NCBI RefSeq assembly: GCF_988243305.1
Contig: NZ_OZ547136.1
Direction: 5' to 3' (one strand)
DNA: 64,000 nt
Shown: piece after piece, positions 1 through 64,000 of the stretch
Layout: every line of letters begins with the position of its first letter
Position numbering within the stretch: the stretch's first letter is position 1
The notes under the pieces: model-generated
Seen by the model: the letters and a program-made list of their open reading frames with translations, nothing else
Database searches by the model: none
What the model was told of the DNA's origin: nothing
Made by a program: the position numbers and the translations under genes

Positions 1-2603
<2,603 letters not shown>

Positions 2604-2629
<26 letters not shown>

Positions 2630-3149
2630 TCAGCAACCCCGGTATCAGTTCATCCAGCGCGGCTGCTTTGTTCATGGCTTTGATGATATCCCGTTTCAGG
2701 AAATCAACATGTCGGTTTTCCAGTTCCGGAAAACGCCGCTGCACCGACAGGGGGATCCCGTCGAGAATACTGGCAATTTCACCTGCGATCCGCGACAGCA
2801 CGAAAGTACAGAATGCGGTTTCCACCACTTCAGCGGAGTCTCTGGCATTCTTCAGTTCCTGTGCGTCGGCCTGCGCACGCGTAAGTCGATGGCGTTCGTA
2901 CTCAATAGTCCCTGGCTGGAGATCTGCCTCGCTGGCCTGCCGCAGTTCTTCAACCTCCCGGCGCAGCTTTTCGTTCTCAATTTCAGCATCCCTTTCGGCA
3001 TACCATTTTATAACGGCAGCAGAGTCATAAAGCACCTCATTACCCTTGCCACCGCCTCGCAGAACGGGCATTCCCTGTTCCTGCCAGTTCTGAATGGTAC
3101 GGATACTCGCACCGAAAATGTCAGCCAGCTGCTTTTTGTTGACTTCCAT
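2604..3149 (-). CDS. nu1: Terminase small subunit Nu1
   Basis: 181-aa ORF MEVNKKQLADIFGASIRTIQNWQEQGMPVLRGGGKGNEVLYD..., matches lambda Nu1; overlaps start of A as in lambda. Confidence 0.95.
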
Positions 3150-3326
3150 TGTTCATTCCACGGACAAAAACAGAGAAAGGAAACGACAGAGGCCAAAAAG
3201 CTCGCTTTCAGCACCTGTCGTTTCCTTTCTTTTCAGGTGGTGTTTTAAATAAAAACATTAAGTTACGGCGAAGAAGAACGGAAACGCCTTAAACCGGAAA
3301 ATTTTCATAAATAGCGAAAACCCGCG

Positions 3327-3338
3327 AGGTCGCCGCCC
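3327..3338. other. cos: cosN cohesive-end site within cos region (~3150-3420)
   Basis: Plus strand reads aggtcgccgccc, the reverse complement of the lambda 12-nt cohesive end GGGCGGCGACCT, flanked by lambda-like left-end and right-end sequence. Confidence 0.85.
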
Positions 3339-3537
3339 CGTAACCTGTCGGATCGCCGGAAAGGACCCGCAAAATGATAATAATTATCATCTACATGTCA
3401 CAACGTGCATCTACGCCATCAAACCACGTCAAATAATCAATTATGACGCAGGTATCGTATTAATTGATCTGCATCAACTTAACGTAAAAACAACTTCAGA
3501 CAATACAAATCAGTGACACTGAATACAGGGCAACCTC

Positions 3538-3732
3538 ATGTCAACGAAGAACAGAACCCGCAGAACAACAACCCGCAACATCCGCTTTCCTAACCCAATG
3601 ATTGAACAAATTAACATCGCTCTTGATCAAAAAGGGTCTGGGAATTTCTCAGCCTGGGTCATTGAAGCCTGCCGTCGGAGACTAACGTCAGAAAAGAGAG
3701 CATATACATCAATCCAAAGTGATGATGAATAA
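3538..3732 (+). CDS. Small basic protein of unknown function (recalled as DUF3950/YlcI-like)
   Basis: 64-aa ORF MSTKNRTRRTTTRNIRFPNPMIEQINIALDQKGSGNF...; family assignment from memory only. Confidence 0.5.
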   Translation: MSTKNRTRRTTTRNIRFPNPMIEQINIALDQKGSGNFSAWVIEACRRRLTSEKRAYTSIQSDDE

Positions 3733-4094
3733 ACATCCCGGTTTCTTCCACCATCGCACCGGAAAAGCAACTATGAGGGTAACCCTGCGTCTGTCAGCAC
3801 AGTAAAACCCGGTGTGCATCGTTTTTGATTATTCCCGCACACTCACGCAGAAGGAATTCCCCGTCGGGCTACGGTCATGGTTAATGCGGGAATACGGCGA
3901 CGATACAGCGCAGCTAAAAGGGTAATGGACAGAAAGAGCGGTTTATTTCATTCCACAGGATTCTGAGTGTCCCCAACTTCCTCCAATAGTCTGAGCGTAC
4001 ACCTATATAGTTTTAATTTTCATCAATCCATTTAACTATCGTTTAATTGTTGTCACATAGGATTCCGCCGTTTTTAACAATGCAGGATAATAAG

Positions 4095-4388
4095 ATGAAA
4101 AAAATGTTGTTTTCTGCCGCTCTGGCAATGCTTATTACAGGATGTGCTCAACAGACGTTTACTGTTGGAAACAAACCGACAGCAGTAACACCAAAGGAAA
4201 CCATCACCCATCACTTCTTCGTTTCGGGAATTGGACAGGAGAAAACTGTTGATGCAGCCAAAATTTGTGGCGGCGCAGAAAATGTTGTTAAAACAGAAAC
4301 CCAGCAAACATTCGTAAATGGATTGCTCGGTTTTATTACTTTAGGCATTTATACTCCGCTGGAAGCGCGTGTGTATTGCTCACAATAA
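4095..4388 (+). CDS. bor: Bor lipoprotein (serum-resistance lipoprotein of lambdoid phages)
   Basis: 97-aa product from internal ATG with SD aggataataag: MKKMLFSAALAMLITGCAQQTFTV..., lipobox LITGC; matches lambda Bor. Confidence 0.9.
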   Translation: MKKMLFSAALAMLITGCAQQTFTVGNKPTAVTPKETITHHFFVSGIGQEKTVDAAKICGGAENVVKTETQQTFVNGLLGFITLGIYTPLEARVYCSQ

Positions 4389-4419
4389 TTGCATGAGTTG
4401 CCCATCGATATGGGCAGCT

Positions 4420-4881
4420 CTATCTGCACTGCTCATTAATATACTTCTGGGTTCCTTCCAGTTGTTTTTGCATAGTGATCAGCCTCTCTCTGAGGGTGAA
4501 ATAATCCCGTTCAGCGGTGTCTGCCAGTCGGGGGGAGGCTGCATTATCCACGCCGGAGGCGGTGGTGGCTTCACGCACTGACTGACAGACTGCTTTGATG
4601 TGCAACCGACGACGACCAGCGGCAACATCATCACGCAGAGCATCATTTTCAGCTTTCGCATTAGCTAACTCCTTCGTGTATTTTTCATCCAGTGCAGCAA
4701 CATCACGCTGGCGCATCTGCATGTCAGTAATTGCCGCGTTCGCCAGCTTCAGTTCTCTGGCATTTTTGTCGCGCTGGGCTTTGTAGGTAATGGCGTTATC
4801 ACGGTAATGATTAACAGCCCATGACAGGCAGACGATGATGCAGATAACCAGAGCGGAGATAATCGCGGTTACTCTGTTCAT
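4420..4881 (-). CDS. Rz: i-spanin Rz
   Basis: [50 protein letters not shown]... matches lambda Rz; start overlaps endolysin stop (ATGA). Confidence 0.9.
4479..4661 (-). CDS. Rz1: o-spanin Rz1 lipoprotein, embedded in +1 frame of Rz
   Basis: 60-aa [63 protein letters not shown], proline-rich lipoprotein nested in Rz as in lambda. Confidence 0.85.
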
Positions 4882-5375
4882 TGCTGACCCCACAAACAGA
4901 TTTCACGCTCAATCTCACGACGAGTCATGAGACCTTTCCATTGCTTACCGCCAGCATATGTCCAGCGACGTAGCTGATCACATGCGCCTTTGATATCGCC
5001 CTGGTTTATTTTGCGAAGAAGCGTCGATGTTCTGAAATTGCCAGCGCCCACGTTGTAAACGAACGAGTAAAGAGCGCCGCGCGTTGTTTCCGGTATATCA
5101 ACTTTGATGTACGGGTTAATTTGTCTGGCGACCGTGGCAAGGTCTTTATTCAGGAGGGCTTTGCATTCTGCTTTGGTATACGTTTTACCGAGCATGATGT
5201 CTTTTCCTGTATGCCCGTGACATACAGTCCATACACCAACAATATCTTTGTATGGTATGTAGCTGACACCTTCCAGACCATCGTTACCACTTGGGCCAGT
5301 AATTAACACTGATGCTATAGCAATTGCTCCGCCACCAATAGCAGCAGCAACGGCTTTTCGTAATGATGGAGGCAT
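4878..5375 (-). CDS. Endolysin (T4-lysozyme-like with N-terminal signal-anchor-release segment, phage 21 / DLP12 RrrD type)
   Basis: 165-aa [62 protein letters not shown]...; hydrophobic Gly/Ala-rich N-terminus then lysozyme-like domain. Confidence 0.85.
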
Positions 5376-5590
5376 TATTCACCTCTCGCAGCCTTGCGCT
5401 TATCTTCTTTAATCTTGAAATAAAGGTTTGTCAGGTACGTCAGCAGGCCAAATACCAGGCTACCCAGCACACCTATTGCTGCCCACTGTGAGGGCGTGAC
5501 TTTATCGAGCAGCTGTAAAAACCAGTAGCCAGCACTGCCTGCGGAGGTGCCGTAGGCAATGCCTGTTGAAATTTTGTCCATGGATTTCAT
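5375..5590 (-). CDS. Class II holin (pinholin, S21 type) with dual-start motif
   Basis: 71-aa product [71 protein letters not shown]; two TM segments, Met1/Met4 dual start; track ORF extends upstream from a non-ATG start. Confidence 0.85.
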
Positions 5591-5692
5591 AGCCTCACCT
5601 CCGCACGGAACGGATGGCATAGTTATTATGTGTAGGCTTTCAGACACATCAATCAGAGCCTTAATTGATATATATGCTGGAGACGATGCAAT

Positions 5693-5716
5693 ATAAAAAG
5701 CTCGCCATAGCGAGCT
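5693..5716 (-). terminator. Rho-independent terminator candidate between the TolA-like cargo genes and the holin gene
   Basis: Inverted repeat agctcgc/gcgagct with 4-nt loop, followed on minus strand by a T-run. Confidence 0.45.
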
Positions 5717-5841
5717 AATAAAATGTATTTCTCTGATATTATGTTTATTTGTATTAGCTCAGACTTGACATCACAGGTTTCGTATATAGAACATCATCAA
5801 ATCTGTCAGTTTGCTATGAATGAGATATAGTAATTGAAGAG

Positions 5842-6237
5842 CTAACCTCGCATGTCAAAGCCAGATTTCTGAAAATCTCTGTAGACTTCCGGATTGTTGA
5901 AGGCCGGAAATTTGGCTTTATGAGCTGCGGACTTTATCGCTTCGCAATAGGCTTTATCACCGTTACTGGTAGATATTTTTAACGCCGTGCCATCCTGAGA
6001 GAATTCCATATGCAACCTGCATTTTTTCCCTTTCCAGTTATGCGGCTCATCAAGTTTGGCATTAATTGCAGCTCTGATTCCCCGCGCTTGCGCCCCCCAT
6101 TCATCCTGATCATCCCAGCGTCCTGAACTGCAACTACCTGTAGCAGTAGTTTTGTGGCAATCTGAAGGGTGTAAAGGTGTGCATCCCGCAACAAAACCGA
6201 CCCAAAAAGTCAACATAACGATTTTCTTTAATCCCAC
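5842..6237 (-). CDS. Lipoprotein with TolA C-terminal (domain III)-like fold, diverged copy
   Basis: 131-aa ORF with lipobox FVAGC; C-terminal ...KGKKCRLHMEFSQDGTALKISTSNGDKAYCEAIKSAAHKAKFPAFNNPEVYRDFQKSGFDMRG aligns with the TolA C-terminal domain; non-ATG start with strong SD (gaggag). Confidence 0.65.
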   Translation of the reverse strand: MGLKKIVMLTFWVGFVAGCTPLHPSDCHKTTATGSCSSGRWDDQDEWGAQARGIRAAINAKLDEPHNWKGKKCRLHMEFSQDGTALKISTSNGDKAYCEAIKSAAHKAKFPAFNNPEVYRDFQKSGFDMRG

Positions 6238-6387
6238 TTCTTGCTCCTCAATCCATTAAAATCTCAGCAATAGTAGTTGTTACGTCCGCCACTGGCTCAG
6301 AGCTGACTATCCGCTAAATTTAGCTCAGTGCCGTAGCTGTGTCAGAACAAACCTAAGCCGAAACCGTTTATTACAAAACAATAAATA

Positions 6388-6816
6388 TCAGGGTTTAAAA
6401 TCCAGCACCCCATTTTGAAATACTTTATATACTTCCGGCGAAGGGGGGGCAGGTATATCAGCATTCTTTATCGCATTCATCGCTTCACGACATAAATCGA
6501 GGTCTCCACTTTCTCTTTTAACCTCCAGTAGAAGGCCATTCGGGGCCATATGCATTCTCAGTGTACACTCTTTTCCTGAATACTTACTCGCATCCCCGAA
6601 CTGTTTTTCGATGGCGCTCTTGATTTGATGGGCATACAGACGGATATTCTCACTAACATCAGAAGTACGTTCAGATGAACTCACATACTGTGTCTCTATT
6701 GCTTTATCGGAGTAATATGATGTACGGTCATGATAATTTGTCGATACAGCATCAGTGCACCCGATAATAATCCCACTAATAATCAACGTAAGAATTGATG
6801 CGCTACGAAAACCCAT
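6388..6816 (-). CDS. Lipoprotein with TolA C-terminal (domain III)-like domain
   Basis: 142-aa ORF with lipobox IIGC; C-terminal YAHQIKSAIEKQFGDASKYSGKECTLRMHMAPNGLLLEVKRESGDLDLCREAMNAIKNADIPAPPSPEVYKVFQNGVLDFKP closely parallels E. coli TolA C-terminus (recalled ...YAGQIKSAIESKFYDASSYAGKTCTLRIKLAPDGMLLDIKPEGGDPALCQAALAAAKLAKIPKPPSQAVYEVFKNAPLDFKP); SD gtgaggaaaa. Confidence 0.75.
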   Translation of the reverse strand: MGFRSASILTLIISGIIIGCTDAVSTNYHDRTSYYSDKAIETQYVSSSERTSDVSENIRLYAHQIKSAIEKQFGDASKYSGKECTLRMHMAPNGLLLEVKRESGDLDLCREAMNAIKNADIPAPPSPEVYKVFQNGVLDFKP

Positions 6817-6845
6817 TTTTCCTCACATATGTCATATAGTAAAGG

Positions 6846-6875
6846 ATTATATATACCGTTGTTTTGGACGCTCAA
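6846..6875 (-). promoter_or_regulatory. Candidate sigma70 promoter for the TolA-like cargo genes
   Basis: Minus strand TTGAGC, ~17-18 bp spacer, TATAAT-like hexamer ~30 bp upstream of the 6816 start codon. Confidence 0.3.
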
Positions 6876-7349
6876 ACAGCGAATCAGATCAAATAAAACG
6901 CACATTTGTTAACATTTACACAAAGTCTGCGTGGGATATTCTGAAAGAATATCCATAATGTGGAGAGAATCTATTGAAGTGCATGGTGCCGGGTGCCTCC
7001 CGGTGAATTCAGTACCAGCACCTGAATCCGCGATTATCCCATATACCTACTCGCTGATTGCCCCTCCGCACAGGGGGATTCACCATGCCAGTTTCTTTTA
7101 ACAAACTCCCCGCAAACCAGAGAACAGTCAACCGCCTGAATTGTGAAGTATTTAAAAATTTCTCCCGCTAACTGATACCCGGCTAACAGTCTGGCGTTTT
7201 CTTTTTCAGCAACGGGAAAGCAACAACCACCACACCCGCCACCAGCACACCGTCAGCCAGCACTGACATTATCCGGCTGCTGCAATGCCATTCACAAAAA
7301 CAGTAAGCAATCACTTTTTACCGTAACAGGTGATAATCCAGATATGTAT

Positions 7350-7703
7350 CTACCCCAGATGAGTAATCCGAAGTTCATCCATACCACAGGTCCTGGCTAT
7401 TCTGTTGTACTCCTGAACAAGAGCAAATAATTCTGAATTAGCAACCATGAACTCATCGCAAACCCTCTGTATAGCATCACTATTCAGAAGAATAACGTCT
7501 CTTCCCGAAAGACGATCAGGAGTACAGAACAAAACTGTCAAACGGCTGAAGGCCTTTGCTCGTGCTGCATTGACTATATCAATACGCTGCCTAAGGATGA
7601 AACACCCCGACGCCTCATCAATATTCACTCTACCCACACCATATGAATGATAAATATTTAATGCTGAAAAAACCATTAGACCGTATAACAAACACTCAAT
7701 CAA
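7350..7703 (-). CDS. Hypothetical protein in late-operon cargo locus; start uncertain (track start is non-ATG; ATG at ~7676)
   Basis: 117-aa ORF, no recognisable family, no clear SD. Confidence 0.3.
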   Translation of the reverse strand: MIECLLYGLMVFSALNIYHSYGVGRVNIDEASGCFILRQRIDIVNAARAKAFSRLTVLFCTPDRLSGRDVILLNSDAIQRVCDEFMVANSELFALVQEYNRIARTCGMDELRITHLG

Positions 7704-7813
7704 TACTTAACAGAACTTTTATTTTTGACAAACATATAATATTTTCAACAATATCCTGAGCCAGGTATATTCCAGTATAAGGCTCTGCCGGAAGGAATCT
7801 GGAAGAATGAATA

Positions 7814-7890
7814 TGGCGCGCTGTACTGGATTCGAACCAGTAACCGATTGCTTAGAAGGCAATTGCTCTGTCCGGCTGAGCTAACAACGC
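7814..7890 (-). tRNA. tRNA-Arg (anticodon UCU)
   Basis: Reverse complement gcgttgttagctcagccggacagagcaattgccttctaagcaatcggttactggttcgaatccagtacagcgcgcca folds as cloverleaf: 7-bp acceptor stem, anticodon loop cttctaa, T-loop ttcgaat, CCA end. Confidence 0.9.
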
Positions 7891-7994
7891 TGAATACCGA
7901 TAATGGACCGCTATCGGGGACCCGCCCCCCCCCGCACCAACAACCCTGTTATCGTGTCGTCTGCTCTTCCTGATAAGCTCATGGCGGTTTGTGA

Positions 7995-8070
7995 TGGTGG
8001 CCCTTGCTGGATTTGAACCAGCGACCTGGCGATTATGAGTCGCTCGCTCTCACCACTGAGCTAAAGGGCC
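7995..8070 (-). tRNA. tRNA with CAU anticodon (Ile2/lysidine type or Met), resembling phage ileZ
   Basis: Reverse complement ggccctttagctcagtggtgagagcgagcgactcataatcgccaggtcgctggttcaaatccagcaagggccacca; perfect 7-bp acceptor stem, anticodon loop ctcataa, CCA end. Confidence 0.9.
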
Positions 8071-8105
8071 GGGAGCAGAATAATAACGGTCCGTAATTAA
8101 TTCCG

Positions 8106-8133
8106 CAATAAAAAACCCGCTCGGCGGCGGGTT
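8106..8133 (-). terminator. tR'-like rho-independent terminator downstream of the late promoter
   Basis: Hairpin aacccgc/gcgggtt with 6-nt loop, followed on minus strand by TTTTTATT. Confidence 0.6.
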
Positions 8134-8180
8134 GTAGAAACTCTTCTAACGTCAGGCATAAAAAGCCCATCGTTATGATG

Positions 8181-8208
8181 AATTTACCACAGATTTCGGA
8201 AAAATCAA
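8181..8208 (-). promoter_or_regulatory. pR'-like late promoter candidate between Q and the terminator
   Basis: Minus strand TTGATT, 16 bp, TG-n-TAAATT (extended -10) in the 80-bp gap between Q stop and terminator hairpin; predicts a short ~60-nt leader RNA like lambda 6S. Confidence 0.4.
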
Positions 8209-8213
8209 CCTTG

Positions 8214-9035
8214 TTACCTAGTTACCTTTTTTAACTGCCGCTCAGCCCATCCTTCTTCAATATCAAACCGGGTCACCAGCGCATCATAGAATTTCTTAAC
8301 TGTTTTTTCCCATGACGCGCGTGTTATCTGGTTTGTCACCTCGCATATAGCATTAAATGCCTCCGTTGATGGTAGTCTTTCATAGCCACGACCACCACAA
8401 CGCTGGCAGTCTCTGATAACAGGCATACCACGTTTTACCGACTCTTCACGGTGAATGGCGACACCACGCCCACGGCAATCCTTACAGGCGGTGGAAACCT
8501 CACCCTTTCCGCCACACTCCGGACAGGCAACTTTTACCACCTCCCTGACTTTTTTCCATTCTTCCCAGTAAGACGGATACACACCTTTCGTACACTTTGC
8601 CCATACCGGCGGCTTACCATCCGGATACTGGACCTTGTTTGTAAAAACTACGCTTTCAATAAATTTTTCCCCATAGCAACAAGGGCACTGCTTTTTACTC
8701 GCTGCGCTGCGGGCATAATCCTCAAAAGCGTACGAAGCCATAATGCGCATCACTACCGGTTTTATTTCTGCCGGAAGTTTTCTCAACGCCGCCACACGAT
8801 CGCACCGACTGAGTGCATAATCTGCCAGTAATTCTGTTGCCCGCGCCCTGTCATTCATACTGATGCCCATTTTCCCCAGGAACGCAGAAAACCCCATCTC
8901 AGCCCGATTCTGTGTCATGCCCTGCGCGGCCATCACATCAGTGATACTCAGCGCATCTTTTGACGTTGAGGCCGATGCATCGGTCAGGCAAGGGGATTTT
9001 GGGGAGTAGTATTTCGGTAAATCTTCCAGTTTCAT
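8214..9035 (-). CDS. Late-gene antiterminator Q (Cys-rich, Qin QuuQ / phage 82 type)
   Basis: 273-aa ORF MKLEDLPKYYSPKSPCLTDAS...CPCCYGE...CPECGGKGEVSTACKDCRGRG...; position immediately upstream of pR'/tR' and lysis genes. Confidence 0.7.
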   Translation of the reverse strand: MKLEDLPKYYSPKSPCLTDASASTSKDALSITDVMAAQGMTQNRAEMGFSAFLGKMGISMNDRARATELLADYALSRCDRVAALRKLPAEIKPVVMRIMASYAFEDYARSAASKKQCPCCYGEKFIESVVFTNKVQYPDGKPPVWAKCTKGVYPSYWEEWKKVREVVKVACPECGGKGEVSTACKDCRGRGVAIHREESVKRGMPVIRDCQRCGGRGYERLPSTEAFNAICEVTNQITRASWEKTVKKFYDALVTRFDIEEGWAERQLKKVTR

Positions 9036-9409
9036 TTTTTGACCTGCTCTTCATGCATTATGGGGTAAATCTTCACCCCCAGACGTCCACCAGATACTGG
9101 CTGACCACGAACGATATTGATTTCATCAAACTGCTCATCGTCCATTAACACTCCCGCATGCGTCAGCGCATCCAGCGGTGCTTTCAGGATATTGTCCAGG
9201 TCGCGACGACGCTTATCCGGTGGCTCTGCAATCACCTTTATCGCCAGCCTTCCGGACAGGCTTAATTTCAGCCGCTGCTGGCGAACAATAAGCGCCACAG
9301 CCCGGCGATAACGCTTTCCCTCCTCCGAGATAAAATATGTGCTGCCACGGCGTCGCCAGTAAGTGTTCACCGTCGGCGGGTAAGGTAAAACCAAATCTAT
9401 GAGCATCAC
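9032..9409 (-). CDS. rusA: Holliday junction resolvase RusA
   Basis: 125-aa ORF ...LPYPPTVNTYWRRRG...DKRRRDLDNILKAPLDALTHAGVLMDDEQ... matches RusA motifs. Confidence 0.8.
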   Translation of the reverse strand: MMLIDLVLPYPPTVNTYWRRRGSTYFISEEGKRYRRAVALIVRQQRLKLSLSGRLAIKVIAEPPDKRRRDLDNILKAPLDALTHAGVLMDDEQFDEINIVRGQPVSGGRLGVKIYPIMHEEQVKK

Positions 9410-9418
9410 TCACCTCTT

Positions 9419-10468
9419 TTACCCAAGCACGCCAGTTGCAAAGGCGTGATCAAGAAAACGAAAAATTAAATCAACCTGAGAACCATGCTTTTCTTCGAAC
9501 GCCAGAGGATCCGCATGAAGCTCGTTGTGATGCTCCCGACACAGCGGTAGCGTGAAAATATCGTGAGATTTTGTCCCCATTCCGCCCTGACCATGACCAA
9601 TCAGGTGATGGGGATCGTCGGCTGGCTTACCACAATACGCACACGGCTGTGTCTTCACCCAGCGTGTGTATTTCTCGTTAACCCAGCGGCGACGTTTAGG
9701 TCGTTTCATGAAAGATTCCGGAGACTCAGGATCAACGGCAATGCTGACCACCGTCTTTTCCTGTGGTGGGTTCTGTTGCTGGTGGGCGTGAGGCAGCGGC
9801 GCAAGATTTTTTGTGCGCTGTTTCAGTATGCTGGTGGCGGTCTGCTCTCCCGGTACGATGTCGCTTTCACGGTACATTGAGCGGATTTTTTCCGCACGCA
9901 ACCCCAGCGAACGACGTAATACCGCTTCCGGTAGCGCGTCCGCCACCTGATTGCGGACCGCCCACCAGGATAATTCAGCCAGCGATAATTCCCGCTCCTG
10001 TGTGCCATTCATTGCGTGACGAATGACGTCAATCATCCATGCTGACAAGTTTTGGTGAGCAAGTTGCTCAAGTGATTCGGAGGTCTGGTCACGCAACTGG
10101 TTGTCGCAGTGCCAGCACAACACCATTGCGCCGGTACCATAACGGTGAATGACGGTTTCGCTGTGATGATAATCGCCGTGTGGCCACTGGCAGGATTTAA
10201 TATGGCGCAACAGCCAGTCAGACAATGCACCAGCACCACCAGCAGCACGAATCACCCGTGCGTTACTGAAAAACGGCAGCAATGTTTTGTCTTCCACCAG
10301 CGGCTGGCGAACGGCAGGAACGCCCCCGGACGGCAGATTACGCATGCTTTTCGGTTCCGGCTCCACCAGTACCCGGGTATTGTGGAATACCGGCATGGAT
10401 TCACGGCCCGGCTTAACGATCACCAGCCCGAGTTCCGGTACCAGAACAGGTCGAAGTAATACTCGCAC
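9419..10468 (-). CDS. DUF968 (YdfU-like) protein with C-terminal HNH-like Cys/His motif
   Basis: 349-aa ORF; C-terminal CAYCGKPADDPHHLIGHGQGGMGTKSHDIFTLPLCREHHNELH. Confidence 0.6.
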   Translation of the reverse strand: MRVLLRPVLVPELGLVIVKPGRESMPVFHNTRVLVEPEPKSMRNLPSGGVPAVRQPLVEDKTLLPFFSNARVIRAAGGAGALSDWLLRHIKSCQWPHGDYHHSETVIHRYGTGAMVLCWHCDNQLRDQTSESLEQLAHQNLSAWMIDVIRHAMNGTQERELSLAELSWWAVRNQVADALPEAVLRRSLGLRAEKIRSMYRESDIVPGEQTATSILKQRTKNLAPLPHAHQQQNPPQEKTVVSIAVDPESPESFMKRPKRRRWVNEKYTRWVKTQPCAYCGKPADDPHHLIGHGQGGMGTKSHDIFTLPLCREHHNELHADPLAFEEKHGSQVDLIFRFLDHAFATGVLG

Positions 10469-10469
10469 G

Positions 10470-10748
10470 TTACCTCCAGATGCGTTGCTGGAATGTGCGG
10501 GACGGACGCGGTGATCGTTCGGAGTAAGGAAGCCTGACGGAGATTATCCAGTGACGATAATCGAGGCTGAGGGCTTTCTTAATCTCGTATCCGTGTCTGC
10601 GGTAGCACTGAATTAGCCACTCGGCCTGTTCTTCAGTGCATGGGGGATGCTGGAACCAGTCAGATTTGAAAGTGCGGGAACGCCGCCCGTGCCTGCTGGC
10701 AAAGACGGCAGAATCATCAGAATTGTGTAATTTGGTATCGTGCGCCAT
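10470..10748 (-). CDS. Small nin-region protein (Rem-like); start assumed at internal Met
   Basis: MAHDTKLHNSDDSAVFASRHGRRSRTFKSDWFQHPPCTEEQAEWLIQCYRRHGYEIKKALSLDYRHWII...; family from memory. Confidence 0.4.
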   Translation of the reverse strand: MAHDTKLHNSDDSAVFASRHGRRSRTFKSDWFQHPPCTEEQAEWLIQCYRRHGYEIKKALSLDYRHWIISVRLPYSERSPRPSRTFQQRIWR

Positions 10749-10915
10749 CGGTTGTCTCTGCTGGCGCAGCAGGTGCCAGTTGTTCAGGCTGGCGTGCGAA
10801 TTGTAAACCAGAATGCCAGGAAAAAACAAAACCCGCCGAAGCGGGTTACGTGCGGGTGCGTTGAGGATGCCTGACACATCAGAGGTGGCGAGGGATTTCT
10901 CCCTCGCCGGGTCTC

Positions 10916-11071
10916 TTACTCCTCAGGTTCGTAAACTGTGAAGACAGCGACCTCCGTCTGGCCGGTTCGGATTCGTACCTCGCAGAGGTCTTTCCTCGTT
11001 ACCAGTGCCGTCACTATGACGGTTAAACAGATGACGATCAGGGCGATTAACATCGCCTTTTGCTGCTTCAT
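10916..11071 (-). CDS. hok: Hok/Gef family type I toxin (HokD/RelF-like)
   Basis: 51-aa product MKQQKAMLIALIVICLTVIVTALVTRKDLCEVRIRTGQTEVAVFTVYEPEE; single TM helix and conserved Cys; track ORF carries an in-frame 19-codon upstream extension. Confidence 0.9.
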   Translation of the reverse strand: MKQQKAMLIALIVICLTVIVTALVTRKDLCEVRIRTGQTEVAVFTVYEPEE

Positions 11072-11791
11072 AGCCTGCTTCTCCTTGCCTTTCGGCACGT
11101 AAGAGGCTAACCTAGATTTGCCGTTCATAGATTGAGCCTCAGATTAATGTTAAGCGTCTTGCAGGACGCGTAATGTTAACTGGGGCTTTTCTCTATCTGC
11201 CTTTGGTGTTCATGCCTGAGGCAGATAGCCTCAAGCACCCGCAGCAATTCTACTTAACTCCCGTCACCTCGCCAATATAAAATCAATCAGAAAGGCGATC
11301 CATAAGAACAACAGCAAGACAATAAATTGCCATTACAGCCGCAATAGCTAGCGCACATTTGAGAACCAGCACGACAACCTCCTGTATTGGACGTACACCA
11401 GTTCTGATAAATATGAGGCTGTCTCATCATTGATTCAATATAACTATTGGGTATAGTTTCTGTGATTTTGTTCTGTAGAAATGGAACACAACAACCAGTC
11501 ACCACCAGCACTTCTTTAAATACGCCAAGTCCGACGCAAGCTAACCTTCTAGTCCGCTTTGAGCGAGGAGCGGACCAAACCCGGCCAACTGACTCTTAAA
11601 GGGGCCGCAGGAATTTTTCGTCTGAACTTTCGAAGCTCCTCTCCCTGAAGACAGAAAACTTCTGTGTGCTGTGGGAATATTGAATCTTTGCATTAGATAT
11701 AAATAATTTTATCCCGCCTGAAGTTTACATTATTTTATTTATCTGTTTTTCTAAATCAGACTGCACTCCTTACTTAAATCAGGAGCCAGTC

Positions 11792-12991
11792 ATGCCATTT
11801 GTTATTTATGTGTTTACTATCAGTGCCTTTGCGCTCGGACTCGCGGAATTTGTCCCCATTGGGCTGACAGACGTTATGGCTCAGGGGTTGTGTGTGGGTG
11901 TGGAGCAGACCGGGGCAGCGGTTACAACCTATGCACTGGGGGCAACGTTCGCGGCACCCGTACTGTCTGCGCTGACAGCAAGCTGGAGCCGGAAAAATGT
12001 AATGCTTACAACTGCCGTTGTGTTTACTGCCGGTAGTCTGGCGGCCGCGTTTGCAGCCACATTACCTCAGCTCCTGTTAGCGCGGTTCATTGCTGGTCTG
12101 GGACACGGCCTGTTTCTGGCTGCGGCATCCAGTACCGCAGCTCGTCTTGCTGGACCGGGTAAAGCAGGCAGAGCGGTGGCTGTGGTATTTGGTGGCTTTA
12201 CTCTGGCGATGGCAATCGGCGTACCGCTGAGTACATGGTTGGGGGGGGTGGTCTCATGGCGTCCAGTTCTCGGCGCTATTGCCGCTTTTGGCGCGTTCGG
12301 ATTCCTTGGACTGTTGTTCGGTATGAAAGATCCCGTACGCAGCGTGCCCGGTGAACATAGTGACTCAGCAATGCAGAATATCGGCATGCTGTTTAACCGT
12401 AAGTTGCTGGCCGGCGCGCTGGTTACGGTGCTGGCGTATGCAGGCTCGTTTACGGCTTACACCTTTATCGCACCTATTCTGACGCAGGTGACAGGGGTTA
12501 CCGGAGCAAAGGTGAGTCTGTTTATGCTGGTTTACGGTATTACAGCTGCGGTAGGTAATATTCTTGGTGGGAAACTTACCGACAGCATGGGGGTTAATCG
12601 TGCCAATATACTCATCATTAGCGGCATTGTTGTTGTCGTGCTTGGTATGTGGCTGCTGTCATCCTCACCGGTGAGCATGGGCATTCTGGTTGCGCTGCTG
12701 GGTATGGTGACATTTGCCGCAGTGCCGGCACTGCAGGCCCGTCTGATTGGTGTCGCTGAGCAACATGCTCCTCATGCGCATGGTGTTGCTGCCGGCCTGA
12801 ATATTGCGGGCTTCAACTCAGGTATAGCGCTGGGATCAGTACTGGGCAGCATTACTATAAGCCACGCCGGTATCGTGTATACCGGTATCAGCGGTGCGAT
12901 TGTTTCTCTGCTCGGCCTGCTGTTGCTGCTTGCACAAATCCGTCGCAGCCACAGTCGTAAATTTCAACAGGTTAAAATCGTAGGCCAGTAA
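11792..12991 (+). CDS. MFS transporter (12-TM)
   Basis: 399-aa highly hydrophobic ORF MPFVIYVFTISAFALGLAEFVPIGLTDVMAQ... with MFS-like repeat organisation. Confidence 0.7.
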   Translation: MPFVIYVFTISAFALGLAEFVPIGLTDVMAQGLCVGVEQTGAAVTTYALGATFAAPVLSALTASWSRKNVMLTTAVVFTAGSLAAAFAATLPQLLLARFIAGLGHGLFLAAASSTAARLAGPGKAGRAVAVVFGGFTLAMAIGVPLSTWLGGVVSWRPVLGAIAAFGAFGFLGLLFGMKDPVRSVPGEHSDSAMQNIGMLFNRKLLAGALVTVLAYAGSFTAYTFIAPILTQVTGVTGAKVSLFMLVYGITAAVGNILGGKLTDSMGVNRANILIISGIVVVVLGMWLLSSSPVSMGILVALLGMVTFAAVPALQARLIGVAEQHAPHAHGVAAGLNIAGFNSGIALGSVLGSITISHAGIVYTGISGAIVSLLGLLLLLAQIRRSHSRKFQQVKIVGQ

Positions 12992-13002
12992 AGGGAGGTT
13001 AT

Positions 13003-13695
13003 ATGCTTACCCGTGAAAATATGCTTAATGGCACATTTGTCAGGGTGCATGAAGCGCTGCTCCCGGCGAATATGCTCTGGGACGCTGAAAAAATACGCGC
13101 ATCAATGAACTCTACTCTGGAGGAGCGCCCGACGGGTGCTCCTTTCTGGATATTTGCCTACGGGTCATTGATGTGGAATCCCGTGCTGGCAATTGAAGAA
13201 ATGCAACGGGCCCGTCTGAAAGGATGGCAGCGCAGTTTCTGCATTCGTTTGATATCCGGACGAGCGACTCCTGATGTCCCCGGCAGGATGTTATCGCTCG
13301 ACGAAGGTGGAATTACCGAAGGTATTGCGTTCAGACTGCCGGAATCGACTCTTATTAATGAGCTGGAAATTGTCTGGACGCGCGAGATGATAACCGGTCT
13401 TTACCGTCCGGTCTGGGCAGACGTTTCGCTAGGAAACGGTGAGGAAATTCAGGCGCTGGCTTTCGTATCAGACAGACTGCATCCGCATTATGAACAGGAC
13501 AATCTTACAGCGACCGTAGCGTTGAGCATCGCATCTGCCCGTGGAGACATTGGCACGAATGCAGATTATGTATGGAAACTGCAGGCCACTCTGGGTGCGT
13601 TGGGAATACGGGATGATTACGTGAGTGAACTGGCCCTTGCTCTGCATGAGGCTCCCTGTAACGATAAACTTCATCAGCGAGGCGCTTCACTATGA
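13003..13695 (+). CDS. ChaC-like gamma-glutamylcyclotransferase family protein
   Basis: 230-aa ORF with FWIFAYGSLMWNP motif and overall similarity to ChaC. Confidence 0.7.
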   Translation: MLTRENMLNGTFVRVHEALLPANMLWDAEKIRASMNSTLEERPTGAPFWIFAYGSLMWNPVLAIEEMQRARLKGWQRSFCIRLISGRATPDVPGRMLSLDEGGITEGIAFRLPESTLINELEIVWTREMITGLYRPVWADVSLGNGEEIQALAFVSDRLHPHYEQDNLTATVALSIASARGDIGTNADYVWKLQATLGALGIRDDYVSELALALHEAPCNDKLHQRGASL

Positions 13696-14573
13696 GCCAT
13701 CTGAGCCATCTGCGAACGTTTCTTGAGGCCTATCGCTCTGGCTCCTTTTCAAAGGCGGCAGAACTACTGGGCATCACTCAGCCCGCGGCGTCACAGCATA
13801 TCCAGTCTCTTGAGACTCTGGTTGGTAAGCGTCTGTTTATCAGGCAGGCCAGAGGCGTGACGGCAACCGAAGCTGCGGATGAGCTTGCCCGCTCAGTTTC
13901 ACCCTTCATTGATGGTCTGGAAGAAAAGCTGTCCTCTTTCCGGTCAGGCTCTGTACACGGGGGAACAATTAATCTGGCAGGACCGCCAGATTTTATTCAT
14001 TCCCGGCTTGGGACAGTAATGGCTCCACTAATGAAGGAGGGGTATCGCCTACGCTTTCATACCGGCAATAAGCAACGTATTTATTCCCTTTTGCATGACG
14101 GGAGCGCCGATCTCGCTGTTACCGCATCTATGCCTGATGACCGTCTGTACGGCTATGCACATCTACTGACTGAACGCATGCTCCTTGTTCATGCTCCCGC
14201 CATGTCAGAGATCATCGGATCAGAACCTGGTGCTGAAACGCTTGCCTCATTACCGCTGATTGCTTATGACGAAGAGTTGCCACTGATTAGAGCGCTCTGG
14301 GCCTCCATGTTTCAGAGAGCCCCTGAGATGCAGGCTACATTCACCATTCCGGATTTACGTATTATCCGCGACTTGGTCTGTGACGGCCACGGGTGGACAG
14401 TGCTGCCGGATTATCACTGTGACAATGACCTGAAAAGTGGTCGCCTGATTTCAGTGACACCTGCAGACCTCGCTCCGACTAATCATCTTTATCTGGTCTG
14501 GAACAAAAGGACGGCTAATAACAGCCGAACCGCCTATGTTCGGGATTACATTCTTAAAACGTTTCCGCGTTGA
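13692..14573 (+). CDS. LysR-family transcriptional regulator
   Basis: 293-aa ORF MSHLSHLRTFLEAYRSGSFSKAAELLGITQPAASQHIQSLE... (LysR HTH), overlaps ChaC-like stop by 4 nt. Confidence 0.85.
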   Translation: MSHLSHLRTFLEAYRSGSFSKAAELLGITQPAASQHIQSLETLVGKRLFIRQARGVTATEAADELARSVSPFIDGLEEKLSSFRSGSVHGGTINLAGPPDFIHSRLGTVMAPLMKEGYRLRFHTGNKQRIYSLLHDGSADLAVTASMPDDRLYGYAHLLTERMLLVHAPAMSEIIGSEPGAETLASLPLIAYDEELPLIRALWASMFQRAPEMQATFTIPDLRIIRDLVCDGHGWTVLPDYHCDNDLKSGRLISVTPADLAPTNHLYLVWNKRTANNSRTAYVRDYILKTFPR

Positions 14574-14625
14574 TGTTTGAAACGGATGATTGGCGATGTG
14601 TATCATAAGTTACGTATGTCCGCTT

Positions 14626-14641
14626 CTGGCACAAAGCAGAC
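14626..14641 (+). repeat. 16-17 bp direct repeat, copy 1 (ctggcacaaagcagac), flanking the membrane-protein/BCCT module
   Basis: Near-identical copy cttggcacaaagcggac at 18298-18314. Confidence 0.5.
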
Positions 14642-14703
14642 GCCCACTCTCACGCGAATGCTTTGCCCTTGACTTGCCAACAACCGTATCGCTTGCTCCG
14701 CAA

Positions 14704-15996
14704 CTATGGTTTTTTATTAGAACCTTCGCCACTAAATAAATTATAATAAATTGATTTTATTAGATATCTGTCAGAATCTATATGGTCAGCACGAGTAGCA
14801 TGCTCTAATGTTTCAAATGCTAGGGTTTGTGCGGCTTCAGCAAAAATTCCAGGCCAACCCTTACTCAGCATCGACAGTCCTTTAAGTACCCTTATCTGAA
14901 TTTCCCTCATACTGGCACCATCGCGCGCAACAGGTGAGAAAAAGTCTTCAAGTAGATCGTTATTCTGAAGTGGTGCAACATGTACAGAAGGATATTTCAC
15001 TTCTATTTCATCAGATTTATTCTGCGCGTAAGCGGAAAGTATACGTACACCTCTGCCAATGACATCAATGGCGGTTCCAGGATCGTTCACTGCGGGGGAA
15101 AGGGCTCGGCAGGCTATTTCGGCCATGACGCTAAGACAAAATCGGGGGTCCTGAGCAAATGAACGTACATCCGAGACAATAATCGTCTCAAGTAAATCGG
15201 TGCTGATTGATGACTCCTGGCCCTGACTCAGGTACAAAACTGGCGTGGACGGATGTATGAAACTGCCCGGCTGCGCCACGAGGTATACATGACGGGGATC
15301 ATTGGTCAGCAGCTTGCTGAGTTTCACCATATCAACATATTCAACATAGCCAATCTTTTTCGGATAAACTGCAACCGTTCCTTTCGGCTGTTCATTGTTC
15401 TCAAGCCATGGATATCCGCCGAGACAGGGATTTCTTGCTCTCGCAATAAATGTTTCGATGGCCGCCTGTTCTACTTTTGCCGTTGTCTCACCAACCCTCC
15501 CCAGAGAGGTCAAATGCTGTATCCAGCGAAGCAATGTGATGAGGATTAAGGCAATGACAACCAGTGTTACAATGAATAAAATGACTCTCCCCCTTTCTCC
15601 ATAAGCTCCCATATTGAGGGCAATAATCCCTACCAGACTGAAGAGAAAAGAACCGATGAAGGTGGCCAGTACATTTTGTGTGGTGACGTCTTCAACAACT
15701 AAACGAGTAGCTCTGGGAGTCACATTAGTAGTGGCTGAACCGTAGGCTGTGACCATGATGCTCAGCGAAAATGTGGTCACTGCCAGCATACTCGATGCCA
15801 GTATGTTCAGAATGTTATCGACTGCTTCCGCACCAACCTTCACGGAAACCGACTCAGGTATCATTGATTTAAAAAGAATTGATAAAAGGGCCGTTATTAT
15901 TGCGACAATTGCGAATAACGTTGCCCTGAACCATAGTTTTTTAAATGTCTGCTTCAGCATCCATTTCCAGCGTGAAATCATTCTGCATTCCCTCAT
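14704..15996 (-). CDS. Polytopic inner-membrane protein, family uncertain (possibly DUF2254-like)
   Basis: 430-aa ORF with N-terminal TM helices and a soluble C-terminal region; start codon uncertain. Confidence 0.5.
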   Translation of the reverse strand: MRECRMISRWKWMLKQTFKKLWFRATLFAIVAIITALLSILFKSMIPESVSVKVGAEAVDNILNILASSMLAVTTFSLSIMVTAYGSATTNVTPRATRLVVEDVTTQNVLATFIGSFLFSLVGIIALNMGAYGERGRVILFIVTLVVIALILITLLRWIQHLTSLGRVGETTAKVEQAAIETFIARARNPCLGGYPWLENNEQPKGTVAVYPKKIGYVEYVDMVKLSKLLTNDPRHVYLVAQPGSFIHPSTPVLYLSQGQESSISTDLLETIIVSDVRSFAQDPRFCLSVMAEIACRALSPAVNDPGTAIDVIGRGVRILSAYAQNKSDEIEVKYPSVHVAPLQNNDLLEDFFSPVARDGASMREIQIRVLKGLSMLSKGWPGIFAEAAQTLAFETLEHATRADHIDSDRYLIKSIYYNLFSGEGSNKKP

Positions 15997-16044
15997 ATTG
16001 CAGCCGGGATAAATAAATGCCGCCTCTGTGGCGGCATGTTGCTG

Positions 16045-18048
16045 TTAACGAACCAGATGCAGGAAGTGCAGGTGTTTTTCGTACTGGTCCAGTATGTCAT
16101 TAATCAGCTGTTCCTGATTCCAGCCCATTACATCATAATTTTGGCCGCCCTCTTTGAGATAGACTTCAGCGCGATAATATCGATGTTGTTCACTCTGCTG
16201 CTCATCATTATCCAGCGCAGCGAGCGCGAAGGTCGGTGAGTTATACCCGCGAAGCCTCACTTCATATATATAATTCAGCTCGTTGCCCAAATCGACTTCA
16301 AGGCGAATACGATCCTCGGCGGCGTCACTGATGTGGCTTATCGTTCCCTGCTTGTTAAGTTCCTCCTGAACCAGCGTCATGGCGGGTTGGATAATGTCGT
16401 CCATAAAACGTTTCACAAGAGAGCGCTTCGGCAAATACGCGATATTGCGTAACCTTCTCTGCCAGGGAATTGGGTTACGTGCAGCCGTAGGAGCAATAGT
16501 CGCCATGCTAAGGCTTTCACGCTTGGTCAAATCCCGACGCAGGGCTTTTAACAGTCCGTATATGGATATTAATAAGATAACTGAGAAGGGCAATGCACTC
16601 GCTATCGTTACGGTTTGCAACGCACTCAGCCCCCCTGCGATCAGCAGGGCAATAGCAACAACGCCCATGAGCGATGCCCAGAAAATTCGCTGCCAGACGG
16701 GCGTGTTTGCCACCCCACCTGATGCCAGAGTATCCACAACCATTGCCCCCGAATCAGCAGACGTTACAAAGAAGACGATGACCATCGCCATTGCAATGAA
16801 TGACAGCACGGAAGAGAACGGGAAATGCTCCAGGAAATTAAACAGGGCAAGCGCAACATCCTGCTGAACGGTATTGGCGAGGTCAGTGGCGCCCTGGTTC
16901 ATGATGAGATAGATGGCGCTGTTTCCAAACACCGTCATCCACATGAGCGTAAAGCCGGCGGGAACAAACAACACGCCAGTCACGAACTCACGAATTGTCC
17001 TGCCGCGGGAAACGCGTGCAATGAACATACCTACAAACGGCGACCATGAAAGCCACCATCCCCAGTATAATAATGTCCAGCCCCCCAGCCAGTTGCTCGA
17101 CTTGGGTTCATACGCGTAAAGGTTGAACGTTTTACTCACCAGTTCCGACAGATAACCACCCGTATTTTCCACAAATGACTTCAGCAGAAGCACAGTGGGA
17201 CCCAGGCACAAGACCAGCGCCAGGAGCAACACCGCCAGGCCCAGATTAAGCTCAGACAGGATGCGTATTCCCTTGTCCAGGCCGGACACCACCGAAATCG
17301 TCGCTAACCCCGTGATGACCACGATCAAAATGACCTGTACCGTTTCATTGATGGGCACGCCGAAAAGATGGTTCAAACCGGCATTCACCTGCAATACACC
17401 GTAACCCAGTGATGTTGCAACGCCAAAGACAGTGCCTATCACGGCGAAGATATCAACCGCGTGGCCTATAGGCCCGTAAATGCGATCGCCGATAATGGGA
17501 TAGAGCGCAGAACGCAGCGTTAAAGGCAGACCGTGACGGTAACTGAAAAAGGCCAGAATCAGCGCCACGATGGCATAAATTGCCCATGCGTGCAGACCCC
17601 AGTGGAAGAACGTCAGGCGCATGGCTTCCTTCGCTGCCGCAACGGTCTCTGGAGTGCCGACAGGTGGCGAAAGATAATGCATCACAGGTTCGGCAACGCC
17701 AAAGAACATCAGGCCGATCCCCATCCCTGCCGAAAAAAGCATCGCGAACCAGGAGTGGTAGCTGAAATCAGGCTGCGCATGGTCTGGGCCCAGCTTTATA
17801 TCACCGTAACGTGAGAGTCCAAGGAACGTGACGCTCAGTAAAATCAGGGCCACAGCAAGTATGTAGAACCAGCTGGCATTCGTGAAGATTTGTTGCTGAA
17901 GTAGTTTAAAATTTTTGTCGGCGACATCCGGGAATACGGCGGCAAAGGCGACAAGAAGGAAAATTAGCAAAGCAGATGTAAAGAATACCGCTTTGTTAAT
18001 CTGGCTTGTAGACTTCTTTGGGGTTGTATCATTTTCACTCATAATCAT
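16045..18048 (-). CDS. BCCT-family transporter (BetT-like choline/betaine transporter paralog)
   Basis: 667-aa ORF with BCCT hallmarks ...WTLLYWGWWLSWSPFVGMFIARVSRGRTIREF... and a BetT-like C-terminal cytoplasmic extension. Confidence 0.8.
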   Translation of the reverse strand: MIMSENDTTPKKSTSQINKAVFFTSALLIFLLVAFAAVFPDVADKNFKLLQQQIFTNASWFYILAVALILLSVTFLGLSRYGDIKLGPDHAQPDFSYHSWFAMLFSAGMGIGLMFFGVAEPVMHYLSPPVGTPETVAAAKEAMRLTFFHWGLHAWAIYAIVALILAFFSYRHGLPLTLRSALYPIIGDRIYGPIGHAVDIFAVIGTVFGVATSLGYGVLQVNAGLNHLFGVPINETVQVILIVVITGLATISVVSGLDKGIRILSELNLGLAVLLLALVLCLGPTVLLLKSFVENTGGYLSELVSKTFNLYAYEPKSSNWLGGWTLLYWGWWLSWSPFVGMFIARVSRGRTIREFVTGVLFVPAGFTLMWMTVFGNSAIYLIMNQGATDLANTVQQDVALALFNFLEHFPFSSVLSFIAMAMVIVFFVTSADSGAMVVDTLASGGVANTPVWQRIFWASLMGVVAIALLIAGGLSALQTVTIASALPFSVILLISIYGLLKALRRDLTKRESLSMATIAPTAARNPIPWQRRLRNIAYLPKRSLVKRFMDDIIQPAMTLVQEELNKQGTISHISDAAEDRIRLEVDLGNELNYIYEVRLRGYNSPTFALAALDNDEQQSEQHRYYRAEVYLKEGGQNYDVMGWNQEQLINDILDQYEKHLHFLHLVR

Positions 18049-18297
18049 TTATTCCATTAATTAAATCCGCACTGGATAGAAGGTACTACCTCTCACAGAG
18101 TAGCAAAGTTCAACTGGCTATGCGGGGTTAATCGGAATGCATGGTGGAATGAGTGCCGATACAAATCATCCTATATTCTAAGGAGTTTTAAGTTACTCAG
18201 CCTGCCAATTACTGGGGCATTTAATTTGTATGATCTGTATCAAAGCTGGGATATAAGTTAAGTGAAGTATATTAGGCACGAATTACCAGCGTCTGCT

Positions 18298-18314
18298 CTT
18301 GGCACAAAGCGGAC
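18298..18314 (+). repeat. 16-17 bp direct repeat, copy 2 (cttggcacaaagcggac)
   Basis: Matches 14626-14641. Confidence 0.5.
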
Positions 18315-18382
18315 AACCACGCTAGCTCTACCCTGTGCCACAAAATGTCAATTTGCATCTGAACTAATGCACTTTAATCTCG

Positions 18383-18805
18383 TCACTTCAATAAATACCG
18401 AACATCCCCCTGATAAAACGACAATATGCGCTGCATAACTTCGCTCTTCCGGCACTCGCGACAGATTATGTTTAGGCGACTGTCGTAGCGACGTATTTCT
18501 CCGTCAGGTAATGACCAGATAAGGTCCGGATCAACCACAACCGGTTTCTTCAGCTTTGCCCTCGATAATTTTTTGCGGGCATTTTGCCAGTCTTTACGAG
18601 CCTGTTCAGACGGGAATAACCCGTAGCCAGAATTGTATACATCGCCACTGGCAACCAGCTCTCTGGCCAGAACGCTCATCAGATATCTTGTTGCCCCAGT
18701 TTTAGCTTCCAGTTGTCGTAACGTCTCGCGCCCACTCTGGCGTACGAGTTCAAGAACCTGCCCTTTAATTTTTTCCCGCTCTTCTTGTGTAAAAACTTTT
18801 GCCAC
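18383..18805 (-). CDS. Hypothetical replication-module protein (lambda P position)
   Basis: 140-aa ORF MAKVFTQEEREKIKGQVLELVRQSGRETLRQLEAKTGATRYLM...; immediately downstream of the initiator gene. Confidence 0.4.
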   Translation of the reverse strand: MAKVFTQEEREKIKGQVLELVRQSGRETLRQLEAKTGATRYLMSVLARELVASGDVYNSGYGLFPSEQARKDWQNARKKLSRAKLKKPVVVDPDLIWSLPDGEIRRYDSRLNIICRECRKSEVMQRILSFYQGDVRYLLK

Positions 18806-18845
18806 AAGCCCTCCTGAAAATTACCTCATGACCAGAAATTAACAC

Positions 18846-19934
18846 TTACCCCCTGAAGCCCGGCGGAATTTCGTTATCCGGTTCAGAAATATGATTCACA
18901 CAACGCTGGTTGTTCGTGCCGCTTACCTGGAGCAACCAGGGGTTCTCAAAATTCCGGTCCGGTCCAAAAAACGTCGTCGCTCGCTGAACAAATTCCGTTC
19001 CCGTTTTCCCGGTAGCCGCCAAGTATCTTGCGTAACGCCTCACGCCATCCAGCATGGCCTCTGGTGGCACCCCCTCGCGTAATCTGGCCTTCCAGGCACT
19101 GAAAGCGGATTTCTTCGGGTTTGCCCCAGCACGCAACGGGTACTCCCGCCAGACCTGTTCGAACACATCCGGATAATCCACTCGTCCCACAGACTGCCCG
19201 GTGTTTTCCGGGACTACCCGATCGGCTTCCCGCTGAATGGCGGAATCGGCTTCAGGCTGCTGCAGTTGGTGTGATTGCTCCGCCCTTGCGGTCATCACCT
19301 GCTGCACAGCGCCCGAATCGGCTTTCAGCGCATACGCTGAATCGGCTTCCGGTGTCGTGCCTGCTGGCTGACCAAGATTGACGGTCTGAACATCCCCTGC
19401 CTGGTTCGTGGCGTTTTTTACGCCATGGACCATAGTGTTTTGATCTTCTTGATCTGTATCTTTATCTGTATCTTTATCTGTATCTTTATCTGTCGTGACT
19501 CGTCGTGACATGTGCGTGACATTTCGTGACGCGCCGTGACAATCGCCATTTTGTTCCCGCTTTCTTTCCCTCTCTCGCTGCGCCCTCTTGCGCTCTGCAG
19601 GAGATTTTGCGGTTTGCGAAATATTGCCGTTGTCCTCTTTAAGCACCTGGCGTTTTTCCCATCCAGTGATTAAATCACCATCAAGTACCCGCCCCTGCAT
19701 CGTCTGCAAAATTGAATCAATTACCTCTTCTGTCACGTCGAGCGCACTTGCCAAATCTTCTGTCGTGACATCAATGTGACCTCGCGTGACATTTCGTGAC
19801 GCGCTCACCAGGAGGTGGATATACACTGCCATCACTGTTGCAATTGGCTGCCCTGACACCCTGGCAATTGTTCGCCACTTAGGGTCATTTGGCATGTCAT
19901 GCCATAATCTGAGCCAGGCGTTAGCCATACTCAC
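18846..19934 (-). CDS. Replication initiator (O-like) containing the origin iterons
   Basis: 362-aa ORF; internal DKDT tandem repeat and two clusters of CGTGAC iterons inside the coding sequence, as in lambda O/ori. Confidence 0.6.
   Translation of the reverse strand: MSMANAWLRLWHDMPNDPKWRTIARVSGQPIATVMAVYIHLLVSASRNVTRGHIDVTTEDLASALDVTEEVIDSILQTMQGRVLDGDLITGWEKRQVLKEDNGNISQTAKSPAERKRAQRERERKREQNGDCHGASRNVTHMSRRVTTDKDTDKDTDKDTDQEDQNTMVHGVKNATNQAGDVQTVNLGQPAGTTPEADSAYALKADSGAVQQVMTARAEQSHQLQQPEADSAIQREADRVVPENTGQSVGRVDYPDVFEQVWREYPLRAGANPKKSAFSAWKARLREGVPPEAMLDGVRRYARYLAATGKTGTEFVQRATTFFGPDRNFENPWLLQVSGTNNQRCVNHISEPDNEIPPGFRG
19452..19540. repeat. Origin-like repeat cluster 1: ~3.5 tandem copies of a 12-bp unit (atctgtatcttt) followed by five CGTGAC iterons at 10-11 bp spacing
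   Basis: Read directly at 19441-19540. Confidence 0.7.
19764..19800. repeat. Origin-like repeat cluster 2: four (C)GTGAC iterons; shares an exact 21-bp block (gcgtgacatttcgtgacgcgc) with cluster 1
   Basis: Read directly at 19761-19810; an inverted copy gtcacg lies at ~19732. Confidence 0.65.
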
Positions 19935-19999
19935 CTCTTTTGATACCGAATCTTTTTACTCACAAATTGCCGGAAGTGATCCGGTATGAATATTGCGAG

Positions 20000-20425
20000 T
20001 CAATGCACAGCCACAATATTTCCTGCAGGGCCACCACGATTCATCTGGTTGAAACCAGCGATCGCCACTGCGACAAAATCATCAGCGTCTCTCACCAGTC
20101 GTTCCCGCGTCTCCACTAGTTCCCGAAAATAGGCTGAGCTATGGCTGCGCATTCGGGCCACCAGCAGAGGTGGCATTGCTTTTTCGATAGCTGGTAACAA
20201 CGCCTGAATTTTTTCAACTGCATCAGGGGTGTCTTTCTCTACCCAGCGGAAAATTTTCTGGGTATTGCGAGCCAGGGCTTCCGGATGGCTGTCGTCATAC
20301 AGTTCTGGGAACGTCATACCCAGTTCAAAATAAGCCCTGGTTATTTCAGCTGCCGGAACTTTTTCACCGTCCGGATGCGCCCAGGCATTCATCGCCATGC
20401 GGATGTGTTCATGCTTGATTTTCAT
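20000..20425 (-). CDS. YdaT-like protein (CII-position gene of rac-type immunity region)
   Basis: 141-aa ORF MKIKHEHIRMAMNAWAHPDGEKVPAAEITRAYFELGMTFPELYDD...; follows the cro-like gene. Confidence 0.5.
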   Translation of the reverse strand: MKIKHEHIRMAMNAWAHPDGEKVPAAEITRAYFELGMTFPELYDDSHPEALARNTQKIFRWVEKDTPDAVEKIQALLPAIEKAMPPLLVARMRSHSSAYFRELVETRERLVRDADDFVAVAIAGFNQMNRGGPAGNIVAVH

Positions 20426-20690
20426 GAATCAAGCTCCTAGAAAGTGGTTGTGTTAACATTTTGGTATCTTCCAGCTCGGGCCAAATATTCATCCAATCAA
20501 AAGGCCTTAGTTGCTGACGTGTAACTTCACCATTACTGGCTCGCTCAATAAGGACACATAACGATGCCCCTAACACTTGACCTTTACTCAATGCCTTTCT
20601 TAGATAACCGATGCTGGTACCACACTCGCATGCAAACATACGCTGTTCATCTGACGAAAGAGAATTGAGAAATATTCTTAATTCTTCCAT
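20409..20690 (-). CDS. Cro-like HTH regulator (YdaS family)
   Basis: 93-aa ORF with HTH ...CGTSIGYLRKALSKGQ...; divergent from repressor gene across operator region. Confidence 0.6.
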   Translation of the reverse strand: MEELRIFLNSLSSDEQRMFACECGTSIGYLRKALSKGQVLGASLCVLIERASNGEVTRQQLRPFDWMNIWPELEDTKMLTQPLSRSLIHENQA

Positions 20691-20718
20691 AGCTACTCCT
20701 TAGTAAACACAGCAAAGA

Positions 20719-20754
20719 ATACCCACAGGTAAACAAAAGTCAATACCCACAGGT
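20719..20754. promoter_or_regulatory. OR-like operator region: two direct copies of ATACCCACAGGT between cro-like and repressor genes
   Basis: Copies at ~20719-20730 and ~20743-20754, with inverted flanks aggtaaacaa / ttgtttacct. Confidence 0.55.
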
Positions 20755-20790
20755 TGTTTACCTTGCAGTAATCGCATCTATTATTTACCT

Positions 20791-21210
20791 ATGGACAAAT
20801 ATGAATTTAGACGACAGCAACTCATCAAAATTCGTGATGAGAAATGCGATGGTAAAGCGGTTAACGTGGCCAGAAAGATCGGGCGCGAGCCTTCTTATGT
20901 ATCAAGAATGTTGTACCCAGAGGGGAAAAAGGGAAAAAAACGGATCGCTGATGATATGGTGGAGATTATCGAAGAGTCCTTTGGGTTACCCCGGGGATGG
21001 ATGGATGGTATCGTTTCATCATCAACGAACACAGCCTCCAGTTATGAAACAAGGGTTCTAACGCCACGACAACGTATTTTTTTAGATCTCTTAGACGAAC
21101 TGCCAGAAAGTGAAGCGGATAACTTATTAAAAACTCTTGAAGAGAAAAAACAGTATTACAATATGATCTACGAAGAAATCCGTAAAAAGAAAGCACAAAA
21201 CGCATCATAG
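20791..21210 (+). CDS. Putative prophage repressor (HTH protein, cI position)
   Basis: 139-aa ORF MDKYEFRRQQLIKIRDEKCDGKAVNVARKIGREPSYVSRML...; divergent to cro-like gene, flanked by operator-like palindromes. Confidence 0.55.
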   Translation: MDKYEFRRQQLIKIRDEKCDGKAVNVARKIGREPSYVSRMLYPEGKKGKKRIADDMVEIIEESFGLPRGWMDGIVSSSTNTASSYETRVLTPRQRIFLDLLDELPESEADNLLKTLEEKKQYYNMIYEEIRKKKAQNAS

Positions 21211-21252
21211 CTCACCAAACAACTAGTCACCAGTTAAGACACCGCAAAAAGT

Positions 21253-21289
21253 TACCCATGGGTATTTACTTTTTAAATACCTATGGGTA
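21253..21289. promoter_or_regulatory. OL-like operators: palindromes TACCCATGGGTA and TACCTATGGGTA
   Basis: Two 12-bp (near-)palindromes 25 bp apart downstream of the repressor gene, sharing the TACCCA half-site with the OR region. Confidence 0.5.
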
Positions 21290-21475
21290 TCCTTCTTTTC
21301 ATACCAACCCACCCCGCCCCACAGAATGCAGGGCAATACTTCGAGTTACCAGGCAGTGGTCAGGGGTTAAGTAGCCAGCCCGAGGCGTAAGAACATGACG
21401 GCAGGGTTCAACTTTAATAACTATGCAGCAGGTTTTTGTTCCGCTACCCCGGCGTTAAGGGGAAATGAGGTCAGC

Positions 21476-21631
21476 ATGGATACTATCGATCTTGGCAACA
21501 GCGAATCTCTGGTATGTGGCGTGTTCCCCAACCAAGACGGTACGTTCACCGCGATGACGTATACCAAAAGCAAAACGTTTAAAACCGAAAATGGTGCCCG
21601 TCGCTGGCTGGAAAGAAACTCAGGTGAGTGA
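21476..21631 (+). CDS. Small early-left-operon protein (51 aa)
   Basis: ATG with SD aaggggaaatgagg; MDTIDLGNSESLVCGVFPNQDGTFTAMTYTKSKTFKTENGARRWLERNSGE. Confidence 0.45.
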   Translation: MDTIDLGNSESLVCGVFPNQDGTFTAMTYTKSKTFKTENGARRWLERNSGE

Positions 21632-21632
21632 T

Positions 21633-21761
21633 ATGGATTTCGACACAATCATGGAAAAGGCTTACGAAGAATACTTCGAAGGTCTTGCCGAAGGCGAAGA
21701 AGCTCTCAGCTTCAACGAATTTAAACAGGCGCTTTCCAGTTCGGCAAAATCTAACGGCTGA
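21633..21761 (+). CDS. Small early-left-operon protein (42 aa, acidic)
   Basis: MDFDTIMEKAYEEYFEGLAEGEEALSFNEFKQALSSSAKSNG; start 2 nt after preceding stop; too short for ORF track. Confidence 0.4.
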   Translation: MDFDTIMEKAYEEYFEGLAEGEEALSFNEFKQALSSSAKSNG

Positions 21762-21790
21762 TAAGCGAAACAGCACCGCGAGGAATCAGT

Positions 21791-22006
21791 ATGCAGAAAC
21801 GAGAACCCGTCATCATCGCGCCAGACTATACCGATGATGAACTTTATGAGTGGATGCACCAGAAAATTAATGCAGCGCAGGATCTGAAATGGGCCAATGA
21901 AGCTAGGGCTAAGCAGGCTGAAAATCTGTCCGCTCTGGAGCAGGATATCACCAATCTGGAAAAAGCAGCAGCATTAAGCATTGCCAGAATGATTACAGGT
22001 TGGTAA
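21791..22006 (+). CDS. Small early-left-operon protein (71 aa)
   Basis: ORF MQKREPVIIAPDYTDDELYEWMHQKINAAQDLKWANEARAKQAENLSALEQDITNLEKAAALSIARMITGW. Confidence 0.45.
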   Translation: MQKREPVIIAPDYTDDELYEWMHQKINAAQDLKWANEARAKQAENLSALEQDITNLEKAAALSIARMITGW

Positions 22007-22545
22007 TAAAGGAGTTCTCCACGGGTGAGGTGGAGTGCGTGTGCCGGACACGGGTGAGCATCCGGCACTGACAGTTTACTGAAAGGATATTTCCCTGAAA
22101 AGTCAGACCATAACGCGAAAGCGCACGGCGAGGTAGCTGGTTCATAGATAGCCTGTCGTTAAATTTTCGTCGACCGTGCGCTTCCGGTTGTGGCAATCCG
22201 CGAAATGGCGCGGCGGTAAGTATGGCGGGGTTATTCCTTCCCCCGTTGAGGACACCGGGTTGTCAGGTTGACCATACGCTTAAGTGACAACCCCGCTGCA
22301 ACGCCCTCTGTTATCAATTTTCTGGTGACGTTTGGCGGTATCAGTTTTACTCCGTGACTGCTCTGCCGCCCTTTTTAAAGTGAATTTTGTGATGTGGTGA
22401 ATGCGGCTGAGCGCACGCGGAACAGTTAAAACCAAAAACAGTGTTATGGGTGGATTCTCTGTATCCGGCGTTAATTGTTAACTGGTTAACGTCACCTGGA
22501 GGCACCAGGCACCGCATCACAAAATTCATTGTTGAGGACGCGATA

Positions 22546-22734
22546 ATGAAAACGTTATTACCAAACGTTAATACGTCTGAAGGTTGTTTTGAAATTGGTG
22601 TCACTATCAGTAACCCAGTATTTACTGAAGATGCCATTAACAAGAGAAAACAAGAACGGGAGCTATTAAATAAAATATGCATTGTTTCAATGCTGGCTCG
22701 TTTACGTCTGATGCCAAAAAGATGTGCACAATGA
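22546..22734 (+). CDS. ralR: RalR (Lar) restriction-alleviation protein / type I toxin
   Basis: 62-aa product MKTLLPNVNTSEGCFEIGVTISNPVFTEDAINKRKQERELLNKICIVSMLARLRLMPKRCAQ, recalled as rac RalR; track ORF has upstream extension. Confidence 0.8.
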   Translation: MKTLLPNVNTSEGCFEIGVTISNPVFTEDAINKRKQERELLNKICIVSMLARLRLMPKRCAQ

Positions 22735-22922
22735 ATTCAGCATTTGCGCTTGTTCTGACAGTTTTTCTTGTTTCCGGAGAGCCAGTTGATATTGCAGTCA
22801 GTGTTCACAGGACAATGCAGGAGTGTATGACTGCAGCAACCGAACAGAAAATTCCCGGTAACTGTTACCCGGTCGATAAAGTTATTCACCAGGATAATAT
22901 CGAAATCCCGGCAGGTCTTTAA
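22731..22922 (+). CDS. Small secreted or membrane protein (rac YdaC-like position)
   Basis: MNSAFALVLTVFLVSGEPVDIAVSVHRTMQECMTAATEQKIPGNCYPVDKVIHQDNIEIPAGL; ATGA overlap with ralR stop. Confidence 0.5.
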   Translation: MNSAFALVLTVFLVSGEPVDIAVSVHRTMQECMTAATEQKIPGNCYPVDKVIHQDNIEIPAGL

Positions 22923-23015
22923 AACAGTTCCGTAATAAATATCCGGTTTCATTCTTATATGCCAGCAATGGCAGGGATTTATTCATCCTTAAATCTGTCA
23001 TGAGGTTAAAATAAA

Positions 23016-25487
23016 ATGAGTAAAGTCTTTATTTGCGCCGCTATTCCTGACGAACTGGCAACAAGGGAAGAAGGCGCTGTGGCTGTAGCCACAGCCATTG
23101 AAGCTGGCGACGAACGCCGTGCTCGAGCAAAATTTCACTGGCAATTCCTGGAACATTATCCGGCTGCTCAGGACTGCGCTTATAAATTTATTGTCTGCGA
23201 GGATAAACCTGGCATACCCCGCCCAGCCCTCGATTCATGGGATGCTGAATATATGCAGGAAAACCGCTGGGATGAGGATTCTGCTTCTTTTGTTCCGGTT
23301 GAGACTGAATCCGATCCGATGAACGTCACTTTTGACAAGCTGGCCCCTGAAGTACAGAACGCTGTCATGGTTAAGTTCGACACATGTGAAAACATCACCG
23401 TTGATATGATTATTAGCGCGCAGGAATTGTTGCAGGAAGACATGGCAACATTCGACGGACATATCGTTGAAGCGTTGATGAAAATGCCAGAAGTTAACGC
23501 CATGTATCCGGAGCTTAAGTTGCACGCCATTGGGTGGGTTAAGCATAAATGTATTCCTAGTGCTAAATGGCCCGAAATTCAGGCAGAGATGCGCATCTGG
23601 AAAAAACGTCGCGAAGGTGAACGCAAGGAAACCGGAAAATACACGTCTGTTGTTGATCTCGCCCGCGCCAGAACCAATCAACAGTACACTGAAAATTCAA
23701 CAGGAAAAATCTGCCCGGTCATTGCTGCCATTCATCGCGAATACAAGCAGACATGGAAAACACTGGATGACGAACTGGCCTACGCTCTCTGGCCTGGTGA
23801 TGTGGGTGCCGGAAACATTGACGGCAGCATCCATCGCTGGGCAAAAAAAGAAGTTATCGACAACGACCGCGAAGACTGGAAGCGTATCTCGGCATCAATG
23901 CGCAAACAGCCTGATGCCCTTCGCTACGACCGCCAAACTATTTTTGGCCTTGTCCGTGAGCGTCCGATCGACATTCACAAAGATCCCGTAGCACTGAACA
24001 AATATATCTGCGAATACCTGACGACAAAGGGCGCGTTTGAGAATGAAGAAACAGACCTGGGCACTGTTGATGTTCTCCAGTCATCAGAAACACAAACTGA
24101 TGCAGTGGAAACTGAGGTATCTGATATCCCAAAAAATGAAACCGCGCCGGAAGCTGAACCATCTGTAGAGCGTGAGGGGCCGTTCTATTTCCTCTTCGCA
24201 GATAAGGACGGAGAAAAATACGGTCGCGCAAACAAACTTTCTGGTCTGGATAAGGCACTGGCTGCTGGCGCCACTGAAATCACAAAAGAAGAATATTTTG
24301 CCCGAAAAAATGGCACATACACGGGCTTACCGCAAAATGTAGATACCGCTGAAGATTCAGAACAACCAGAGCCGATAAAAGTTACCGCTGACGAAGTAAA
24401 CAAAATTATGCAGGCAGCCAATATCAGCCAGCCTGACGCCGATAAGTTGCTTGCTGCATCACGTGGTGAATTTGTTGAAGGGATTAGTGACCCGAATGAT
24501 CCGAAATGGGTTAAGGGGATCCAGACCCGCGATTCTGTGAACCAGAACCAGCATGAATCGGAACGGAACTACCAAAAAGCGGAACAAAACAGTCCAAATG
24601 CGTTACAAAACGAGCCAGAAACGAAACAGCCTGAACCAGTGGCGCAACAGGAAGTGGAAAAAGCCTGCACCGCCTGCGGTCAGACCGGCGGCGGCAACTG
24701 CCCTGATTGTGGCGCGGTGATGGGCGACGCAACATACCAAGAAACATTCGATGAAGAGTATCAGGTTGAAGTTCAGGAAGATGATCCGGAGGAAATGGAA
24801 GGCGCTGAACATCCACACAAGGAGAACACTGGCGGCAATCAGCATCACAATAGCGATAATGAAACTGGCGAGACGGCAGATCACCCAATTAAGGTGAACG
24901 GTCATCACGAAATCACATCCACCAGCAGGACGTGTGACCATCTAATGATCGACCTTGAAACCATGGGAAAAAATCCTGATGCCCCGATCATCTCAATAGG
25001 TGCAATATTTTTCGATCCGCAAACCGGAGATATGGGACCGGAATTTAGTAAGACTATCGATCTGGAAACTGCTGGCGGAGTCATTGATCGGGACACCATT
25101 AAATGGTGGCTTAAGCAATCACGCGAAGCGCAATCTGCCATTATGACCGATGAAATCCCGTTAGATGATGCACTGTTACAATTGCGGGAATTTATCGACG
25201 AAAACTCCGGTGAATTTTTTGTTCATGTCTGGGGAAATGGAGCCAACTTCGACAACACGATTTTGCGCCGTTCATACGAACGGCAGGGGATCCCCTGCCC
25301 GTGGCGTTACTACAACGATCGCGATGTACGCACAATCGTTGAGCTGGGGAAAGCCATAGACTTCGATGCCAGAACGGCTATTCCATTCGAAGGTGAGCGC
25401 CATAATGCACTTGATGACGCCCGTTACCAGGCAAAATACGTTTCAGTTATCTGGCAAAAACTGATCCCGAGTCAGGCTGATTCTTAA
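23016..25487 (+). CDS. Large early-operon protein with C-terminal DnaQ-like (DEDDh) 3'-5' exonuclease domain, in the recE position
   Basis: 823-aa ORF; C-terminal ~180 aa carry Exo motifs MIDLETMG (D-x-E), VWGNGANFDNTIL, HNALDDARYQAKY (H-x-A-L-x-D-A); central acidic linker with CxxC...CxxC; no recT-like gene follows. Confidence 0.6.
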   Translation: MSKVFICAAIPDELATREEGAVAVATAIEAGDERRARAKFHWQFLEHYPAAQDCAYKFIVCEDKPGIPRPALDSWDAEYMQENRWDEDSASFVPVETESDPMNVTFDKLAPEVQNAVMVKFDTCENITVDMIISAQELLQEDMATFDGHIVEALMKMPEVNAMYPELKLHAIGWVKHKCIPSAKWPEIQAEMRIWKKRREGERKETGKYTSVVDLARARTNQQYTENSTGKICPVIAAIHREYKQTWKTLDDELAYALWPGDVGAGNIDGSIHRWAKKEVIDNDREDWKRISASMRKQPDALRYDRQTIFGLVRERPIDIHKDPVALNKYICEYLTTKGAFENEETDLGTVDVLQSSETQTDAVETEVSDIPKNETAPEAEPSVEREGPFYFLFADKDGEKYGRANKLSGLDKALAAGATEITKEEYFARKNGTYTGLPQNVDTAEDSEQPEPIKVTADEVNKIMQAANISQPDADKLLAASRGEFVEGISDPNDPKWVKGIQTRDSVNQNQHESERNYQKAEQNSPNALQNEPETKQPEPVAQQEVEKACTACGQTGGGNCPDCGAVMGDATYQETFDEEYQVEVQEDDPEEMEGAEHPHKENTGGNQHHNSDNETGETADHPIKVNGHHEITSTSRTCDHLMIDLETMGKNPDAPIISIGAIFFDPQTGDMGPEFSKTIDLETAGGVIDRDTIKWWLKQSREAQSAIMTDEIPLDDALLQLREFIDENSGEFFVHVWGNGANFDNTILRRSYERQGIPCPWRYYNDRDVRTIVELGKAIDFDARTAIPFEGERHNALDDARYQAKYVSVIWQKLIPSQADS

Positions 25488-25559
25488 TGTTCAACTGTCG
25501 CCGGTTGTGACTGGTATTCTGCAACCGGCGCTCGTCTAATGTAAGAGATAAAGAAATCG

Positions 25560-25811
25560 ATGAGCGAAGTAATCATGATTGTCTCTCCCGGCAAATGGGT
25601 ATCCGAAGAGCAGTTAATTGCGCTGAAAGGAATAAAAAAAGGTACGTTAAAAAAGGCCCGGGAAAAATCGTTTATGGAAGGAAGGGAATATAAGCATGTC
25701 GCTCATGACGGTATGCCATGGGATAACAGCCCATGCTTTTACAACCTGGAAGAAATTGATCGCTGGATTGAGCGCCAGGCATCAGCGAGACCAAGACGTC
25801 ATCTTACTTGA
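25560..25811 (+). CDS. Excisionase-like protein (xis position); start may be an internal Met
   Basis: 83-aa ORF immediately upstream of integrase. Confidence 0.5.
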   Translation: MSEVIMIVSPGKWVSEEQLIALKGIKKGTLKKAREKSFMEGREYKHVAHDGMPWDNSPCFYNLEEIDRWIERQASARPRRHLT

Positions 25812-25845
25812 CTAAAAGCCACACTAACTAATGAGAGAAGTTGAA

Positions 25846-27126
25846 ATGAAATATCCGACAGGCGTGGAAAACCATGGAGGGAAATTACGTATCTGGTTTG
25901 TTTATAAAGGCGTAAGAGTCAGGGAAAATCTGGGGGTTCCTGACACAGCAAAAAACAGGCGCGTTGCAGGTGAACTACGCGCCTCTGTTTGTTACGCAAT
26001 AAAAACTGGTGTTTTCGACTATGCAAAACAGTTTCCCTCCTCACGCAATCTGGAAAAATTTGGTGAGGCCCGACAAGATTTAACCATAAAAGAACTGGCT
26101 GAAAAATTTCTGGCACTGAAAGAAACTGAAGTCGCAAAAACATCACTCAACACATACCGTGCCGTCATCAAAAATATCCTGAGCATAATCGGTGAAAAAA
26201 ATCTTGCCTCATCGATTAATAAAGAAAAATTACTGGAGGTTCGTAAAGAGCTACTGACTGGATACCAGATCCCCAAAAGTAACTATATTGTTACACAACC
26301 AGGGAGATCGGCTGTAACTGTAAATAATTACATGACAAATCTTAACGCCGTGTTCCAGTTTGGTGTTGATAACGGTTACCTGGCAGATAACCCGTTTAAG
26401 GGGATCTCGCCATTAAAGGAATCAAGAACCATTCCGGATCCTCTTTCGCGGGAGGAATTCATCCGTCTTATCGATGAGTGCAGAAATCAGCAAGCCAAAA
26501 ATTTATGGTGTGTTTCTGTTTATACTGGCGTTCGCCCTGGTGAGCTGTGTGCACTTGGATGGGAGGACATAGATCTGAAAAATGGAACAATGATGATCAG
26601 GAGAAATTTAGCAAAAGACCGTTTCACGGTACCAAAAACACAGGCGGGAACCAATCGGGTCATTCATCTTATTAAGCCAGCAATCGACGCTCTCCGGAGT
26701 CAGATGACATTAACGAGACTGAGCAAAGAGCATATCATTGATGTTCACCTCAGAGAGTATGGCAGAACAGAAAAACATAAATGCACCTTTGTTTTTCAAC
26801 CTGAAGTGTCAGCGAGAGTAAAAAATTATGGTGACCATTTTACCGTTGACTCAATAAGGCAGATGTGGGACGCAGCGATAAAACGTGCCGGACTCCGCCA
26901 TCGAAAATCATATCAGTCGAGACATACTTATGCCTGCTGGTCGCTGACTGCTGGTGCTAACCCGGCATTTATAGCAAACCAGATGGGCCATGCAGATGCG
27001 CAAATGGTATTTCAGGTATACGGAAAATGGATGTCTGAAAACAATAATGCACAGGTAGCTTTGTTAAATACACAGTTAAGCGAGTTTGCCCCAACCATGC
27101 CCCATAACGAAGCAATGAAAAATTAA
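25846..27126 (+). CDS. Tyrosine integrase (lambda family, rac IntR-like)
   Basis: MKYPTGVENHGGKLRIWFVYKGVRVRENLGVPDTAKNRRVAGELRASVCYAIKTGVFDYAK...; catalytic region with ...HTYACWSLTAGANPAFIANQMGHAD...VYGKWM; track ORF starts 5 codons earlier. Confidence 0.9.
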   Translation: MKYPTGVENHGGKLRIWFVYKGVRVRENLGVPDTAKNRRVAGELRASVCYAIKTGVFDYAKQFPSSRNLEKFGEARQDLTIKELAEKFLALKETEVAKTSLNTYRAVIKNILSIIGEKNLASSINKEKLLEVRKELLTGYQIPKSNYIVTQPGRSAVTVNNYMTNLNAVFQFGVDNGYLADNPFKGISPLKESRTIPDPLSREEFIRLIDECRNQQAKNLWCVSVYTGVRPGELCALGWEDIDLKNGTMMIRRNLAKDRFTVPKTQAGTNRVIHLIKPAIDALRSQMTLTRLSKEHIIDVHLREYGRTEKHKCTFVFQPEVSARVKNYGDHFTVDSIRQMWDAAIKRAGLRHRKSYQSRHTYACWSLTAGANPAFIANQMGHADAQMVFQVYGKWMSENNNAQVALLNTQLSEFAPTMPHNEAMKN

Positions 27127-27313
27127 TTTAATATTTATCAAATAGTTGACACGTATGACTCTTGAAATCCATAAATTCAAGCGCAGTGCCCAGCCATCCC
27201 GATACTGCTGCTTTCACCAAATCCTTAGTGCTTCTTTCGTGTTTTTCTATTGTCATAATGGTTATCTCTAAAAAAGAGGTAAGATGCGTACTACTTACTC
27301 GCCGTTATTGGTA

Positions 27314-28333
27314 TTATTCAGAAAAAGTGAGTAAGACTTTGCAGCAATGTTTTTGATCCTGTTCAAATAAACTAATGGCATCAGCAACATGCTGGAAATC
27401 AAACGTATGGGTAATTAATTTTTCTGGTTTAATTAACCCTTTACTTAACCAGTCGATAACGACCGGAAATTTATTTGCATTTAAGCGTGAAGAGAAAATA
27501 GAGAGTTCTTTTCCGGTAATTCCTTGCTGAATCACTTCAGACGGTTCACTGGAGAAGCCCATCAATACAATACGTGCCGCTGGAGAAGCCAGCGTTACGG
27601 CTTCTTTCAGGATTGAAGGATGACAAGCCGCATCGATAATTAATGTCGGCTTTATGCCTTTTTCAGCGAAAATCTCGCCAAGCGGTGTCTGGCTGTTATT
27701 AATCGCCCAGTCTGCCCCGCTCTCTTTCGCTTTTTCCAGTCGTTCATCAATGCGATCGGCAACAATCACATTCTTAACGTTATAGACGCCTTTTAATACC
27801 TGAACGATCGTCAGGCCGATTGGACCGGCACCGTAAACCAGAACGGTATCATTTTCAGTCGGTTGACCATGACCGGTAACGTTAGCCGCAATGGTAAAAG
27901 GTTCGATCATCACCGCATATTGATCGGCCACTGCTTCAGGAATTTTCCACGCATTTTTTGCCGGCACCACGGCATATTCACTGAAACCACCGTCAGCGTG
28001 CACACCTAATACAGCCAGTGTCGTACAAACGTTCGGTTTACCTATAGAGCACGGATAGCAATGCCCACAGCTGACCACCGGATCGACTGCAACACGTTCA
28101 CCGACTCTGGCGCTTTCCACGCCTTCACCCACTGCATCAATGACGCCAAAGAATTCATGACCAATGACGCGCGGATATTTCGCAAAAGGATTATGCCCAC
28201 GATAAATATGGCTATCTGAACCACAAATTCCGGCAAGTTTTACTTTTACTCGTACTTCACCCGCTGACGGGGTGGGTATTTCACGTTCGACAATCGCCAG
28301 TTGATTCGGTTTTTCAATTAATATGCTTTTCAT
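27314..28333 (-). CDS. rspB: Zinc-binding alcohol dehydrogenase family protein RspB
   Basis: MKSILIEKPNQLAIVEREIPTPSAGEVRVKVKLAGICGSDSHIYRGHNPFAKYPRVIGHEF...; recalled as E. coli RspB. Confidence 0.9.
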   Translation of the reverse strand: MKSILIEKPNQLAIVEREIPTPSAGEVRVKVKLAGICGSDSHIYRGHNPFAKYPRVIGHEFFGVIDAVGEGVESARVGERVAVDPVVSCGHCYPCSIGKPNVCTTLAVLGVHADGGFSEYAVVPAKNAWKIPEAVADQYAVMIEPFTIAANVTGHGQPTENDTVLVYGAGPIGLTIVQVLKGVYNVKNVIVADRIDERLEKAKESGADWAINNSQTPLGEIFAEKGIKPTLIIDAACHPSILKEAVTLASPAARIVLMGFSSEPSEVIQQGITGKELSIFSSRLNANKFPVVIDWLSKGLIKPEKLITHTFDFQHVADAISLFEQDQKHCCKVLLTFSE

Positions 28334-28344
28334 TATCTTACTCC

Positions 28345-29559
28345 TTACCAGTTCCACAGCGTGCCATCTTCCAGACGTGCGACTGGTAGATAAGCAGGTT
28401 CATAGGGATATTTCGCCGCCAGCTTTTCATCGAATTCGATGCCAAGACCCGGTTTGTTTCCCGGATGCATATAGCCGTTATCGAAAGTCCAGTTGTGCGG
28501 GAAGACTTCAAGCATTTGTTCGGAATAACCCATGTACTCCTGGACACCGAAATTGGGGACCCACAGATCAAAGTGCAGCGCCGCAGCCATGCAGACTGGT
28601 GACAAATCGGAAGGACCGTGTGAGCCAGTACGTACCTGATACAACGAAGCAAAATCGGCAATCCGGCGCATACCGGTAATGCCACCCGCGTGGGTCAGCG
28701 TAGTGCGGATATAATCGATAAGTTGCTCTTCAATCAGTTGCTTGCAGTCCCAGATGCTGTTGAAGACTTCACCCACCGCGATGGGTGTGACGGTATGTTG
28801 GCGAATGAGACGGAAGCATTCCTGGTTTTCCGCAGGCGTCGGGTCTTCCATCCAGAACATGCGATAATCTTCAATGCTTTTACCAAAGCGCGCCGCTTCA
28901 ATAGGCGTTAAGCGATGGTGCATGTCATGCAGCAAATGTTCATTAAAACCAAACTTGTTACGTACCGCGTCAAACAATTTCGGCATAAAATCGAGGTATT
29001 TCTCCGTCGACCACAGCTGCTCTTCCGGCCACTGTCCTTTAGTTGCGGGTTCATAAGCCAGACCTTTACCTTTCGACATGCCGTAGGTGGTTTTCATACC
29101 AGGGATTCCGCACTGCACGCGGATGGCTTTGAATCCCAGCTCCTGATGACGAGCATAATCATCCAGAGCTTCATCAATACTGTGACCGGTGGTATGGCAA
29201 TAAACCATCACCCCTTCACGAGACGCGCCGCCGAGTAACTGGTAAAGCGGCATGTTGGCAGCTTTGGCTTTAATATCCCACAGCGCCATATCAACCGCTG
29301 AAATGGCCGACATCGTAACCGGACCGCGACGCCAGTAAGCACCTTTATAGAAAAACTGCCAGATATCTTCGATACGGTGCGCATCGCGACCAATAAGCTG
29401 CGGACAAAGGTGATCCTGCAAATAAGAGGCCACGGAAAGCTCACGTCCATTGAGGGTGGCATCCCCAAGGCCCGTAATACCGTCCTCAGTGGTGATTTTT
29501 AATGTGACGAAATTACGCCCCGGACAGGTAACAAAAACTTCAGCCTTTACGATCTTCAT
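28345..29559 (-). CDS. rspA: Starvation-sensing protein RspA (enolase-superfamily dehydratase)
   Basis: [59 protein letters not shown]...; recalled as E. coli RspA. Confidence 0.9.
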
Positions 29560-29764
29560 GTTCGATTCCTTGCATCGCTTGTCATGATGCATGAAATCTA
29601 CGCAACTGAGCTACTACCATACAAGTATGAAGATCAAAAAAAGCCGGAGTGATCACAAAAAAAGGCGTATATTTGCGCCGTGAATGGTTGACAAAAGATG
29701 AAATAGAATACCTTTTGTCAGCTGACACTTCCTTGTATCTTATTGATAAAATGGATTTATGTCC

Positions 29765-30091
29765 TTACGCGCGCCCCCAGCCCGCAACAATGATCAACAT
29801 GCCGCAAAGCGCAATCAACGCCCCCGTCCAGTCATAAAGACTCAGTTTCACGCCATCCACAACGCGCAGCCACATCAACGCCGTGCAGACATAAACGCCA
29901 CCATAAGCCGCGTAAACACGCCCACTCGCCGCAGGATGCAACGTTAACAACCAGACAAACAGTGCCAGAGAAATCCCCGCCGGAAGTAACAGCCAGATAC
30001 TGGCGTTTCGTTTTAACCACAACCAGGGCAGAAAGCATCCAATAATTTCACACAGCGCAGTAGCAAAAAATAGTAACGTTGTTTTAATCAT
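29765..30091 (-). CDS. ynfA: UPF0060 inner-membrane protein YnfA
   Basis: [68 protein letters not shown]... Confidence 0.85.
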
Positions 30092-30225
30092 CTTTGTCAC
30101 TTATTGACATCATGTATAGTTATAGGACGACATAATATCATCAATATAAACATCCTCCTGGTACGTTTTGCGTTCGCAGTGGATGGTGTAGAATCACCTT
30201 TAATCATTCATACAGGGAATGAATT

Positions 30226-30567
30226 ATGAAAATTACTCTCAGCAAACGAATTGGCCTGCTCGCTTTTCTGCTGCCTTGCGCAATGGCATTGAGCACAACT
30301 GTTCATGCCGAAACTAACAAACTGGTGATTGAGTCTGGCGACAGTGCACAAAGCCGCCAGCACGCCGCTATGGAAAAAGAGCAATGGAATGACACGCGCA
30401 ATCTGCGCCAGAAAGTGAATAAACGCACTGAAAAAGAGTGGGATAAAGCCGACGCCGCTTTTGATAACCGCGATAAATGTGAGCAAAGCGCCAACATCAA
30501 TGCCTACTGGGAGCCAAATACTTTGCGCTGCCTGGACCGTCGAACTGGCCGCGTTATTACCCCCTAA
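30226..30567 (+). CDS. ynfB: Secreted protein YnfB (UPF0482)
   Basis: 113-aa ORF with signal peptide [28 protein letters not shown]. Confidence 0.85.
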
Positions 30568-30601
30568 CCTGTTATTGATTTAAGGAATGTAAGGACACGT
30601 T

Positions 30602-31162
30602 ATGCCAAGCGCCCACAGTGTTAAGCTACGCCCGCTGGAGCGTGAAGATTTACGCTATGTACATCAACTCGACAATAACGCCAGTGTGATGCGTTACTGG
30701 TTTGAGGAACCCTACGAAGCCTTTGTTGAACTCTCTGATCTGTACGATAAGCATATTCACGATCAGAGCGAACGGCGCTTTGTGGTGGAATGTGACGGCG
30801 AAAAAGCCGGTCTGGTGGAGCTGGTGGAAATTAACCATGTTCATCGCCGCGCAGAATTTCAGATAATTATCTCCCCGGAGTATCAGGGGAAAGGTCTGGC
30901 AACGCGTGCCGCAAAATTAGCAATGGACTATGGCTTCACCGTTCTCAATCTCTATAAGCTGTATCTGATCGTCGATAAAGAGAATGAAAAAGCGATTCAC
31001 ATTTACCGCAAGCTTGGCTTTACGGTTGAAGGTGAATTGATGCATGAGTTCTTTATTAATGGTCAATATCGTAATGCCATTCGCATGTGCATATTCCAGC
31101 ATCAGTATCTGGCAGAGCACAAAACACCGGGTCAGACTCTCCTGAAGCCGACCGCACAATAG
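30602..31162 (+). CDS. speG: Spermidine N1-acetyltransferase
   Basis: 186-aa [51 protein letters not shown]... Confidence 0.9.
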
Positions 31163-31164
31163 CA

Positions 31165-31875
31165 TTAATAATAATCGATAGTATTTTTGATGGTGTAAAC
31201 CCGTTCGACGGCGGGTTTTACTCCTTCATCAACAATGATTAGCTGACAGTCCACCGGATTGGCGTGACTGTCATATTCACAGCTCTGTTTTACATTACCA
31301 ACCCTTTGATTATTCAGTAAAGTAACCGCTGTGTAATCTAATTTTTTGATCGGATCCGTTGATGGCGTAGCGCTAACAGATAATGTTTTGTCGTTACTTT
31401 TCGTGGTTTTACCCAGCGGATAACCCTGATCATCATAGCGATATTCCATCTGCATCTGTTTGCTGCTGGCTTTAATCACAAAGCCATTATCATCGGTTTC
31501 CCAACTCACCCCAGCAGAAGGTAATTCTGCTAGCTGGCATTTTCCCTGCAAACGAACTCTTTTCTCCAGTGTCTGGGCATCACGGTAATAATTGGCGTCC
31601 AGTACCAGGGCAACCACGGTATTATTTTCCAGATCCAGTAATTCGAGTGAATCAAAACAGCCTTCTTCCGACAAAGTCCCCGAAACACGTTTCGTCACTT
31701 CACCTTGCTCATCCATTAATGTCTGAGTGAAATCTTTTACCGGACCACGCAGCGGATCAAAATCGAATTCATTAGAGAAACTGGCCATCTCAGGGGTAAA
31801 TGAAAGTGTTACCTCTGTGCGGTCACATCCTGTGAGGAATATCGCGAGTAAGCATGGCAGTAATTTGTATTTCAC
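31165..31875 (-). CDS. ynfC: Lipoprotein YnfC (UPF0257), GTG start
   Basis: (V)KYKLLPCLLAIFLTGC lipobox; 236-aa product from GTG. Confidence 0.8.
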   Translation of the reverse strand: MKYKLLPCLLAIFLTGCDRTEVTLSFTPEMASFSNEFDFDPLRGPVKDFTQTLMDEQGEVTKRVSGTLSEEGCFDSLELLDLENNTVVALVLDANYYRDAQTLEKRVRLQGKCQLAELPSAGVSWETDDNGFVIKASSKQMQMEYRYDDQGYPLGKTTKSNDKTLSVSATPSTDPIKKLDYTAVTLLNNQRVGNVKQSCEYDSHANPVDCQLIIVDEGVKPAVERVYTIKNTIDYY

Positions 31876-31982
31876 AACAGTCACCAGAGAGTAGAGATGA
31901 TTCTCAATCATAGTAGCAAATACAGTACTTTACACGTTAAATGCTATGCTTAAAGAAGTTATCTTCGCGTAAGGAGCTTATG

Positions 31983-32288
31983 ATGAAACTCTCAACCTGC
32001 TGTGCCGCGCTTCTGCTCGCCCTCGCCTCACCCGCGGTACTCGCCGCGCCGGGATCCTGTGAGCGCATACAGAGCGATATATCACAGCGCATTATCAATA
32101 ATGGCGTACCCGAAAGCAGCTTCACGTTAAGTATTGTACCCAATGACCAGGTTGATCAGCCTGATTCCCAGGTCGTCGGGCATTGCGCTAATGATACGCA
32201 TAAAATTCTCTACACCCGCACCACCAGCGGTAACGTCTCTGCTCCCGCGCAGTCTACCCAGGATGGCGCGCCTGCCGAACCGCAGTAA
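31983..32288 (+). CDS. ynfD: Secreted protein YnfD
   Basis: MKLSTCCAALLLALASPAVLAAPGSCERIQSDISQRIINNGVPESSFTL...; SD aaggag 6 nt upstream. Confidence 0.8.
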   Translation: MKLSTCCAALLLALASPAVLAAPGSCERIQSDISQRIINNGVPESSFTLSIVPNDQVDQPDSQVVGHCANDTHKILYTRTTSGNVSAPAQSTQDGAPAEPQ

Positions 32289-32486
32289 TACATTATCGAC
32301 TGCACGCCGGATACGACACATCCGGCGATTTGAACATACAACATAATCCCACCTTATTACTCATACCCTTCTATTGATATGGATTAATAATTCTTAACCC
32401 AAAATAGGTAGACTCCCTCTATTGTTAGCGCGCTAAATATTCAATATATAAACTTTTATATAACAATAAAGAACAGGGAGTGAGTT

Positions 32487-34913
32487 ATGTCCAAAAATGA
32501 ACAAATGGTGGGCATCAGCCGCAGAACACTCGTTAAATCTACCGCGATAGGTTCTCTGGCGCTGGCTGCAGGCGGTTTTTCTTTACCGTTCACCCTACGC
32601 AGTGCAGCGGCAGCGGTACAACAGGCCAGCGAAAAAGTGGTCTGGGGTGCCTGTTCCGTCAACTGTGGTAGCCGCTGTGCACTTCGTCTGCATGTTAAAG
32701 ATAATGAAGTGACCTGGGTGGAAACTGACAACACCGGCAGCGACGAGTATGGCAATCATCAAGTACGCGCCTGTTTGCGCGGTCGGTCCATCCGTCGACG
32801 TATTAATCATCCCGATCGCTTGAATTACCCAATGAAACGCGTGGGCAAACGCGGCGAAGGCAAATTCGAACGGATTAGCTGGGATGAAGCCCTGGATACT
32901 ATCGCCAGTAGCCTGAAAAAAACCGTCGAACAATATGGCAATGAGGCTGTATATATTCAGTACTCTTCAGGGATCGTTGGCGGCAATATGACCCGCTCTT
33001 CGCCATCCGCCTCGGCGGTCAAACGCCTGATGAACTGCTACGGCGGTTCACTCAACCAGTATGGCTCCTACAGCACCGCGCAAATTTCCTGTGCCATGCC
33101 CTACACCTACGGCAGTAATGATGGCAACAGCACCACGGATATTGAAAACAGCAAGCTGGTCGTGATGTTTGGTAACAACCCGGCAGAAACCCGCATGAGC
33201 GGCGGTGGCATCACTTATCTTCTTGAAAAAGCGCGCGAGAAATCGAACGCAAAAATGATTGTTATCGATCCGCGATATACCGATACAGCTGCTGGTCGTG
33301 AAGACGAATGGCTACCTATTCGCCCGGGCACCGATGCCGCGCTGGTTGCGGGTATTGCCTGGGTATTGATTAACGAAAATCTCGTTGATCAACCTTTTCT
33401 CGATAAATACTGCGTCGGCTATGACGAAAAAACCTTACCCGCAGATGCACCAAAAAATGGTCACTATAAAGCCTATATTCTTGGTGAAGGTGACGATAAA
33501 ACAGCGAAAACGCCGCAGTGGGCTTCGCAAATTACCGGTATCCCGGTGGACCGTATCATCAAACTGGCGCGTGAAATTGGCACAGCAAAACCCGCTTATA
33601 TCTGCCAGGGCTGGGGACCGCAACGCCAGGCAAACGGCGAGCTGACTGCACGTGCTATTGCGATGTTGCCTATTCTGACGGGCAATGTCGGCATCAGCGG
33701 CGGGAATAGTGGCGCGCGTGAATCGACCTATACCATTACCATAGAACGCCTACCGGTGCTGGATAATCCGGTCAAAACGTCAATCTCCTGCTTCAGCTGG
33801 ACAGATGCTATCGATCATGGCCCGCAAATGACGGCAATCCGCGACGGTGTCCGGGGCAAAGATAAACTGGATGTGCCCATTAAGTTCATCTGGAACTATG
33901 CGGGAAATACCCTCGTTAATCAGCATTCTGACATCAACAAAACGCATGAAATTCTGCAGGACGAATCGAAATGCGAAATGATTGTGGTCATCGAAAACTT
34001 TATGACCTCATCGGCAAAATATGCCGACATTCTGCTGCCAGACCTGATGACCGTTGAGCAGGAAGATATTATTCCTAACGACTACGCCGGTAACATGGGA
34101 TATCTCATTTTCCTTCAGCCAGTCACCAGCGAAAAATTCGAACGCAAACCGATTTACTGGATCCTGAGTGAAGTCGCGAAACGTCTTGGACCTGAAGTCT
34201 ATCAAAAGTTCACTGAAGGTCGCACTCAGGAACAATGGTTACAACATCTGTACGCCAAAATGCTTGCCAAAGATCCGGCGTTACCGTCTTACGACGAACT
34301 GAAAAAAATGGGTATCTATAAGCGTAAAGATCCCAATGGTCATTTTGTCGCCTACAAAGCATTTCGTGACGACCCCGAGGCAAATCCACTTAAAACGCCT
34401 TCCGGTAAGATTGAAATTTACTCCAGCAAGCTGGCGGAAATTGCCCGTACCTGGGAACTGGAAAAAGATGAAGTGATAAGCCCACTGCCGGTTTATGCCT
34501 CAACCTTTGAAGGCTGGGACTCCCCTGAACGTAGCACCTTCCCACTGCAACTGTTTGGTTTCCATTACAAATCCCGTACTCACTCGACCTACGGCAACAT
34601 TGATGTCCTGAAGGCAGCCTGCCGTCAGGAGGTGTGGATCAACCCTATAGATGCACAGAAACGTGGGATTGCCAACGGCGATATGGTGCGGGTGTTTAAC
34701 CATCGTGGCGAAGTTCGGCTACCAGCCAAAGTGACACCACGCATTCTCCCTGGGGTTAGCGCTATGGGCCAGGGAGCCTGGCACGAGGCCAATATGTCTG
34801 GCGATAAAATCGACCATGGCGGCTGTGTGAATACGCTAACCACTCTGCGCCCTTCACCACTGGCGAAGGGAAACCCGCAGCACACGAATCTGGTCGAGAT
34901 CGAAAAAATATAA
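32487..34913 (+). CDS. ynfE: Molybdopterin oxidoreductase catalytic subunit YnfE (DMSO-reductase family, putative selenate reductase), Tat signal
   Basis: 808-aa ORF with twin-arginine signal SRRTLVKSTAIGSLALAAGG and Fe-S Cys motif CSVNCGSRC. Confidence 0.9.
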   Translation: MSKNEQMVGISRRTLVKSTAIGSLALAAGGFSLPFTLRSAAAAVQQASEKVVWGACSVNCGSRCALRLHVKDNEVTWVETDNTGSDEYGNHQVRACLRGRSIRRRINHPDRLNYPMKRVGKRGEGKFERISWDEALDTIASSLKKTVEQYGNEAVYIQYSSGIVGGNMTRSSPSASAVKRLMNCYGGSLNQYGSYSTAQISCAMPYTYGSNDGNSTTDIENSKLVVMFGNNPAETRMSGGGITYLLEKAREKSNAKMIVIDPRYTDTAAGREDEWLPIRPGTDAALVAGIAWVLINENLVDQPFLDKYCVGYDEKTLPADAPKNGHYKAYILGEGDDKTAKTPQWASQITGIPVDRIIKLAREIGTAKPAYICQGWGPQRQANGELTARAIAMLPILTGNVGISGGNSGARESTYTITIERLPVLDNPVKTSISCFSWTDAIDHGPQMTAIRDGVRGKDKLDVPIKFIWNYAGNTLVNQHSDINKTHEILQDESKCEMIVVIENFMTSSAKYADILLPDLMTVEQEDIIPNDYAGNMGYLIFLQPVTSEKFERKPIYWILSEVAKRLGPEVYQKFTEGRTQEQWLQHLYAKMLAKDPALPSYDELKKMGIYKRKDPNGHFVAYKAFRDDPEANPLKTPSGKIEIYSSKLAEIARTWELEKDEVISPLPVYASTFEGWDSPERSTFPLQLFGFHYKSRTHSTYGNIDVLKAACRQEVWINPIDAQKRGIANGDMVRVFNHRGEVRLPAKVTPRILPGVSAMGQGAWHEANMSGDKIDHGGCVNTLTTLRPSPLAKGNPQHTNLVEIEKI

Positions 34914-34970
34914 CCCACTACAACCATAAATTCTGGCATGACATTTTGTTTGAAAAGCAATAAGTGAGTA

Positions 34971-37397
34971 ATGATGAAAATCCATACCACAGAGGCGCTC
35001 ATGAAGGCTGAAATCAGCCGTAGAAGTCTGATGAAAACCTCCGCACTTGGCAGTCTTGCGCTGGCAAGCAGTGCTTTCACTCTGCCATTTTCCCAAATGG
35101 TCCGAGCGGCAGAGGCACCGGTAGAAGAGAAAGCGGTCTGGAGTTCCTGCACCGTTAACTGCGGGAGCCGCTGTCTGTTACGTTTGCATGTGAAAGATGA
35201 CACCGTGTACTGGGTGGAGTCTGATACGACAGGTGACGACGTCTACGGTAATCATCAGGTTCGGGCATGTTTACGCGGGCGCTCTATCCGCCGACGGATG
35301 AATCATCCTGACAGGTTGAAATATCCCATGAAGCGCGTCGGCAAGCGCGGTGAAGGTAAATTTGAACGGATAAGTTGGGATGAAGCCCTGGATACCATCA
35401 GTGATAATCTTCGGCGGATCCTTGAAGATTACGGCAATGAGGCTGTACATGTCCTGTACGGAACAGGCGTAGATGGCGGAAACATCACCAACTCGAACGT
35501 CCCGTACCGTCTGATGAACTCTTGCGGTGGTTTTCTCAGTCGCTATGGCAGCTACAGTACCGCTCAAATCAGTGCCGCAATGAGTTATATGTTCGGTGCC
35601 AATGATGGCAACAGCCCGGATGATATAGCCAATACGAAACTGGTCGTTATGTTCGGAAATAACCCGGCAGAAACCCGGATGAGCGGCGGTGGTGTCACTT
35701 ACTACGTCGAGCAAGCCCGAGAACGTTCAAACGCACGCATGATCGTCATCGATCCACGTTATAACGACACTGCTGCCGGGCGTGAAGATGAATGGCTGCC
35801 AATTCGCCCAGGCACCGATGGCGCACTGGCCTGTGCGATTGCCTGGGTACTGATTACTGAAAACATGGTCGATCAGCCATTTCTCGACAAATATTGTGTT
35901 GGTTACGATGAAAAAACGCTGCCCGCCAACGCACCACGTAACGCGCATTATAAAGCCTATATTCTGGGCGAAGGGCCTGACGGCATAGCTAAAACGCCGG
36001 AATGGGCAGCAAAAATCACCAGCATCCCGGCAGAAAAAATTATCCATTTGGCACGAGAGATCGGTTCAGCAAAACCTGCTTATATTTGTCAGGGTTGGGG
36101 GCCACAACGACACTCCAACGGCGAACAAACGTCCCGCGCTATTGCCATGCTTTCCGTTCTCACCGGTAACGTCGGCATAAACGGCGGCAACTCAGGTGTA
36201 CGCGAAGGTAGCTGGGATCTGGGGGTAGAATGGTTCCCGATGCTCGAGAATCCTGTTAAAACGCAGATTTCCGTCTTTACATGGACAGATGCCATCGACC
36301 ATGGTACGGAAATGACCGCGACCCGTGATGGTGTTCGTGGAAAAGAAAAACTGGATGTCCCCATCAAGTTTTTATGGTGCTACGCCAGTAACACATTGAT
36401 CAATCAACATGGCGACATCAATCACACCCATGAGGTGCTTCAGGATGACAGCAAGTGCGAGATGATTGTTGGCATTGACCACTTCATGACTGCCTCGGCT
36501 AAGTATTGCGATATCCTGTTGCCCGACCTGATGCCAACAGAGCAAGAAGACCTTATCTCTCACGAATCTGCCGGGAATATGGGCTATGTGATCCTCGCCC
36601 AACCCGCAACCTCAGCAAAATTTGAACGCAAACCCATCTACTGGATGCTGAGTGAAGTCGCCAAACGCTTAGGACCAGACGTTTATCAAACCTTTACTGA
36701 AGGCCGCAGTCAGCACGAATGGATCAAATATCTCCATGCGAAAACGAAGGAACGTAACCCTGAGATGCCCGACTACGAGGAGATGAAAACGACCGGGATC
36801 TTTAAGAAAAAATGCCCGGAAGAACACTACGTCGCTTTCCGCGCATTCCGTGAAGATCCACAGGCAAACCCGTTGAAAACACCTTCGGGGAAAATCGAAA
36901 TTTATTCTGAACGACTGGCGACGATTGCGGATACCTGGGAATTGAAAAAAGATGAAATTATTCATCCCCTTCCTGCGTATACCCCAGGTTTTGATGGCTG
37001 GGACGATCCCCTGCGGAAAACCTATCCACTGCAGCTAACGGGCTTCCACTACAAAGCGCGTACCCACTCCAGCTACGGCAATATTGATGTGTTACAGCAG
37101 GCCTGCCCACAAGAGGTGTGGATCAACCCTATTGATGCTCAGGCACGCGGTATCCGTCATGGCGATACCGTGCGGGTATTTAACAATAATGGAGAAATGC
37201 TGATTGCCGCAAAAGTGACTCCGCGTATTCTGCCTGGCGTTACCGCCATCGGGCAAGGTGCGTGGCTTAAAGCGGATATGTTTGGTGACCGGGTCGATCA
37301 CGGCGGCAGTATTAATATTCTGACCTCTCACCGCCCTTCACCGCTGGCAAAGGGAAACCCGTCGCACAGCAATCTTGTCCAGATCGAAAAGGTTTAA
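34971..37397 (+). CDS. ynfF: Molybdopterin oxidoreductase catalytic subunit YnfF (paralog of YnfE/DmsA)
   Basis: 808-aa ORF with Tat signal SRRSLMKTSALGSLALASSAF and CTVNCGSRC. Confidence 0.9.
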   Translation: MMKIHTTEALMKAEISRRSLMKTSALGSLALASSAFTLPFSQMVRAAEAPVEEKAVWSSCTVNCGSRCLLRLHVKDDTVYWVESDTTGDDVYGNHQVRACLRGRSIRRRMNHPDRLKYPMKRVGKRGEGKFERISWDEALDTISDNLRRILEDYGNEAVHVLYGTGVDGGNITNSNVPYRLMNSCGGFLSRYGSYSTAQISAAMSYMFGANDGNSPDDIANTKLVVMFGNNPAETRMSGGGVTYYVEQARERSNARMIVIDPRYNDTAAGREDEWLPIRPGTDGALACAIAWVLITENMVDQPFLDKYCVGYDEKTLPANAPRNAHYKAYILGEGPDGIAKTPEWAAKITSIPAEKIIHLAREIGSAKPAYICQGWGPQRHSNGEQTSRAIAMLSVLTGNVGINGGNSGVREGSWDLGVEWFPMLENPVKTQISVFTWTDAIDHGTEMTATRDGVRGKEKLDVPIKFLWCYASNTLINQHGDINHTHEVLQDDSKCEMIVGIDHFMTASAKYCDILLPDLMPTEQEDLISHESAGNMGYVILAQPATSAKFERKPIYWMLSEVAKRLGPDVYQTFTEGRSQHEWIKYLHAKTKERNPEMPDYEEMKTTGIFKKKCPEEHYVAFRAFREDPQANPLKTPSGKIEIYSERLATIADTWELKKDEIIHPLPAYTPGFDGWDDPLRKTYPLQLTGFHYKARTHSSYGNIDVLQQACPQEVWINPIDAQARGIRHGDTVRVFNNNGEMLIAAKVTPRILPGVTAIGQGAWLKADMFGDRVDHGGSINILTSHRPSPLAKGNPSHSNLVQIEKV

Positions 37398-37407
37398 GGA
37401 GTAGCCC

Positions 37408-38025
37408 ATGACCACACAATATGGATTTTTTATCGATTCCAGCCGCTGTACTGGCTGTAAAACCTGCGAACTGGCGTGCAAAGATTTTAAAGATCTTGGC
37501 CCGGAAGTCAGTTTCCGCCGTATTTATGAATATGCTGGCGGCGACTGGCAGGAAGATAATGGCGTCTGGCACCAGAACGTGTTCGCTTATTATCTCTCCA
37601 TCTCCTGTAACCATTGCGATGACCCCGCATGTACAAAAGTCTGCCCCAGCGGCGCAATGCATAAGCGTGAAGATGGCTTTGTGGTGGTTGATGAAGATGT
37701 TTGTATCGGCTGCCGCTACTGCCACATGGCTTGTCCGTACGGCGCGCCACAGTACAATGCTGAAAAAGGGCACATGACGAAGTGCGATGGTTGTTATTCG
37801 CGCGTCGCCGAGGGGAAACAACCCATATGTGTCGAATCCTGCCCGCTGCGTGCACTTGAGTTCGGTCCAATTGAAGAGCTGCGCCAGAAGCACGGCACTC
37901 TGGCTGCCGTCGCGCCACTACCGCGCGCGCATTTCACAAAACCCAATATCGTTATCAAACCTAACGCCAACAGCCGCCCGACCGGCGATACCACTGGTTA
38001 TCTGGCTAATCCGGAGGAAGTGTAA
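37408..38025 (+). CDS. ynfG: 4Fe-4S ferredoxin-type subunit YnfG (DmsB-like)
   Basis: 205-aa ORF with multiple CxxCxxCxxxCP ferredoxin motifs. Confidence 0.9.
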   Translation: MTTQYGFFIDSSRCTGCKTCELACKDFKDLGPEVSFRRIYEYAGGDWQEDNGVWHQNVFAYYLSISCNHCDDPACTKVCPSGAMHKREDGFVVVDEDVCIGCRYCHMACPYGAPQYNAEKGHMTKCDGCYSRVAEGKQPICVESCPLRALEFGPIEELRQKHGTLAAVAPLPRAHFTKPNIVIKPNANSRPTGDTTGYLANPEEV

Positions 38026-38026
38026 A

Positions 38027-38881
38027 ATGGGAAATGGATGGCATGAATGGCCACTGGTTATCTTTACCGTATTGGGTCAATGCGTAGTAGGCGCGCTGAT
38101 TGTTAGCGGAATTGGCTGGTTCGCCGCCAATAATGACGCAGACCGTCAGCGTATTGTCCGTGGCATGTTTTTCCTCTGGCTGTTGATGGGCATCGGGTTT
38201 ATTGCCTCTGTCATGCACCTGGGATCGCCACTGCGAGCGTTTAACTCGCTGAATCGAATCGGAGCTTCTGGTCTGAGTAACGAGATTGCTGCCGGTTCAA
38301 TATTTTTTGCCGTTGGCGGATTATGGTGGCTGGTGGCGGTCATCGGTAAAATGCCGCAAGCGTTGGGGAAACTCTGGTTACTTGTCAGCATGGCGCTCGG
38401 CGTCATTTTCGTCTGGATGATGACCGGCGTGTATCAAATCGACACCGTGCCAACCTGGCATAACGGTTACACTACGCTGGCTTTCTTCCTGACAGTATTG
38501 TTGAGCGGTCCAATACTTGCTGCCGCAATTCTGCGGGCAGCCCGCATTACATTTAATACCACACCCTTTGCCATCATTAGCGTTCTGGCGCTGATCGCTT
38601 GTGCCGGGGTGATTGTGCTGCAAGGTTTGTCTCTGGCGTCTATTCACTCATCCGTACAACAAGCCAGCGCACTGGTACCAGATTACGCCTCCTTACAGGT
38701 CTGGCGTGTGGTATTGTTATGCACAGGTCTAGGATGCTGGCTTTGTCCGCTCATTCGTCGCCGTGAACCTCACGTTGCCGGACTTGTTCTGGGGCTAATC
38801 CTCATACTTGGCGGTGAGATGATCGGGCGTGTGCTCTTTTATGGCCTGCACATGACGGTAGGAATGGCTATTGCAGGTTAA
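38027..38881 (+). CDS. ynfH: Membrane anchor subunit YnfH (DmsC-like)
   Basis: MGNGWHEWPLVIFTVLGQCVVGALIVSGIGWF...; 284-aa polytopic protein; track ORF extends upstream in same frame. Confidence 0.85.
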   Translation: MGNGWHEWPLVIFTVLGQCVVGALIVSGIGWFAANNDADRQRIVRGMFFLWLLMGIGFIASVMHLGSPLRAFNSLNRIGASGLSNEIAAGSIFFAVGGLWWLVAVIGKMPQALGKLWLLVSMALGVIFVWMMTGVYQIDTVPTWHNGYTTLAFFLTVLLSGPILAAAILRAARITFNTTPFAIISVLALIACAGVIVLQGLSLASIHSSVQQASALVPDYASLQVWRVVLLCTGLGCWLCPLIRRREPHVAGLVLGLILILGGEMIGRVLFYGLHMTVGMAIAG

Positions 38882-38923
38882 CAAATTGGTGCGGGGCAAC
38901 CCGCACATTTCAGGATGTTAGGA

Positions 38924-39538
38924 ATGACCCATTTTTCACAGCAAGATAATTTTTCTGTCGCGGCGCGCGTGTTGGGCGCGCTGTTTTATTACGCTCCAGA
39001 GAGTGCGGAAGCCGCACCTCTGGTTGCGGTACTCACCCGTGACGGCTGGGAAACTCAGTGGCCTCTACCCGAAGCGTCATTAGCGCCGCTGGTGACGGCT
39101 TTTCAGGCACAGAGTGAAGAGACTCGCGCCCAGGCCTGGCAGCGTTTGTTTGTCGGCCCGTGGGCACTGCCGTCACCGCCGTGGGGGTCGGTCTGGCTGG
39201 ATCGCGAATCTGTGCTGTTTGGCGATTCAACATTGGCACTTCGTCAGTGGATGCGCGAGAAAGGCATTCAGTTTGAAATGAAGCAAAACGAACCGGAAGA
39301 TCATTTTGGTTCACTGCTGTTGATGGCTGCGTGGTTGGCGGAGAATGGTCGCCAGACAGAATGCGAAGAATTGCTGGCATGGCACCTTTTTCCGTGGTCA
39401 ATACGTTTTCTTGACGTTTTTATCGAAAAAGCAGAACACCCTTTCTACCGTGCACTGGGTGAACTGGCTCGCTTAACGCTGGCGCAATGGCAATCACAAC
39501 TGTTAATTCCTGTCGCGGTTAAACCACTCTTTCGATAG
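38924..39538 (+). CDS. dmsD: Tat proofreading chaperone DmsD
   Basis: MTHFSQQDNFSVAARVLGALFYYAPESAEAAPLVAVL... Confidence 0.9.
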   Translation: MTHFSQQDNFSVAARVLGALFYYAPESAEAAPLVAVLTRDGWETQWPLPEASLAPLVTAFQAQSEETRAQAWQRLFVGPWALPSPPWGSVWLDRESVLFGDSTLALRQWMREKGIQFEMKQNEPEDHFGSLLLMAAWLAENGRQTECEELLAWHLFPWSIRFLDVFIEKAEHPFYRALGELARLTLAQWQSQLLIPVAVKPLFR

Positions 39539-39731
39539 GATCACCGTAATATTGCCGGATGGTGGCGATTACGCGCAATTCGGCAATAATAGGTTACAGT
39601 GTCACGTTTTTTATCTCTTAAAGCACGCACTGCTTTTGCGTCTGGCCTCTTTTGCCGCAAAATAGTCGCCCGTGTTTCATTGCCCATTTCTGCTCATGCA
39701 TCATCTACACATCTATCCGGATCTGCGCACT

Positions 39732-40988
39732 ATGTTCCGCCGTCTGCTTATCGCAACAGTCGTCGGTATTCTCGCGGCCTTTGCCGTTGCCGGGTTTCGT
39801 CATACGATGCTGCTACTGGAGTGGTTGTTCCTCAATAATGACTCGGGCAGTCTGGTCAATGCAGCGACAAATCTTTCCCCGTGGCGACGGCTGCTAACTC
39901 CGGCGCTCGGCGGACTGGCGGCGGGTTTGTTGCTGATGGGCTGGCAGAAATTTACCCAGCAACGCCCTCATGCGCCGACCGATTACATGGAAGCGTTGCA
40001 AACCGATGGGCAGTTTGATTACGCAGCAAGCCTGGTTAAATCGCTTGCCTCTCTGCTGGTAGTAACCAGCGGCAGTGCAATTGGTCGCGAAGGTGCGATG
40101 ATTCTTTTAGCTGCCCTTGCCGCCTCCTGTTTTGCCCAACGTTTTACGCCACGCCAGGAGTGGAAATTATGGATCGCCTGTGGAGCTGCGGCGGGAATGG
40201 CTGCGGCCTATCGCGCCCCGCTTGCTGGCAGTTTATTTATAGCCGAAGTGCTGTTTGGCACTATGATGTTGGCCTCTCTCGGCCCGGTGATTATTTCCGC
40301 CGTCGTGGCGTTGCTGGTTAGCAATCTGATTAATCATAGCGACGCGTTACTCTACAGCGTACAACTCTCAGTGACGATTCAGGCTCGTGACTATGCGCTG
40401 ATTATCAGTACAGGTGTGCTGGCAGGTCTGGGCGGACCACTGTTGTTAACGTTAATGAACGCCTGTCATCGTGGATTTGTAAGTCTCAAACTTGCGCCGC
40501 CCTGGCAACTGGCACTGGGCGGGTTGATCGTGGGTCTGCTTTCCCTGTTCACACCTGCAGTGTGGGGCAACGGCTATAGCACCGTACAATCCTTTTTAAC
40601 CGCCCCGCCACTGTTAATGATCATTGCCGGGATCTTCCTCTGTAAACTGTTTGCCGTGCTGGCGAGTAGTGGTTCTGGCGCGCCCGGTGGTGTCTTTACA
40701 CCGACGCTATTTATCGGTCTTGCCATTGGCATGTTGTATGGTCGTAGCCTGGGATTATGGTTCCCTGATGGCGAAGAAATTACGCTTTTACTCGGATTGA
40801 CCGGGATGGCGACACTGTTGGCGGCAACCACGCACGCGCCGATTATGTCGACGTTGATGATATGTGAAATGACCGGGGAGTATCAGCTACTCCCCGGTTT
40901 ATTGATTGCCTGCGTAATTGCGTCGGTAATTTCGCGGACGTTACACCGTGACTCTATCTACCGCCAGCACACTGCGAAGCATAGCTAA
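39732..40988 (+). CDS. clcB: Voltage-gated ClC-type chloride channel ClcB
   Basis: [42 protein letters not shown]...; track ORF has 20-codon upstream extension. Confidence 0.9.
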
Positions 40989-41636
40989 GCGGATGTATTG
41001 CCCCAGTTCACGCTGTTCGGCGCGCGGCAGATAAGGCAGTTCACCAATGAGCGGTGCCGGAAGTTTTTTACCGAGCACATCAATGATTTCCGCATAATGC
41101 GCCAGTCCTGGATTGATTCGGTTAGCCACCCAGCCAATGAGCGGTAGCCCGTCGTTGGCGATCGCCTGAGCTGTTAGCAGTGCATGGTTAATGCAACCTT
41201 CCTGAATACCGACAACCATCAACACCGGCAGTTGTTCCTGCACCACCCATTCAGAGAGCGGACGCAAATCATTCATCAGACTGCGCCAGCCGCCAGTCCC
41301 TTCTACCACCACATGATCGACTTTATCGGTCAGGTTTGCCAGGCCGTTTGAAATGAGGGTGTAATTGATTGGGCAACTGTGCGCCACGCTACTTTCTTCT
41401 TCGCTTAACGCGATAGGATTAACTGCTTCATAAGGCAGTTCGATGGTTGAAACACTCTGCAACACCAGGGCATCTTTATTACGCAGCCCTTCGGGTGTCT
41501 CTTTGCTCCCCTTCGCTACGGGTTTATATCCCGCAACCGTTTTTCCCTGGGAGGCTAACGCTTGTAGCAATGCGCGGGAAACCACCGTTTTCCCTACAGA
41601 AGTGTCTGTACCGGTAATAAAGAAACGCTTCAGCAT
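40941..41636 (-). CDS. bioD2: Dethiobiotin synthetase paralog BioD2 (YnfK)
   Basis: [43 protein letters not shown]... (P-loop). Confidence 0.9.
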
Positions 41637-41760
41637 CACTAACTCCACCGTTATGCTTCACAAATATAAACCAGGAAAATAATTAACCTTGAAAGTCTAA
41701 GTTATGCTTTCCTGGCCCAAATTGAGATAGCGCAAATTTTGGTAGAACAGTTAAAAAATG

Positions 41761-42981
41761 TTAACCCTGCAACAGACGAATCAACAAAGAACCGTTATAC
41801 ATCGCGTCTTTTACTAGCGCAGCCCCTGCCATCGTACCCTGGTTAGAAAATTGAGTACTCTCAACGCTAATGTGCTGACTATACGCAGGAAGGGCCTGCT
41901 GACGGATGCTGTCCGAGATGACCGGGAAGAGGATATCTGCCGCTTTACTTAACGGTGAGCCAATCAGTATTTTTTGTGGGTTAAATAAATTCACCATGAT
42001 GGCAAGAATGCGCCCGACATGCGCGCCCACCCCGGTAATGATGTCTTTTGCCAGCAGATCGCCGCGCAATGCCGCCTGACACAATGAATCCACGGTTAAC
42101 GGCTGTCCATGTAACATCGAGCTCATGGATTGATTAAGACGCAGCTGCGCCAGCTCAAGAATACTGTCCACACTGGCGATGGTTTCGAGGCAGCCGTGAT
42201 TCCCGCAATAACAGCGTTTCCCATACGGGTCGACCTGCGTGTGACCTATTTCCACGAGGCTACTGCTGCCTGCGTGTAGCAGATGACCATCGGTAATGAC
42301 GCCCGCCCCCACGTTGTGATCGATAACCACCTGAATCACATCGCGCGCCCCGCGTGAGGCACCAAACAAGGCCTCAGCCATCGTCCATGCGCTGATATCA
42401 TGCTGAATATAAACCGGTACGCCGGTATGCTGCTCCAGCGCCTCGCCGAGCGGCATCTCTTTTACATCCTCGTAGAACGGCATGCGATGTACAATACCAT
42501 TTTCCGTATCAATAATTCCCGGCAAGGTAATGGCAATCGAAGTCAGACGCTCAAGTTTTTTCTGGTGGCGGATAAAAAACTGATCGATATGGGAAATGAT
42601 ACGATCCAGCAATGGCGAGTCATCTTTTAACGCCAGTTCCTGCGACTCCTCCACTACCAGTTTGCTGCTCAGATCGCGCAAAGCAAGGAAAATCTCCCCG
42701 CGACTAATGCGCAGAGAAAGATAGTGCCAGGCTTCAGTTTCAACCACCAGCCCCACTGCCGGACGGCCACGGTTCCCCGCTTCTTTGATTTCCAGCTCTT
42801 GCACCAGGTGTGCTTCGAGCATCTCACGGACAATTTTAGTGATACTGGCAGGAGCCAGCTGCGCCAGACGGGAAAGATCGATACGCGAGACTGGACCAAG
42901 CTGATCAATCAGGCGATAAACCGCGCCCGCGTTGGTCTGCTTTATTTGATCAATGTGCCCAGGCTGATTTTCAGCAACCAC
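41761..42981 (-). CDS. mlc: ROK-family global regulator Mlc (DgsA)
   Basis: 406-aa ORF MVAENQPGHIDQIKQTNAGAVYRLIDQLGPVSRIDLSRLAQ... Confidence 0.9.
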   Translation of the reverse strand: MVAENQPGHIDQIKQTNAGAVYRLIDQLGPVSRIDLSRLAQLAPASITKIVREMLEAHLVQELEIKEAGNRGRPAVGLVVETEAWHYLSLRISRGEIFLALRDLSSKLVVEESQELALKDDSPLLDRIISHIDQFFIRHQKKLERLTSIAITLPGIIDTENGIVHRMPFYEDVKEMPLGEALEQHTGVPVYIQHDISAWTMAEALFGASRGARDVIQVVIDHNVGAGVITDGHLLHAGSSSLVEIGHTQVDPYGKRCYCGNHGCLETIASVDSILELAQLRLNQSMSSMLHGQPLTVDSLCQAALRGDLLAKDIITGVGAHVGRILAIMVNLFNPQKILIGSPLSKAADILFPVISDSIRQQALPAYSQHISVESTQFSNQGTMAGAALVKDAMYNGSLLIRLLQG

Positions 42982-43115
42982 CGCATACTCCCTATATTTT
43001 CGCGCTCCGAAATAATCTGTAGGCTATGGTGAAGCACTTCAATACGTGTCGTCAAATTTTTACTTAGGCATGTGATTAACAGCACATTTTTCGGGCTTTT
43101 TCGCTGAAATTTCCC

Positions 43116-44009
43116 TCACCTGAGAGCATTCAGCAGATGAATACGAAAGTTACGCGCAGCCGGACTTTGTTCATGGTGTTTCGGCCAGACCAACCACATT
43201 TCAGAAACCGCATCCTCTTCAGCAATCGGCACCCAGCGCATTTCGTTGAGCTGAACACGTTTAAATGACGCAGGCAAAATTGAAACACCCAGACCAGCGG
43301 AAACCAGACCGATGATGGTCATTGCCTCACCCACCTCCTGAGTGATGACGGGCGTCAAATTGTAACGTCGCATCAGCCCGAGAATATCGTCATACAGCCC
43401 TGTCCCTACGTGCGGATCAAAAAAGACAAAGGGTTCTTTCGCCAGTTCAGCCAGCGTTACACTCGGATTATTTGCCAGGGGATGATCGTGCGGGATCATC
43501 GCCATAAGCGGTTCATGGACGATGACTGCGTGTTCAAGCGTCTCCGGTAACGCTGTGTTACGCAGCAATCCCATATCCAGCGTTCCTTCAATGAGCGGAG
43601 CGATTTGCTCGCGAGTGTTCATTTCGCGGGTTTGTAAATGGACATCGGGATAATCACGGCGAAACAGCGATAACGTATCGGACACCGCCCGAATAAAAGG
43701 AGCGGACGAAGTAAAACCAATGCGCAACTCCCCCGCTTCACCCTGATGCAGTCTTTCAGCGCGAGCGGCAGCGTCATCCACCATAGACAGGATTTGCCGA
43801 CTATCTGCAAGAAACTGTTTTCCTGCTGCCGTCAGCAATACACTGCGATTAGTTCGTGCCAGCAGTCGGGCACCAATTTGTTGCTCCAGCGCCTGAATCT
43901 GCTGACTTAGCGGCGGTTGCGAAATATTCAGGCGGGCAGCGGCGCGCCCGAAATGCAGCTCTTCTGCAACAGCAACAAAGTAACGCAGATGACGAAGTTC
44001 AATATTCAT
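43116..44009 (-). CDS. ynfL: LysR-family transcriptional regulator YnfL
   Basis: 297-aa ORF MNIELRHLRYFVAVAEELHFGRAAARLNISQPPLSQQIQALE...; divergent to ynfM. Confidence 0.85.
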   Translation of the reverse strand: MNIELRHLRYFVAVAEELHFGRAAARLNISQPPLSQQIQALEQQIGARLLARTNRSVLLTAAGKQFLADSRQILSMVDDAAARAERLHQGEAGELRIGFTSSAPFIRAVSDTLSLFRRDYPDVHLQTREMNTREQIAPLIEGTLDMGLLRNTALPETLEHAVIVHEPLMAMIPHDHPLANNPSVTLAELAKEPFVFFDPHVGTGLYDDILGLMRRYNLTPVITQEVGEAMTIIGLVSAGLGVSILPASFKRVQLNEMRWVPIAEEDAVSEMWLVWPKHHEQSPAARNFRIHLLNALR

Positions 44010-44115
44010 ATTTAAAACATCTTATTTGAGATTATTAATATATTAGACAGAACAATTCGATTTTCCTAATCTATTCATAAGCCTGATCCACAGGCATATT
44101 TAGCAAGGATTTCAA

Positions 44116-45369
44116 GTGAGCCGTACTACAACTGTTGATGGCGCTCCGGCAAGCGACACTGACAAGCAAAGCATTTCTCAGCCAAATCAATTTATTAAAC
44201 GCGGTACGCCGCAATTTATGCGCGTCACCCTGGCGCTGTTCTCTGCCGGACTGGCAACCTTCGCACTTCTCTATTGTGTGCAACCTATCCTTCCGGTGCT
44301 TTCGCAGGAGTTTGGCTTAACGCCCGCGAACAGTAGTATTTCACTGTCCATTTCCACGGCGATGTTGGCTATCGGTTTGCTGTTTACTGGCCCGTTATCC
44401 GATGCCATTGGTCGCAAACCAGTGATGGTCACGGCGCTACTGTTGGCCTCCATTTGTACGTTACTTTCGACAATGATGACCAGCTGGCACGGCATTTTGA
44501 TTATGCGCGCCTTGATTGGGCTTTCGTTAAGTGGCGTAGCAGCTGTTGGCATGACTTATCTTAGCGAGGAAATCCACCCCAGTTTCGTGGCCTTTTCGAT
44601 GGGATTGTATATCAGCGGCAACTCAATTGGCGGCATGAGCGGACGCTTAATTAGCGGTGTCTTCACGGACTTTTTCAACTGGCGAATTGCGCTGGCGGCA
44701 ATCGGTTGTTTCGCGCTGGCCTCGGCGTTAATGTTCTGGAAAATCCTCCCTGAATCACGCCATTTTCGCCCGACTTCGCTGCGACCTAAGACGTTGTTTA
44801 TCAACTTTCGTCTGCACTGGCGTGACCGGGGATTACCGTTATTGTTCGCAGAAGGCTTTTTGCTGATGGGGTCGTTCGTCACGCTGTTTAATTACATCGG
44901 CTATCGGTTGATGCTCTCCCCCTGGCATGTCAGCCAGGCCGTGGTTGGCTTATTATCGCTGGCTTATTTGACCGGTACATGGAGCTCACCCAAAGCCGGA
45001 ACCATGACCACCCGCTATGGGCGCGGTCCGGTGATGTTGTTTTCGACGGGGGTTATGCTGTTTGGTTTACTGATGACCTTATTTAGCTCGCTGTGGCTGA
45101 TCTTTGCCGGAATGTTACTCTTCTCAGCCGGATTCTTCGCAGCCCACTCAGTAGCCAGCAGCTGGATCGGCCCCCGCGCAAAACGCGCTAAAGGCCAGGC
45201 CTCCTCGCTGTATCTGTTCAGTTACTATCTGGGGTCGAGTATTGCCGGGACGCTGGGTGGTGTTTTCTGGCATAACTATGGCTGGAACGGCGTCGGCACA
45301 TTTATTGCTCTGATGCTGGTCATTGCTCTGCTGGTCGGGACGCGTTTGCATCGTCGTCTGCACGCCTGA
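44116..45369 (+). CDS. ynfM: MFS transporter YnfM
   Basis: 417-aa hydrophobic ORF; divergent from ynfL. Confidence 0.85.
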   Translation: MSRTTTVDGAPASDTDKQSISQPNQFIKRGTPQFMRVTLALFSAGLATFALLYCVQPILPVLSQEFGLTPANSSISLSISTAMLAIGLLFTGPLSDAIGRKPVMVTALLLASICTLLSTMMTSWHGILIMRALIGLSLSGVAAVGMTYLSEEIHPSFVAFSMGLYISGNSIGGMSGRLISGVFTDFFNWRIALAAIGCFALASALMFWKILPESRHFRPTSLRPKTLFINFRLHWRDRGLPLLFAEGFLLMGSFVTLFNYIGYRLMLSPWHVSQAVVGLLSLAYLTGTWSSPKAGTMTTRYGRGPVMLFSTGVMLFGLLMTLFSSLWLIFAGMLLFSAGFFAAHSVASSWIGPRAKRAKGQASSLYLFSYYLGSSIAGTLGGVFWHNYGWNGVGTFIALMLVIALLVGTRLHRRLHA

Positions 45370-45792
45370 AAAATAAGTCCGGACTGCGGTAAATACCCAT
45401 CCGGACTTATTGCCTGCTCAAACCAACGTTAATAGCCATCCTAAAATAGACGAAGCGCCAGCCAATTCCCGCAGCGCATCTAGTGTCATCAGGATTATAA
45501 GTACCCAAATAAACGGATTCATTTTGCTGTGTGTCATTTATTACTGATGCGCAGTTATTCTACCGCTTTGTAAGTAGTAAAATAGTTAACCCGATCAAGA
45601 CTACTATTATTGGTAGCTAAATTTCCCTTAAGTCACAATACGTTATTATCAACGCTGTAATTTATTCAGCGTTTGTACATATCGTTACACGCTGAAACCA
45701 ACCACTCACGGAAGTCTGCCATTCCCAGGGATATAGTTATTTCAACGGCCCCGCAGTGGGGTTAAATGAAAAAACAAATTGAGGGTATGACA

Positions 45793-46101
45793 ATGAAAAA
45801 AGTATTAGCTCTGGTTGTTGCCGCTGCTATGGGTCTGTCTTCTGCTGCCTTTGCTGCAGAGACTGCGACCACACCTGCTCCGACTGCGACGACCACCAAA
45901 GCAGCGCCGGCGAAAACCACACATCATAAAAAACAGCATAAAGCAGCACCTGCCCAGAAAGCGCAGGCGGCTAAAAAGCATCATAAAAATGCCAAAGCTG
46001 AACAGAAAGCTCCTGAACAAAAAGCGCAGGCAGCGAAGAAACACGCCAAGAAACACAGCCATCAGCAACCGGCAAAACCTGCTGCACAACCCGCAGCGTA
46101 A
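45793..46101 (+). CDS. asr: Acid shock protein Asr
   Basis: [66 protein letters not shown]...; low-complexity Lys/Ala/His-rich periplasmic protein. Confidence 0.9.
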
Positions 46102-46193
46102 GTTATCAATAGTAATGCTGGCGCGCCCCCTCGCGCCTGAAAATTACGGTGCTAAGCGGATAACGTTTAGCACCGCCTTTAGCGGAGGGTAGT

Positions 46194-46277
46194 ATGGTGG
46201 GCCGTTATCGCTTTGAGTTCATTCTTATCATCCTTATTTTATGCGCACTGATTGCCGCCCGTTTTTATCTTTCCTGA
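46194..46277 (+). CDS. ydgU: Small membrane protein YdgU
   Basis: M(V)GRYRFEFILIILILCALIAARFYLS; too short for ORF track; coordinates +/-2. Confidence 0.6.
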   Translation: MVGRYRFEFILIILILCALIAARFYLS

Positions 46278-46376
46278 TCGTAGTTATCTGATTTTACTCC
46301 CACTTTCATCCCGTCCCGTCTATAGTATTTATGAGGGTTTGCTTTTAATAATCATAATTACCCACCAGAGTGTGAT

Positions 46377-47198
46377 ATGCGTACAACCATTGCTGTAGTG
46401 TTGGGTGCAATTAGTTTGACGTCTGCTTTTGTGTTTGCAGATAAACCAGACGTTGCCAAATCGGCAAACGATGAGGTCAGCACCCTGTTTTTTGGTCATG
46501 ATGATCGTGTGCCAGTGAATGACACGACCCAATCACCGTGGGATGCGGTTGGCCAACTGGAAACGGCCAGCGGCAATTTATGTACGGCGACGCTGATTGC
46601 ACCCAATCTGGCATTAACGGCAGGACACTGTTTATTGACGCCGCCAAAGGGTAAAGCCGATAAAGCGGTAGCGCTGCGTTTCGTGTCAAATAAAGGTCTT
46701 TGGCGCTATGAGATCCACGACATAGAAGGCCGCGTTGATCCGACACTGGGAAAGCGGTTAAAAGCAGATGGGGATGGTTGGATTGTTCCTCCCGCAGCTG
46801 CGCCGTGGGACTTCGGTTTGATTGTGCTACGTAATCCCCCTTCTGGCATTACACCGTTGCCGTTATTTGAGGGAGATAAAGCCGCGCTTACCGCCGCATT
46901 AAAATCGGCTGGCCGTAAAGTGACTCAGGCAGGATACCCTGAAGATCATCTCGATACGTTGTACAGTCATCAAAACTGTGAAGTGACTGGCTGGGCGCAA
47001 ACGTCGGTGATGTCACATCAGTGCGATACCTTGCCGGGTGACAGCGGTTCGCCTCTGATGTTGCATACCAATGACGGCTGGCAATTAATTGGGGTGCAAA
47101 GTTCGGCTCCTGCCGCGAAAGATCGCTGGCGCGCCGATAACCGGGCCATTTCTGTTACCGGTTTTCGCGACAAGCTGGATCAACTGTCGCAAAAATAA
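46377..47198 (+). CDS. ydgD: Secreted trypsin-like serine protease family protein YdgD
   Basis: 273-aa ORF with signal peptide and catalytic-triad motifs (LTAGHC, DFGLIVL, GDSGSPL). Confidence 0.85.
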
Positions 47199-47236
47199 TG
47201 TTCAAACGCTGCCCGACAGTGCGGGCAGCGTGTTCA

Positions 47237-47566
47237 TCAGGCAAGTTTCACCATGATCATTCCAGCCAACAGCAAGACCAGGCCAATCCAGCCTTTACGA
47301 TTTAACCGTTGACCAAACAAGATCCAACCTGCGGCTAACGTGGCGGCAATACCAAACCCGCCCCACAATGCATAAGCGACAGACAAGTCGATCCCTTTAA
47401 CGGCCTGAGAAAGCGCACTAAAGGCAGCCAGCACCGCCGCCAGGGAGAGCAAGCCAAATATTTTGCGACGAAAGCCGTCAGAAAATTTCAAAAAAACGTT
47501 AGCAACGATTTCCAGCACGATTGCCAATGCCAGCCAGGCGGCGTGAACCCATTCAAACTGCGCCAT
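47237..47566 (-). CDS. mdtI: SMR-family spermidine exporter subunit MdtI
   Basis: 109-aa [41 protein letters not shown]... Confidence 0.9.
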
Positions 47567-47918
47567 GGTTCACCTCCAGTTCAGGTTTACGCGCTTTACG
47601 GGTACCTGATTTGATCAATACAATCCCGGCCACCAGGGTGGTTAACCCGGCAATTTTCATCAGCGATAAACTTTCGTCGAATAACAAAACGCTAAACAAG
47701 GTAATAAATAAAATACCGATACCTTCCCACAGCGCATAAGCCACGCCTAAGGCGATTTTTTTAACGGCGAAAGAGAGAAATATATACGACAGAGAAATCA
47801 TCACCAGCATTAAAATAAAGCCGCCATTTCCCTCACTGACGCTCGCCCATTTCATTGACAGCGTACCGGTAATTTCCGTAGCAATAGCCAGGCCTAATAA
47901 AATCCAATAAATATACAT
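47553..47918 (-). CDS. mdtJ: SMR-family spermidine exporter subunit MdtJ
   Basis: 121-aa [43 protein letters not shown]... Confidence 0.9.
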
Positions 47919-48329
47919 TGTCCTTCTCCTGCAAGAGAATTATTTTAATTTTCGCTTATTTCAGCGAAACCAAAGTAAAGTGGTCAAGCCCCGCGCATAG
48001 CGCAAGCTTAGGCAGAAGAAAGGACTAAAGCGCGTTGCGCCAGTGCTGCTCACCTACGAGCAAGATAGTGGATGAGGTACGAAGATGGGTAAATGTAGAA
48101 AATAACGTCCTGAACAAATTGTCCATAATATTACAATTATCCGCAGTGTTGCTTCTCGTCATCGCGGATGATAATTGTCCTCGGTAGTTGAACACGCCTG
48201 ATTTGTATCATAGCTTAAGAATTAACTCAAAATATTTTCACTTCTTTACCTGAGCAGTTTGATTTTCGTTATGATGACGGAGCGAAAAAGACATTATTAT
48301 TAGCAAAGGAAGAAAAAACGGGGACAAGC

Positions 48330-48494
48330 ATGGCAAAGCCGATCATCACGCTCAATGGCCTAAAAATCGTCATTATGTTGGGAATGCTGGTCATTATTCT
48401 CTGCGGTATCCGTTTTGCCGCCGAGATCATCGTGCCGTTTATTCTCGCATTATTTATTGCTGTTATATATAACTTATTTCACATAACACGTTGA
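48330..48494 (+). pseudogene. tqsA: tqsA (AI-2 transporter) 5' fragment, truncated by island insertion after codon ~46
   Basis: [46 protein letters not shown] then island sequence (YNLFHITR*); remainder of tqsA resumes at ~63787. Confidence 0.85.
48458..48466 (+). repeat. attL core (TGCTGTTAT)
   Basis: Identical 9-mer at 63787-63795; sequence to the left is tqsA, to the right is island. Confidence 0.7.
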
Positions 48495-48538
48495 TTTAAT
48501 TAAATAATTTTCACCGCAAAAAGTGCCAAAAATCGCAA

Positions 48539-48597
48539 AATGACTACACCAGTGACTACACCGTTCGGTGCACTGTATGAAACAACGTGGAACAAAT
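48539..48597 (+). repeat. Arm-type direct repeat block, left end: tandem (A/G)TGACTACACC x2 followed by GAACAA-type repeats
   Basis: atGACTACACCaGTGACTACACCgttcggtgcac...gaaacaacgtggaacaa; homologous block at 63636-63708. Confidence 0.6.
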
Positions 48598-48827
48598 AGA
48601 CACAAGAAATATACAGGCGGATCATCTTTCCAGGGGGAAGCGCACCAATTCATGAGGGGCGTTAATGTCGATATGGGGATCCCCACCTACCGGAATTTTT
48701 TTCCGGTTAAACGTTAATCAGGCTGGTGGGCTTTACCTGTTCGGTAGGTGTTATGATTATCGTAATACCTTTCCCCCAATGGGGTAAAAGCATCAACCGT
48801 AACGAAAGTCGTTATGGTTGCCACTGA

Positions 48828-48899
48828 TACCCCAAATTTGGGTATCACGAGTAAGACCCAAAATCTGGGTGTTACTCTTACTACCCAAACTACGGGTAG
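48828..48899. repeat. Three consecutive inverted repeats with TACCC/GGGTA arms, plus a 20-bp perfect palindrome gagttgcagatctgcaactc at ~48919-48938
   Basis: taccccaaatttgggta, acccaaaatctgggt, ctacccaaactacgggtag read directly; function unknown. Confidence 0.5.
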
Positions 48900-49231
48900 T
48901 TTCCGTAGTTTCATGGTCGAGTTGCAGATCTGCAACTCCCCCATTAACCACAGGCGAATTTCCGCCTTCGGTCATTCCTTAATCATCTGCGTAATCATAA
49001 TGATTATTCAGCAAGCGCAATTTTGCACTTTGCTTAAAGTTCAGCGAGTTACCGCGCCGACTTCCTCAAATTGAGGTTTCCGAAAATATCAGCGGGTTAG
49101 CGATTAAGCTGATCATTAATTAAACTGCGAAAATTTCGTAGTTTGTGACTGTCTTTCAGGCAGCTTGTTAACAGTCCTCAGAAGCGAGGGATGTAGCCAC
49201 CCATTTTTGGTCCGTCGGGAATATCAACCAG

Positions 49232-49513
49232 TTACCGCCGCAACCGCTCCGGCTTCTTCCAGTGGTACGTTATTTTCTCCTTCTCCCGATACATCTCCAC
49301 GCGGCGACGGTAGGCCAGCAACTCAAGAACTCTGGTTCGTATGTTGCGCATATCCACGCCATTAAGTTCTATACCATCACGGCGCATCACCTCAGCAACA
49401 ACACGCGCATAGTTTTCGGCTGTCACGCTGTCCGGCTGCGTGGCCTGTTCGTCAGCCTGCTGGCTGATTCCGGCAACGCGGCGGATTAATCCCGTTATTT
49501 CGGCTTCTGTCAT
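49232..49513 (-). CDS. Hypothetical protein downstream of terminase
   Basis: 93-aa ORF MTEAEITGLIRRVAGISQQADEQATQPDSVTAENYARVVAEVMRRDGIEL... Confidence 0.4.
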   Translation of the reverse strand: MTEAEITGLIRRVAGISQQADEQATQPDSVTAENYARVVAEVMRRDGIELNGVDMRNIRTRVLELLAYRRRVEMYREKEKITYHWKKPERLRR

Positions 49514-49526
49514 GCTGCTGACCTCA

Positions 49527-51188
49527 TTACACCCCGCTAAATTCTTCCAGTTTCTGGCGGTGGCTGTCGCTTATATCAAAAGCAAAATCCTCATGCTCTG
49601 CCTGGAATGTACCAAACGCCATCAGCGCCGCCACGCTCGGGTCTATCTTGTTCGGTGATTTTTTCTTGTTCGGCTTGATATTGGCGTTCGCGTCACTCTG
49701 CATCACGACGTTACTCATCGACCAGGACAACACCGGATCGCCACGATGCACAATCACCCTGCGGTTAACAAAAACTTCGAACGATTTCGCCGCCGGACTG
49801 AATCTGAGGTAGGTTTGCGGGAACGGCTCCACCTCAAAACCTGCCCCCTGTAATTGCGTTCTGAGATGCGTGGCGTTCCACGTATCAAAGCCCACCAGCC
49901 TGATATTAAATTTCTCCGCGTCCTGCATGATGTCATCTCTGATCCGGTCGTAATCAATGCAGTCGCCAGGCGTTGTGCGTATCCAGCCTGCTTTAGCCCA
50001 CTGACGATAGATGGCGCGGTTTTTATTGGCGGGGTTCTGTAGCTGAAATTCCGGCAGATAGTGACGGGAAACCAGCATAATGGTTTTACCGACCGGAAAG
50101 GCATAGCACACGCTGGAAATATCGCTGGTTGATGATAAGTCCAGCCCCGCGTAACACTCCTGGCCGTGTAAATCTTCCTCCGTGAACGTTCCGGCACACT
50201 CAGCCCATGCGCCGTTACCCATCCACGGGGTAGCCCCCAGGCACCAGATATTAAATCGCTTTGTCATCATCTCCACCCACTGCGACGGAATACCCCGCGC
50301 TTTCTGGATGGTTGAGGCCAGTTTTTCACGATCCACGGAAACATCAATATTAGGGTTCGCCTTTATCCACATCGCCGGATCATCAACCTCGTTTTCGTCG
50401 TCCAGTTCGTAAATCAGTACAAAAATTGAATCGTTGACCTCTTCGCCGTCCAGGATCTGGCAGCAATAATCATAGTGCTGCTTACAGGCTGAAACGACGT
50501 TACTGCCTGATGTGGTAATAGCAAATAACAGCCCTTCGGGACGTGCGCCCATCCCCAGCTCAAGCGCGGAATAAACGCCGTTATCGGGGTGCAAGTGGTA
50601 TTCGTCCACGATGGAAAGGCTGGGGTTTGTTCCCTCGATGGTTGCCGCTTTTGCTGCCAGCGGCTTTAACAGGCTGTTGCTTTTCGGGTGTATCACCTTA
50701 TGCGCCTGAATATTCACCCGCCTGCGTAACGGTCGGGATAAAAGGCACATCTGACGCGCATCATCAAAGACGATCCGCGCCTGGTCACGGCTCACCGCTG
50801 CGGTGTAAATATCCTGCTGACCGTTCTCCATAATCAGAAACCAGTTAGCCAGAATCGCGGCGGTCGTGGATTTCGCATTTTTGCGCGGCACTTCGATAAA
50901 GGCGCTCGTGTATTTGCGCCGTCCGGTGGCCTTAACCTTAAAGCCGAGGATGCACGCAAAGGCGAACTGCTGCCACGGCTCCAGCTCAATGGGTCTGCCA
51001 CGCATCGGCCCTTTTACGTGCGGGCACACCCTGGAAAAGGCAATAAACCGCTCCACAACCTCACGATCGAACGTGTAAAGGGGGCTTTCAAGGTCCGAAA
51101 AGTACCGTTTAACGGCCTGTTTCAGCCGTTTACAGGCCGGAATTTTGCCCGTTTTTACGTCTTCTGCGTACTTATTCCAGGCGGTCAA
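49527..51188 (-). CDS. Terminase large subunit
   Basis: 553-aa ORF with ATPase Walker A-like region ...VPRKNAKSTTAAILANW... and C-terminal nuclease region; typical TerL size. Confidence 0.85.
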   Translation of the reverse strand: MTAWNKYAEDVKTGKIPACKRLKQAVKRYFSDLESPLYTFDREVVERFIAFSRVCPHVKGPMRGRPIELEPWQQFAFACILGFKVKATGRRKYTSAFIEVPRKNAKSTTAAILANWFLIMENGQQDIYTAAVSRDQARIVFDDARQMCLLSRPLRRRVNIQAHKVIHPKSNSLLKPLAAKAATIEGTNPSLSIVDEYHLHPDNGVYSALELGMGARPEGLLFAITTSGSNVVSACKQHYDYCCQILDGEEVNDSIFVLIYELDDENEVDDPAMWIKANPNIDVSVDREKLASTIQKARGIPSQWVEMMTKRFNIWCLGATPWMGNGAWAECAGTFTEEDLHGQECYAGLDLSSTSDISSVCYAFPVGKTIMLVSRHYLPEFQLQNPANKNRAIYRQWAKAGWIRTTPGDCIDYDRIRDDIMQDAEKFNIRLVGFDTWNATHLRTQLQGAGFEVEPFPQTYLRFSPAAKSFEVFVNRRVIVHRGDPVLSWSMSNVVMQSDANANIKPNKKKSPNKIDPSVAALMAFGTFQAEHEDFAFDISDSHRQKLEEFSGV

Positions 51189-51528
51189 GCTCGTCCTCTT
51201 CTTCTGTTTCCGGTGGATTTTTACGGCGGCTTATCGGGTCAAAACCGAGCAAGGAGGCCATTTTTATCATCACCCTTTCAGCGTCGGATTTTGCGCTTAA
51301 TGCGGGGTTTCTGCTCTCGCCGCCCTGACTGTTAACAATGCTGAACCCGCGCGCCGCAAGGTCTGCAACGGCTTTCCGGTAAATGGAGTAGTTGACACAA
51401 TACAGTTCCAGATTGCTCCAGTCGGCGGGGGTCAGGTCTCCCCGTTCCGCAAGCTGCCGCGATTTTTCCCGCCACTGCTTCACGGCGATGTCATCCAGGT
51501 AGGCGGGGGCTTTCGGTGGTCTTGCCAT
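51172..51528 (-). CDS. Terminase small subunit (P27-family-like)
   Basis: 118-aa ORF immediately upstream of and overlapping TerL. Confidence 0.55.
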   Translation of the reverse strand: MARPPKAPAYLDDIAVKQWREKSRQLAERGDLTPADWSNLELYCVNYSIYRKAVADLAARGFSIVNSQGGESRNPALSAKSDAERVMIKMASLLGFDPISRRKNPPETEEEDELDRLE

Positions 51529-51651
51529 ACTTATTTTTTCGCCAGATTATTTTTCAAAAAATTCCCGTGCATAAAAATTTGAGGAGGCGTTCGGTGCCCG
51601 GCGGGGTCGGGTTTGTCCTGAAAACGCCCCCCACCCCGTCATACAGCCTCA

Positions 51652-51834
51652 TCAGCGATTGCGGAAACATTCCATAACCTCGCGGTCACGGTCGGTTAAT
51701 CGCTTCGCTGTGATGCGTTCTGCGCGTCCTGACGCTTTATCTTTATGCCCTGTTTCCTGTGTCTTCCATGCGTCACGCTGCCTTATAAGTCCACGGATAA
51801 GGCGGTTTTGTTCCCGCTCATTCATCAGCGTCAT
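51652..51834 (-). CDS. Small hypothetical protein between HNH and TerS (start assumed at internal Met)
   Basis: MTLMNEREQNRLIRGLIRQRDAWKTQETGHKDKASGRAERITAKRLTDRDREVMECFRNR; fills otherwise empty 290-bp gap. Confidence 0.3.
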   Translation of the reverse strand: MTLMNEREQNRLIRGLIRQRDAWKTQETGHKDKASGRAERITAKRLTDRDREVMECFRNR

Positions 51835-52258
51835 ACATCCAGTTATTGCGGTTAGCGGACCGTTCTTCCTCTTCACGAAATCCACCTGCGGCACGCTTGC
51901 TTTTTGTTGCCGGATCAAGCCATTTCGTTTTCTGGTTATGACACGCCTGACACAATGGCTGATGGTTCCATTCGGGCCAGAAGAGAACATCATCGCCGCC
52001 ATCGATGGGGATAATGTGATCCACCACCACGGCGGGCGTATATATCCCCTTCTCAAGGCATCGCACGCATAACGGGTTTTTACTCAGATACATGGCGCGG
52101 TATTTGTCCCACTGTCTGGAGTACCCACGCGCGCGGCGGTGTCCTCGTCTGGCATCCTCTGCACGCCATGCCGCCCGCCTGTGCTCCTCACACTTACCGG
52201 ACTTAACGCGCCTGTTACAGCCTGGTTCTGTACATCGTCTTAATGGTTGCCACGGCAT
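51818..52258 (-). CDS. HNH endonuclease (terminase-associated)
   Basis: 146-aa ORF with Cys-rich N-terminus and HNH motif ...VVDHIIPIDGGDDVLFWPEWNHQPLCQACHNQKT. Confidence 0.8.
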   Translation of the reverse strand: MPWQPLRRCTEPGCNRRVKSGKCEEHRRAAWRAEDARRGHRRARGYSRQWDKYRAMYLSKNPLCVRCLEKGIYTPAVVVDHIIPIDGGDDVLFWPEWNHQPLCQACHNQKTKWLDPATKSKRAAGGFREEEERSANRNNWMYDADE

Positions 52259-52554
52259 CAGTACACCCCCACATCACGGTAAGCCGTCCAGAGTGCGCCT
52301 ATCGTCATGGGTACGCGCGTTTTTGCGTTATCCGCGACAATCTGGCGATTTTCATACAGGTGAGCGATAAACATCATGCAGCCAATCTTTATGGCTGGCG
52401 TGAACTCCAGCCCGTCATCAAAGCGCCTGCCTATGTGTATCTGGCACGCCTCAAGCGATGCGGCAATGTATCCGCTGATTAACTGGTCTTCATCGTCGCC
52501 ATCGATGCGGCAATGGAGTTTCACTTCTTCCAGGGTGATAAGTTCTTCTGTCAT
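52258..52554 (-). CDS. Head-tail connector protein (gp6-like)
   Basis: 98-aa ORF MTEELITLEEVKLHCRIDGDDEDQLISGYIAASLEACQIHIGRRF... Confidence 0.55.
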   Translation of the reverse strand: MTEELITLEEVKLHCRIDGDDEDQLISGYIAASLEACQIHIGRRFDDGLEFTPAIKIGCMMFIAHLYENRQIVADNAKTRVPMTIGALWTAYRDVGVY

Positions 52555-52889
52555 TTTTCCGCGCCCTCACGACAAAGAATTTCAAGGCGTGTCCTGGCGG
52601 CATCCGGCAACGGTTGCCCGATGATATTCAGTACACGCCCCGCCAGCGGCCCTGTATTGACCTTTATCCGACTGGTGGCGTTGATGTCCTTCCGGTAGCG
52701 TATCCATATCCTTACCGTTCCAGTCGCCAGCTCTGCACCTGATGAAATGGCCTCCTTGCTGCTGATCATGTTCACGCTTGCCCAGAGTGTGTGACCGTCC
52801 ACCCACGTTTCGAGTATTTCGCCGGTTATATCCCTGGTCTGTTTCAGGGTCTGAATCGTTACCCTGTCACGCAGTCGCCCTATGTTCAT
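52551..52889 (-). CDS. Head closure / head-tail adaptor protein
   Basis: MNIGRLRDRVTIQTLKQTRDITGEILETWVDGHTLWASVNMISSKEAISSG...; start placed at Met overlapping portal stop. Confidence 0.55.
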   Translation of the reverse strand: MNIGRLRDRVTIQTLKQTRDITGEILETWVDGHTLWASVNMISSKEAISSGAELATGTVRIWIRYRKDINATSRIKVNTGPLAGRVLNIIGQPLPDAARTRLEILCREGAEK

Positions 52890-54097
52890 TCCGGTTTTTC
52901 TCCCTCGCTGATTTTTACTTCCTGTTTCCATGCCTGGCTGAACTCATCACCACCATCACGCGGGGACAGCCCTTCACGTTCGCGGGCTTCGTTCGGGCAC
53001 ATAACGCCGGATTTGATGCCGCGTTCATAGGTGGCAAAGCGTTCGCCAGGTGTGGCCCGTAACAGGTCCGCGCTGTCAAACTCCACCTGATACCGGATAC
53101 CAGGTACAGGCGAGGCCACCAGCAGGGCGTTTTTTATCTGCTGCTCAAAGTTCGCCAGCCACGGGCGCATCGTCATGGTGAGAAATGCGCGGCTTGCCTC
53201 GCTGAAGTTGCTGTAGGTGCTGTTGCTGTATTCCTGCAAAAAAATCGGCGAGACGTTGAACATTCGGGCGATGTCTTCAATGGTGAAGCGACGGGAGGCC
53301 AGCCATTCGGCATCCTGATTACTCATGCCCAGCTGCTGATAGCTCATCCCCCCTTCAAGGATGGGCGTTTTTCCGGCGTTTCTGGCCCCTTTGTAGCGTT
53401 CCAGTGCGGCTAATGCCTGTTTGCCCTTCACGCCGTCCAGCCATTCGCCTGACGTGATAACCCCTGCCGCCATCATGCCATCACGCATCACGCTCGCGCC
53501 GTGGCGTTGTTGGGCCAGCCCAAGCCCCAGCGATTCGCGGCAGATGGTTACAGGTGAGCGCCCCATAAAACCGTCATCCGTGGAGTAACGAAGGTGGAGA
53601 ACCTCCCACGGTAAATAGTTGCGGGTGTTTCCGGTGTAGGCGTCAGTGATGCAGTAGCGCCAGTTATGATCACCTGTCTGCTCCACGTTCACCGACTGCG
53701 GCGGGTAAGGATGTAAAGCCACCGGAAAACCATCACGCCCCCACTGAATCACCGCATAAGCATTACCGTTTAACAGGCAGTGGCGGATCATCATTCGCTT
53801 AAACTGGTAGGGAGTCTGCCACGCGTTCGGGCGCTCGTTGAGGATGTGATCGACCGGATGAGAATCAAGCCACTCGCGGGCCTCCTTCCCCTTCTCATTG
53901 CGTACCAGGTACAGGTAACACGGCATGGTAGCCACCGCCTCAGAGATGACCGTCACGGCGTTCATGACGGCGGGCAGTGATTCCGCTGTCCCCGATGATA
54001 CGTACTCACCCGCCCCCGTGTTCGATGTGCCAGCCAGCGCCATAAACTCATCAAGCGTCATGCTGCGCTGCTCTTTTTTTCTTCTGAAAGGCCACAT
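52886..54097 (-). CDS. Portal protein (HK97 family)
   Basis: 403-aa ORF of typical portal size in a terminase/portal/protease/capsid cluster. Confidence 0.8.
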   Translation of the reverse strand: MWPFRRKKEQRSMTLDEFMALAGTSNTGAGEYVSSGTAESLPAVMNAVTVISEAVATMPCYLYLVRNEKGKEAREWLDSHPVDHILNERPNAWQTPYQFKRMMIRHCLLNGNAYAVIQWGRDGFPVALHPYPPQSVNVEQTGDHNWRYCITDAYTGNTRNYLPWEVLHLRYSTDDGFMGRSPVTICRESLGLGLAQQRHGASVMRDGMMAAGVITSGEWLDGVKGKQALAALERYKGARNAGKTPILEGGMSYQQLGMSNQDAEWLASRRFTIEDIARMFNVSPIFLQEYSNSTYSNFSEASRAFLTMTMRPWLANFEQQIKNALLVASPVPGIRYQVEFDSADLLRATPGERFATYERGIKSGVMCPNEAREREGLSPRDGGDEFSQAWKQEVKISEGEKPE

Positions 54098-54098
54098 A

Positions 54099-54671
54099 TC
54101 ACACCCCCGCTAAATCCACCCACCAGCGGCGATTATCCGCACGCGGCATTTTTTCGGGGTGCTGCTCATACAGGGAACGGCGGGCCAGCTCCACGCCGGA
54201 ATCGGGGTAAGCCGGTACCGATGTAACGGTAATTTCGTACAGTTCCGCCACCAGCACGGTGCGCACGCATGGATCTGTTGTGGTATCCCATACATCCTTA
54301 CGGGAGCGAAAGCCAAAGCTCATCCCCGAGATGTCCCCACGCTTAACCAGTTCGATAACGTCGCGCCCTGTACTGGTATCCGGTGGGGTCAGTTCAAAGC
54401 GTAACCCTGTTTCGTCCTCTTCCAGTTTCAGCGTGCCGGAACGGGTGCGCCCCAGTAACATGCTGTGGTCATGCTCATACAGGCCGCGAACGTCATTACC
54501 CGCCGCAAGCCACTCAGTAAACGCCCCCCGCTGGAATTTTTCGTAAAACTCCCCCCATAGCAGTTCTGAAAGCTTATCCCAGCGAACAACGTAGCCCGTC
54601 AGCGTACCGGCTCCGCTGGTAGTGATTTCCGATGACCGGATTTCCATACTCTTCATAATTTTTTCACCCAT
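54099..54671 (-). CDS. Prohead maturation protease (HK97 family)
   Basis: 190-aa ORF between capsid and portal genes. Confidence 0.7.
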   Translation of the reverse strand: MGEKIMKSMEIRSSEITTSGAGTLTGYVVRWDKLSELLWGEFYEKFQRGAFTEWLAAGNDVRGLYEHDHSMLLGRTRSGTLKLEEDETGLRFELTPPDTSTGRDVIELVKRGDISGMSFGFRSRKDVWDTTTDPCVRTVLVAELYEITVTSVPAYPDSGVELARRSLYEQHPEKMPRADNRRWWVDLAGV

Positions 54672-54710
54672 AAAACACTAAAGGGGCTTTTAAGCCCCTT
54701 CTGTATGCTG

Positions 54711-55868
54711 TTAATCGTCGTCCTGTGGCAGTTCCAGAATCTTGATCGCGTTCGAATCCACCACGCCACCGCCTAAATATTTCTGCGTGAAAATTTTGAT
54801 GAAGCCCGGCTCTGTGAGGTTGTCCGGTCTGGTGCGAACACCTGTTTCGTGATCAACAATGTAGTAACCGCGTTTGAAGTCACCCAGGGCAATAACGTTA
54901 TCCGGCATAAACTCCAGATATTCGACCGGAAGGCCCAGTAACGTATCAGGATCACCCGCCTGTAAACGGTCGCGCCAGATGTAATCACCGTTCGCGTTCT
55001 TCACCTTCTGAAGTTTTGCCGCCGTCGTGGAGTTAACCACCCAGACCGCGTTTTTGCGGTATTTTTTACGTAATGCAAATTTCAGGTCGATCAGCGGGTC
55101 CGCAGATGTCCACGCCAGAGATTCGGAAGGTTTAATTACCTGCAACGTACCAAAATCACGCTCTTTGTCGTTCTTCTCTGCACGGGGTACGGATAAAAAA
55201 CCTTTTGCTTTTTTGTCACCGTCGCCCACAACCAGATCGCTTTCTTCGGTTTCCGTGAAGGTGTCGCCAATCTCGCCCGTCAGCCATGAAAGGATGTCCA
55301 CATCGGAAAAATCCACGATTTCCTGTGTGGTGCGCGGGTACGCATAGACCGGATACAGCTTAATGCTCACCTCGTTAATCTGCGGGGTGCTGGTCTGTTC
55401 GCGTGTCTTACCCTCTTCACCGTGGTTAACGGTCGCACCGCCAGCGGAAACAAGCTGCTTAAACTCGTTGCTGCTGATTTTCTTCACGGTACAGATGCGG
55501 CGCATGGTGGACTCATCCGCCAGCATTCGCATGATTTCGGTGTTCAGTTCGGGGATAACGGTATAACCACCATCAGCGGGAACGCCTGTACTTAATGCGC
55601 GGGTTTCACCTGTCAGAATGTAGTTGCGTAGTTCTGCGGGGTCAGTGGTCTGGCTGCTTTTACCTGGCTTGCTGCGCTCTTCGTCTGCAATGGCTTCAAG
55701 GCGGGAAATGTCTTTATCGAGGGATTCAGCTTTAGCGCGTAATTCGTCAAATTTTGCGCCCTCAGCATCGTTAAGACTGCGGTTTTCTTTTTCCGCGTTC
55801 TCCAGCATGTCGCGCATCTGATTTTTAATGGCGGTTTTCTGCTGGCGTAATTCGATTATTCTCGGCAT
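54711..55868 (-). CDS. Major capsid protein (HK97 fold) with N-terminal coiled-coil delta/scaffold region
   Basis: MPRIIELRQQKTAIKNQMRDMLENAEKENRSLNDAEGAKFDELRAKAESLDKDISRLEAIADEE... then capsid domain; track ORF starts 15 codons upstream at a TTG. Confidence 0.8.
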   Translation of the reverse strand: MPRIIELRQQKTAIKNQMRDMLENAEKENRSLNDAEGAKFDELRAKAESLDKDISRLEAIADEERSKPGKSSQTTDPAELRNYILTGETRALSTGVPADGGYTVIPELNTEIMRMLADESTMRRICTVKKISSNEFKQLVSAGGATVNHGEEGKTREQTSTPQINEVSIKLYPVYAYPRTTQEIVDFSDVDILSWLTGEIGDTFTETEESDLVVGDGDKKAKGFLSVPRAEKNDKERDFGTLQVIKPSESLAWTSADPLIDLKFALRKKYRKNAVWVVNSTTAAKLQKVKNANGDYIWRDRLQAGDPDTLLGLPVEYLEFMPDNVIALGDFKRGYYIVDHETGVRTRPDNLTEPGFIKIFTQKYLGGGVVDSNAIKILELPQDDD

Positions 55869-56120
55869 AAAAAAAAGTCCTGGGGTTAAGTAAGGAACTC
55901 CAGGACGCGGCAAACACTCAACCGTTTTTCATAAGGAAATCAGCAATCGCACCGATCGTTTTCCCGCCTGGTAATGAATATTGGCGAGCACATTAACAGG
56001 CGGGAAAGTGGCCCCAGCGTCCTGGCACCACGGGCGAGAATAATCATGATTCAGTTCGGGTAAAATATGCCGATCCGCTCAGTGAACAACGTGGAACAAC
56101 CACGAACAAATAATTTACAA

Positions 56121-56150
56121 AAAATAACAAAAAGCCGGATTGCTCCGGCT
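56121..56150 (-). terminator. Rho-independent terminator
   Basis: Hairpin agccgga-ttgc-tccggct followed on minus strand by TTTTGTTATTTT. Confidence 0.6.
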
Positions 56151-56169
56151 GTATGTGCTGTATGGGTGC

Positions 56170-56394
56170 TCAGTCTCTGATCCCTTTCAGAAATTCTATC
56201 AATGCATCTGTCTGTTCAGGATTTACTGCCAGCATTTCACCGGATAGCGCGCAACGAACAAAACCATGATGATCCTTTTCAATCAGTGCGCCCGTCTCCA
56301 GGAATGCGCGGTAATCATTGATGCTCATCGTCTCCATGTTGTCAGCATGGTATTTATCACGCTGTTTTAATATCTCATCAAATTTCATCGGCAT
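56170..56394 (-). CDS. Small hypothetical protein (start at internal ATG)
   Basis: MPMKFDEILKQRDKYHADNMETMSINDYRAFLETGALIEKDHHGFVRCALSGEMLAVNPEQTDALIEFLKGIRD. Confidence 0.45.
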   Translation of the reverse strand: MPMKFDEILKQRDKYHADNMETMSINDYRAFLETGALIEKDHHGFVRCALSGEMLAVNPEQTDALIEFLKGIRD

Positions 56395-56489
56395 TGTTTT
56401 TTCCTCTGTTGTGTCTGTTTGTTTCAGATAGTAACTATGCCTGACCGTGACGAAAACCCGGTAATGCGCCATACCGTTTCAACTGGTGC

Positions 56490-56513
56490 AAAAAAAGCCG
56501 GATTTCTCCGGCT
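56490..56513 (-). terminator. Rho-independent terminator
   Basis: Hairpin agccgga-tttc-tccggct preceded on plus strand by AAAAAA (T-run on minus). Confidence 0.6.
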
Positions 56514-56563
56514 GTGTGATTAGCTGTCCTGGTAATTGCGCCATATTTCATCACCAGCACCAT

Positions 56564-56791
56564 CTATCCCCATTTCGGCATAAGTGCGATCGACTGCCTT
56601 TTCAGGTCTCCGTAATTATCCGGTGGCTCCGGTGGCCTCTGTGCCTTCCTGGAACATTCCAGCCGTCGCATCGTGATGTGATGCCGTTCCTTGTCTGTCT
56701 CCACCAGCAGCATGACTTCACCCCATCGCGCCGACGCCCTCCGGTAAAATCCTTTAGCCTCGAGTTCCTCCGCTATGCGGTCATGTACCAT
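56564..56791 (-). CDS. PerC-family-like transcriptional regulator (start uncertain)
   Basis: ...AEELEAKGFYRRASARWGEVMLLVETDKERHHITMRRLECSRKAQ... resembles PerC; track ORF overlaps the SSB gene so a downstream start is assumed. Confidence 0.4.
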   Translation of the reverse strand: MVHDRIAEELEAKGFYRRASARWGEVMLLVETDKERHHITMRRLECSRKAQRPPEPPDNYGDLKRQSIALMPKWG

Positions 56792-56801
56792 CCTCACCCC
56801 C

Positions 56802-57212
56802 TCAGAACGGAATACCGTCACCGTAAGGGTCATCGCCTCCCGCTGGTGGCTGATTACCCTGTGTGCCTGTGGTTTTGCGTCTGTTCCCGCCAGGACGTGC
56901 CGCACGGGCACTGATTACGCTGTCTGCAATAACCTGCCAGCCCTGCCGCGTTTCTCCGTTCTGTCCGGTCCACTGGCTTACCTGCATCGTGCCGGATACG
57001 CTGGCAACATCGCCTTTTTGATGTTTAGCCAGGAAGTCGGCCTGTTTGCCAAATGCGATGACCGATAACCATAACGTCGCCTGTCCGTCCTGTGCCTGGC
57101 TGCATGGCAAAGATACCGCCATACGCGCCAGCGTCATCGGTGTGCCCTTGCTGGTCTGTTTTACCTGCGGGTCGTCCACCAGCCGCCCGTAAGCGGCTAT
57201 CTGTGCCGTCAT
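56802..57212 (-). CDS. Single-stranded DNA-binding protein (phage type)
   Basis: 136-aa ORF with OB-fold-like N-terminus, Gly/Gln/Pro-rich linker and acidic C-terminal tail DDPYGDGIPF. Confidence 0.7.
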   Translation of the reverse strand: MTAQIAAYGRLVDDPQVKQTSKGTPMTLARMAVSLPCSQAQDGQATLWLSVIAFGKQADFLAKHQKGDVASVSGTMQVSQWTGQNGETRQGWQVIADSVISARAARPGGNRRKTTGTQGNQPPAGGDDPYGDGIPF

Positions 57213-57409
57213 AATTCCACCTCTCCGGTTTTAACGTTGATGGTTGTTACCTGTTCCGCTTCGGCAATCTCCCGTTCTGTCAGCGTGGCAAAGTTTGCCG
57301 CCGCCGTGGTCATGAATGCGCTTATCAGGTCGGGATGTTCCTTCGCGTATCCTTCCCGCGTGTGGCGGTCTATCGTTCTGATTGCCACCTTTAAAGCGTG
57401 CTCAGTCAT
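57209..57409 (-). CDS. Small hypothetical protein (start at internal ATG to avoid the iteron region)
   Basis: MTEHALKVAIRTIDRHTREGYAKEHPDLISAFMTTAAANFATLTEREIAEAEQ... Confidence 0.35.
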   Translation of the reverse strand: MTEHALKVAIRTIDRHTREGYAKEHPDLISAFMTTAAANFATLTEREIAEAEQVTTINVKTGEVEL

Positions 57410-57469
57410 GTCTAACGCTTTATATTTTGGCTCTGTTCTGTCTCTGCGTTTTTGGGTCATTTCTCGCAA

Positions 57470-57665
57470 CCTCTCACTTTTTCGCCTCACTTTTTCAAGC
57501 GTCTCACTTCGTCGCAGTTGGGATTTTCGGTTTTTCTATGTGTGTGTTTCATAAGTATTTTTTTACCCCTCACTTTTGAGGATGTATACAGGTCGAAAAG
57601 TGAGGGAGAGCGGGCTAATTTTGGCCCTCTTTCTATCCCCCTCGCTTTTGCTCCTCACTTTTATA
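57470..57665. repeat. Island replication origin candidate: six or more CTCACTTTT iterons (one inverted) with an AT-rich stretch, directly downstream of the helicase gene
   Basis: cctctcactttttcgcctcactttttcaagcgtctcacttc...cccctcacttttgagg...cgaaaagtgaggg...ctcgcttttgctcctcactttta. Confidence 0.7.
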
Positions 57666-59061
57666 GCGGCGCTACATCATCCCCATCGATACGAATAACC
57701 CCATCTTTTTCCAGCTTGTACAGCCAGCGCCGGAAGTTTTTCATTTCATACCCCAGTTTTTTCATGTCATCACGTAACAGCGGGATCGTGCACTTGTCGC
57801 CGTTCTGTGTGCGTGAACGGATGCACCCCCATAGCGCGGTATGGTTTTCCGTCTTGTTCCCTGCCTCCTCGATGCGCTCCAGTTCAACAGGAGGGCGCGG
57901 ATCATCCACCACTACCAGCGACGTGATTAATTCACCGTCAGCGTCGGTAAAAAGCTCCACCACGCGTAAGTCATATGCGGCTTCTTTGAGTTCCTCCGCG
58001 TCCTTCATTTTGGTGCATGAGATAACCAGCGCTTCGCTTCCTGCGTCCTCCCTGCGTATCCGGTATTCAGCATCCAGCGAAGCACGAAATGCACTGGAAC
58101 CGCGCGCGCCTTTCGTCTCATCCTTGCCGGAATGGTGAACCACCAGCACCGTGGCCCCTGTGCGTCGTTTCAGTTCGTCACAACCACGGATAAACGCCCC
58201 CATATCACGGGAATCATTTTCATCATTCCCACCAAAGCAACGCGCCAGCGTATCCAGAATAATCATGCGTACAGGTTTACCCGTTTCCCGCTCCACCTGA
58301 CGGGCAGCGATAACCATTTCATCAACATCAAGCGGGGCAGCCGGAAAGATGGGGCGGTTTACCAGATACAGATTTTTCACCTGCTCATCGTGCACAACCT
58401 CCCAGGCTTTTACACGACGCGGAACACCTATACCGCCTTCACCAACCACATAGAGAACCGCACCATGTGCAACCCTGCGGCCTCCCCACTGGCGACCAGT
58501 GGCAACATGGCACGCCCACGATCCGGCAAGGAATGATTTATAGGACCCGCTAGCCCCGTATATGCTGCATAGCGATACCGCCGGAATAATCCCCTTAACC
58601 ACGTAATCCAGTTGCGTGTCGTATCCGGTAGATCCAACGCTCATCGGTAGCGTGGTTTTTCGCTGGTGGTTTTTTTCTTCCACCGGCTCTTTCCCGCGCA
58701 CCCGTTCCAGGTATTCGCGCCAGTTCTCCCGCATATGGCTGTGCATCCCTTCGGGGTAATAATTCGCATCAGTTACACCCGCCGCCGCCAGCTTGTGCGC
58801 AATGGCATTAATATTTGATGGCCTGATGTGGCCTGCCTTGTACAGCCGGACACAATAGCGCCCCTCGTCGATGATTCTCAGGTCTGCCAGTTCATCCAGT
58901 TGATCATCAGCCAGCACAACGGGAGGCACATTATCGCCAGCCAGTCGCCCGTCCTGTTCCTGCCACTGTTTCGCATGTGCCCAGGCATCACTACCCGCAA
59001 AAATAATGACTTCGGTCATCTTGTCGTAAGGCTGTTTTTTTAAGTTCGGTGCGCTTTTCAT
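57661..59061 (-). CDS. Replication initiator / helicase-like RecA-fold ATPase (RepA/DnaB-like)
   Basis: 466-aa ORF with Walker A GASGSYKS and RecA-like C-terminal domain; followed by iterons. Confidence 0.65.
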   Translation of the reverse strand: MKSAPNLKKQPYDKMTEVIIFAGSDAWAHAKQWQEQDGRLAGDNVPPVVLADDQLDELADLRIIDEGRYCVRLYKAGHIRPSNINAIAHKLAAAGVTDANYYPEGMHSHMRENWREYLERVRGKEPVEEKNHQRKTTLPMSVGSTGYDTQLDYVVKGIIPAVSLCSIYGASGSYKSFLAGSWACHVATGRQWGGRRVAHGAVLYVVGEGGIGVPRRVKAWEVVHDEQVKNLYLVNRPIFPAAPLDVDEMVIAARQVERETGKPVRMIILDTLARCFGGNDENDSRDMGAFIRGCDELKRRTGATVLVVHHSGKDETKGARGSSAFRASLDAEYRIRREDAGSEALVISCTKMKDAEELKEAAYDLRVVELFTDADGELITSLVVVDDPRPPVELERIEEAGNKTENHTALWGCIRSRTQNGDKCTIPLLRDDMKKLGYEMKNFRRWLYKLEKDGVIRIDGDDVAPL

Positions 59062-59357
59062 TTCTTGCCCCTGAATCCGTTAATCATGGTTTTCAGCTTC
59101 TGGATGTTTGCCCGTGCCCTGGCGTTGCTGGTGGGCACGTTATGCGGCGCGGTCTGTACCAGAGAAAAATCACGCCGGAACTGATAAACAGGCATCACGC
59201 AATCATATTCGTAACCTTCACGGCGGTAGGTTACGCGCCGTTCTTCCACGCCCTTAATCATTACCGTGCCGCCGTACTGGTCGCGGTAAATATCACCGCG
59301 CGTAAATTTAGGGTGAGTGTTGCCACTGGCAGTTAAGCCAGAATATTTAAGTTTCAT
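59058..59357 (-). CDS. Hypothetical protein
   Basis: 99-aa ORF translationally coupled to helicase gene. Confidence 0.4.
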   Translation of the reverse strand: MKLKYSGLTASGNTHPKFTRGDIYRDQYGGTVMIKGVEERRVTYRREGYEYDCVMPVYQFRRDFSLVQTAPHNVPTSNARARANIQKLKTMINGFRGKK

Positions 59358-59362
59358 TATTT

Positions 59363-59596
59363 TTATTCTCCGGTGTGCTGTTCTTTATATCTGTCGTGCA
59401 ATAGATCTATTTCTTGCAGTTCCATTATTACAGGCTCAAGAAGCGTTATTAATGCCGTGGCAATTCTTGATTTTTGTTTGTCGCGTTCATTGTCGCCAAG
59501 TGTTTCAAGCCATATGCGCAATATTTCCAGCATGTTTTCACTGTGAGAAAGTGCAAGAAATACGCGGTCTATTGTTTCGTGGTAAATATCACGCAT
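59363..59596 (-). CDS. Hypothetical protein
   Basis: 77-aa ORF in same-strand small-gene array. Confidence 0.4.
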   Translation of the reverse strand: MRDIYHETIDRVFLALSHSENMLEILRIWLETLGDNERDKQKSRIATALITLLEPVIMELQEIDLLHDRYKEQHTGE

Positions 59597-59597
59597 A

Positions 59598-59819
59598 TTA
59601 ATCCCCGTCCGTCGTTTTTCTTAAAATAACCTCTGTCACGAAATCAGCATAATCGGCGGCGATATTCAGTACATCAAGCCCCGTTGATTTATATTCTCTC
59701 GTGGAAAGTAAGAAAAAAGCCGCTCTAATAAGTTCTGGCATTGACGAAAGCGCATCAGCCGCATCATCAGGAACGCCGGAAAATTCCTGTTTCAGGGAAT
59801 TAAAACGATCATCACGCAT
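59598..59819 (-). CDS. Hypothetical protein
   Basis: 73-aa ORF in same-strand small-gene array. Confidence 0.4.
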   Translation of the reverse strand: MRDDRFNSLKQEFSGVPDDAADALSSMPELIRAAFFLLSTREYKSTGLDVLNIAADYADFVTEVILRKTTDGD

Positions 59820-60034
59820 AACCCCCCCCCATTTTCACAATCAGCAACAAGAATATTTTTAGCGTCATTCAGCGACCGCGTTGCGATGTATCGGATACAT
59901 TCCAGGGCGAACTGTGTCCGGTCTTTCTGTTCTTCTCCCTGCGCAAGCTCTGCAGTGCATTCAATATCGATAAGCGCGTGCATCAGCGTAGTGAGCGCGG
60001 CGGCTGCTGCGTCCGGTGTGGTTTTATTGCACAT
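59792..60034 (-). CDS. Hypothetical protein (start at internal Met)
   Basis: MCNKTTPDAAAAALTTLMHALIDIECTAELAQGEEQKDRTQFALECIRYIATRSLNDAKNILVADCENGGG... Confidence 0.35.
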   Translation of the reverse strand: MCNKTTPDAAAAALTTLMHALIDIECTAELAQGEEQKDRTQFALECIRYIATRSLNDAKNILVADCENGGGLCVMIVLIP

Positions 60035-60314
60035 GGCACACCTCCTGACGAATACGGGCGGCGAATACAGCAACACAACCGGACGGGCAACGGCTACGCG
60101 CTTCGCGTTCCGTCCAGGCGGTTACGTGGATGATTTGAGATTCTCCGGCACTTAGTGCCAGAAAACGCCACACAAAGGCCGTTTGTGTGTGTATAAGGCG
60201 TGGTATATGATTTACGGCAACCATAACGGCTCCTAGTTTACGTTGTTGGTTAGACGCCCCGTATGTGTTCCCAGCACTGCGGGGCGTTGATTTTTGTGTA
60301 ATGGCAAGTACAAT

Positions 60315-60358
60315 GGTAATTACCATGTAGGTATAGTAATGAAGGGTAATTACCATGT
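60315..60358. promoter_or_regulatory. Two copies of operator-like palindrome GGTAATTACCATGT, the second overlapping the RHH gene start codon
   Basis: caatGGTAATTACCATGTaggtatagtaatgaaggGGTAATTACCATGtca. Confidence 0.6.
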
Positions 60359-60528
60359 CAACACCATTAGAAAAACGTTCGCCTCCATACCAAATGCGAT
60401 TACCGGAAGACTTCAGAGCGCAGCTAGAAGAAGCAGCTAAGGCCGATGGCGACACATCTTTAGCCACTTGGATTAAACGCGTTCTCCGCAAAGAATTACA
60501 GCAACGCGGCATAGAGCCAAAAGGTTGA
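60355..60528 (+). CDS. Ribbon-helix-helix (Arc/CopG-like) DNA-binding protein
   Basis: 57-aa product MSTPLEKRSPPYQMRLPEDFRAQLEEAAKADGDTSLATWIKRVLRKELQQRGIEPKG; RHH-like beta-strand (MRLPEDF) then helices; too short for ORF track. Confidence 0.55.
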   Translation: MSTPLEKRSPPYQMRLPEDFRAQLEEAAKADGDTSLATWIKRVLRKELQQRGIEPKG

Positions 60529-60549
60529 ATTTCAGAAGGAGATAAAATA

Positions 60550-60702
60550 ATGAACTGGCTGTTACATACCCTCCCAGGTCGCATTCTCATTGCACTAATT
60601 ATTTTATGGATTTTGTACCAATTCGGTTTTTTCGATTCGCTTTGGAAGCCTGACTGTTCCGTTAACCCTGGCGATGTACTGAAAGGCTGTAAAAATGGCT
60701 GA
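60550..60702 (+). CDS. Small membrane protein (50 aa)
   Basis: MNWLLHTLPGRILIALIILWILYQFGFFDSLWKPDCSVNPGDVLKGCKNG; SD aggagat; followed by hairpin ccctctt/aagaggg terminator. Confidence 0.45.
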   Translation: MNWLLHTLPGRILIALIILWILYQFGFFDSLWKPDCSVNPGDVLKGCKNG

Positions 60703-61057
60703 TCAGGGTTACTCCCTGTAATGCCTTTAACTGGCCCTCTTAAAGAGGGTTGGTTATCTTCGCAGCTCTCTACGTTTTTCGTCGGAACCTCTGAACCTAA
60801 GCAGTGTTGATGTTCAGGAGAACCCGAATACTGTTCGTGTTCGTTGCTCGCCAATTCTCGCGTTTCGCGATAATCAAAATGATTCAATGGGTTGAGATGT
60901 CCGTACGTTAAACGTACGCGGTTAATTTGTACATGCGAATTTCGTCGGCTCAAATTCTGCGCAACCCTGCTTGAGTTATGCAAATAGCACGCGGCTAACT
61001 CACAAGGATTTGAGCGCCCCCAAACGGGGGAGCGCAAAATTTTAGGCATAAGACGCA

Positions 61058-61771
61058 TCAGCGAATCTCCAACACTGACGATGAAGTGATCAGGCTGGCG
61101 AACGCATCCATACGGCGGGCAACCTCACGCACCGCATCGCCTGGACTCATGTCATTACGCACCGCCTCATTAAAGGCCGCCTGTTCGATTTTCTGCATCA
61201 CTACCAACAGCCCCAATTGCTGTTCGTCTGCGGTACCGCGTTCACCATCAGACAAACCAGCCACGCGGTTTTCAGCGCGGGCCAGATTGATGTAATGGTG
61301 CCGTTGTGCGCCCAGAGCTTTTAATCTGTCGCGGCTTTCGTGATAGCCAGGCAGGTACTCACGGCGGATAGGTTCTGCGGCGCGGCGCTTAGTGAATGCC
61401 TTCGTAACATCCAGTTTGAACTGGTTAATACGCTCAGGATCACGCCCTCGGGTGATACGCAGCAGATAGTCGAGCTGCGGCTCATTCAGCAGATAACTAA
61501 TCTCAGGACGCCCACGCTTTCGGCCGGATTTTCCCGATTTCAAATCGGTTAATTCCTTGAGTGACTGACGAGGCAGTGATCCCAGCTCGCGCAATCTGCT
61601 CTGGTGCGATTTAATCGTCGCGCTTAAGCTTTCATGTTGTATTCCGGCTCGCTCTGAAATAACGCGGGAATCGATACGCGGCTCCGATTTGTGATTAATT
61701 AAAATATCGCTCTGGCTGGCTTCAGGGCGAACGAATCCCCGCCCACGTTCTGGCGTATATTCAATCTTCAT
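61058..61771 (-). CDS. Phage regulatory protein (Rha-family-like), assignment tentative
   Basis: 237-aa ORF; N-terminal ...ILINHKSEPRIDSRVISERAGIQHESLSATIKSHQSRL... resembles Rha-type regulators. Confidence 0.4.
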   Translation of the reverse strand: MKIEYTPERGRGFVRPEASQSDILINHKSEPRIDSRVISERAGIQHESLSATIKSHQSRLRELGSLPRQSLKELTDLKSGKSGRKRGRPEISYLLNEPQLDYLLRITRGRDPERINQFKLDVTKAFTKRRAAEPIRREYLPGYHESRDRLKALGAQRHHYINLARAENRVAGLSDGERGTADEQQLGLLVVMQKIEQAAFNEAVRNDMSPGDAVREVARRMDAFASLITSSSVLEIR

Positions 61772-61828
61772 GGTTATAGCTCTGTGTTCAGATGATTGAT
61801 GTGTGGCGGCTGCGTGCCGCCAGCGTGA

Positions 61829-62017
61829 TTAATGAACTGCCTTGCAGCTATCCTTCCAGGCCAGAACCTCGGATAAAGACCAGCCAACGGAACGACCGCC
61901 AAGTTTACGACGTGATGGGAATTGTCCGGCCTTTTCCAGGCGGTAGCGACACGTACGGCTAAGGCCGGTTAGTTTTTCGCATTCTTTTTCACGTATAAAC
62001 CGATCAGTGCTTAACAC
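61829..62017 (-). CDS. alpA: AlpA-family transcriptional regulator / excisionase
   Basis: 62-aa ORF ...EKLTGLSRTCRYRLEKAGQFPSRRKLGGRSVGWSLSEVLAW... (AlpA HTH pattern). Confidence 0.7.
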   Translation of the reverse strand: MLSTDRFIREKECEKLTGLSRTCRYRLEKAGQFPSRRKLGGRSVGWSLSEVLAWKDSCKAVH

Positions 62018-62290
62018 TATTGCCCCCTTTCGTTTCTTAAAGAGTCATCAGGTGTCTTATTGTGTCGTATTGTTCCCGCTAGAGTGATAAATGGCAAATA
62101 CTGAGGATGTATGATTTACAGAAAATGAAACAGTAAGAATAAAATCTTTTAAATTCATGTTAATACAAAGGCATAAAATATTGTTTCATGCCTTTTTTCT
62201 CGCTCTTTAAAGAGTGATTCGCTAGTGTATAAAAAACCAGTAACGCATTAAAAATCAGCTACTTATAAATCCGTACGCTTTTTCGCCTCT

Positions 62291-62340
62291 TGTTCGTAGT
62301 TGTTCCACATTGTTGCTCATTGTTGCACGTTGTATCTGTT
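62291..62340. repeat. Five tandem 10-bp repeats TGTTnnnnnT (GAACAA-type on minus strand) between int and alpA
   Basis: tgttcgtagt tgttccacat tgttgctcat tgttgcacgt tgtatctgtt read directly. Confidence 0.55.
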
Positions 62341-62381
62341 CGCATATACAGTATGCGCATACTGAAAAAACACGAAAAAAA

Positions 62382-63599
62382 TTATTTTCTTCTGGCTACT
62401 GGTAGCGTGGTTACGTTTTCATGTGTTCCCGCCAGTATCCCTAACCGCTCCGTCCACATATCCAGCGCATTGCGTTTAGCATCCAGATAACGGGAATGAT
62501 TATAAACTCGCTGCATTCCTGGCATCTGGTGGCCTGTAAGCTGCTCCACGACATGCGGATCAACGCCTAAATCGTTCAGCATGGTTGTAAAGGTGCGCCG
62601 GATGTCATGCAGTGACCAGTGAGGATGATTAAGCCTCCTGTGCGCTAATCTTCCATACTGCGATACGCTGGCCTCCTGTTTCACTTCCCCCAGCAATAAG
62701 CCCGTGTGCCTGTTCTGCTCCACCAGCTGCGTGACGAACGGCAGGATCGCTTCCGGTATGGGCCGGAATATTGCGACCTTCGTTTTGCTGTGCTCCTTCG
62801 GAACGGTCCATAGCATTTCCGTAAAATCCCACTCCCCGATCTCCGATAACCTCAGTTCTACCGTTCTGGCTCCGAAGACAATCAGGAGGCGGATTAACGC
62901 GACGTAGTAAGGGGAGAATATTTTTTTGTCCAGTGCCTGCAATAATTCGCCAAGTTCTTTGTTACTTAAGACACGTTCGCTTATATCCGGTTTTTTCCCA
63001 ACGTCCGCCACGTTCAGATCGTCCAGAACGTTGCTGATTGCATAGCGCCGCCTACGGCAGAACTTAAGCGCCTGTTTGCACGCCTGTAGCACGAATCCGG
63101 CAGTAACAGGCGTTCGCTTTGCCACCTGGTCAAAACAGGCCAGCCAGTGCCGTAGCTCGCATTTATCCAGCGGCATAGCACCAATCTGCTGTATTACGTG
63201 ATTATTAAGTCGCCTTTTCAGGGCGATATAATCCACGCGGTTTTCCTTTACGTAATACTCAAGCCAGTAGGTGAGCGCATCGCCAACCGTTACGGGCTTT
63301 AACGCTTCCTGTACGGTGTAATTCATCTCATGACGTGGATTTTTCCCCTCAGCCAGCCATGTGCGACACTGTGCGGCTTTTTCCCTGGCTGCTTTCAGGC
63401 TCAGATCAGGATAACTTCCCAGCTTAATGCGTTCGGGTCGTGTCTCCCTTCCCGTTCCGGCCCTGTATGTGAAATACCAGGTCAATTTCCCTGATGTTAA
63501 ATATTTCACGCTCAGGTTTCCGCCATCACTATAAAACGTGTTTTTCTCCGCTGGCTTACCATGAAGTTTCCTTAGCAAGGTATCGCTCAGTTTGTTCAT
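62382..63599 (-). CDS. int: Tyrosine integrase (P4-like, PICI-type)
   Basis: MNKLSDTLLRKLHGKPAEKNTFYSDGGNLSVKYLTSGKLTWYFTYRAG...; C-terminal ...HDIRRTFTTMLNDLGVDPHVVEQLTGHQMPGMQRVYNHSRY; track ORF starts 4 codons earlier at GTG. Confidence 0.9.
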   Translation of the reverse strand: MNKLSDTLLRKLHGKPAEKNTFYSDGGNLSVKYLTSGKLTWYFTYRAGTGRETRPERIKLGSYPDLSLKAAREKAAQCRTWLAEGKNPRHEMNYTVQEALKPVTVGDALTYWLEYYVKENRVDYIALKRRLNNHVIQQIGAMPLDKCELRHWLACFDQVAKRTPVTAGFVLQACKQALKFCRRRRYAISNVLDDLNVADVGKKPDISERVLSNKELGELLQALDKKIFSPYYVALIRLLIVFGARTVELRLSEIGEWDFTEMLWTVPKEHSKTKVAIFRPIPEAILPFVTQLVEQNRHTGLLLGEVKQEASVSQYGRLAHRRLNHPHWSLHDIRRTFTTMLNDLGVDPHVVEQLTGHQMPGMQRVYNHSRYLDAKRNALDMWTERLGILAGTHENVTTLPVARRK

Positions 63600-63635
63600 T
63601 GCTCTGCTCACGTTTTACCCCCTCTTTACGAAAAA

Positions 63636-63708
63636 GTGACTACACCAGTGACTACACCGATCGTTGCACAAAGGGCTACAACGTGAAACAAGCTGGAACA
63701 AGGAAAAT
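63636..63708 (+). repeat. Arm-type direct repeat block, right end (GTGACTACACC x2 plus GAAACAA/GGAACAA)
   Basis: gtGACTACACCaGTGACTACACCgatcgttgcac...gtgaaacaagctggaacaa; matches left block at 48539-48597. Confidence 0.6.
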
Positions 63709-63786
63709 CACAAATCTGTTGATAATCAAAAACATAATGCACAGCCTGAAACATTATGAAACAGCAAAAAACACTAAATGATAAAA

Positions 63787-63795
63787 TGCTGTTAT
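63787..63795 (+). repeat. attR core (TGCTGTTAT)
   Basis: Identical to 48458-48466; tqsA sequence resumes here. Confidence 0.7.
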
Positions 63796-64000
63796 TCTTA
63801 ACCCGCTGGTGCAACACATGGTCCGCTGGCGAGTGCCGCGTGTACTGGCGGTGTCGATTTTGATGACCATCATCGTGATGGCGATGGTGTTGCTGTTAGC
63901 TTATCTGGGTTCCGCACTCAACGAGTTGACGCGGACGTTACCGCAATATCGCAACTCTATTATGACGCCGCTGCAAGCGCTTGAACCGTTGTTGCAACGC
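63787..64000 (+). pseudogene. tqsA: tqsA 3' portion (continues beyond window end), separated from its 5' end by the island
   Basis: In-frame [69 protein letters not shown], contiguous with the 48330-48466 fragment once the island is removed. Confidence 0.85.

Follow-up and report, generated by a model that had tools for sequence, protein, structure and literature searches.

A putative iteron-type replication origin adjoining repA in a capsid-forming PICI-like satellite of Escherichia coli

Gene content of the island and its replication module

The DNA that we analyzed, a stretch of 64,000 nucleotides from contig NZ_OZ547136.1 (RefSeq assembly GCF_988243305.1) referred to here as the window, contains an E. 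coli capsid-forming PICI-like phage satellite that is inserted in tqsA. One flank of this island is the E. coli ynfM-asr-ydgD-mdtJI region, and the tqsA gene of strain 14EC001 is interrupted by a near-identical island. Between 49.5 and 63.6 kb all genes are on the minus strand, in the order tyrosine integrase, a 62-aa ORF, small ORFs, DUF4222, repA, an intergenic gap, orf83, a single-stranded-DNA-binding protein (SSB) gene and a PerC-like regulator. After the PerC-like gene there are genes for an HK97-type capsid, prohead protease, portal, head-tail connector, head closure, HNH, TerS and TerL. The island matches the gene layout of a capsid-forming PICI (10.1101/2022.09.08.507074), as it has an integrase gene, the 62-aa ORF in the position of an AlpA-type regulator, a unidirectional operon, packaging genes and a size in the PICI range of about 10-15 kb. 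The genes and coding segments that are relevant to this study are the following:

62382-63611, minus strand: int, tyrosine integrase (gene annotation)
61829-62017, minus strand: 62-aa ORF, located where 14EC001 has an annotated HTH regulator beside int
59058-59357, minus strand: DUF4222 gene, the end of which overlaps the start of repA by 4 nt
57661-59061, minus strand: repA, putative initiator-helicase of 466 aa with a ~125-aa N-terminal domain, an AAA_25 core and a C-terminal winged helix
57664-57864, minus strand: coding region of the predicted RepA C-terminal winged helix (residues 400-466)
57736-57738, minus strand: codon AAC for Asn442, third residue of the predicted recognition helix
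57209-57460, minus strand: orf83, an 83-aa ORF (phrog_1231), first gene past the gap and PGAP-annotated in identical loci
56802-57212, minus strand: ssb, island single-stranded-DNA-binding protein (phrog_44, E=3.6e-40)

The SSB protein scores 57.2 bits against TIGR00621, which is above the cut-off of 53.95. The DUF4222 gene probably also belongs to the replication module, because of its 4-nt overlap with the start of repA.

When compared with complete E. coli genomes, the query region finds matches in 1,707 of 5,426, with 593 holding most of the module, and the maximum coverage of the island by any one of these genomes is 89%. EcCIEDL933 has a cf-PICI packaging module like that of the window island but its rep is reported to be of the EcCICFT073 type, which rules out that the two islands are the same. 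In E. coli O157:H7 and related strains (loci L001 and L167), an island at phoQ-roxA carries the DUF4222-repA-ori-orf83-ssb-perC block at 99.7-99.8% identity together with a packaging set that differs, with genes for a major capsid, a decoration protein and a small terminase unlike that of the window island. The occurrence of this replication block with two packaging modules at two sites, tqsA and phoQ/roxA, shows shuffling between classical and capsid-forming PICIs. The window also contains, at 1-12000, a partial lambdoid prophage with a large terminase, a portal, a DNA-packaging protein and an antitermination protein, within which there are genes for tRNA-Arg (tct, 7814-7890) and tRNA-Met (7995-8070). 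It is conceivable that this prophage, which is located ~37 kb from the island, acts as a helper phage.

The repeat array between repA and orf83

The initial annotation described a ~190-bp non-coding region directly 3' of an ATPase gene, with at least six copies of a short repeat (one of them inverted) and an AT-rich stretch. The non-coding region corresponds to a 200-bp intergenic gap (57461-57660) that extends from the repA stop codon (57661-57663) to the ATG of the next gene (57458-57460). A motif search of the gap located exact copies of CTCACTTTT on the plus strand at 57473, 57486, 57569 and 57654 and an inverted exact copy at 57596-57604. Two further copies are CTCGCTTTT at 57641, which has one mismatch, and CTCACTTCG at 57502, which has an intact core. 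The gap therefore contains five exact repeats, six when one mismatch is allowed and seven when counted by the GTGAG/CTCAC core, which bears out the earlier count inclusive of the single inverted copy. The seven GTGAG-core copies (one being GCGAG) occur within 190 bp, a number in the range of 6-12 that is typical of SaPI/PICI-type origins, in which short iterons share a core of five or six nucleotides. A weak eighth core, GCGAG, is present beyond iteron 7 at about 57463-57467. Only two other exact copies of CTCACTTTT are found in the 64-kb window (1977 and 27323) and there are none elsewhere in the island; by our own arithmetic, five of seven exact copies would fall in a given 200-bp stretch with a probability of ~6e-12. 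On the gene strand the repeat unit reads (A)AAAGTGAG(G) and is ~9-10 bp long. The features of the gap, listed from the repA side, are as follows:

57654-57662, minus strand: iteron 1, gene strand AAAAGTGAG, overlapping the repA stop codon
57641-57649, minus strand: iteron 2, gene strand AAAAGCGAG with one mismatch, where relatives read AAAAGTGAG or AAAAGTGGG
57596-57604, plus strand: iteron 3, the sole inverted copy, paired with iteron 4 in an 11-nt inverted repeat (57567-57577 / 57596-57606)
57583-57590, no strand: palindromic TGTATACA, midway in the inverted pair of iterons 3 and 4 and kept across genera
57569-57577, minus strand: iteron 4, AAAAGTGAG, the last repeat ahead of the AT-rich region
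57520-57565, no strand: AT-rich stretch, presumed DNA-unwinding element, GC 0.25 over 57526-57565
57502-57510, minus strand: iteron 5, gene strand CGAAGTGAG, with an intact core and a degenerate A-tract
57486-57494, minus strand: iteron 6, AAAAGTGAG
57473-57481, minus strand: iteron 7, AAAAGTGAG, overlapping the GAGAGG ribosome-binding site of the next gene

Since iteron 1 overlaps the repA stop codon, the array starts immediately 3' of the putative initiator gene. From there the order is four rep-proximal repeats (one inverted), the AT-rich stretch and three distal repeats. The AT-rich stretch of the initial annotation is readily recognized as the lowest 40-nt GC value in the gap (0.25 at 57526-57565), and it separates the rep-proximal from the distal repeats so that a central AT-rich region has iterons on both sides. 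The iterons had additionally been called phased, which is true only loosely. Specifically, the tandem pairs are about one helical turn apart, but the start-to-start distances of 13, 45, 27, 67, 16 and 13 bp exhibit no 10.5-bp periodicity. The palindromic TGTATACA site is conserved between genera as TGTATA[CT]A or ATATATA, including those with a different iteron sequence. Its possible roles include a centre of dimer symmetry, a nucleus for bending or melting, and a weak -10-like element. No DnaA boxes (TTWTNCACA, <=1 mismatch) and no IHF sites (WATCAANNNNTTR, <=1 mismatch) are present in 57461-57660, with window-wide counts of both being at chance, so initiation at this locus is probably independent of DnaA and IHF.

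We compared this layout with that of relatives by analyzing 161 loci by script, which included 80 loci taken from one genome per species and 80 from IMG/VR. Within the ~200 nt past the stop codon, the best 8-mer has 6-14 occurrences in the majority of Enterobacterales loci and only 4-5 in about a dozen, mainly the more distant ones. In control windows from the same loci the best 8-mer averages ~4 occurrences with a maximum of 5-8. The repeats are also conserved in position, with offsets from the stop of ~0, 12, 55 (inverted), 85, 145-152, 168 and 181, and the inverted copy at ~+55 is kept in nearly all Enterobacterales relatives. The same is true for the AT trough, which among 124 unique relatives has a median offset from the repA stop of +95 (IQR 90-96) and a mean minimum GC of 0.24 versus 0.42 in coding controls.

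The repeat sequence itself varies. For example, five E. coli loci with 77-91% nucleotide identity have each repeat at the same position, with a core that is GTGAG in three of the five (one GTGGG copy in L003) and exclusively GTGGG in the other two. By lineage, the core is GTGAG or GTGGG in E. coli, GTGAGGA in Xenorhabdus, GTGCGGC in Kosakonia, Enterobacter soli and Phytobacter, and TGGGGGAA in Serratia, Erwinia, Pectobacterium, Photorhabdus and Morganella. Distant RepA homologues (L079, L080, L082 and L084), which have 29-40% identity and unrelated C-termini and come from Alpha- and Betaproteobacteria, an unclassified proteobacterium and a Nitrospinia MAG, have 8-mers of their own that occur 8-12 times just 3' of the gene (GCCGGACA, ACGGGACA, TGTCGCTC and ACCCTGAC). 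These arrays indicate that the rep-then-iteron layout extends well beyond the Enterobacterales.

One relative is a 16,971-bp closed circular 'plasmid' of K. pneumoniae (CP018459.1, pKp_Goe_795-4, locus L168) that is cf-PICI-like and has the same gene layout. The GTGCGGCA iterons of its origin region are arranged as in the window, with an inverted pair around TGTATACA as well, and PLSDB, the gene table of which is incomplete, lists no plasmid replicon type for it. This element provides circumstantial support for an episomal life of the RepA-type module. Its genes include int, a RepA homologue, capsid, adaptor, TerS and TerL. A further gene of 3.4 kb is annotated as encoding a tail tape measure protein, an unusual finding in an element that supposedly borrows its tails.

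RepA and covariation of its residue 442 with the iteron core

The product of the gene upstream of the gap had been labeled a helicase-like ATPase, a designation that agrees with a Pfam AAA_25 match over residues 148-315 (E=5.5e-43) and with the RefSeq name 'helicase RepA family protein'. AAA_25 is the only Pfam domain found in RepA, which also matches phrog_2850 over its full length and DNA primase/helicase phrogs over its core. The nearest solved sequence relative is RSF1010 RepA (1g8y, E=0.0055), and a Foldseek search with an AlphaFold2 model gives the core a RecA fold with Rad51, KaiC and RadA matches. The Walker A motif GASGSYKS spans residues 169-176, and G169, K175, S176 and D270 are invariant among 33 homologues. 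The N-terminal domain has a modest pLDDT and, apart from a partial hit to a 'DNA primase' phrog, has no matches; no primase domain is recognized in the replication module. At the C-terminus a winged helix is confidently predicted, with helices at 405-419, 426-435 and 440-452 and a beta-hairpin wing at 456-465, for which the nearest folds are the winged helices of ORC/Cdc6. Four residues of the predicted recognition helix, namely K441, R445, W446 and K449, do not vary among relatives.

As a separate observation, RepA residues 1-130 together with the overlapping DUF4222 gene (58670-59357) are common to PICI Reps of quite different classes, annotated as DNA primase family, DUF927, DUF5906 or primase-like DNA-binding domain. 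Identity to these other-class Reps is 52-72% at the amino-acid level (residues 1-130) and ~76-92% at the nucleotide level (58915-59400). Judged from these alignments, the RepA N-terminus plus DUF4222 looks like a swappable module, with the N-terminus perhaps being a DUF4222-binding or regulatory domain.

The sequence differences among iterons follow a single residue of the predicted recognition helix. A comparison of residue 442 with the iteron core across 94 unique RepA C-termini gave the following classes:

Asn442 (K-N-[FM]-x-R-W), 35 unique C-termini: RTGAG, mean of 8.0 copies versus 0.37 for RTGGG
His442 (K-H-[FL]-x-R-W), 24 unique C-termini: RTGGG, mean of 9.6 copies versus 0.42 for RTGAG
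Lys442 (K-K-F-x-R-W), 30 unique C-termini: TGGGGG, in the RTGGG class as for His442
Ser442 (R-K-S-F-x-R-W), 5 unique C-termini: RTGCG, mean of 7.8 copies

The window falls in the first class, with Asn as RepA residue 442 and A as the variable base of the iteron core T-G-N-G, and the T-G-x-G frame of the iteron is invariant among relatives. The only exceptions to this relationship are L061 (Klebsiella sp. BIGb0407) and L063 (Tatumella sp.), both of which have His at the position equivalent to 442 in the helix IEVKHFHRWV and show no clear iteron array 3' of the gene.

When mutual information with the iteron class was scanned column by column over the whole of RepA in 53 unique E. coli-type proteins, residue 442 was the sole column with full information (1.0/1.0 bit). 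The second-best RepA column reached 0.37 bit, and the best columns of the downstream ORF and of DUF4222 reached 0.62 and 0.19 bit, respectively. The winged-helix coding region adjoins the iterons, so recombination could move both together, and part of the covariation could come from such linkage. As a cause of the covariation, however, linkage is unsupported by the per-column values for RepA and both flanking proteins, and it is argued against by the intervening residues, which are only weakly associated with iteron class even though several of these weaker columns are encoded closer to the iterons. On a helicase-core tree of 87 sequences the Asn/His state undergoes 19 parsimony changes, which indicates that winged helix and iterons have been exchanged or switched many times and always together. 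From this pattern we infer that Asn442 is the likely determinant of the A in the iteron core T-G-A-G. Pairing of Asn with adenine, and of His or Lys with guanine, fits general preferences in protein-DNA complexes. Thus the predicted fold and the residue-442 covariation both point to a C-terminal winged helix that recognizes the iterons.

The array as a candidate replication origin

The organization of the locus has clear counterparts. SaPI origins consist of 6-12 short iterons directly downstream of rep with a central AT-rich region flanked by iterons, which are bound by the C-terminal winged helix of a self-loading Rep helicase (PMC9371898). The window locus is like SaPI1, SaPIbov1 and SaPI5 in having the putative origin 3' of rep, a core of 5-6 nt and an AT region between iterons, with at least two iterons on each side in the window. 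It also resembles the SaPIs in that the initiator would itself be a helicase with a C-terminal winged helix, here a predicted one, for the iterons. However, there are several important differences. The SaPI ATPase is of the AAA+ SF3 or MCM-like kind whereas the window RepA is a RecA-fold AAA_25 protein, and the SaPI rule that iterons flanking the AT region are opposed in orientation (PMC9371898) does not hold in the window, where they are co-oriented and the lone inverted copy is rep-proximal. The window island furthermore differs from SaPIs in having a Gram-negative host and one direction of transcription. The same origin organization was reported for all of the PICIs identified by Fillol-Salom et al. 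2018 (PMC6092414, Fig. 2), and the only Gram-negative PICI origin for which replication has been shown is the pri-rep-ori fragment of EcCICFT073 (PMC6092414). EcCICFT073 has a primase-helicase Pri-Rep of the P4-alpha kind, unlike the RecA-fold RepA of the window. Neither the RepA-type module nor the AAAAGTGAG iteron is described in the searchable text, literature searches with iteron sequences returned only unrelated primer or oligonucleotide matches, and the PMC6092414 supplements make no mention of iterons or RepA.

Other replicons share individual elements with this locus. RSF1010 RepA of the IncQ group has a homologous helicase core (1g8y, AAA_25), and its oriV also combines iterons with an AT-rich segment. 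In RSF1010, however, a separate RepC binds 20-22-bp iterons and the RepB primase acts at ssi sites, in contrast to the window where the helicase has its own predicted winged helix. An IncQ replicon is ruled out, as a family search of the repA neighbors DUF4222, the 83-aa ORF and SSB found no RepB or RepC homologue. An origin of the Rep_3, pPS10, R6K or RK2 plasmid kind is likewise ruled out, given that RepA has only AAA_25, the iterons are ~9-10 bp and there is no DnaA box; plasmids of the Rep_3 kind have a WH1-WH2 Rep that lacks helicase activity, 17-22-bp iterons and DnaA boxes in the origin. The alpha protein of satellite P4, also an enterobacterial phage satellite, is like the window RepA a helicase with a C-terminal origin-binding domain, which is contained in one polypeptide and recognizes short repeated octamers. 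P4 alpha differs in that it is a primase plus SF3 helicase, and the P4 ori and crr are two separated clusters that do not adjoin the 3' end of the gene.

Taken together, we consider it very probable that 57461-57662 is the vegetative replication origin of the capsid-forming PICI-like satellite in E. coli tqsA, a reading based on comparative sequence analysis. It is argued for by repeats that start at the repA stop and are arranged in two sets around an AT-rich trough, by the PICI context of the island, and by a repeat sequence that covaries perfectly with one residue in the predicted recognition helix of the RepA winged helix. These features support the rep-then-iteron origin of SaPI/PICI type that was proposed in the initial annotation.

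The remaining serious alternative, which is less likely than an origin, is that the repeats are bound by RepA but serve mainly as an operator, copy-control or incompatibility array that provides autoregulation or gates transcription of the downstream genes orf83-ssb-perC, with replication starting elsewhere. The covariation shows only that RepA reads the repeats and not what this binding achieves, the gap is located between two co-transcribed genes with iteron 7 overlapping the ribosome-binding site of the second, and the conserved TGTATACA between the inverted repeats is faintly -10-like. Yet a promoter scan detected no sigma-70-like promoter on the gene strand in the gap, and the position-conserved AT trough has no operator role while being a hallmark of an unwinding element. 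Moreover, no other iteron/AT-rich candidate from which replication might start was seen in the island, the motif being absent elsewhere in it, and the equivalent region in SaPIs and in EcCICFT073 is the origin. We therefore regard a purely regulatory array as improbable.

A role in packaging, with the repeats being cos-adjacent or pac-type sites for the island's small terminase, is considerably less probable still. Terminase small subunits often recognize arrays of short repeats and the island has its own HNH, TerS and TerL, but in the O157:H7 island the repeats, as part of the near-identical rep-ori module, accompany an unrelated packaging module, which argues against any cos or pac function. 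The repeats also covary with RepA rather than with packaging genes and are ~6 kb away from terS, whereas cos sites of HNH-type systems usually adjoin the terminase genes. Finally, a low-complexity run that arose by chance, a transcription terminator and a small RNA gene are all extremely improbable explanations of the repeats. One weak terminator-like hairpin does exist at 57612-57627, but it is on the plus (non-coding) strand and a terminator scan found none on the gene strand of the gap. An Rfam search over 56000-60500 with E up to 1 returned nothing relevant, and the single-strand DNA fold of the gap is unremarkable (z=-1.5). A chance origin of the repeats is excluded by their clustering, conservation and concerted change.

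With the gap taken as an origin, initiation could proceed in the following manner. Induction by a helper phage would cause transcription of the island operon through DUF4222, repA, the origin, orf83 and ssb. RepA protomers would then bind the iterons via the winged helix, with the invariant K441, R445, W446 and K449 contacting the invariant T-G-x-G and N442 reading the variable base. Assembly of RepA on both sides would distort and melt the AT-rich segment, where the RecA-fold helicase (RSF1010 RepA/DnaB-like) may load itself. The island SSB would coat the single strands, and host enzymes would presumably prime and elongate.

The principle of rep followed by iterons and an AT-rich region is already published for PICIs, and the window locus would be a further origin of the PICI/SaPI kind. 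The class of initiator-helicase found in the window has not yet been studied in satellites. For annotation, the comparison indicates that in islands of this type the DNA between a 'helicase RepA family protein' gene and the gene that follows is functional. The analysis also maps the putative origin of this module, which is widespread in enterobacterial satellites, precisely enough to be tested, and the covariation of one residue with one base predicts that an N442H swap retargets the initiator from GTGAG to GTGGG. If so, the RepA module would offer a small experimental system in which to examine how a winged helix linked to a helicase recognizes an origin, and from which orthogonal replicons could be built. 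We give an even chance to the broader proposal that RepA-type PICIs constitute a third class of self-loading initiator-helicase, in which a RecA-fold SF4-like ATPase is joined to an ORC-like winged helix, one residue sets specificity (Asn for A, His or Lys for G, Ser for C), and frequent co-switching of this residue with all iterons generates orthogonal replicons. If this proposal is true, then residue/iteron co-switching could let satellites coexist in one cell or escape cross-interference.

What the first reader, a model, noticed from the sequence alone, without database searches (positions are those of the whole stretch)
60895..61040. 17-bp perfect palindrome and GC hairpin in the intergenic region upstream of the Rha-like gene
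CGTACGTTAAACGTACG (~60903-60919) is a perfect palindrome between the plus-strand RHH unit and the minus-strand Rha-like gene, and a GC-rich hairpin (gcgccccc aaac gggggagcgc) follows near 61012-61033. Candidate operator or terminator for the divergent regulatory region of the island.
Basis: seen in the sequence. Interest (0 to 1): 0.25.

Follow-up and report, generated by a model that had tools for sequence, protein, structure and literature searches.

The report
Hairpin modules inside satellite leader ORF
The palindrome and the GC hairpin are real, but they are not in a control region upstream of a gene: they are two of several short hairpin modules between two converging genes of a phage satellite, inside a long reading frame kept open like the eta gene of satellite P4, so this is a modest variant of a known arrangement.

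Summary
Both features exist: the palindrome CGTACGTT-A-AACGTACG at 60902-60918 and an imperfect GC hairpin at 61012-61035. The Rha-like gene (61058-61771, minus) ends here, so the RHH unit and the Rha-like gene converge. The 355-bp "intergenic" stretch is fully covered on the minus strand by a 344-codon ORF (60024-61058). Its ATG overlaps the Rha-like stop (TGATG) behind a GGAG. It runs antisense through the RHH gene and ends as the Icd-like gene. That matches P4 eta/kil and the published PICI "Bro zone". The frame stays open in more than 40 related satellites, through 27-, 54- and 174-nt indels.

The real switch lies 550 bp away: two GGTAATTACC operators over face-to-face promoters at 60287-60361. 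The palindrome is not the RHH operator, because it persists unchanged with at least five operator types. It is one optional module in a mosaic of short hairpins. In 27 satellites these hairpins are terminator-like almost only on the RHH-sense strand (63 sites against 10).

Most likely they stop RHH-sense transcription without blocking the translated minus-strand transcript. The palindrome's exact conservation remains unexplained. Interest is modest.

The parts
60902..60918 (.). 17-bp palindrome CGTACGTT-A-AACGTACG. The conserved 20-mer is TCCGTACGTTAAACGTACGC (60900-60919). It reads RVRLTYG in the minus-strand ORF.
   Evidence: The exact 17-mer occurs in 39 IMG/VR contigs and 4 species genomes. 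There are no compensatory changes.
61005..61043 (.). GC hairpin module. The core GCGCCCCC-AAAC-GGGGGAGCGC is at 61014-61035. The extended stem pairs AGGAUUU with AAAUUUU. It covers codons 6-18 of the minus-strand ORF.
   Evidence: -17.9 kcal/mol on +, -16.7 on -. Searches show the same 34-nt block in other satellites, and inverted inside AntA/B-like genes.
60024..61058 (-). eta-like ORF of 344 codons. It spans the whole 'intergenic' stretch, runs antisense through the RHH gene and the small ORF, and ends in an Icd-like domain (aa 295-338).
   Evidence: One frame is open for 700-1290 nt in about 54 of 56 distinct loci, while the other two minus-strand frames are open for only about 50-150 nt.
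61056..61070 (-). Translational coupling site: GGAG (61070-61067), an 8-nt spacer, then ATG (61058-61056) overlapping the TGA of the Rha-like gene (61060-61058).
   Evidence: The overlap is ATGA in 8 and TGATG/TAATG in 3 of 13 scorable distinct loci, each behind GGAG(G).
60024..60224 (-). Nested Icd-like (kil-like) gene of 66 codons, in frame with the long ORF, with its own AGGAG (60234-60230).
   Evidence: Homologues are annotated as Icd-like by PGAP.
61058..61771 (-). Rha-like Bro-zone gene (237 aa). It ends at 61058, so the finding lies 3' of it.
   Evidence: Phage_pRha, E 1.7e-5, below the Pfam cut-off.
60355..60528 (+). RHH-type small regulator (57 aa, YlcI/YnfO-like), lying antisense inside the long ORF.
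   Evidence: Homologues are annotated as YlcI/YnfO or HicB-like.
60550..60702 (+). 50-aa hydrophobic ORF with a strong AAGGAG. It is an insertion of 174 nt (58 codons) relative to L001 and keeps the minus-strand frame.
60287..60361 (.). The real control region. It holds face-to-face promoters (+: TTGATT N16 TACAAT at 60287-60314; -: TTGACA N17 TACTAT at 60361-60333) and two operators ATGGTAATTACC/GGTAATTACCAT at 60313-60324 and 60345-60356.
60730..60760 (+). First + strand terminator-like module: CCCTCTTAAAGAGGG (60735-60749) followed by TTGGTTATCTT. It is the most widespread module and reads PSLRG on the minus strand.
   Evidence: -13.9 kcal/mol, z -3.36. The same module is flagged as terminator-like in L004 and L001. 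The PSLRG motif recurs.
60854..60874 (.). Hairpin ATTCTCGCG-TTT-CGCGATAAT, which shows compensatory changes in relatives.
   Evidence: CG to AU at two pairs in 4 sequences, AU to GC at an outer pair in 3, and G.U on the minus strand in 4.
60820..60837 (-). 18-mer GAACCCGAATACTGTTCG, reading EQYSGS on the minus strand. The same block occurs in genuine phage Bro-N genes.
60704..60718 (.). Hairpin CAGGGTTACTCCCTG. In relatives it directly follows the RHH stop codon.

Best explanation
What is shown. The window carries a capsid-forming, PICI-type phage satellite at roughly 49.2-63.6 kb. On the minus strand its early genes run int, alpA, Rha-like, then a 344-codon ORF. That ORF starts on the stop codon of the Rha-like gene and ends as the Icd-like gene. 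It is the counterpart of the nested eta/kil genes of satellite P4. The small RHH regulator gene lies antisense inside this ORF and points towards the Rha-like gene. The palindrome and the GC hairpin are two of at least eight short hairpin modules packed into the 355 bp between the RHH unit and the start of the ORF.

What is inferred. The modules mainly act as one-way barriers on the RHH-sense (+) strand. They are hairpins followed by T-rich tails, and they would stop transcription from the RHH promoter before it runs antisense into rha, alpA and int. CCCTCTTAAAGAGGG would be the first barrier, with the palindrome and the GC hairpin as weaker back-ups. On the minus strand the same sequences lack U-tails and contain no stop codon in the ORF frame. 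Transcription coming from the alpA side can therefore pass. As in P4 eta, it would be protected from Rho by ribosomes that are coupled to the Rha-like gene.

Not established: why the palindrome sequence itself is kept exactly. This may be a second, sequence-specific role.
For: Topology and ORF
- Gene map and convergence.
- One minus-strand frame is open for 700-1290 nt in about 54 of 56 distinct loci, against 50-150 nt for the other two frames.
- Indels between the window and L001 are 54, 54 and 27 nt. The distances from the 18-mer to the palindrome are 34, 82 or 136 nt. The small-ORF insertion is 174 nt.
- The start codon overlaps the upstream stop behind GGAG(G) in 11 of 13 scorable loci.
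- An Icd-like domain sits at the C-terminus (1.1e-16).

P4 parallel
- P4 has the same layout: a 214-codon frame starting at the end of vis and ending in an Icd-like domain.
- PMC10111431 states that eta is coupled to the alpA homologue and that its translation prevents termination. It places such genes in the PICI Bro zone.

Open but not protein-like
- The codon score is -0.02 bit/codon, against +0.24 and +0.27 for neighbouring genes.
- A neighbouring hairpin keeps its pairing while the encoded residues change R to N, T to P and R to L.

Strand asymmetry
- In 27 distinct satellites the stretch holds 63 terminator-like sites on the RHH-sense strand (11.1 expected) against 10 on the other strand (4.5 expected). 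All sites in L001, L004 and L017 are on that strand.
- Canonical + strand terminators occur in relatives: L001 AAGACG..CGTCTTGATTTTTTTT, and L004 GGCGGCC..GGCCGCCTTTGTTTTG over codons 3-13 of the ORF, near where the window has the GC hairpin (codons 6-18).
- The palindrome plus CGGTTAATTT is flagged as + strand terminator-like in the window and in L004.
Against: - The palindrome hairpin is weak (-7.9 kcal/mol, z -0.84). Its T-rich tail is absent in the Proteus-type, L071 and L075 contexts, where the 17-mer is nevertheless exact.
- The GC hairpin has AAAA between the stem and UUUU, and the simple scan does not flag it.
- A generic terminator would be expected to drift in sequence, whereas the 20-mer is invariant across unrelated flanks.
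- In L001 a canonical terminator lies upstream of the palindrome, so the palindrome is largely redundant as a + strand barrier there.
- The 27 regions are related, so the 63:10 count overstates the number of independent events.
- No transcript data were available. The Rho and translation steps are carried over from P4 and were not tested.
Confidence: 0.45

Rival explanations
1. The palindrome is a sequence-specific protein-binding site. A dimeric host or helper-phage factor would bind the 8+1+8 dyad, which can also be read as two CGTACG hexamers 11 bp apart. Bound there, it could act as a roadblock or sensor on the path from the alpA operon into the icd-replication operon.
For: - The exact 17- to 20-mer is kept while both flanks are replaced (window-type, Proteus/L081/L085/L123-type, L071, L075-type).
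- The centre base can flip from A to T without loss of symmetry (L038).
- In L071 and L078 the symmetry extends to 12-bp arms.
- There are no compensatory changes, as expected for a read sequence rather than a bare stem.
- The 17-bp 8+1+8 geometry resembles lambda-type operators (my own knowledge).
Against: - No satellite DNA-binding protein co-varies with it: at least five RHH operator types, three AlpA subtypes with different recognition helices, and several Bro-zone genes all occur with it.
- CGTACG is not enriched elsewhere in these elements (30 found against 31.6 expected).
- None of 50,697 phage records carries it apart from one satellite.
- 11 of 36 eta-like loci lack it.
- One-sided variants that break the dyad are tolerated.
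Confidence: 0.2
2. The hairpins act in RNA on the minus strand or between the two strands. Either they are structures in the eta-like mRNA that form only when it is not translated (processing, pausing or termination signals, as around P4 CI/seqA), or they are sense/antisense kissing hairpins through which the long RHH 3' tail pairs with the 5' part of the eta-like mRNA and blocks its translation.
For: - Both strands fold better than shuffles (z -4.05 and -3.57).
- A neighbouring hairpin shows compensatory changes. Its one-sided changes give G.U on the minus strand but A.C on the plus strand in 4 sequences.
- The inserted hairpin CTCGG..CCGAG behaves in the same way.
- In relatives the RHH-sense terminators sit over the first codons of the eta-like ORF, so RHH transcripts would be fully antisense to its 5' part.
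- P4 provides a precedent for RNA immunity inside eta.
Against: - No Rfam family matches, including C4 and isrK, even at E up to 10.
- No complementarity was found between the icd leader and this stretch.
- Palindrome variants give a mixed picture: one G.U on each strand and two plain mismatches.
- The compensatory changes may trace back to a single event.
- The first + strand terminator would end most RHH transcripts 150 nt before the palindrome.
Confidence: 0.15
3. One reading: the palindrome is an operator for the RHH or Rha-like protein, and the GC hairpin is the terminator of the adjacent Rha-like gene, within a divergent control region.
For: The palindrome is a perfect dyad close to two regulator genes. 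The GC hairpin begins 23 nt after the Rha-like stop codon. L001-type RHH operators (ACGTACGTAC) share the hexamer CGTACG with the palindrome.
Against: - The genes converge, and the promoters and paired operators are at 60287-60361.
- The window's own operators are GGTAATTACC, and the palindrome is independent of RHH type.
- The palindrome occurs with AntA/B-like and other upstream genes in place of the Rha-like gene.
- On the minus strand the GC hairpin is followed by CAAAUCCU, with no U-run.
- The GC hairpin lies inside an ORF coupled to the Rha-like gene. In L056 and L070 it sits about 45 codons into that ORF, after a different upstream gene.
Confidence: 0.05
4. The features have no function of their own. 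The stretch would be recombination debris of the fast-shuffling Bro zone: fragments of Bro-N and AntA/B genes and old terminators. The only constraint would be that no stop codon appears in the translated frame, and the palindrome is conserved only because the family is young.
For: - The stretch contains a Bro-N gene fragment (EQYSGS block) and an inverted fragment of an AntA/B-like gene (the GC block).
- Modules vary in order and number.
- The window segment 60736-61744 is 97.6% identical to an E. coli fis-side island while its flanks match a different, O157-type island, which indicates recent exchange.
- The family is narrow: 4 of 100,044 species genomes and 10 of 5,426 E. coli genomes.
- The translated product has only 32 small unnamed protein clusters as relatives.
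Against: - The terminator-like sites are strongly biased to one strand and enriched over shuffles.
- A hairpin shows compensatory changes.
- The palindrome is retained exactly where another module nearby has drifted (Proteus-type CCCTCTTAAAGATGG).
Confidence: 0.15

Closest known systems
Nested eta/kil genes and the immunity region of satellite phage P4 (Forti et al. 1999, as summarised in PMC10111431)
   Same: - A long ORF starts at the end of the AlpA/Vis-side gene and ends in an in-frame Icd/Kil-like gene that has its own ribosome-binding site.
- A promoter lies inside the ORF.
- The long ORF is reachable only from the upstream promoter.

   Different: - The ORF is 344 codons here against 197-214 in P4.
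- A Rha-like gene is inserted between alpA and the ORF.
- There is no CI/seqA RNA: no C4 or isrK match.
- Instead, an RHH protein gene with its own operators lies antisense inside the ORF.
- The N-terminal part has no Phage_ASH match.
- There is no DNA similarity outside the Icd part.
The 'Bro zone' of Gram-negative PICIs (PMC10111431)
   Same: The position is the same, between the integration zone (int, alpA) and the replication zone. The segments are mosaic and domain-swapping, include Rha, AntA/B and Bro-N relatives, and the zone has an immunity function.
   Different: That paper treats the zone as protein segments plus immunity RNAs. The short palindromic hairpin modules, their strand bias and the antisense RHH gene were not mentioned in the passages of that paper read here; I did not read it in full.
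Intrinsic (Rho-independent) terminators between convergent genes
   Same: Hairpins followed by T-rich tails are clustered where two transcription units meet, and they act in one direction.
   Different: The terminators lie inside a translated ORF on the other strand and avoid stop codons in it. The palindrome is weak, and the GC hairpin lacks an adjacent U-run.
BIME/REP-type mosaic palindromic units of enterobacterial intergenic regions (my own knowledge)
   Same: Short palindromic units are combined in variable order and number at the ends of operons and between convergent genes.
   Different: There is no sequence similarity. These units are confined to a narrow group of satellites and are kept in frame.

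Membership tests
Intrinsic terminator (palindrome, + strand) | A stable G+C-rich stem-loop | tested here: not met
   7 pairs of which 4 are G-C, a 3-nt loop, -7.9 kcal/mol, z -0.84; 34 of 200 shuffles fold as well.
Intrinsic terminator (palindrome, + strand) | A U-rich tract directly after the stem | tested here: inconclusive
   The tail CGGTTAATTT passes the simple scan in the window and in L004. The tail is not T-rich in the Proteus-type, L071 and L075 contexts.
Intrinsic terminator (GC hairpin) | A stable G+C-rich stem-loop | tested here: met
   -17.9 kcal/mol (z -3.86) on the + strand and -16.7 (z -2.90) on the - strand.
Intrinsic terminator (GC hairpin) | A U-rich tract directly after the stem | tested here: not met
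   On the + strand AAAA separates the stem from UUUU. On the - strand the tail is CAAAUCCU. The scan does not list it.
Operator of the adjacent RHH repressor | Sequence matches the sites at the repressor's own promoter | tested here: not met
   The window's operators are GGTAATTACC, present twice. That decamer occurs only at 60315 and 60345.
Operator of the adjacent RHH repressor | The site changes together with the repressor type in relatives | tested here: not met
   The palindrome is identical alongside at least five different operator types. Only 6 of 28 loci have CGTACG-type operators.
P4 eta/kil-type nested leader ORF | A long ORF that starts at the stop of the upstream AlpA-side gene, with a ribosome-binding site | tested here: met
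   TGATG overlap behind GGAG in the window. The start overlaps the upstream stop in 11 of 13 scorable loci.
P4 eta/kil-type nested leader ORF | An in-frame C-terminal Icd/Kil-like gene with its own start | tested here: met
   phage_ICD_like at aa 295-338 (1.1e-16). AGGAG, 5 nt, then an in-frame ATG at 60224. P4 shows the same arrangement.
P4 eta/kil-type nested leader ORF | The frame is conserved open across relatives despite indels | tested here: met
P4 eta/kil-type nested leader ORF | A promoter inside the ORF that drives the short gene | tested here: inconclusive
   A consensus match, TTGACA N17 TACTAT, lies at 60361-60333 (10 of 12 positions). There are no transcript data.
P4 eta/kil-type nested leader ORF | Translation of the long ORF prevents Rho-dependent termination | not testable with these tools
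   Carried over from P4, as summarised in PMC10111431.
P4 eta/kil-type nested leader ORF | CI RNA and seqA-type target inside the ORF | tested here: not met
   No C4 or isrK match, nor any other Rfam match. No leader-to-target complementarity.
Structured non-coding RNA (any Rfam family) | A match to a curated covariance model | tested here: not met
   Only chance-level hits, at E 0.28 to 7.6.
Structured RNA hairpin (palindrome) | Compensatory base changes that keep the stem | tested here: not met
   Every pair has 0 both-sided changes. Variants break the pairs. The neighbouring hairpin at 60854-60874 does show such changes.

The most novel reading that the evidence does not exclude
The invariant 20-mer TCCGTACGTTAAACGTACGC is a dedicated recognition site. 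It would be bound by a host or helper-phage dimeric protein, or act as a sense/antisense kissing hairpin. It would gate read-through from the alpA operon into the icd-replication operon. That would make it part of how this group of capsid-forming satellites senses its helper, sitting in a region where one DNA stretch has to be at once an open reading frame on one strand and a one-way terminator array on the other.
Probability: 0.12. Interest if true: 0.6.

Novelty: new variant of a known kind. Interest (0 to 1): 0.3.

Why it matters
How Gram-negative PICI-type satellites stay silent and sense their helper is still unclear. AlpA is an activator, and no master repressor has been identified (PMC6092414).

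This locus shows a P4-like translated leader ORF in which the RNA immunity determinant appears to have been replaced by a small RHH repressor gene lying antisense inside the ORF. A set of one-way hairpin barriers follows it.

If the model holds, it explains why annotation pipelines report a gap or an Icd-like pseudogene here. It also gives a simple testable switch for these elements. For the palindrome and the GC hairpin themselves the practical message is modest. They are not the island's operator. Deleting them without keeping the reading frame would give polar effects that could be mistaken for regulation.

Tried and rejected
- **Known RNA families.** Rfam scans of 56000-64000 (E up to 1) and 60000-61100 (E up to 10) gave only chance hits. 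A known RNA, including C4 and isrK, is rejected.
- **DNA similarity to P4.** Only the Icd-coding end aligns.
- **P4-style pairing.** No pairing was found between the icd leader and the stretch. The 27-nt long-range pairing 60771-60797 / 60890-60916 that the MFE folds use is not kept in L004-type relatives, so I dropped it.
- **Origin of replication.** Rejected, because the stretch is shared by satellites with P4-type primase and with RepA helicase.
- **RHH, AlpA or Rha-like operator.** Rejected by the lack of co-variation.
- **Helper-phage operator.** A BLAST of a 30-mer against 50,697 phage records found only the satellite vB_KppS-Ant. This search cannot see imperfect operators.
- **Real protein domain.** There is no Pfam match, only 32 small unnamed clusters among 5.8 billion proteins, and a neutral codon score.
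- **An unbiased sample of palindrome variants.** The 16-mer anchor search returned mostly chance hits.
- **Chance occurrences.** The palindrome in L083 lies inside an ordinary coding gene. L069 was not examined beyond its AT-rich flanks. I set both aside as probable chance occurrences.
- **Literature.** Forti et al. 1999 (PMC94026) is not held in the library. P4 details therefore rest on PMC10111431 and on my own knowledge.

Full report
**1. The observation.** The 17-mer CGTACGTTAAACGTACG is at 60902-60918, with 8-bp arms around a single A. The GC hairpin gcgccccc-aaac-gggggagcgc is at 61014-61035. It is imperfect: five C-G pairs, then three more pairs across a 2-nt bulge. With its flanks (61005-61043) it folds at -17.9 kcal/mol, z -3.86. 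The palindrome alone is not statistically special. Perfect 8-bp-arm inverted repeats with a 1-nt spacer number 2 in the window against 1.4 in shuffles, and with spacers of 0-5 there are 21 against 6.7. As RNA it is a weak hairpin, -7.9 kcal/mol with z -0.84.

**2. Where it sits.** The window end carries a satellite of the capsid-forming PICI type:
- integrase at 62382-63611;
- AlpA at 61829-62017;
- a weakly Rha-like gene at 61058-71771's correct span 61058-61771;
- DUF4222 and a RepA-type helicase at 57661-59061;
- long minus-strand ORFs at 49.5-55.9 kb, which by their sizes and by the annotated capsid and protease genes in L001/L002 I take to be capsid, protease, portal and large terminase genes (not tested here).

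All of these are on the minus strand. Annotated relatives appear. The Rha-like gene ends at 61058, so the finding lies 3' of it, not upstream. The + strand RHH gene (60355-60528) and a 50-codon hydrophobic ORF (60550-60702) point towards it. The two units therefore converge rather than diverge.

**3. The stretch is not ORF-free.**
- A 344-codon ORF (60024-61058, minus strand) covers all of it.
- Its ATG (61058-61056) overlaps the TGA of the Rha-like gene (TGATG), with GGAG 8 nt upstream.
- It runs antisense through the small ORF and the RHH gene.
- Its last 44-48 residues are an Icd-like domain (NCBIfam NF033153, 1.1e-16).
- An internal AGGAG-ATG at 60234-60222 starts the 66-codon Icd-like gene in the same frame.

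Loci collected with the 18-mer GAACCCGAATACTGTTCG (62 IMG/VR contigs) and with the palindrome (39 contigs) show the same picture. One minus-strand frame is open for 700-1290 nt in about 54 of 56 distinct sequences, while the other two minus frames are open for 50-150 nt. Thirty-six loci end in an Icd-like C-terminus.

Indels respect the frame:
- 54, 54 and 27 nt between the window and E. coli FDAARGOS_1283;
- spacings of 34, 82 or 136 nt between the 18-mer and the palindrome;
- 174 nt for the small-ORF insertion.

In 11 of 13 scorable distinct loci the first ATG overlaps the upstream stop (ATGA or TGATG/TAATG) behind GGAG(G).

The 5' part nevertheless does not look like ordinary coding sequence. 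Its codon score is -0.02 bit/codon, against +0.24 and +0.27 for the Rha-like and RepA genes. It has no Pfam match. Only 32 small unnamed protein clusters resemble it. Where a neighbouring hairpin changes, pairing is kept while the encoded residues change R to N, T to P and R to L. I conclude that the frame is kept open for translation as such, not for its protein product.

**4. Comparison with P4.** P4 has a 214-codon frame (8168-8812) that starts at the end of vis/ORF88 and ends in an Icd-like domain. This is the nested eta/kil pair. PMC10111431 summarises the P4 work as follows:
- a constitutive promoter lies inside eta;
- eta translation prevents termination, so the late promoter reads through;
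- such genes belong to a mosaic "Bro zone" between the integration and replication zones of Gram-negative PICIs.

The window fits this layout. Three things differ. No CI/seqA RNA is detectable (Rfam). No leader-to-target complementarity is present. A protein regulator gene sits antisense inside the ORF.

**5. The real control region.** It lies at 60287-60361. Promoter-like sites face each other: TTGATT N16 TACAAT on the + strand and TTGACA N17 TACTAT on the - strand. Two copies of ATGGTAATTACC / GGTAATTACCAT overlap them, at 60313-60324 and 60345-60356. Relatives have paired sites at the same position with different sequences:
- TGTAATTACA;
- ACGTACGTAC;
- GGTGYGTACCTAT as an inverted pair;
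- TATAGGCATAT;
- GAATCGCAC.

Each type goes with a different RHH protein. This is the pattern expected of immunity types.

**6. The palindrome.**
- It is present, with up to two mismatches, in 25 of 36 eta-like loci and absent from 11, so it is an optional module.
- It stays identical alongside at least five RHH operator types, three AlpA subtypes with different recognition helices, Rha-like, AntA/B-like and other upstream genes, and either primase or helicase.
- CGTACG is not enriched elsewhere in these elements (30 found, 31.6 expected).
- It is therefore not the operator of any satellite protein I could identify.
- Variants are one-sided and break the dyad (CGTACATT....AAAAGTACG..ACGTATG..ACGTTCG). 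None is compensatory.
- The exact 20-mer nevertheless survives where both flanks are replaced: Proteus-type L081/L085/L123, L071 and L075. This is unexplained.
- Among 100,044 species genomes it occurs in four, all Enterobacterales. Among 50,697 phage records it occurs only in the satellite vB_KppS-Ant.

**7. The GC hairpin.**
- The 34-nt block GATTTGAGCRCCCCMAAACGGGGGAGCGCAAAAT is another module.
- It occurs in the same orientation in the eta-like ORFs of L001, L056 and L070, where it reads LRSPVWG. In L056 and L070 it lies about 45 codons in.
- It also occurs in the opposite orientation inside AntA/B-like genes of other satellites, where it reads DLSTPKRGSAKS.
- It has no U-run directly after the stem on either strand.
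- In L004-type loci a canonical + strand terminator (GGCGGCC..GGCCGCC TTTGTTTTG, -18.5 kcal/mol) occupies codons 3-13 of the ORF, near where the window has the GC hairpin at codons 6-18.

**8. Strand bias of the modules.** The stretch is a mosaic of short hairpins. In the window these are:
- CAGGGTTACTCCCTG at 60704-60718;
- CCCTCTTAAAGAGGG at 60735-60749;
- CTGAAC..GTTCAG at about 60793-60818;
- ATTCTCGCG..CGCGATAAT at 60854-60874;
- the palindrome;
- the GC hairpin.

Relatives add or remove units in multiples of three bases. I applied the terminator pattern (stem, loop, then a T-rich tail) to the stretch between the RHH stop and the eta-like start in 27 distinct satellites. It finds 63 sites on the RHH-sense strand (11.1 expected) and 10 on the other strand (4.5 expected). 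The tool's own scans of L001, L004 and L017 list only + strand sites. In the window the sites are CCCTCTTAAAGAGGG with its tail and the palindrome with its tail.

**9. Most likely mechanism.**
- Shown: the topology, the conserved coupled ORF, the nested Icd-like gene, the separate operators and the strand-biased hairpins.
- Inferred: the hairpins stop RHH-sense transcription before it runs antisense into rha, alpA and int. Minus-strand transcripts from the alpA side pass because the hairpins have no U-tails in that direction, and because coupled translation protects the RNA from Rho as in P4.
- On this view the palindrome and the GC hairpin are weak back-up barriers behind the first terminator at about 60750.

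**10. Novelty and limits.** The architecture is known from P4 eta/kil and the PICI Bro zone. Three points were not found in the passages of PMC10111431 and PMC6092414 that I read: the antisense RHH gene in place of RNA immunity, the in-frame one-way hairpin array, and the invariant palindrome module. All related loci are close relatives and mosaic, so the counts are not independent events. No expression data were available.

Noticed in passing
window 60287-60361: Face-to-face promoter-like sites with two perfect copies of GGTAATTACC (12-nt arms ATGGTAATTACC / GGTAATTACCAT). One copy overlaps the RHH start codon. This is probably the island's immunity switch. Relatives carry different paired sites at the same place.
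   Followed up: partly
window 60550-60702 (+): A 50-codon hydrophobic ORF (MNWLLHTLPGRILIALIILWILYQFGFF...) with a strong AAGGAG, inserted between the RHH gene and the hairpin modules. It is absent from L001. The insertion is 174 nt and keeps the opposite-strand frame open. L018 has an unrelated 51-codon hydrophobic ORF at the same place.
   Followed up: partly
window 60820-60842; loci L019, L020, L024, L029, L033 and others: A block of about 23 nt (minus strand GAACACGAACAGTATTCGGGTTC, encoding EHEQYSGS) is shared between the satellites' eta-like ORFs and genuine phage Bro-N antirepressor genes. It may be a relic of a Bro-N gene, or possibly an RNA pairing site against helper ant mRNA.
   Followed up: partly
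window 61005-61043; L003, L007, L012, L028, L032, L053, L081: The 34-nt GC-hairpin block occurs in inverted orientation inside AntA/B-like genes of other satellites, where it encodes DLSTPKRGSAKS.
   Followed up: partly
window 62349-62364: A perfect 16-bp palindrome, CAGTATGCGCATACTG, lies just after the integrase stop codon in the int-alpA spacer. It is flanked by a T-run on one side and an A-run on the other. The spacer also holds CGTACG at 62272.
   Followed up: no
window 60225-60326 (-): The roughly 100-nt leader between the internal promoter-like site and the Icd-like start contains a stable hairpin, AACGCCCCG...CGGGGCGT (60252-60286). This is the position of CI RNA in P4, but there is no Rfam C4 or isrK match.
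   Followed up: partly
window 60250-61800 against E. coli genomes: The locus is mosaic. 60250-60524 and 61723-61800 match an O157-type island next to roxA at 98-99% identity. 60736-61744 (hairpin modules plus the Rha-like gene) matches a different island next to yhdJ in strain FDAARGOS_1283 at 97.6%. In the O157-type island PGAP annotates the equivalent stretch as an Icd-like pseudogene.
   Followed up: partly
L071 7186-7480: The same module family (an extended palindrome ACTCCGTACGTTAAACGTACGGAGT, CGACGAAATTCGTCG and CCTACGAAATTTTCGCAGG) also occurs at the far end of another satellite. It lies after the large-terminase gene and next to the chromosomal hpt gene, again inside a short open frame.
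   Followed up: no
window 7814-8070: tRNA-Arg(TCT) and tRNA-Met(CAT) genes on the minus strand, far from the island. No tRNA gene lies next to the integrase end within the window.
   Followed up: no
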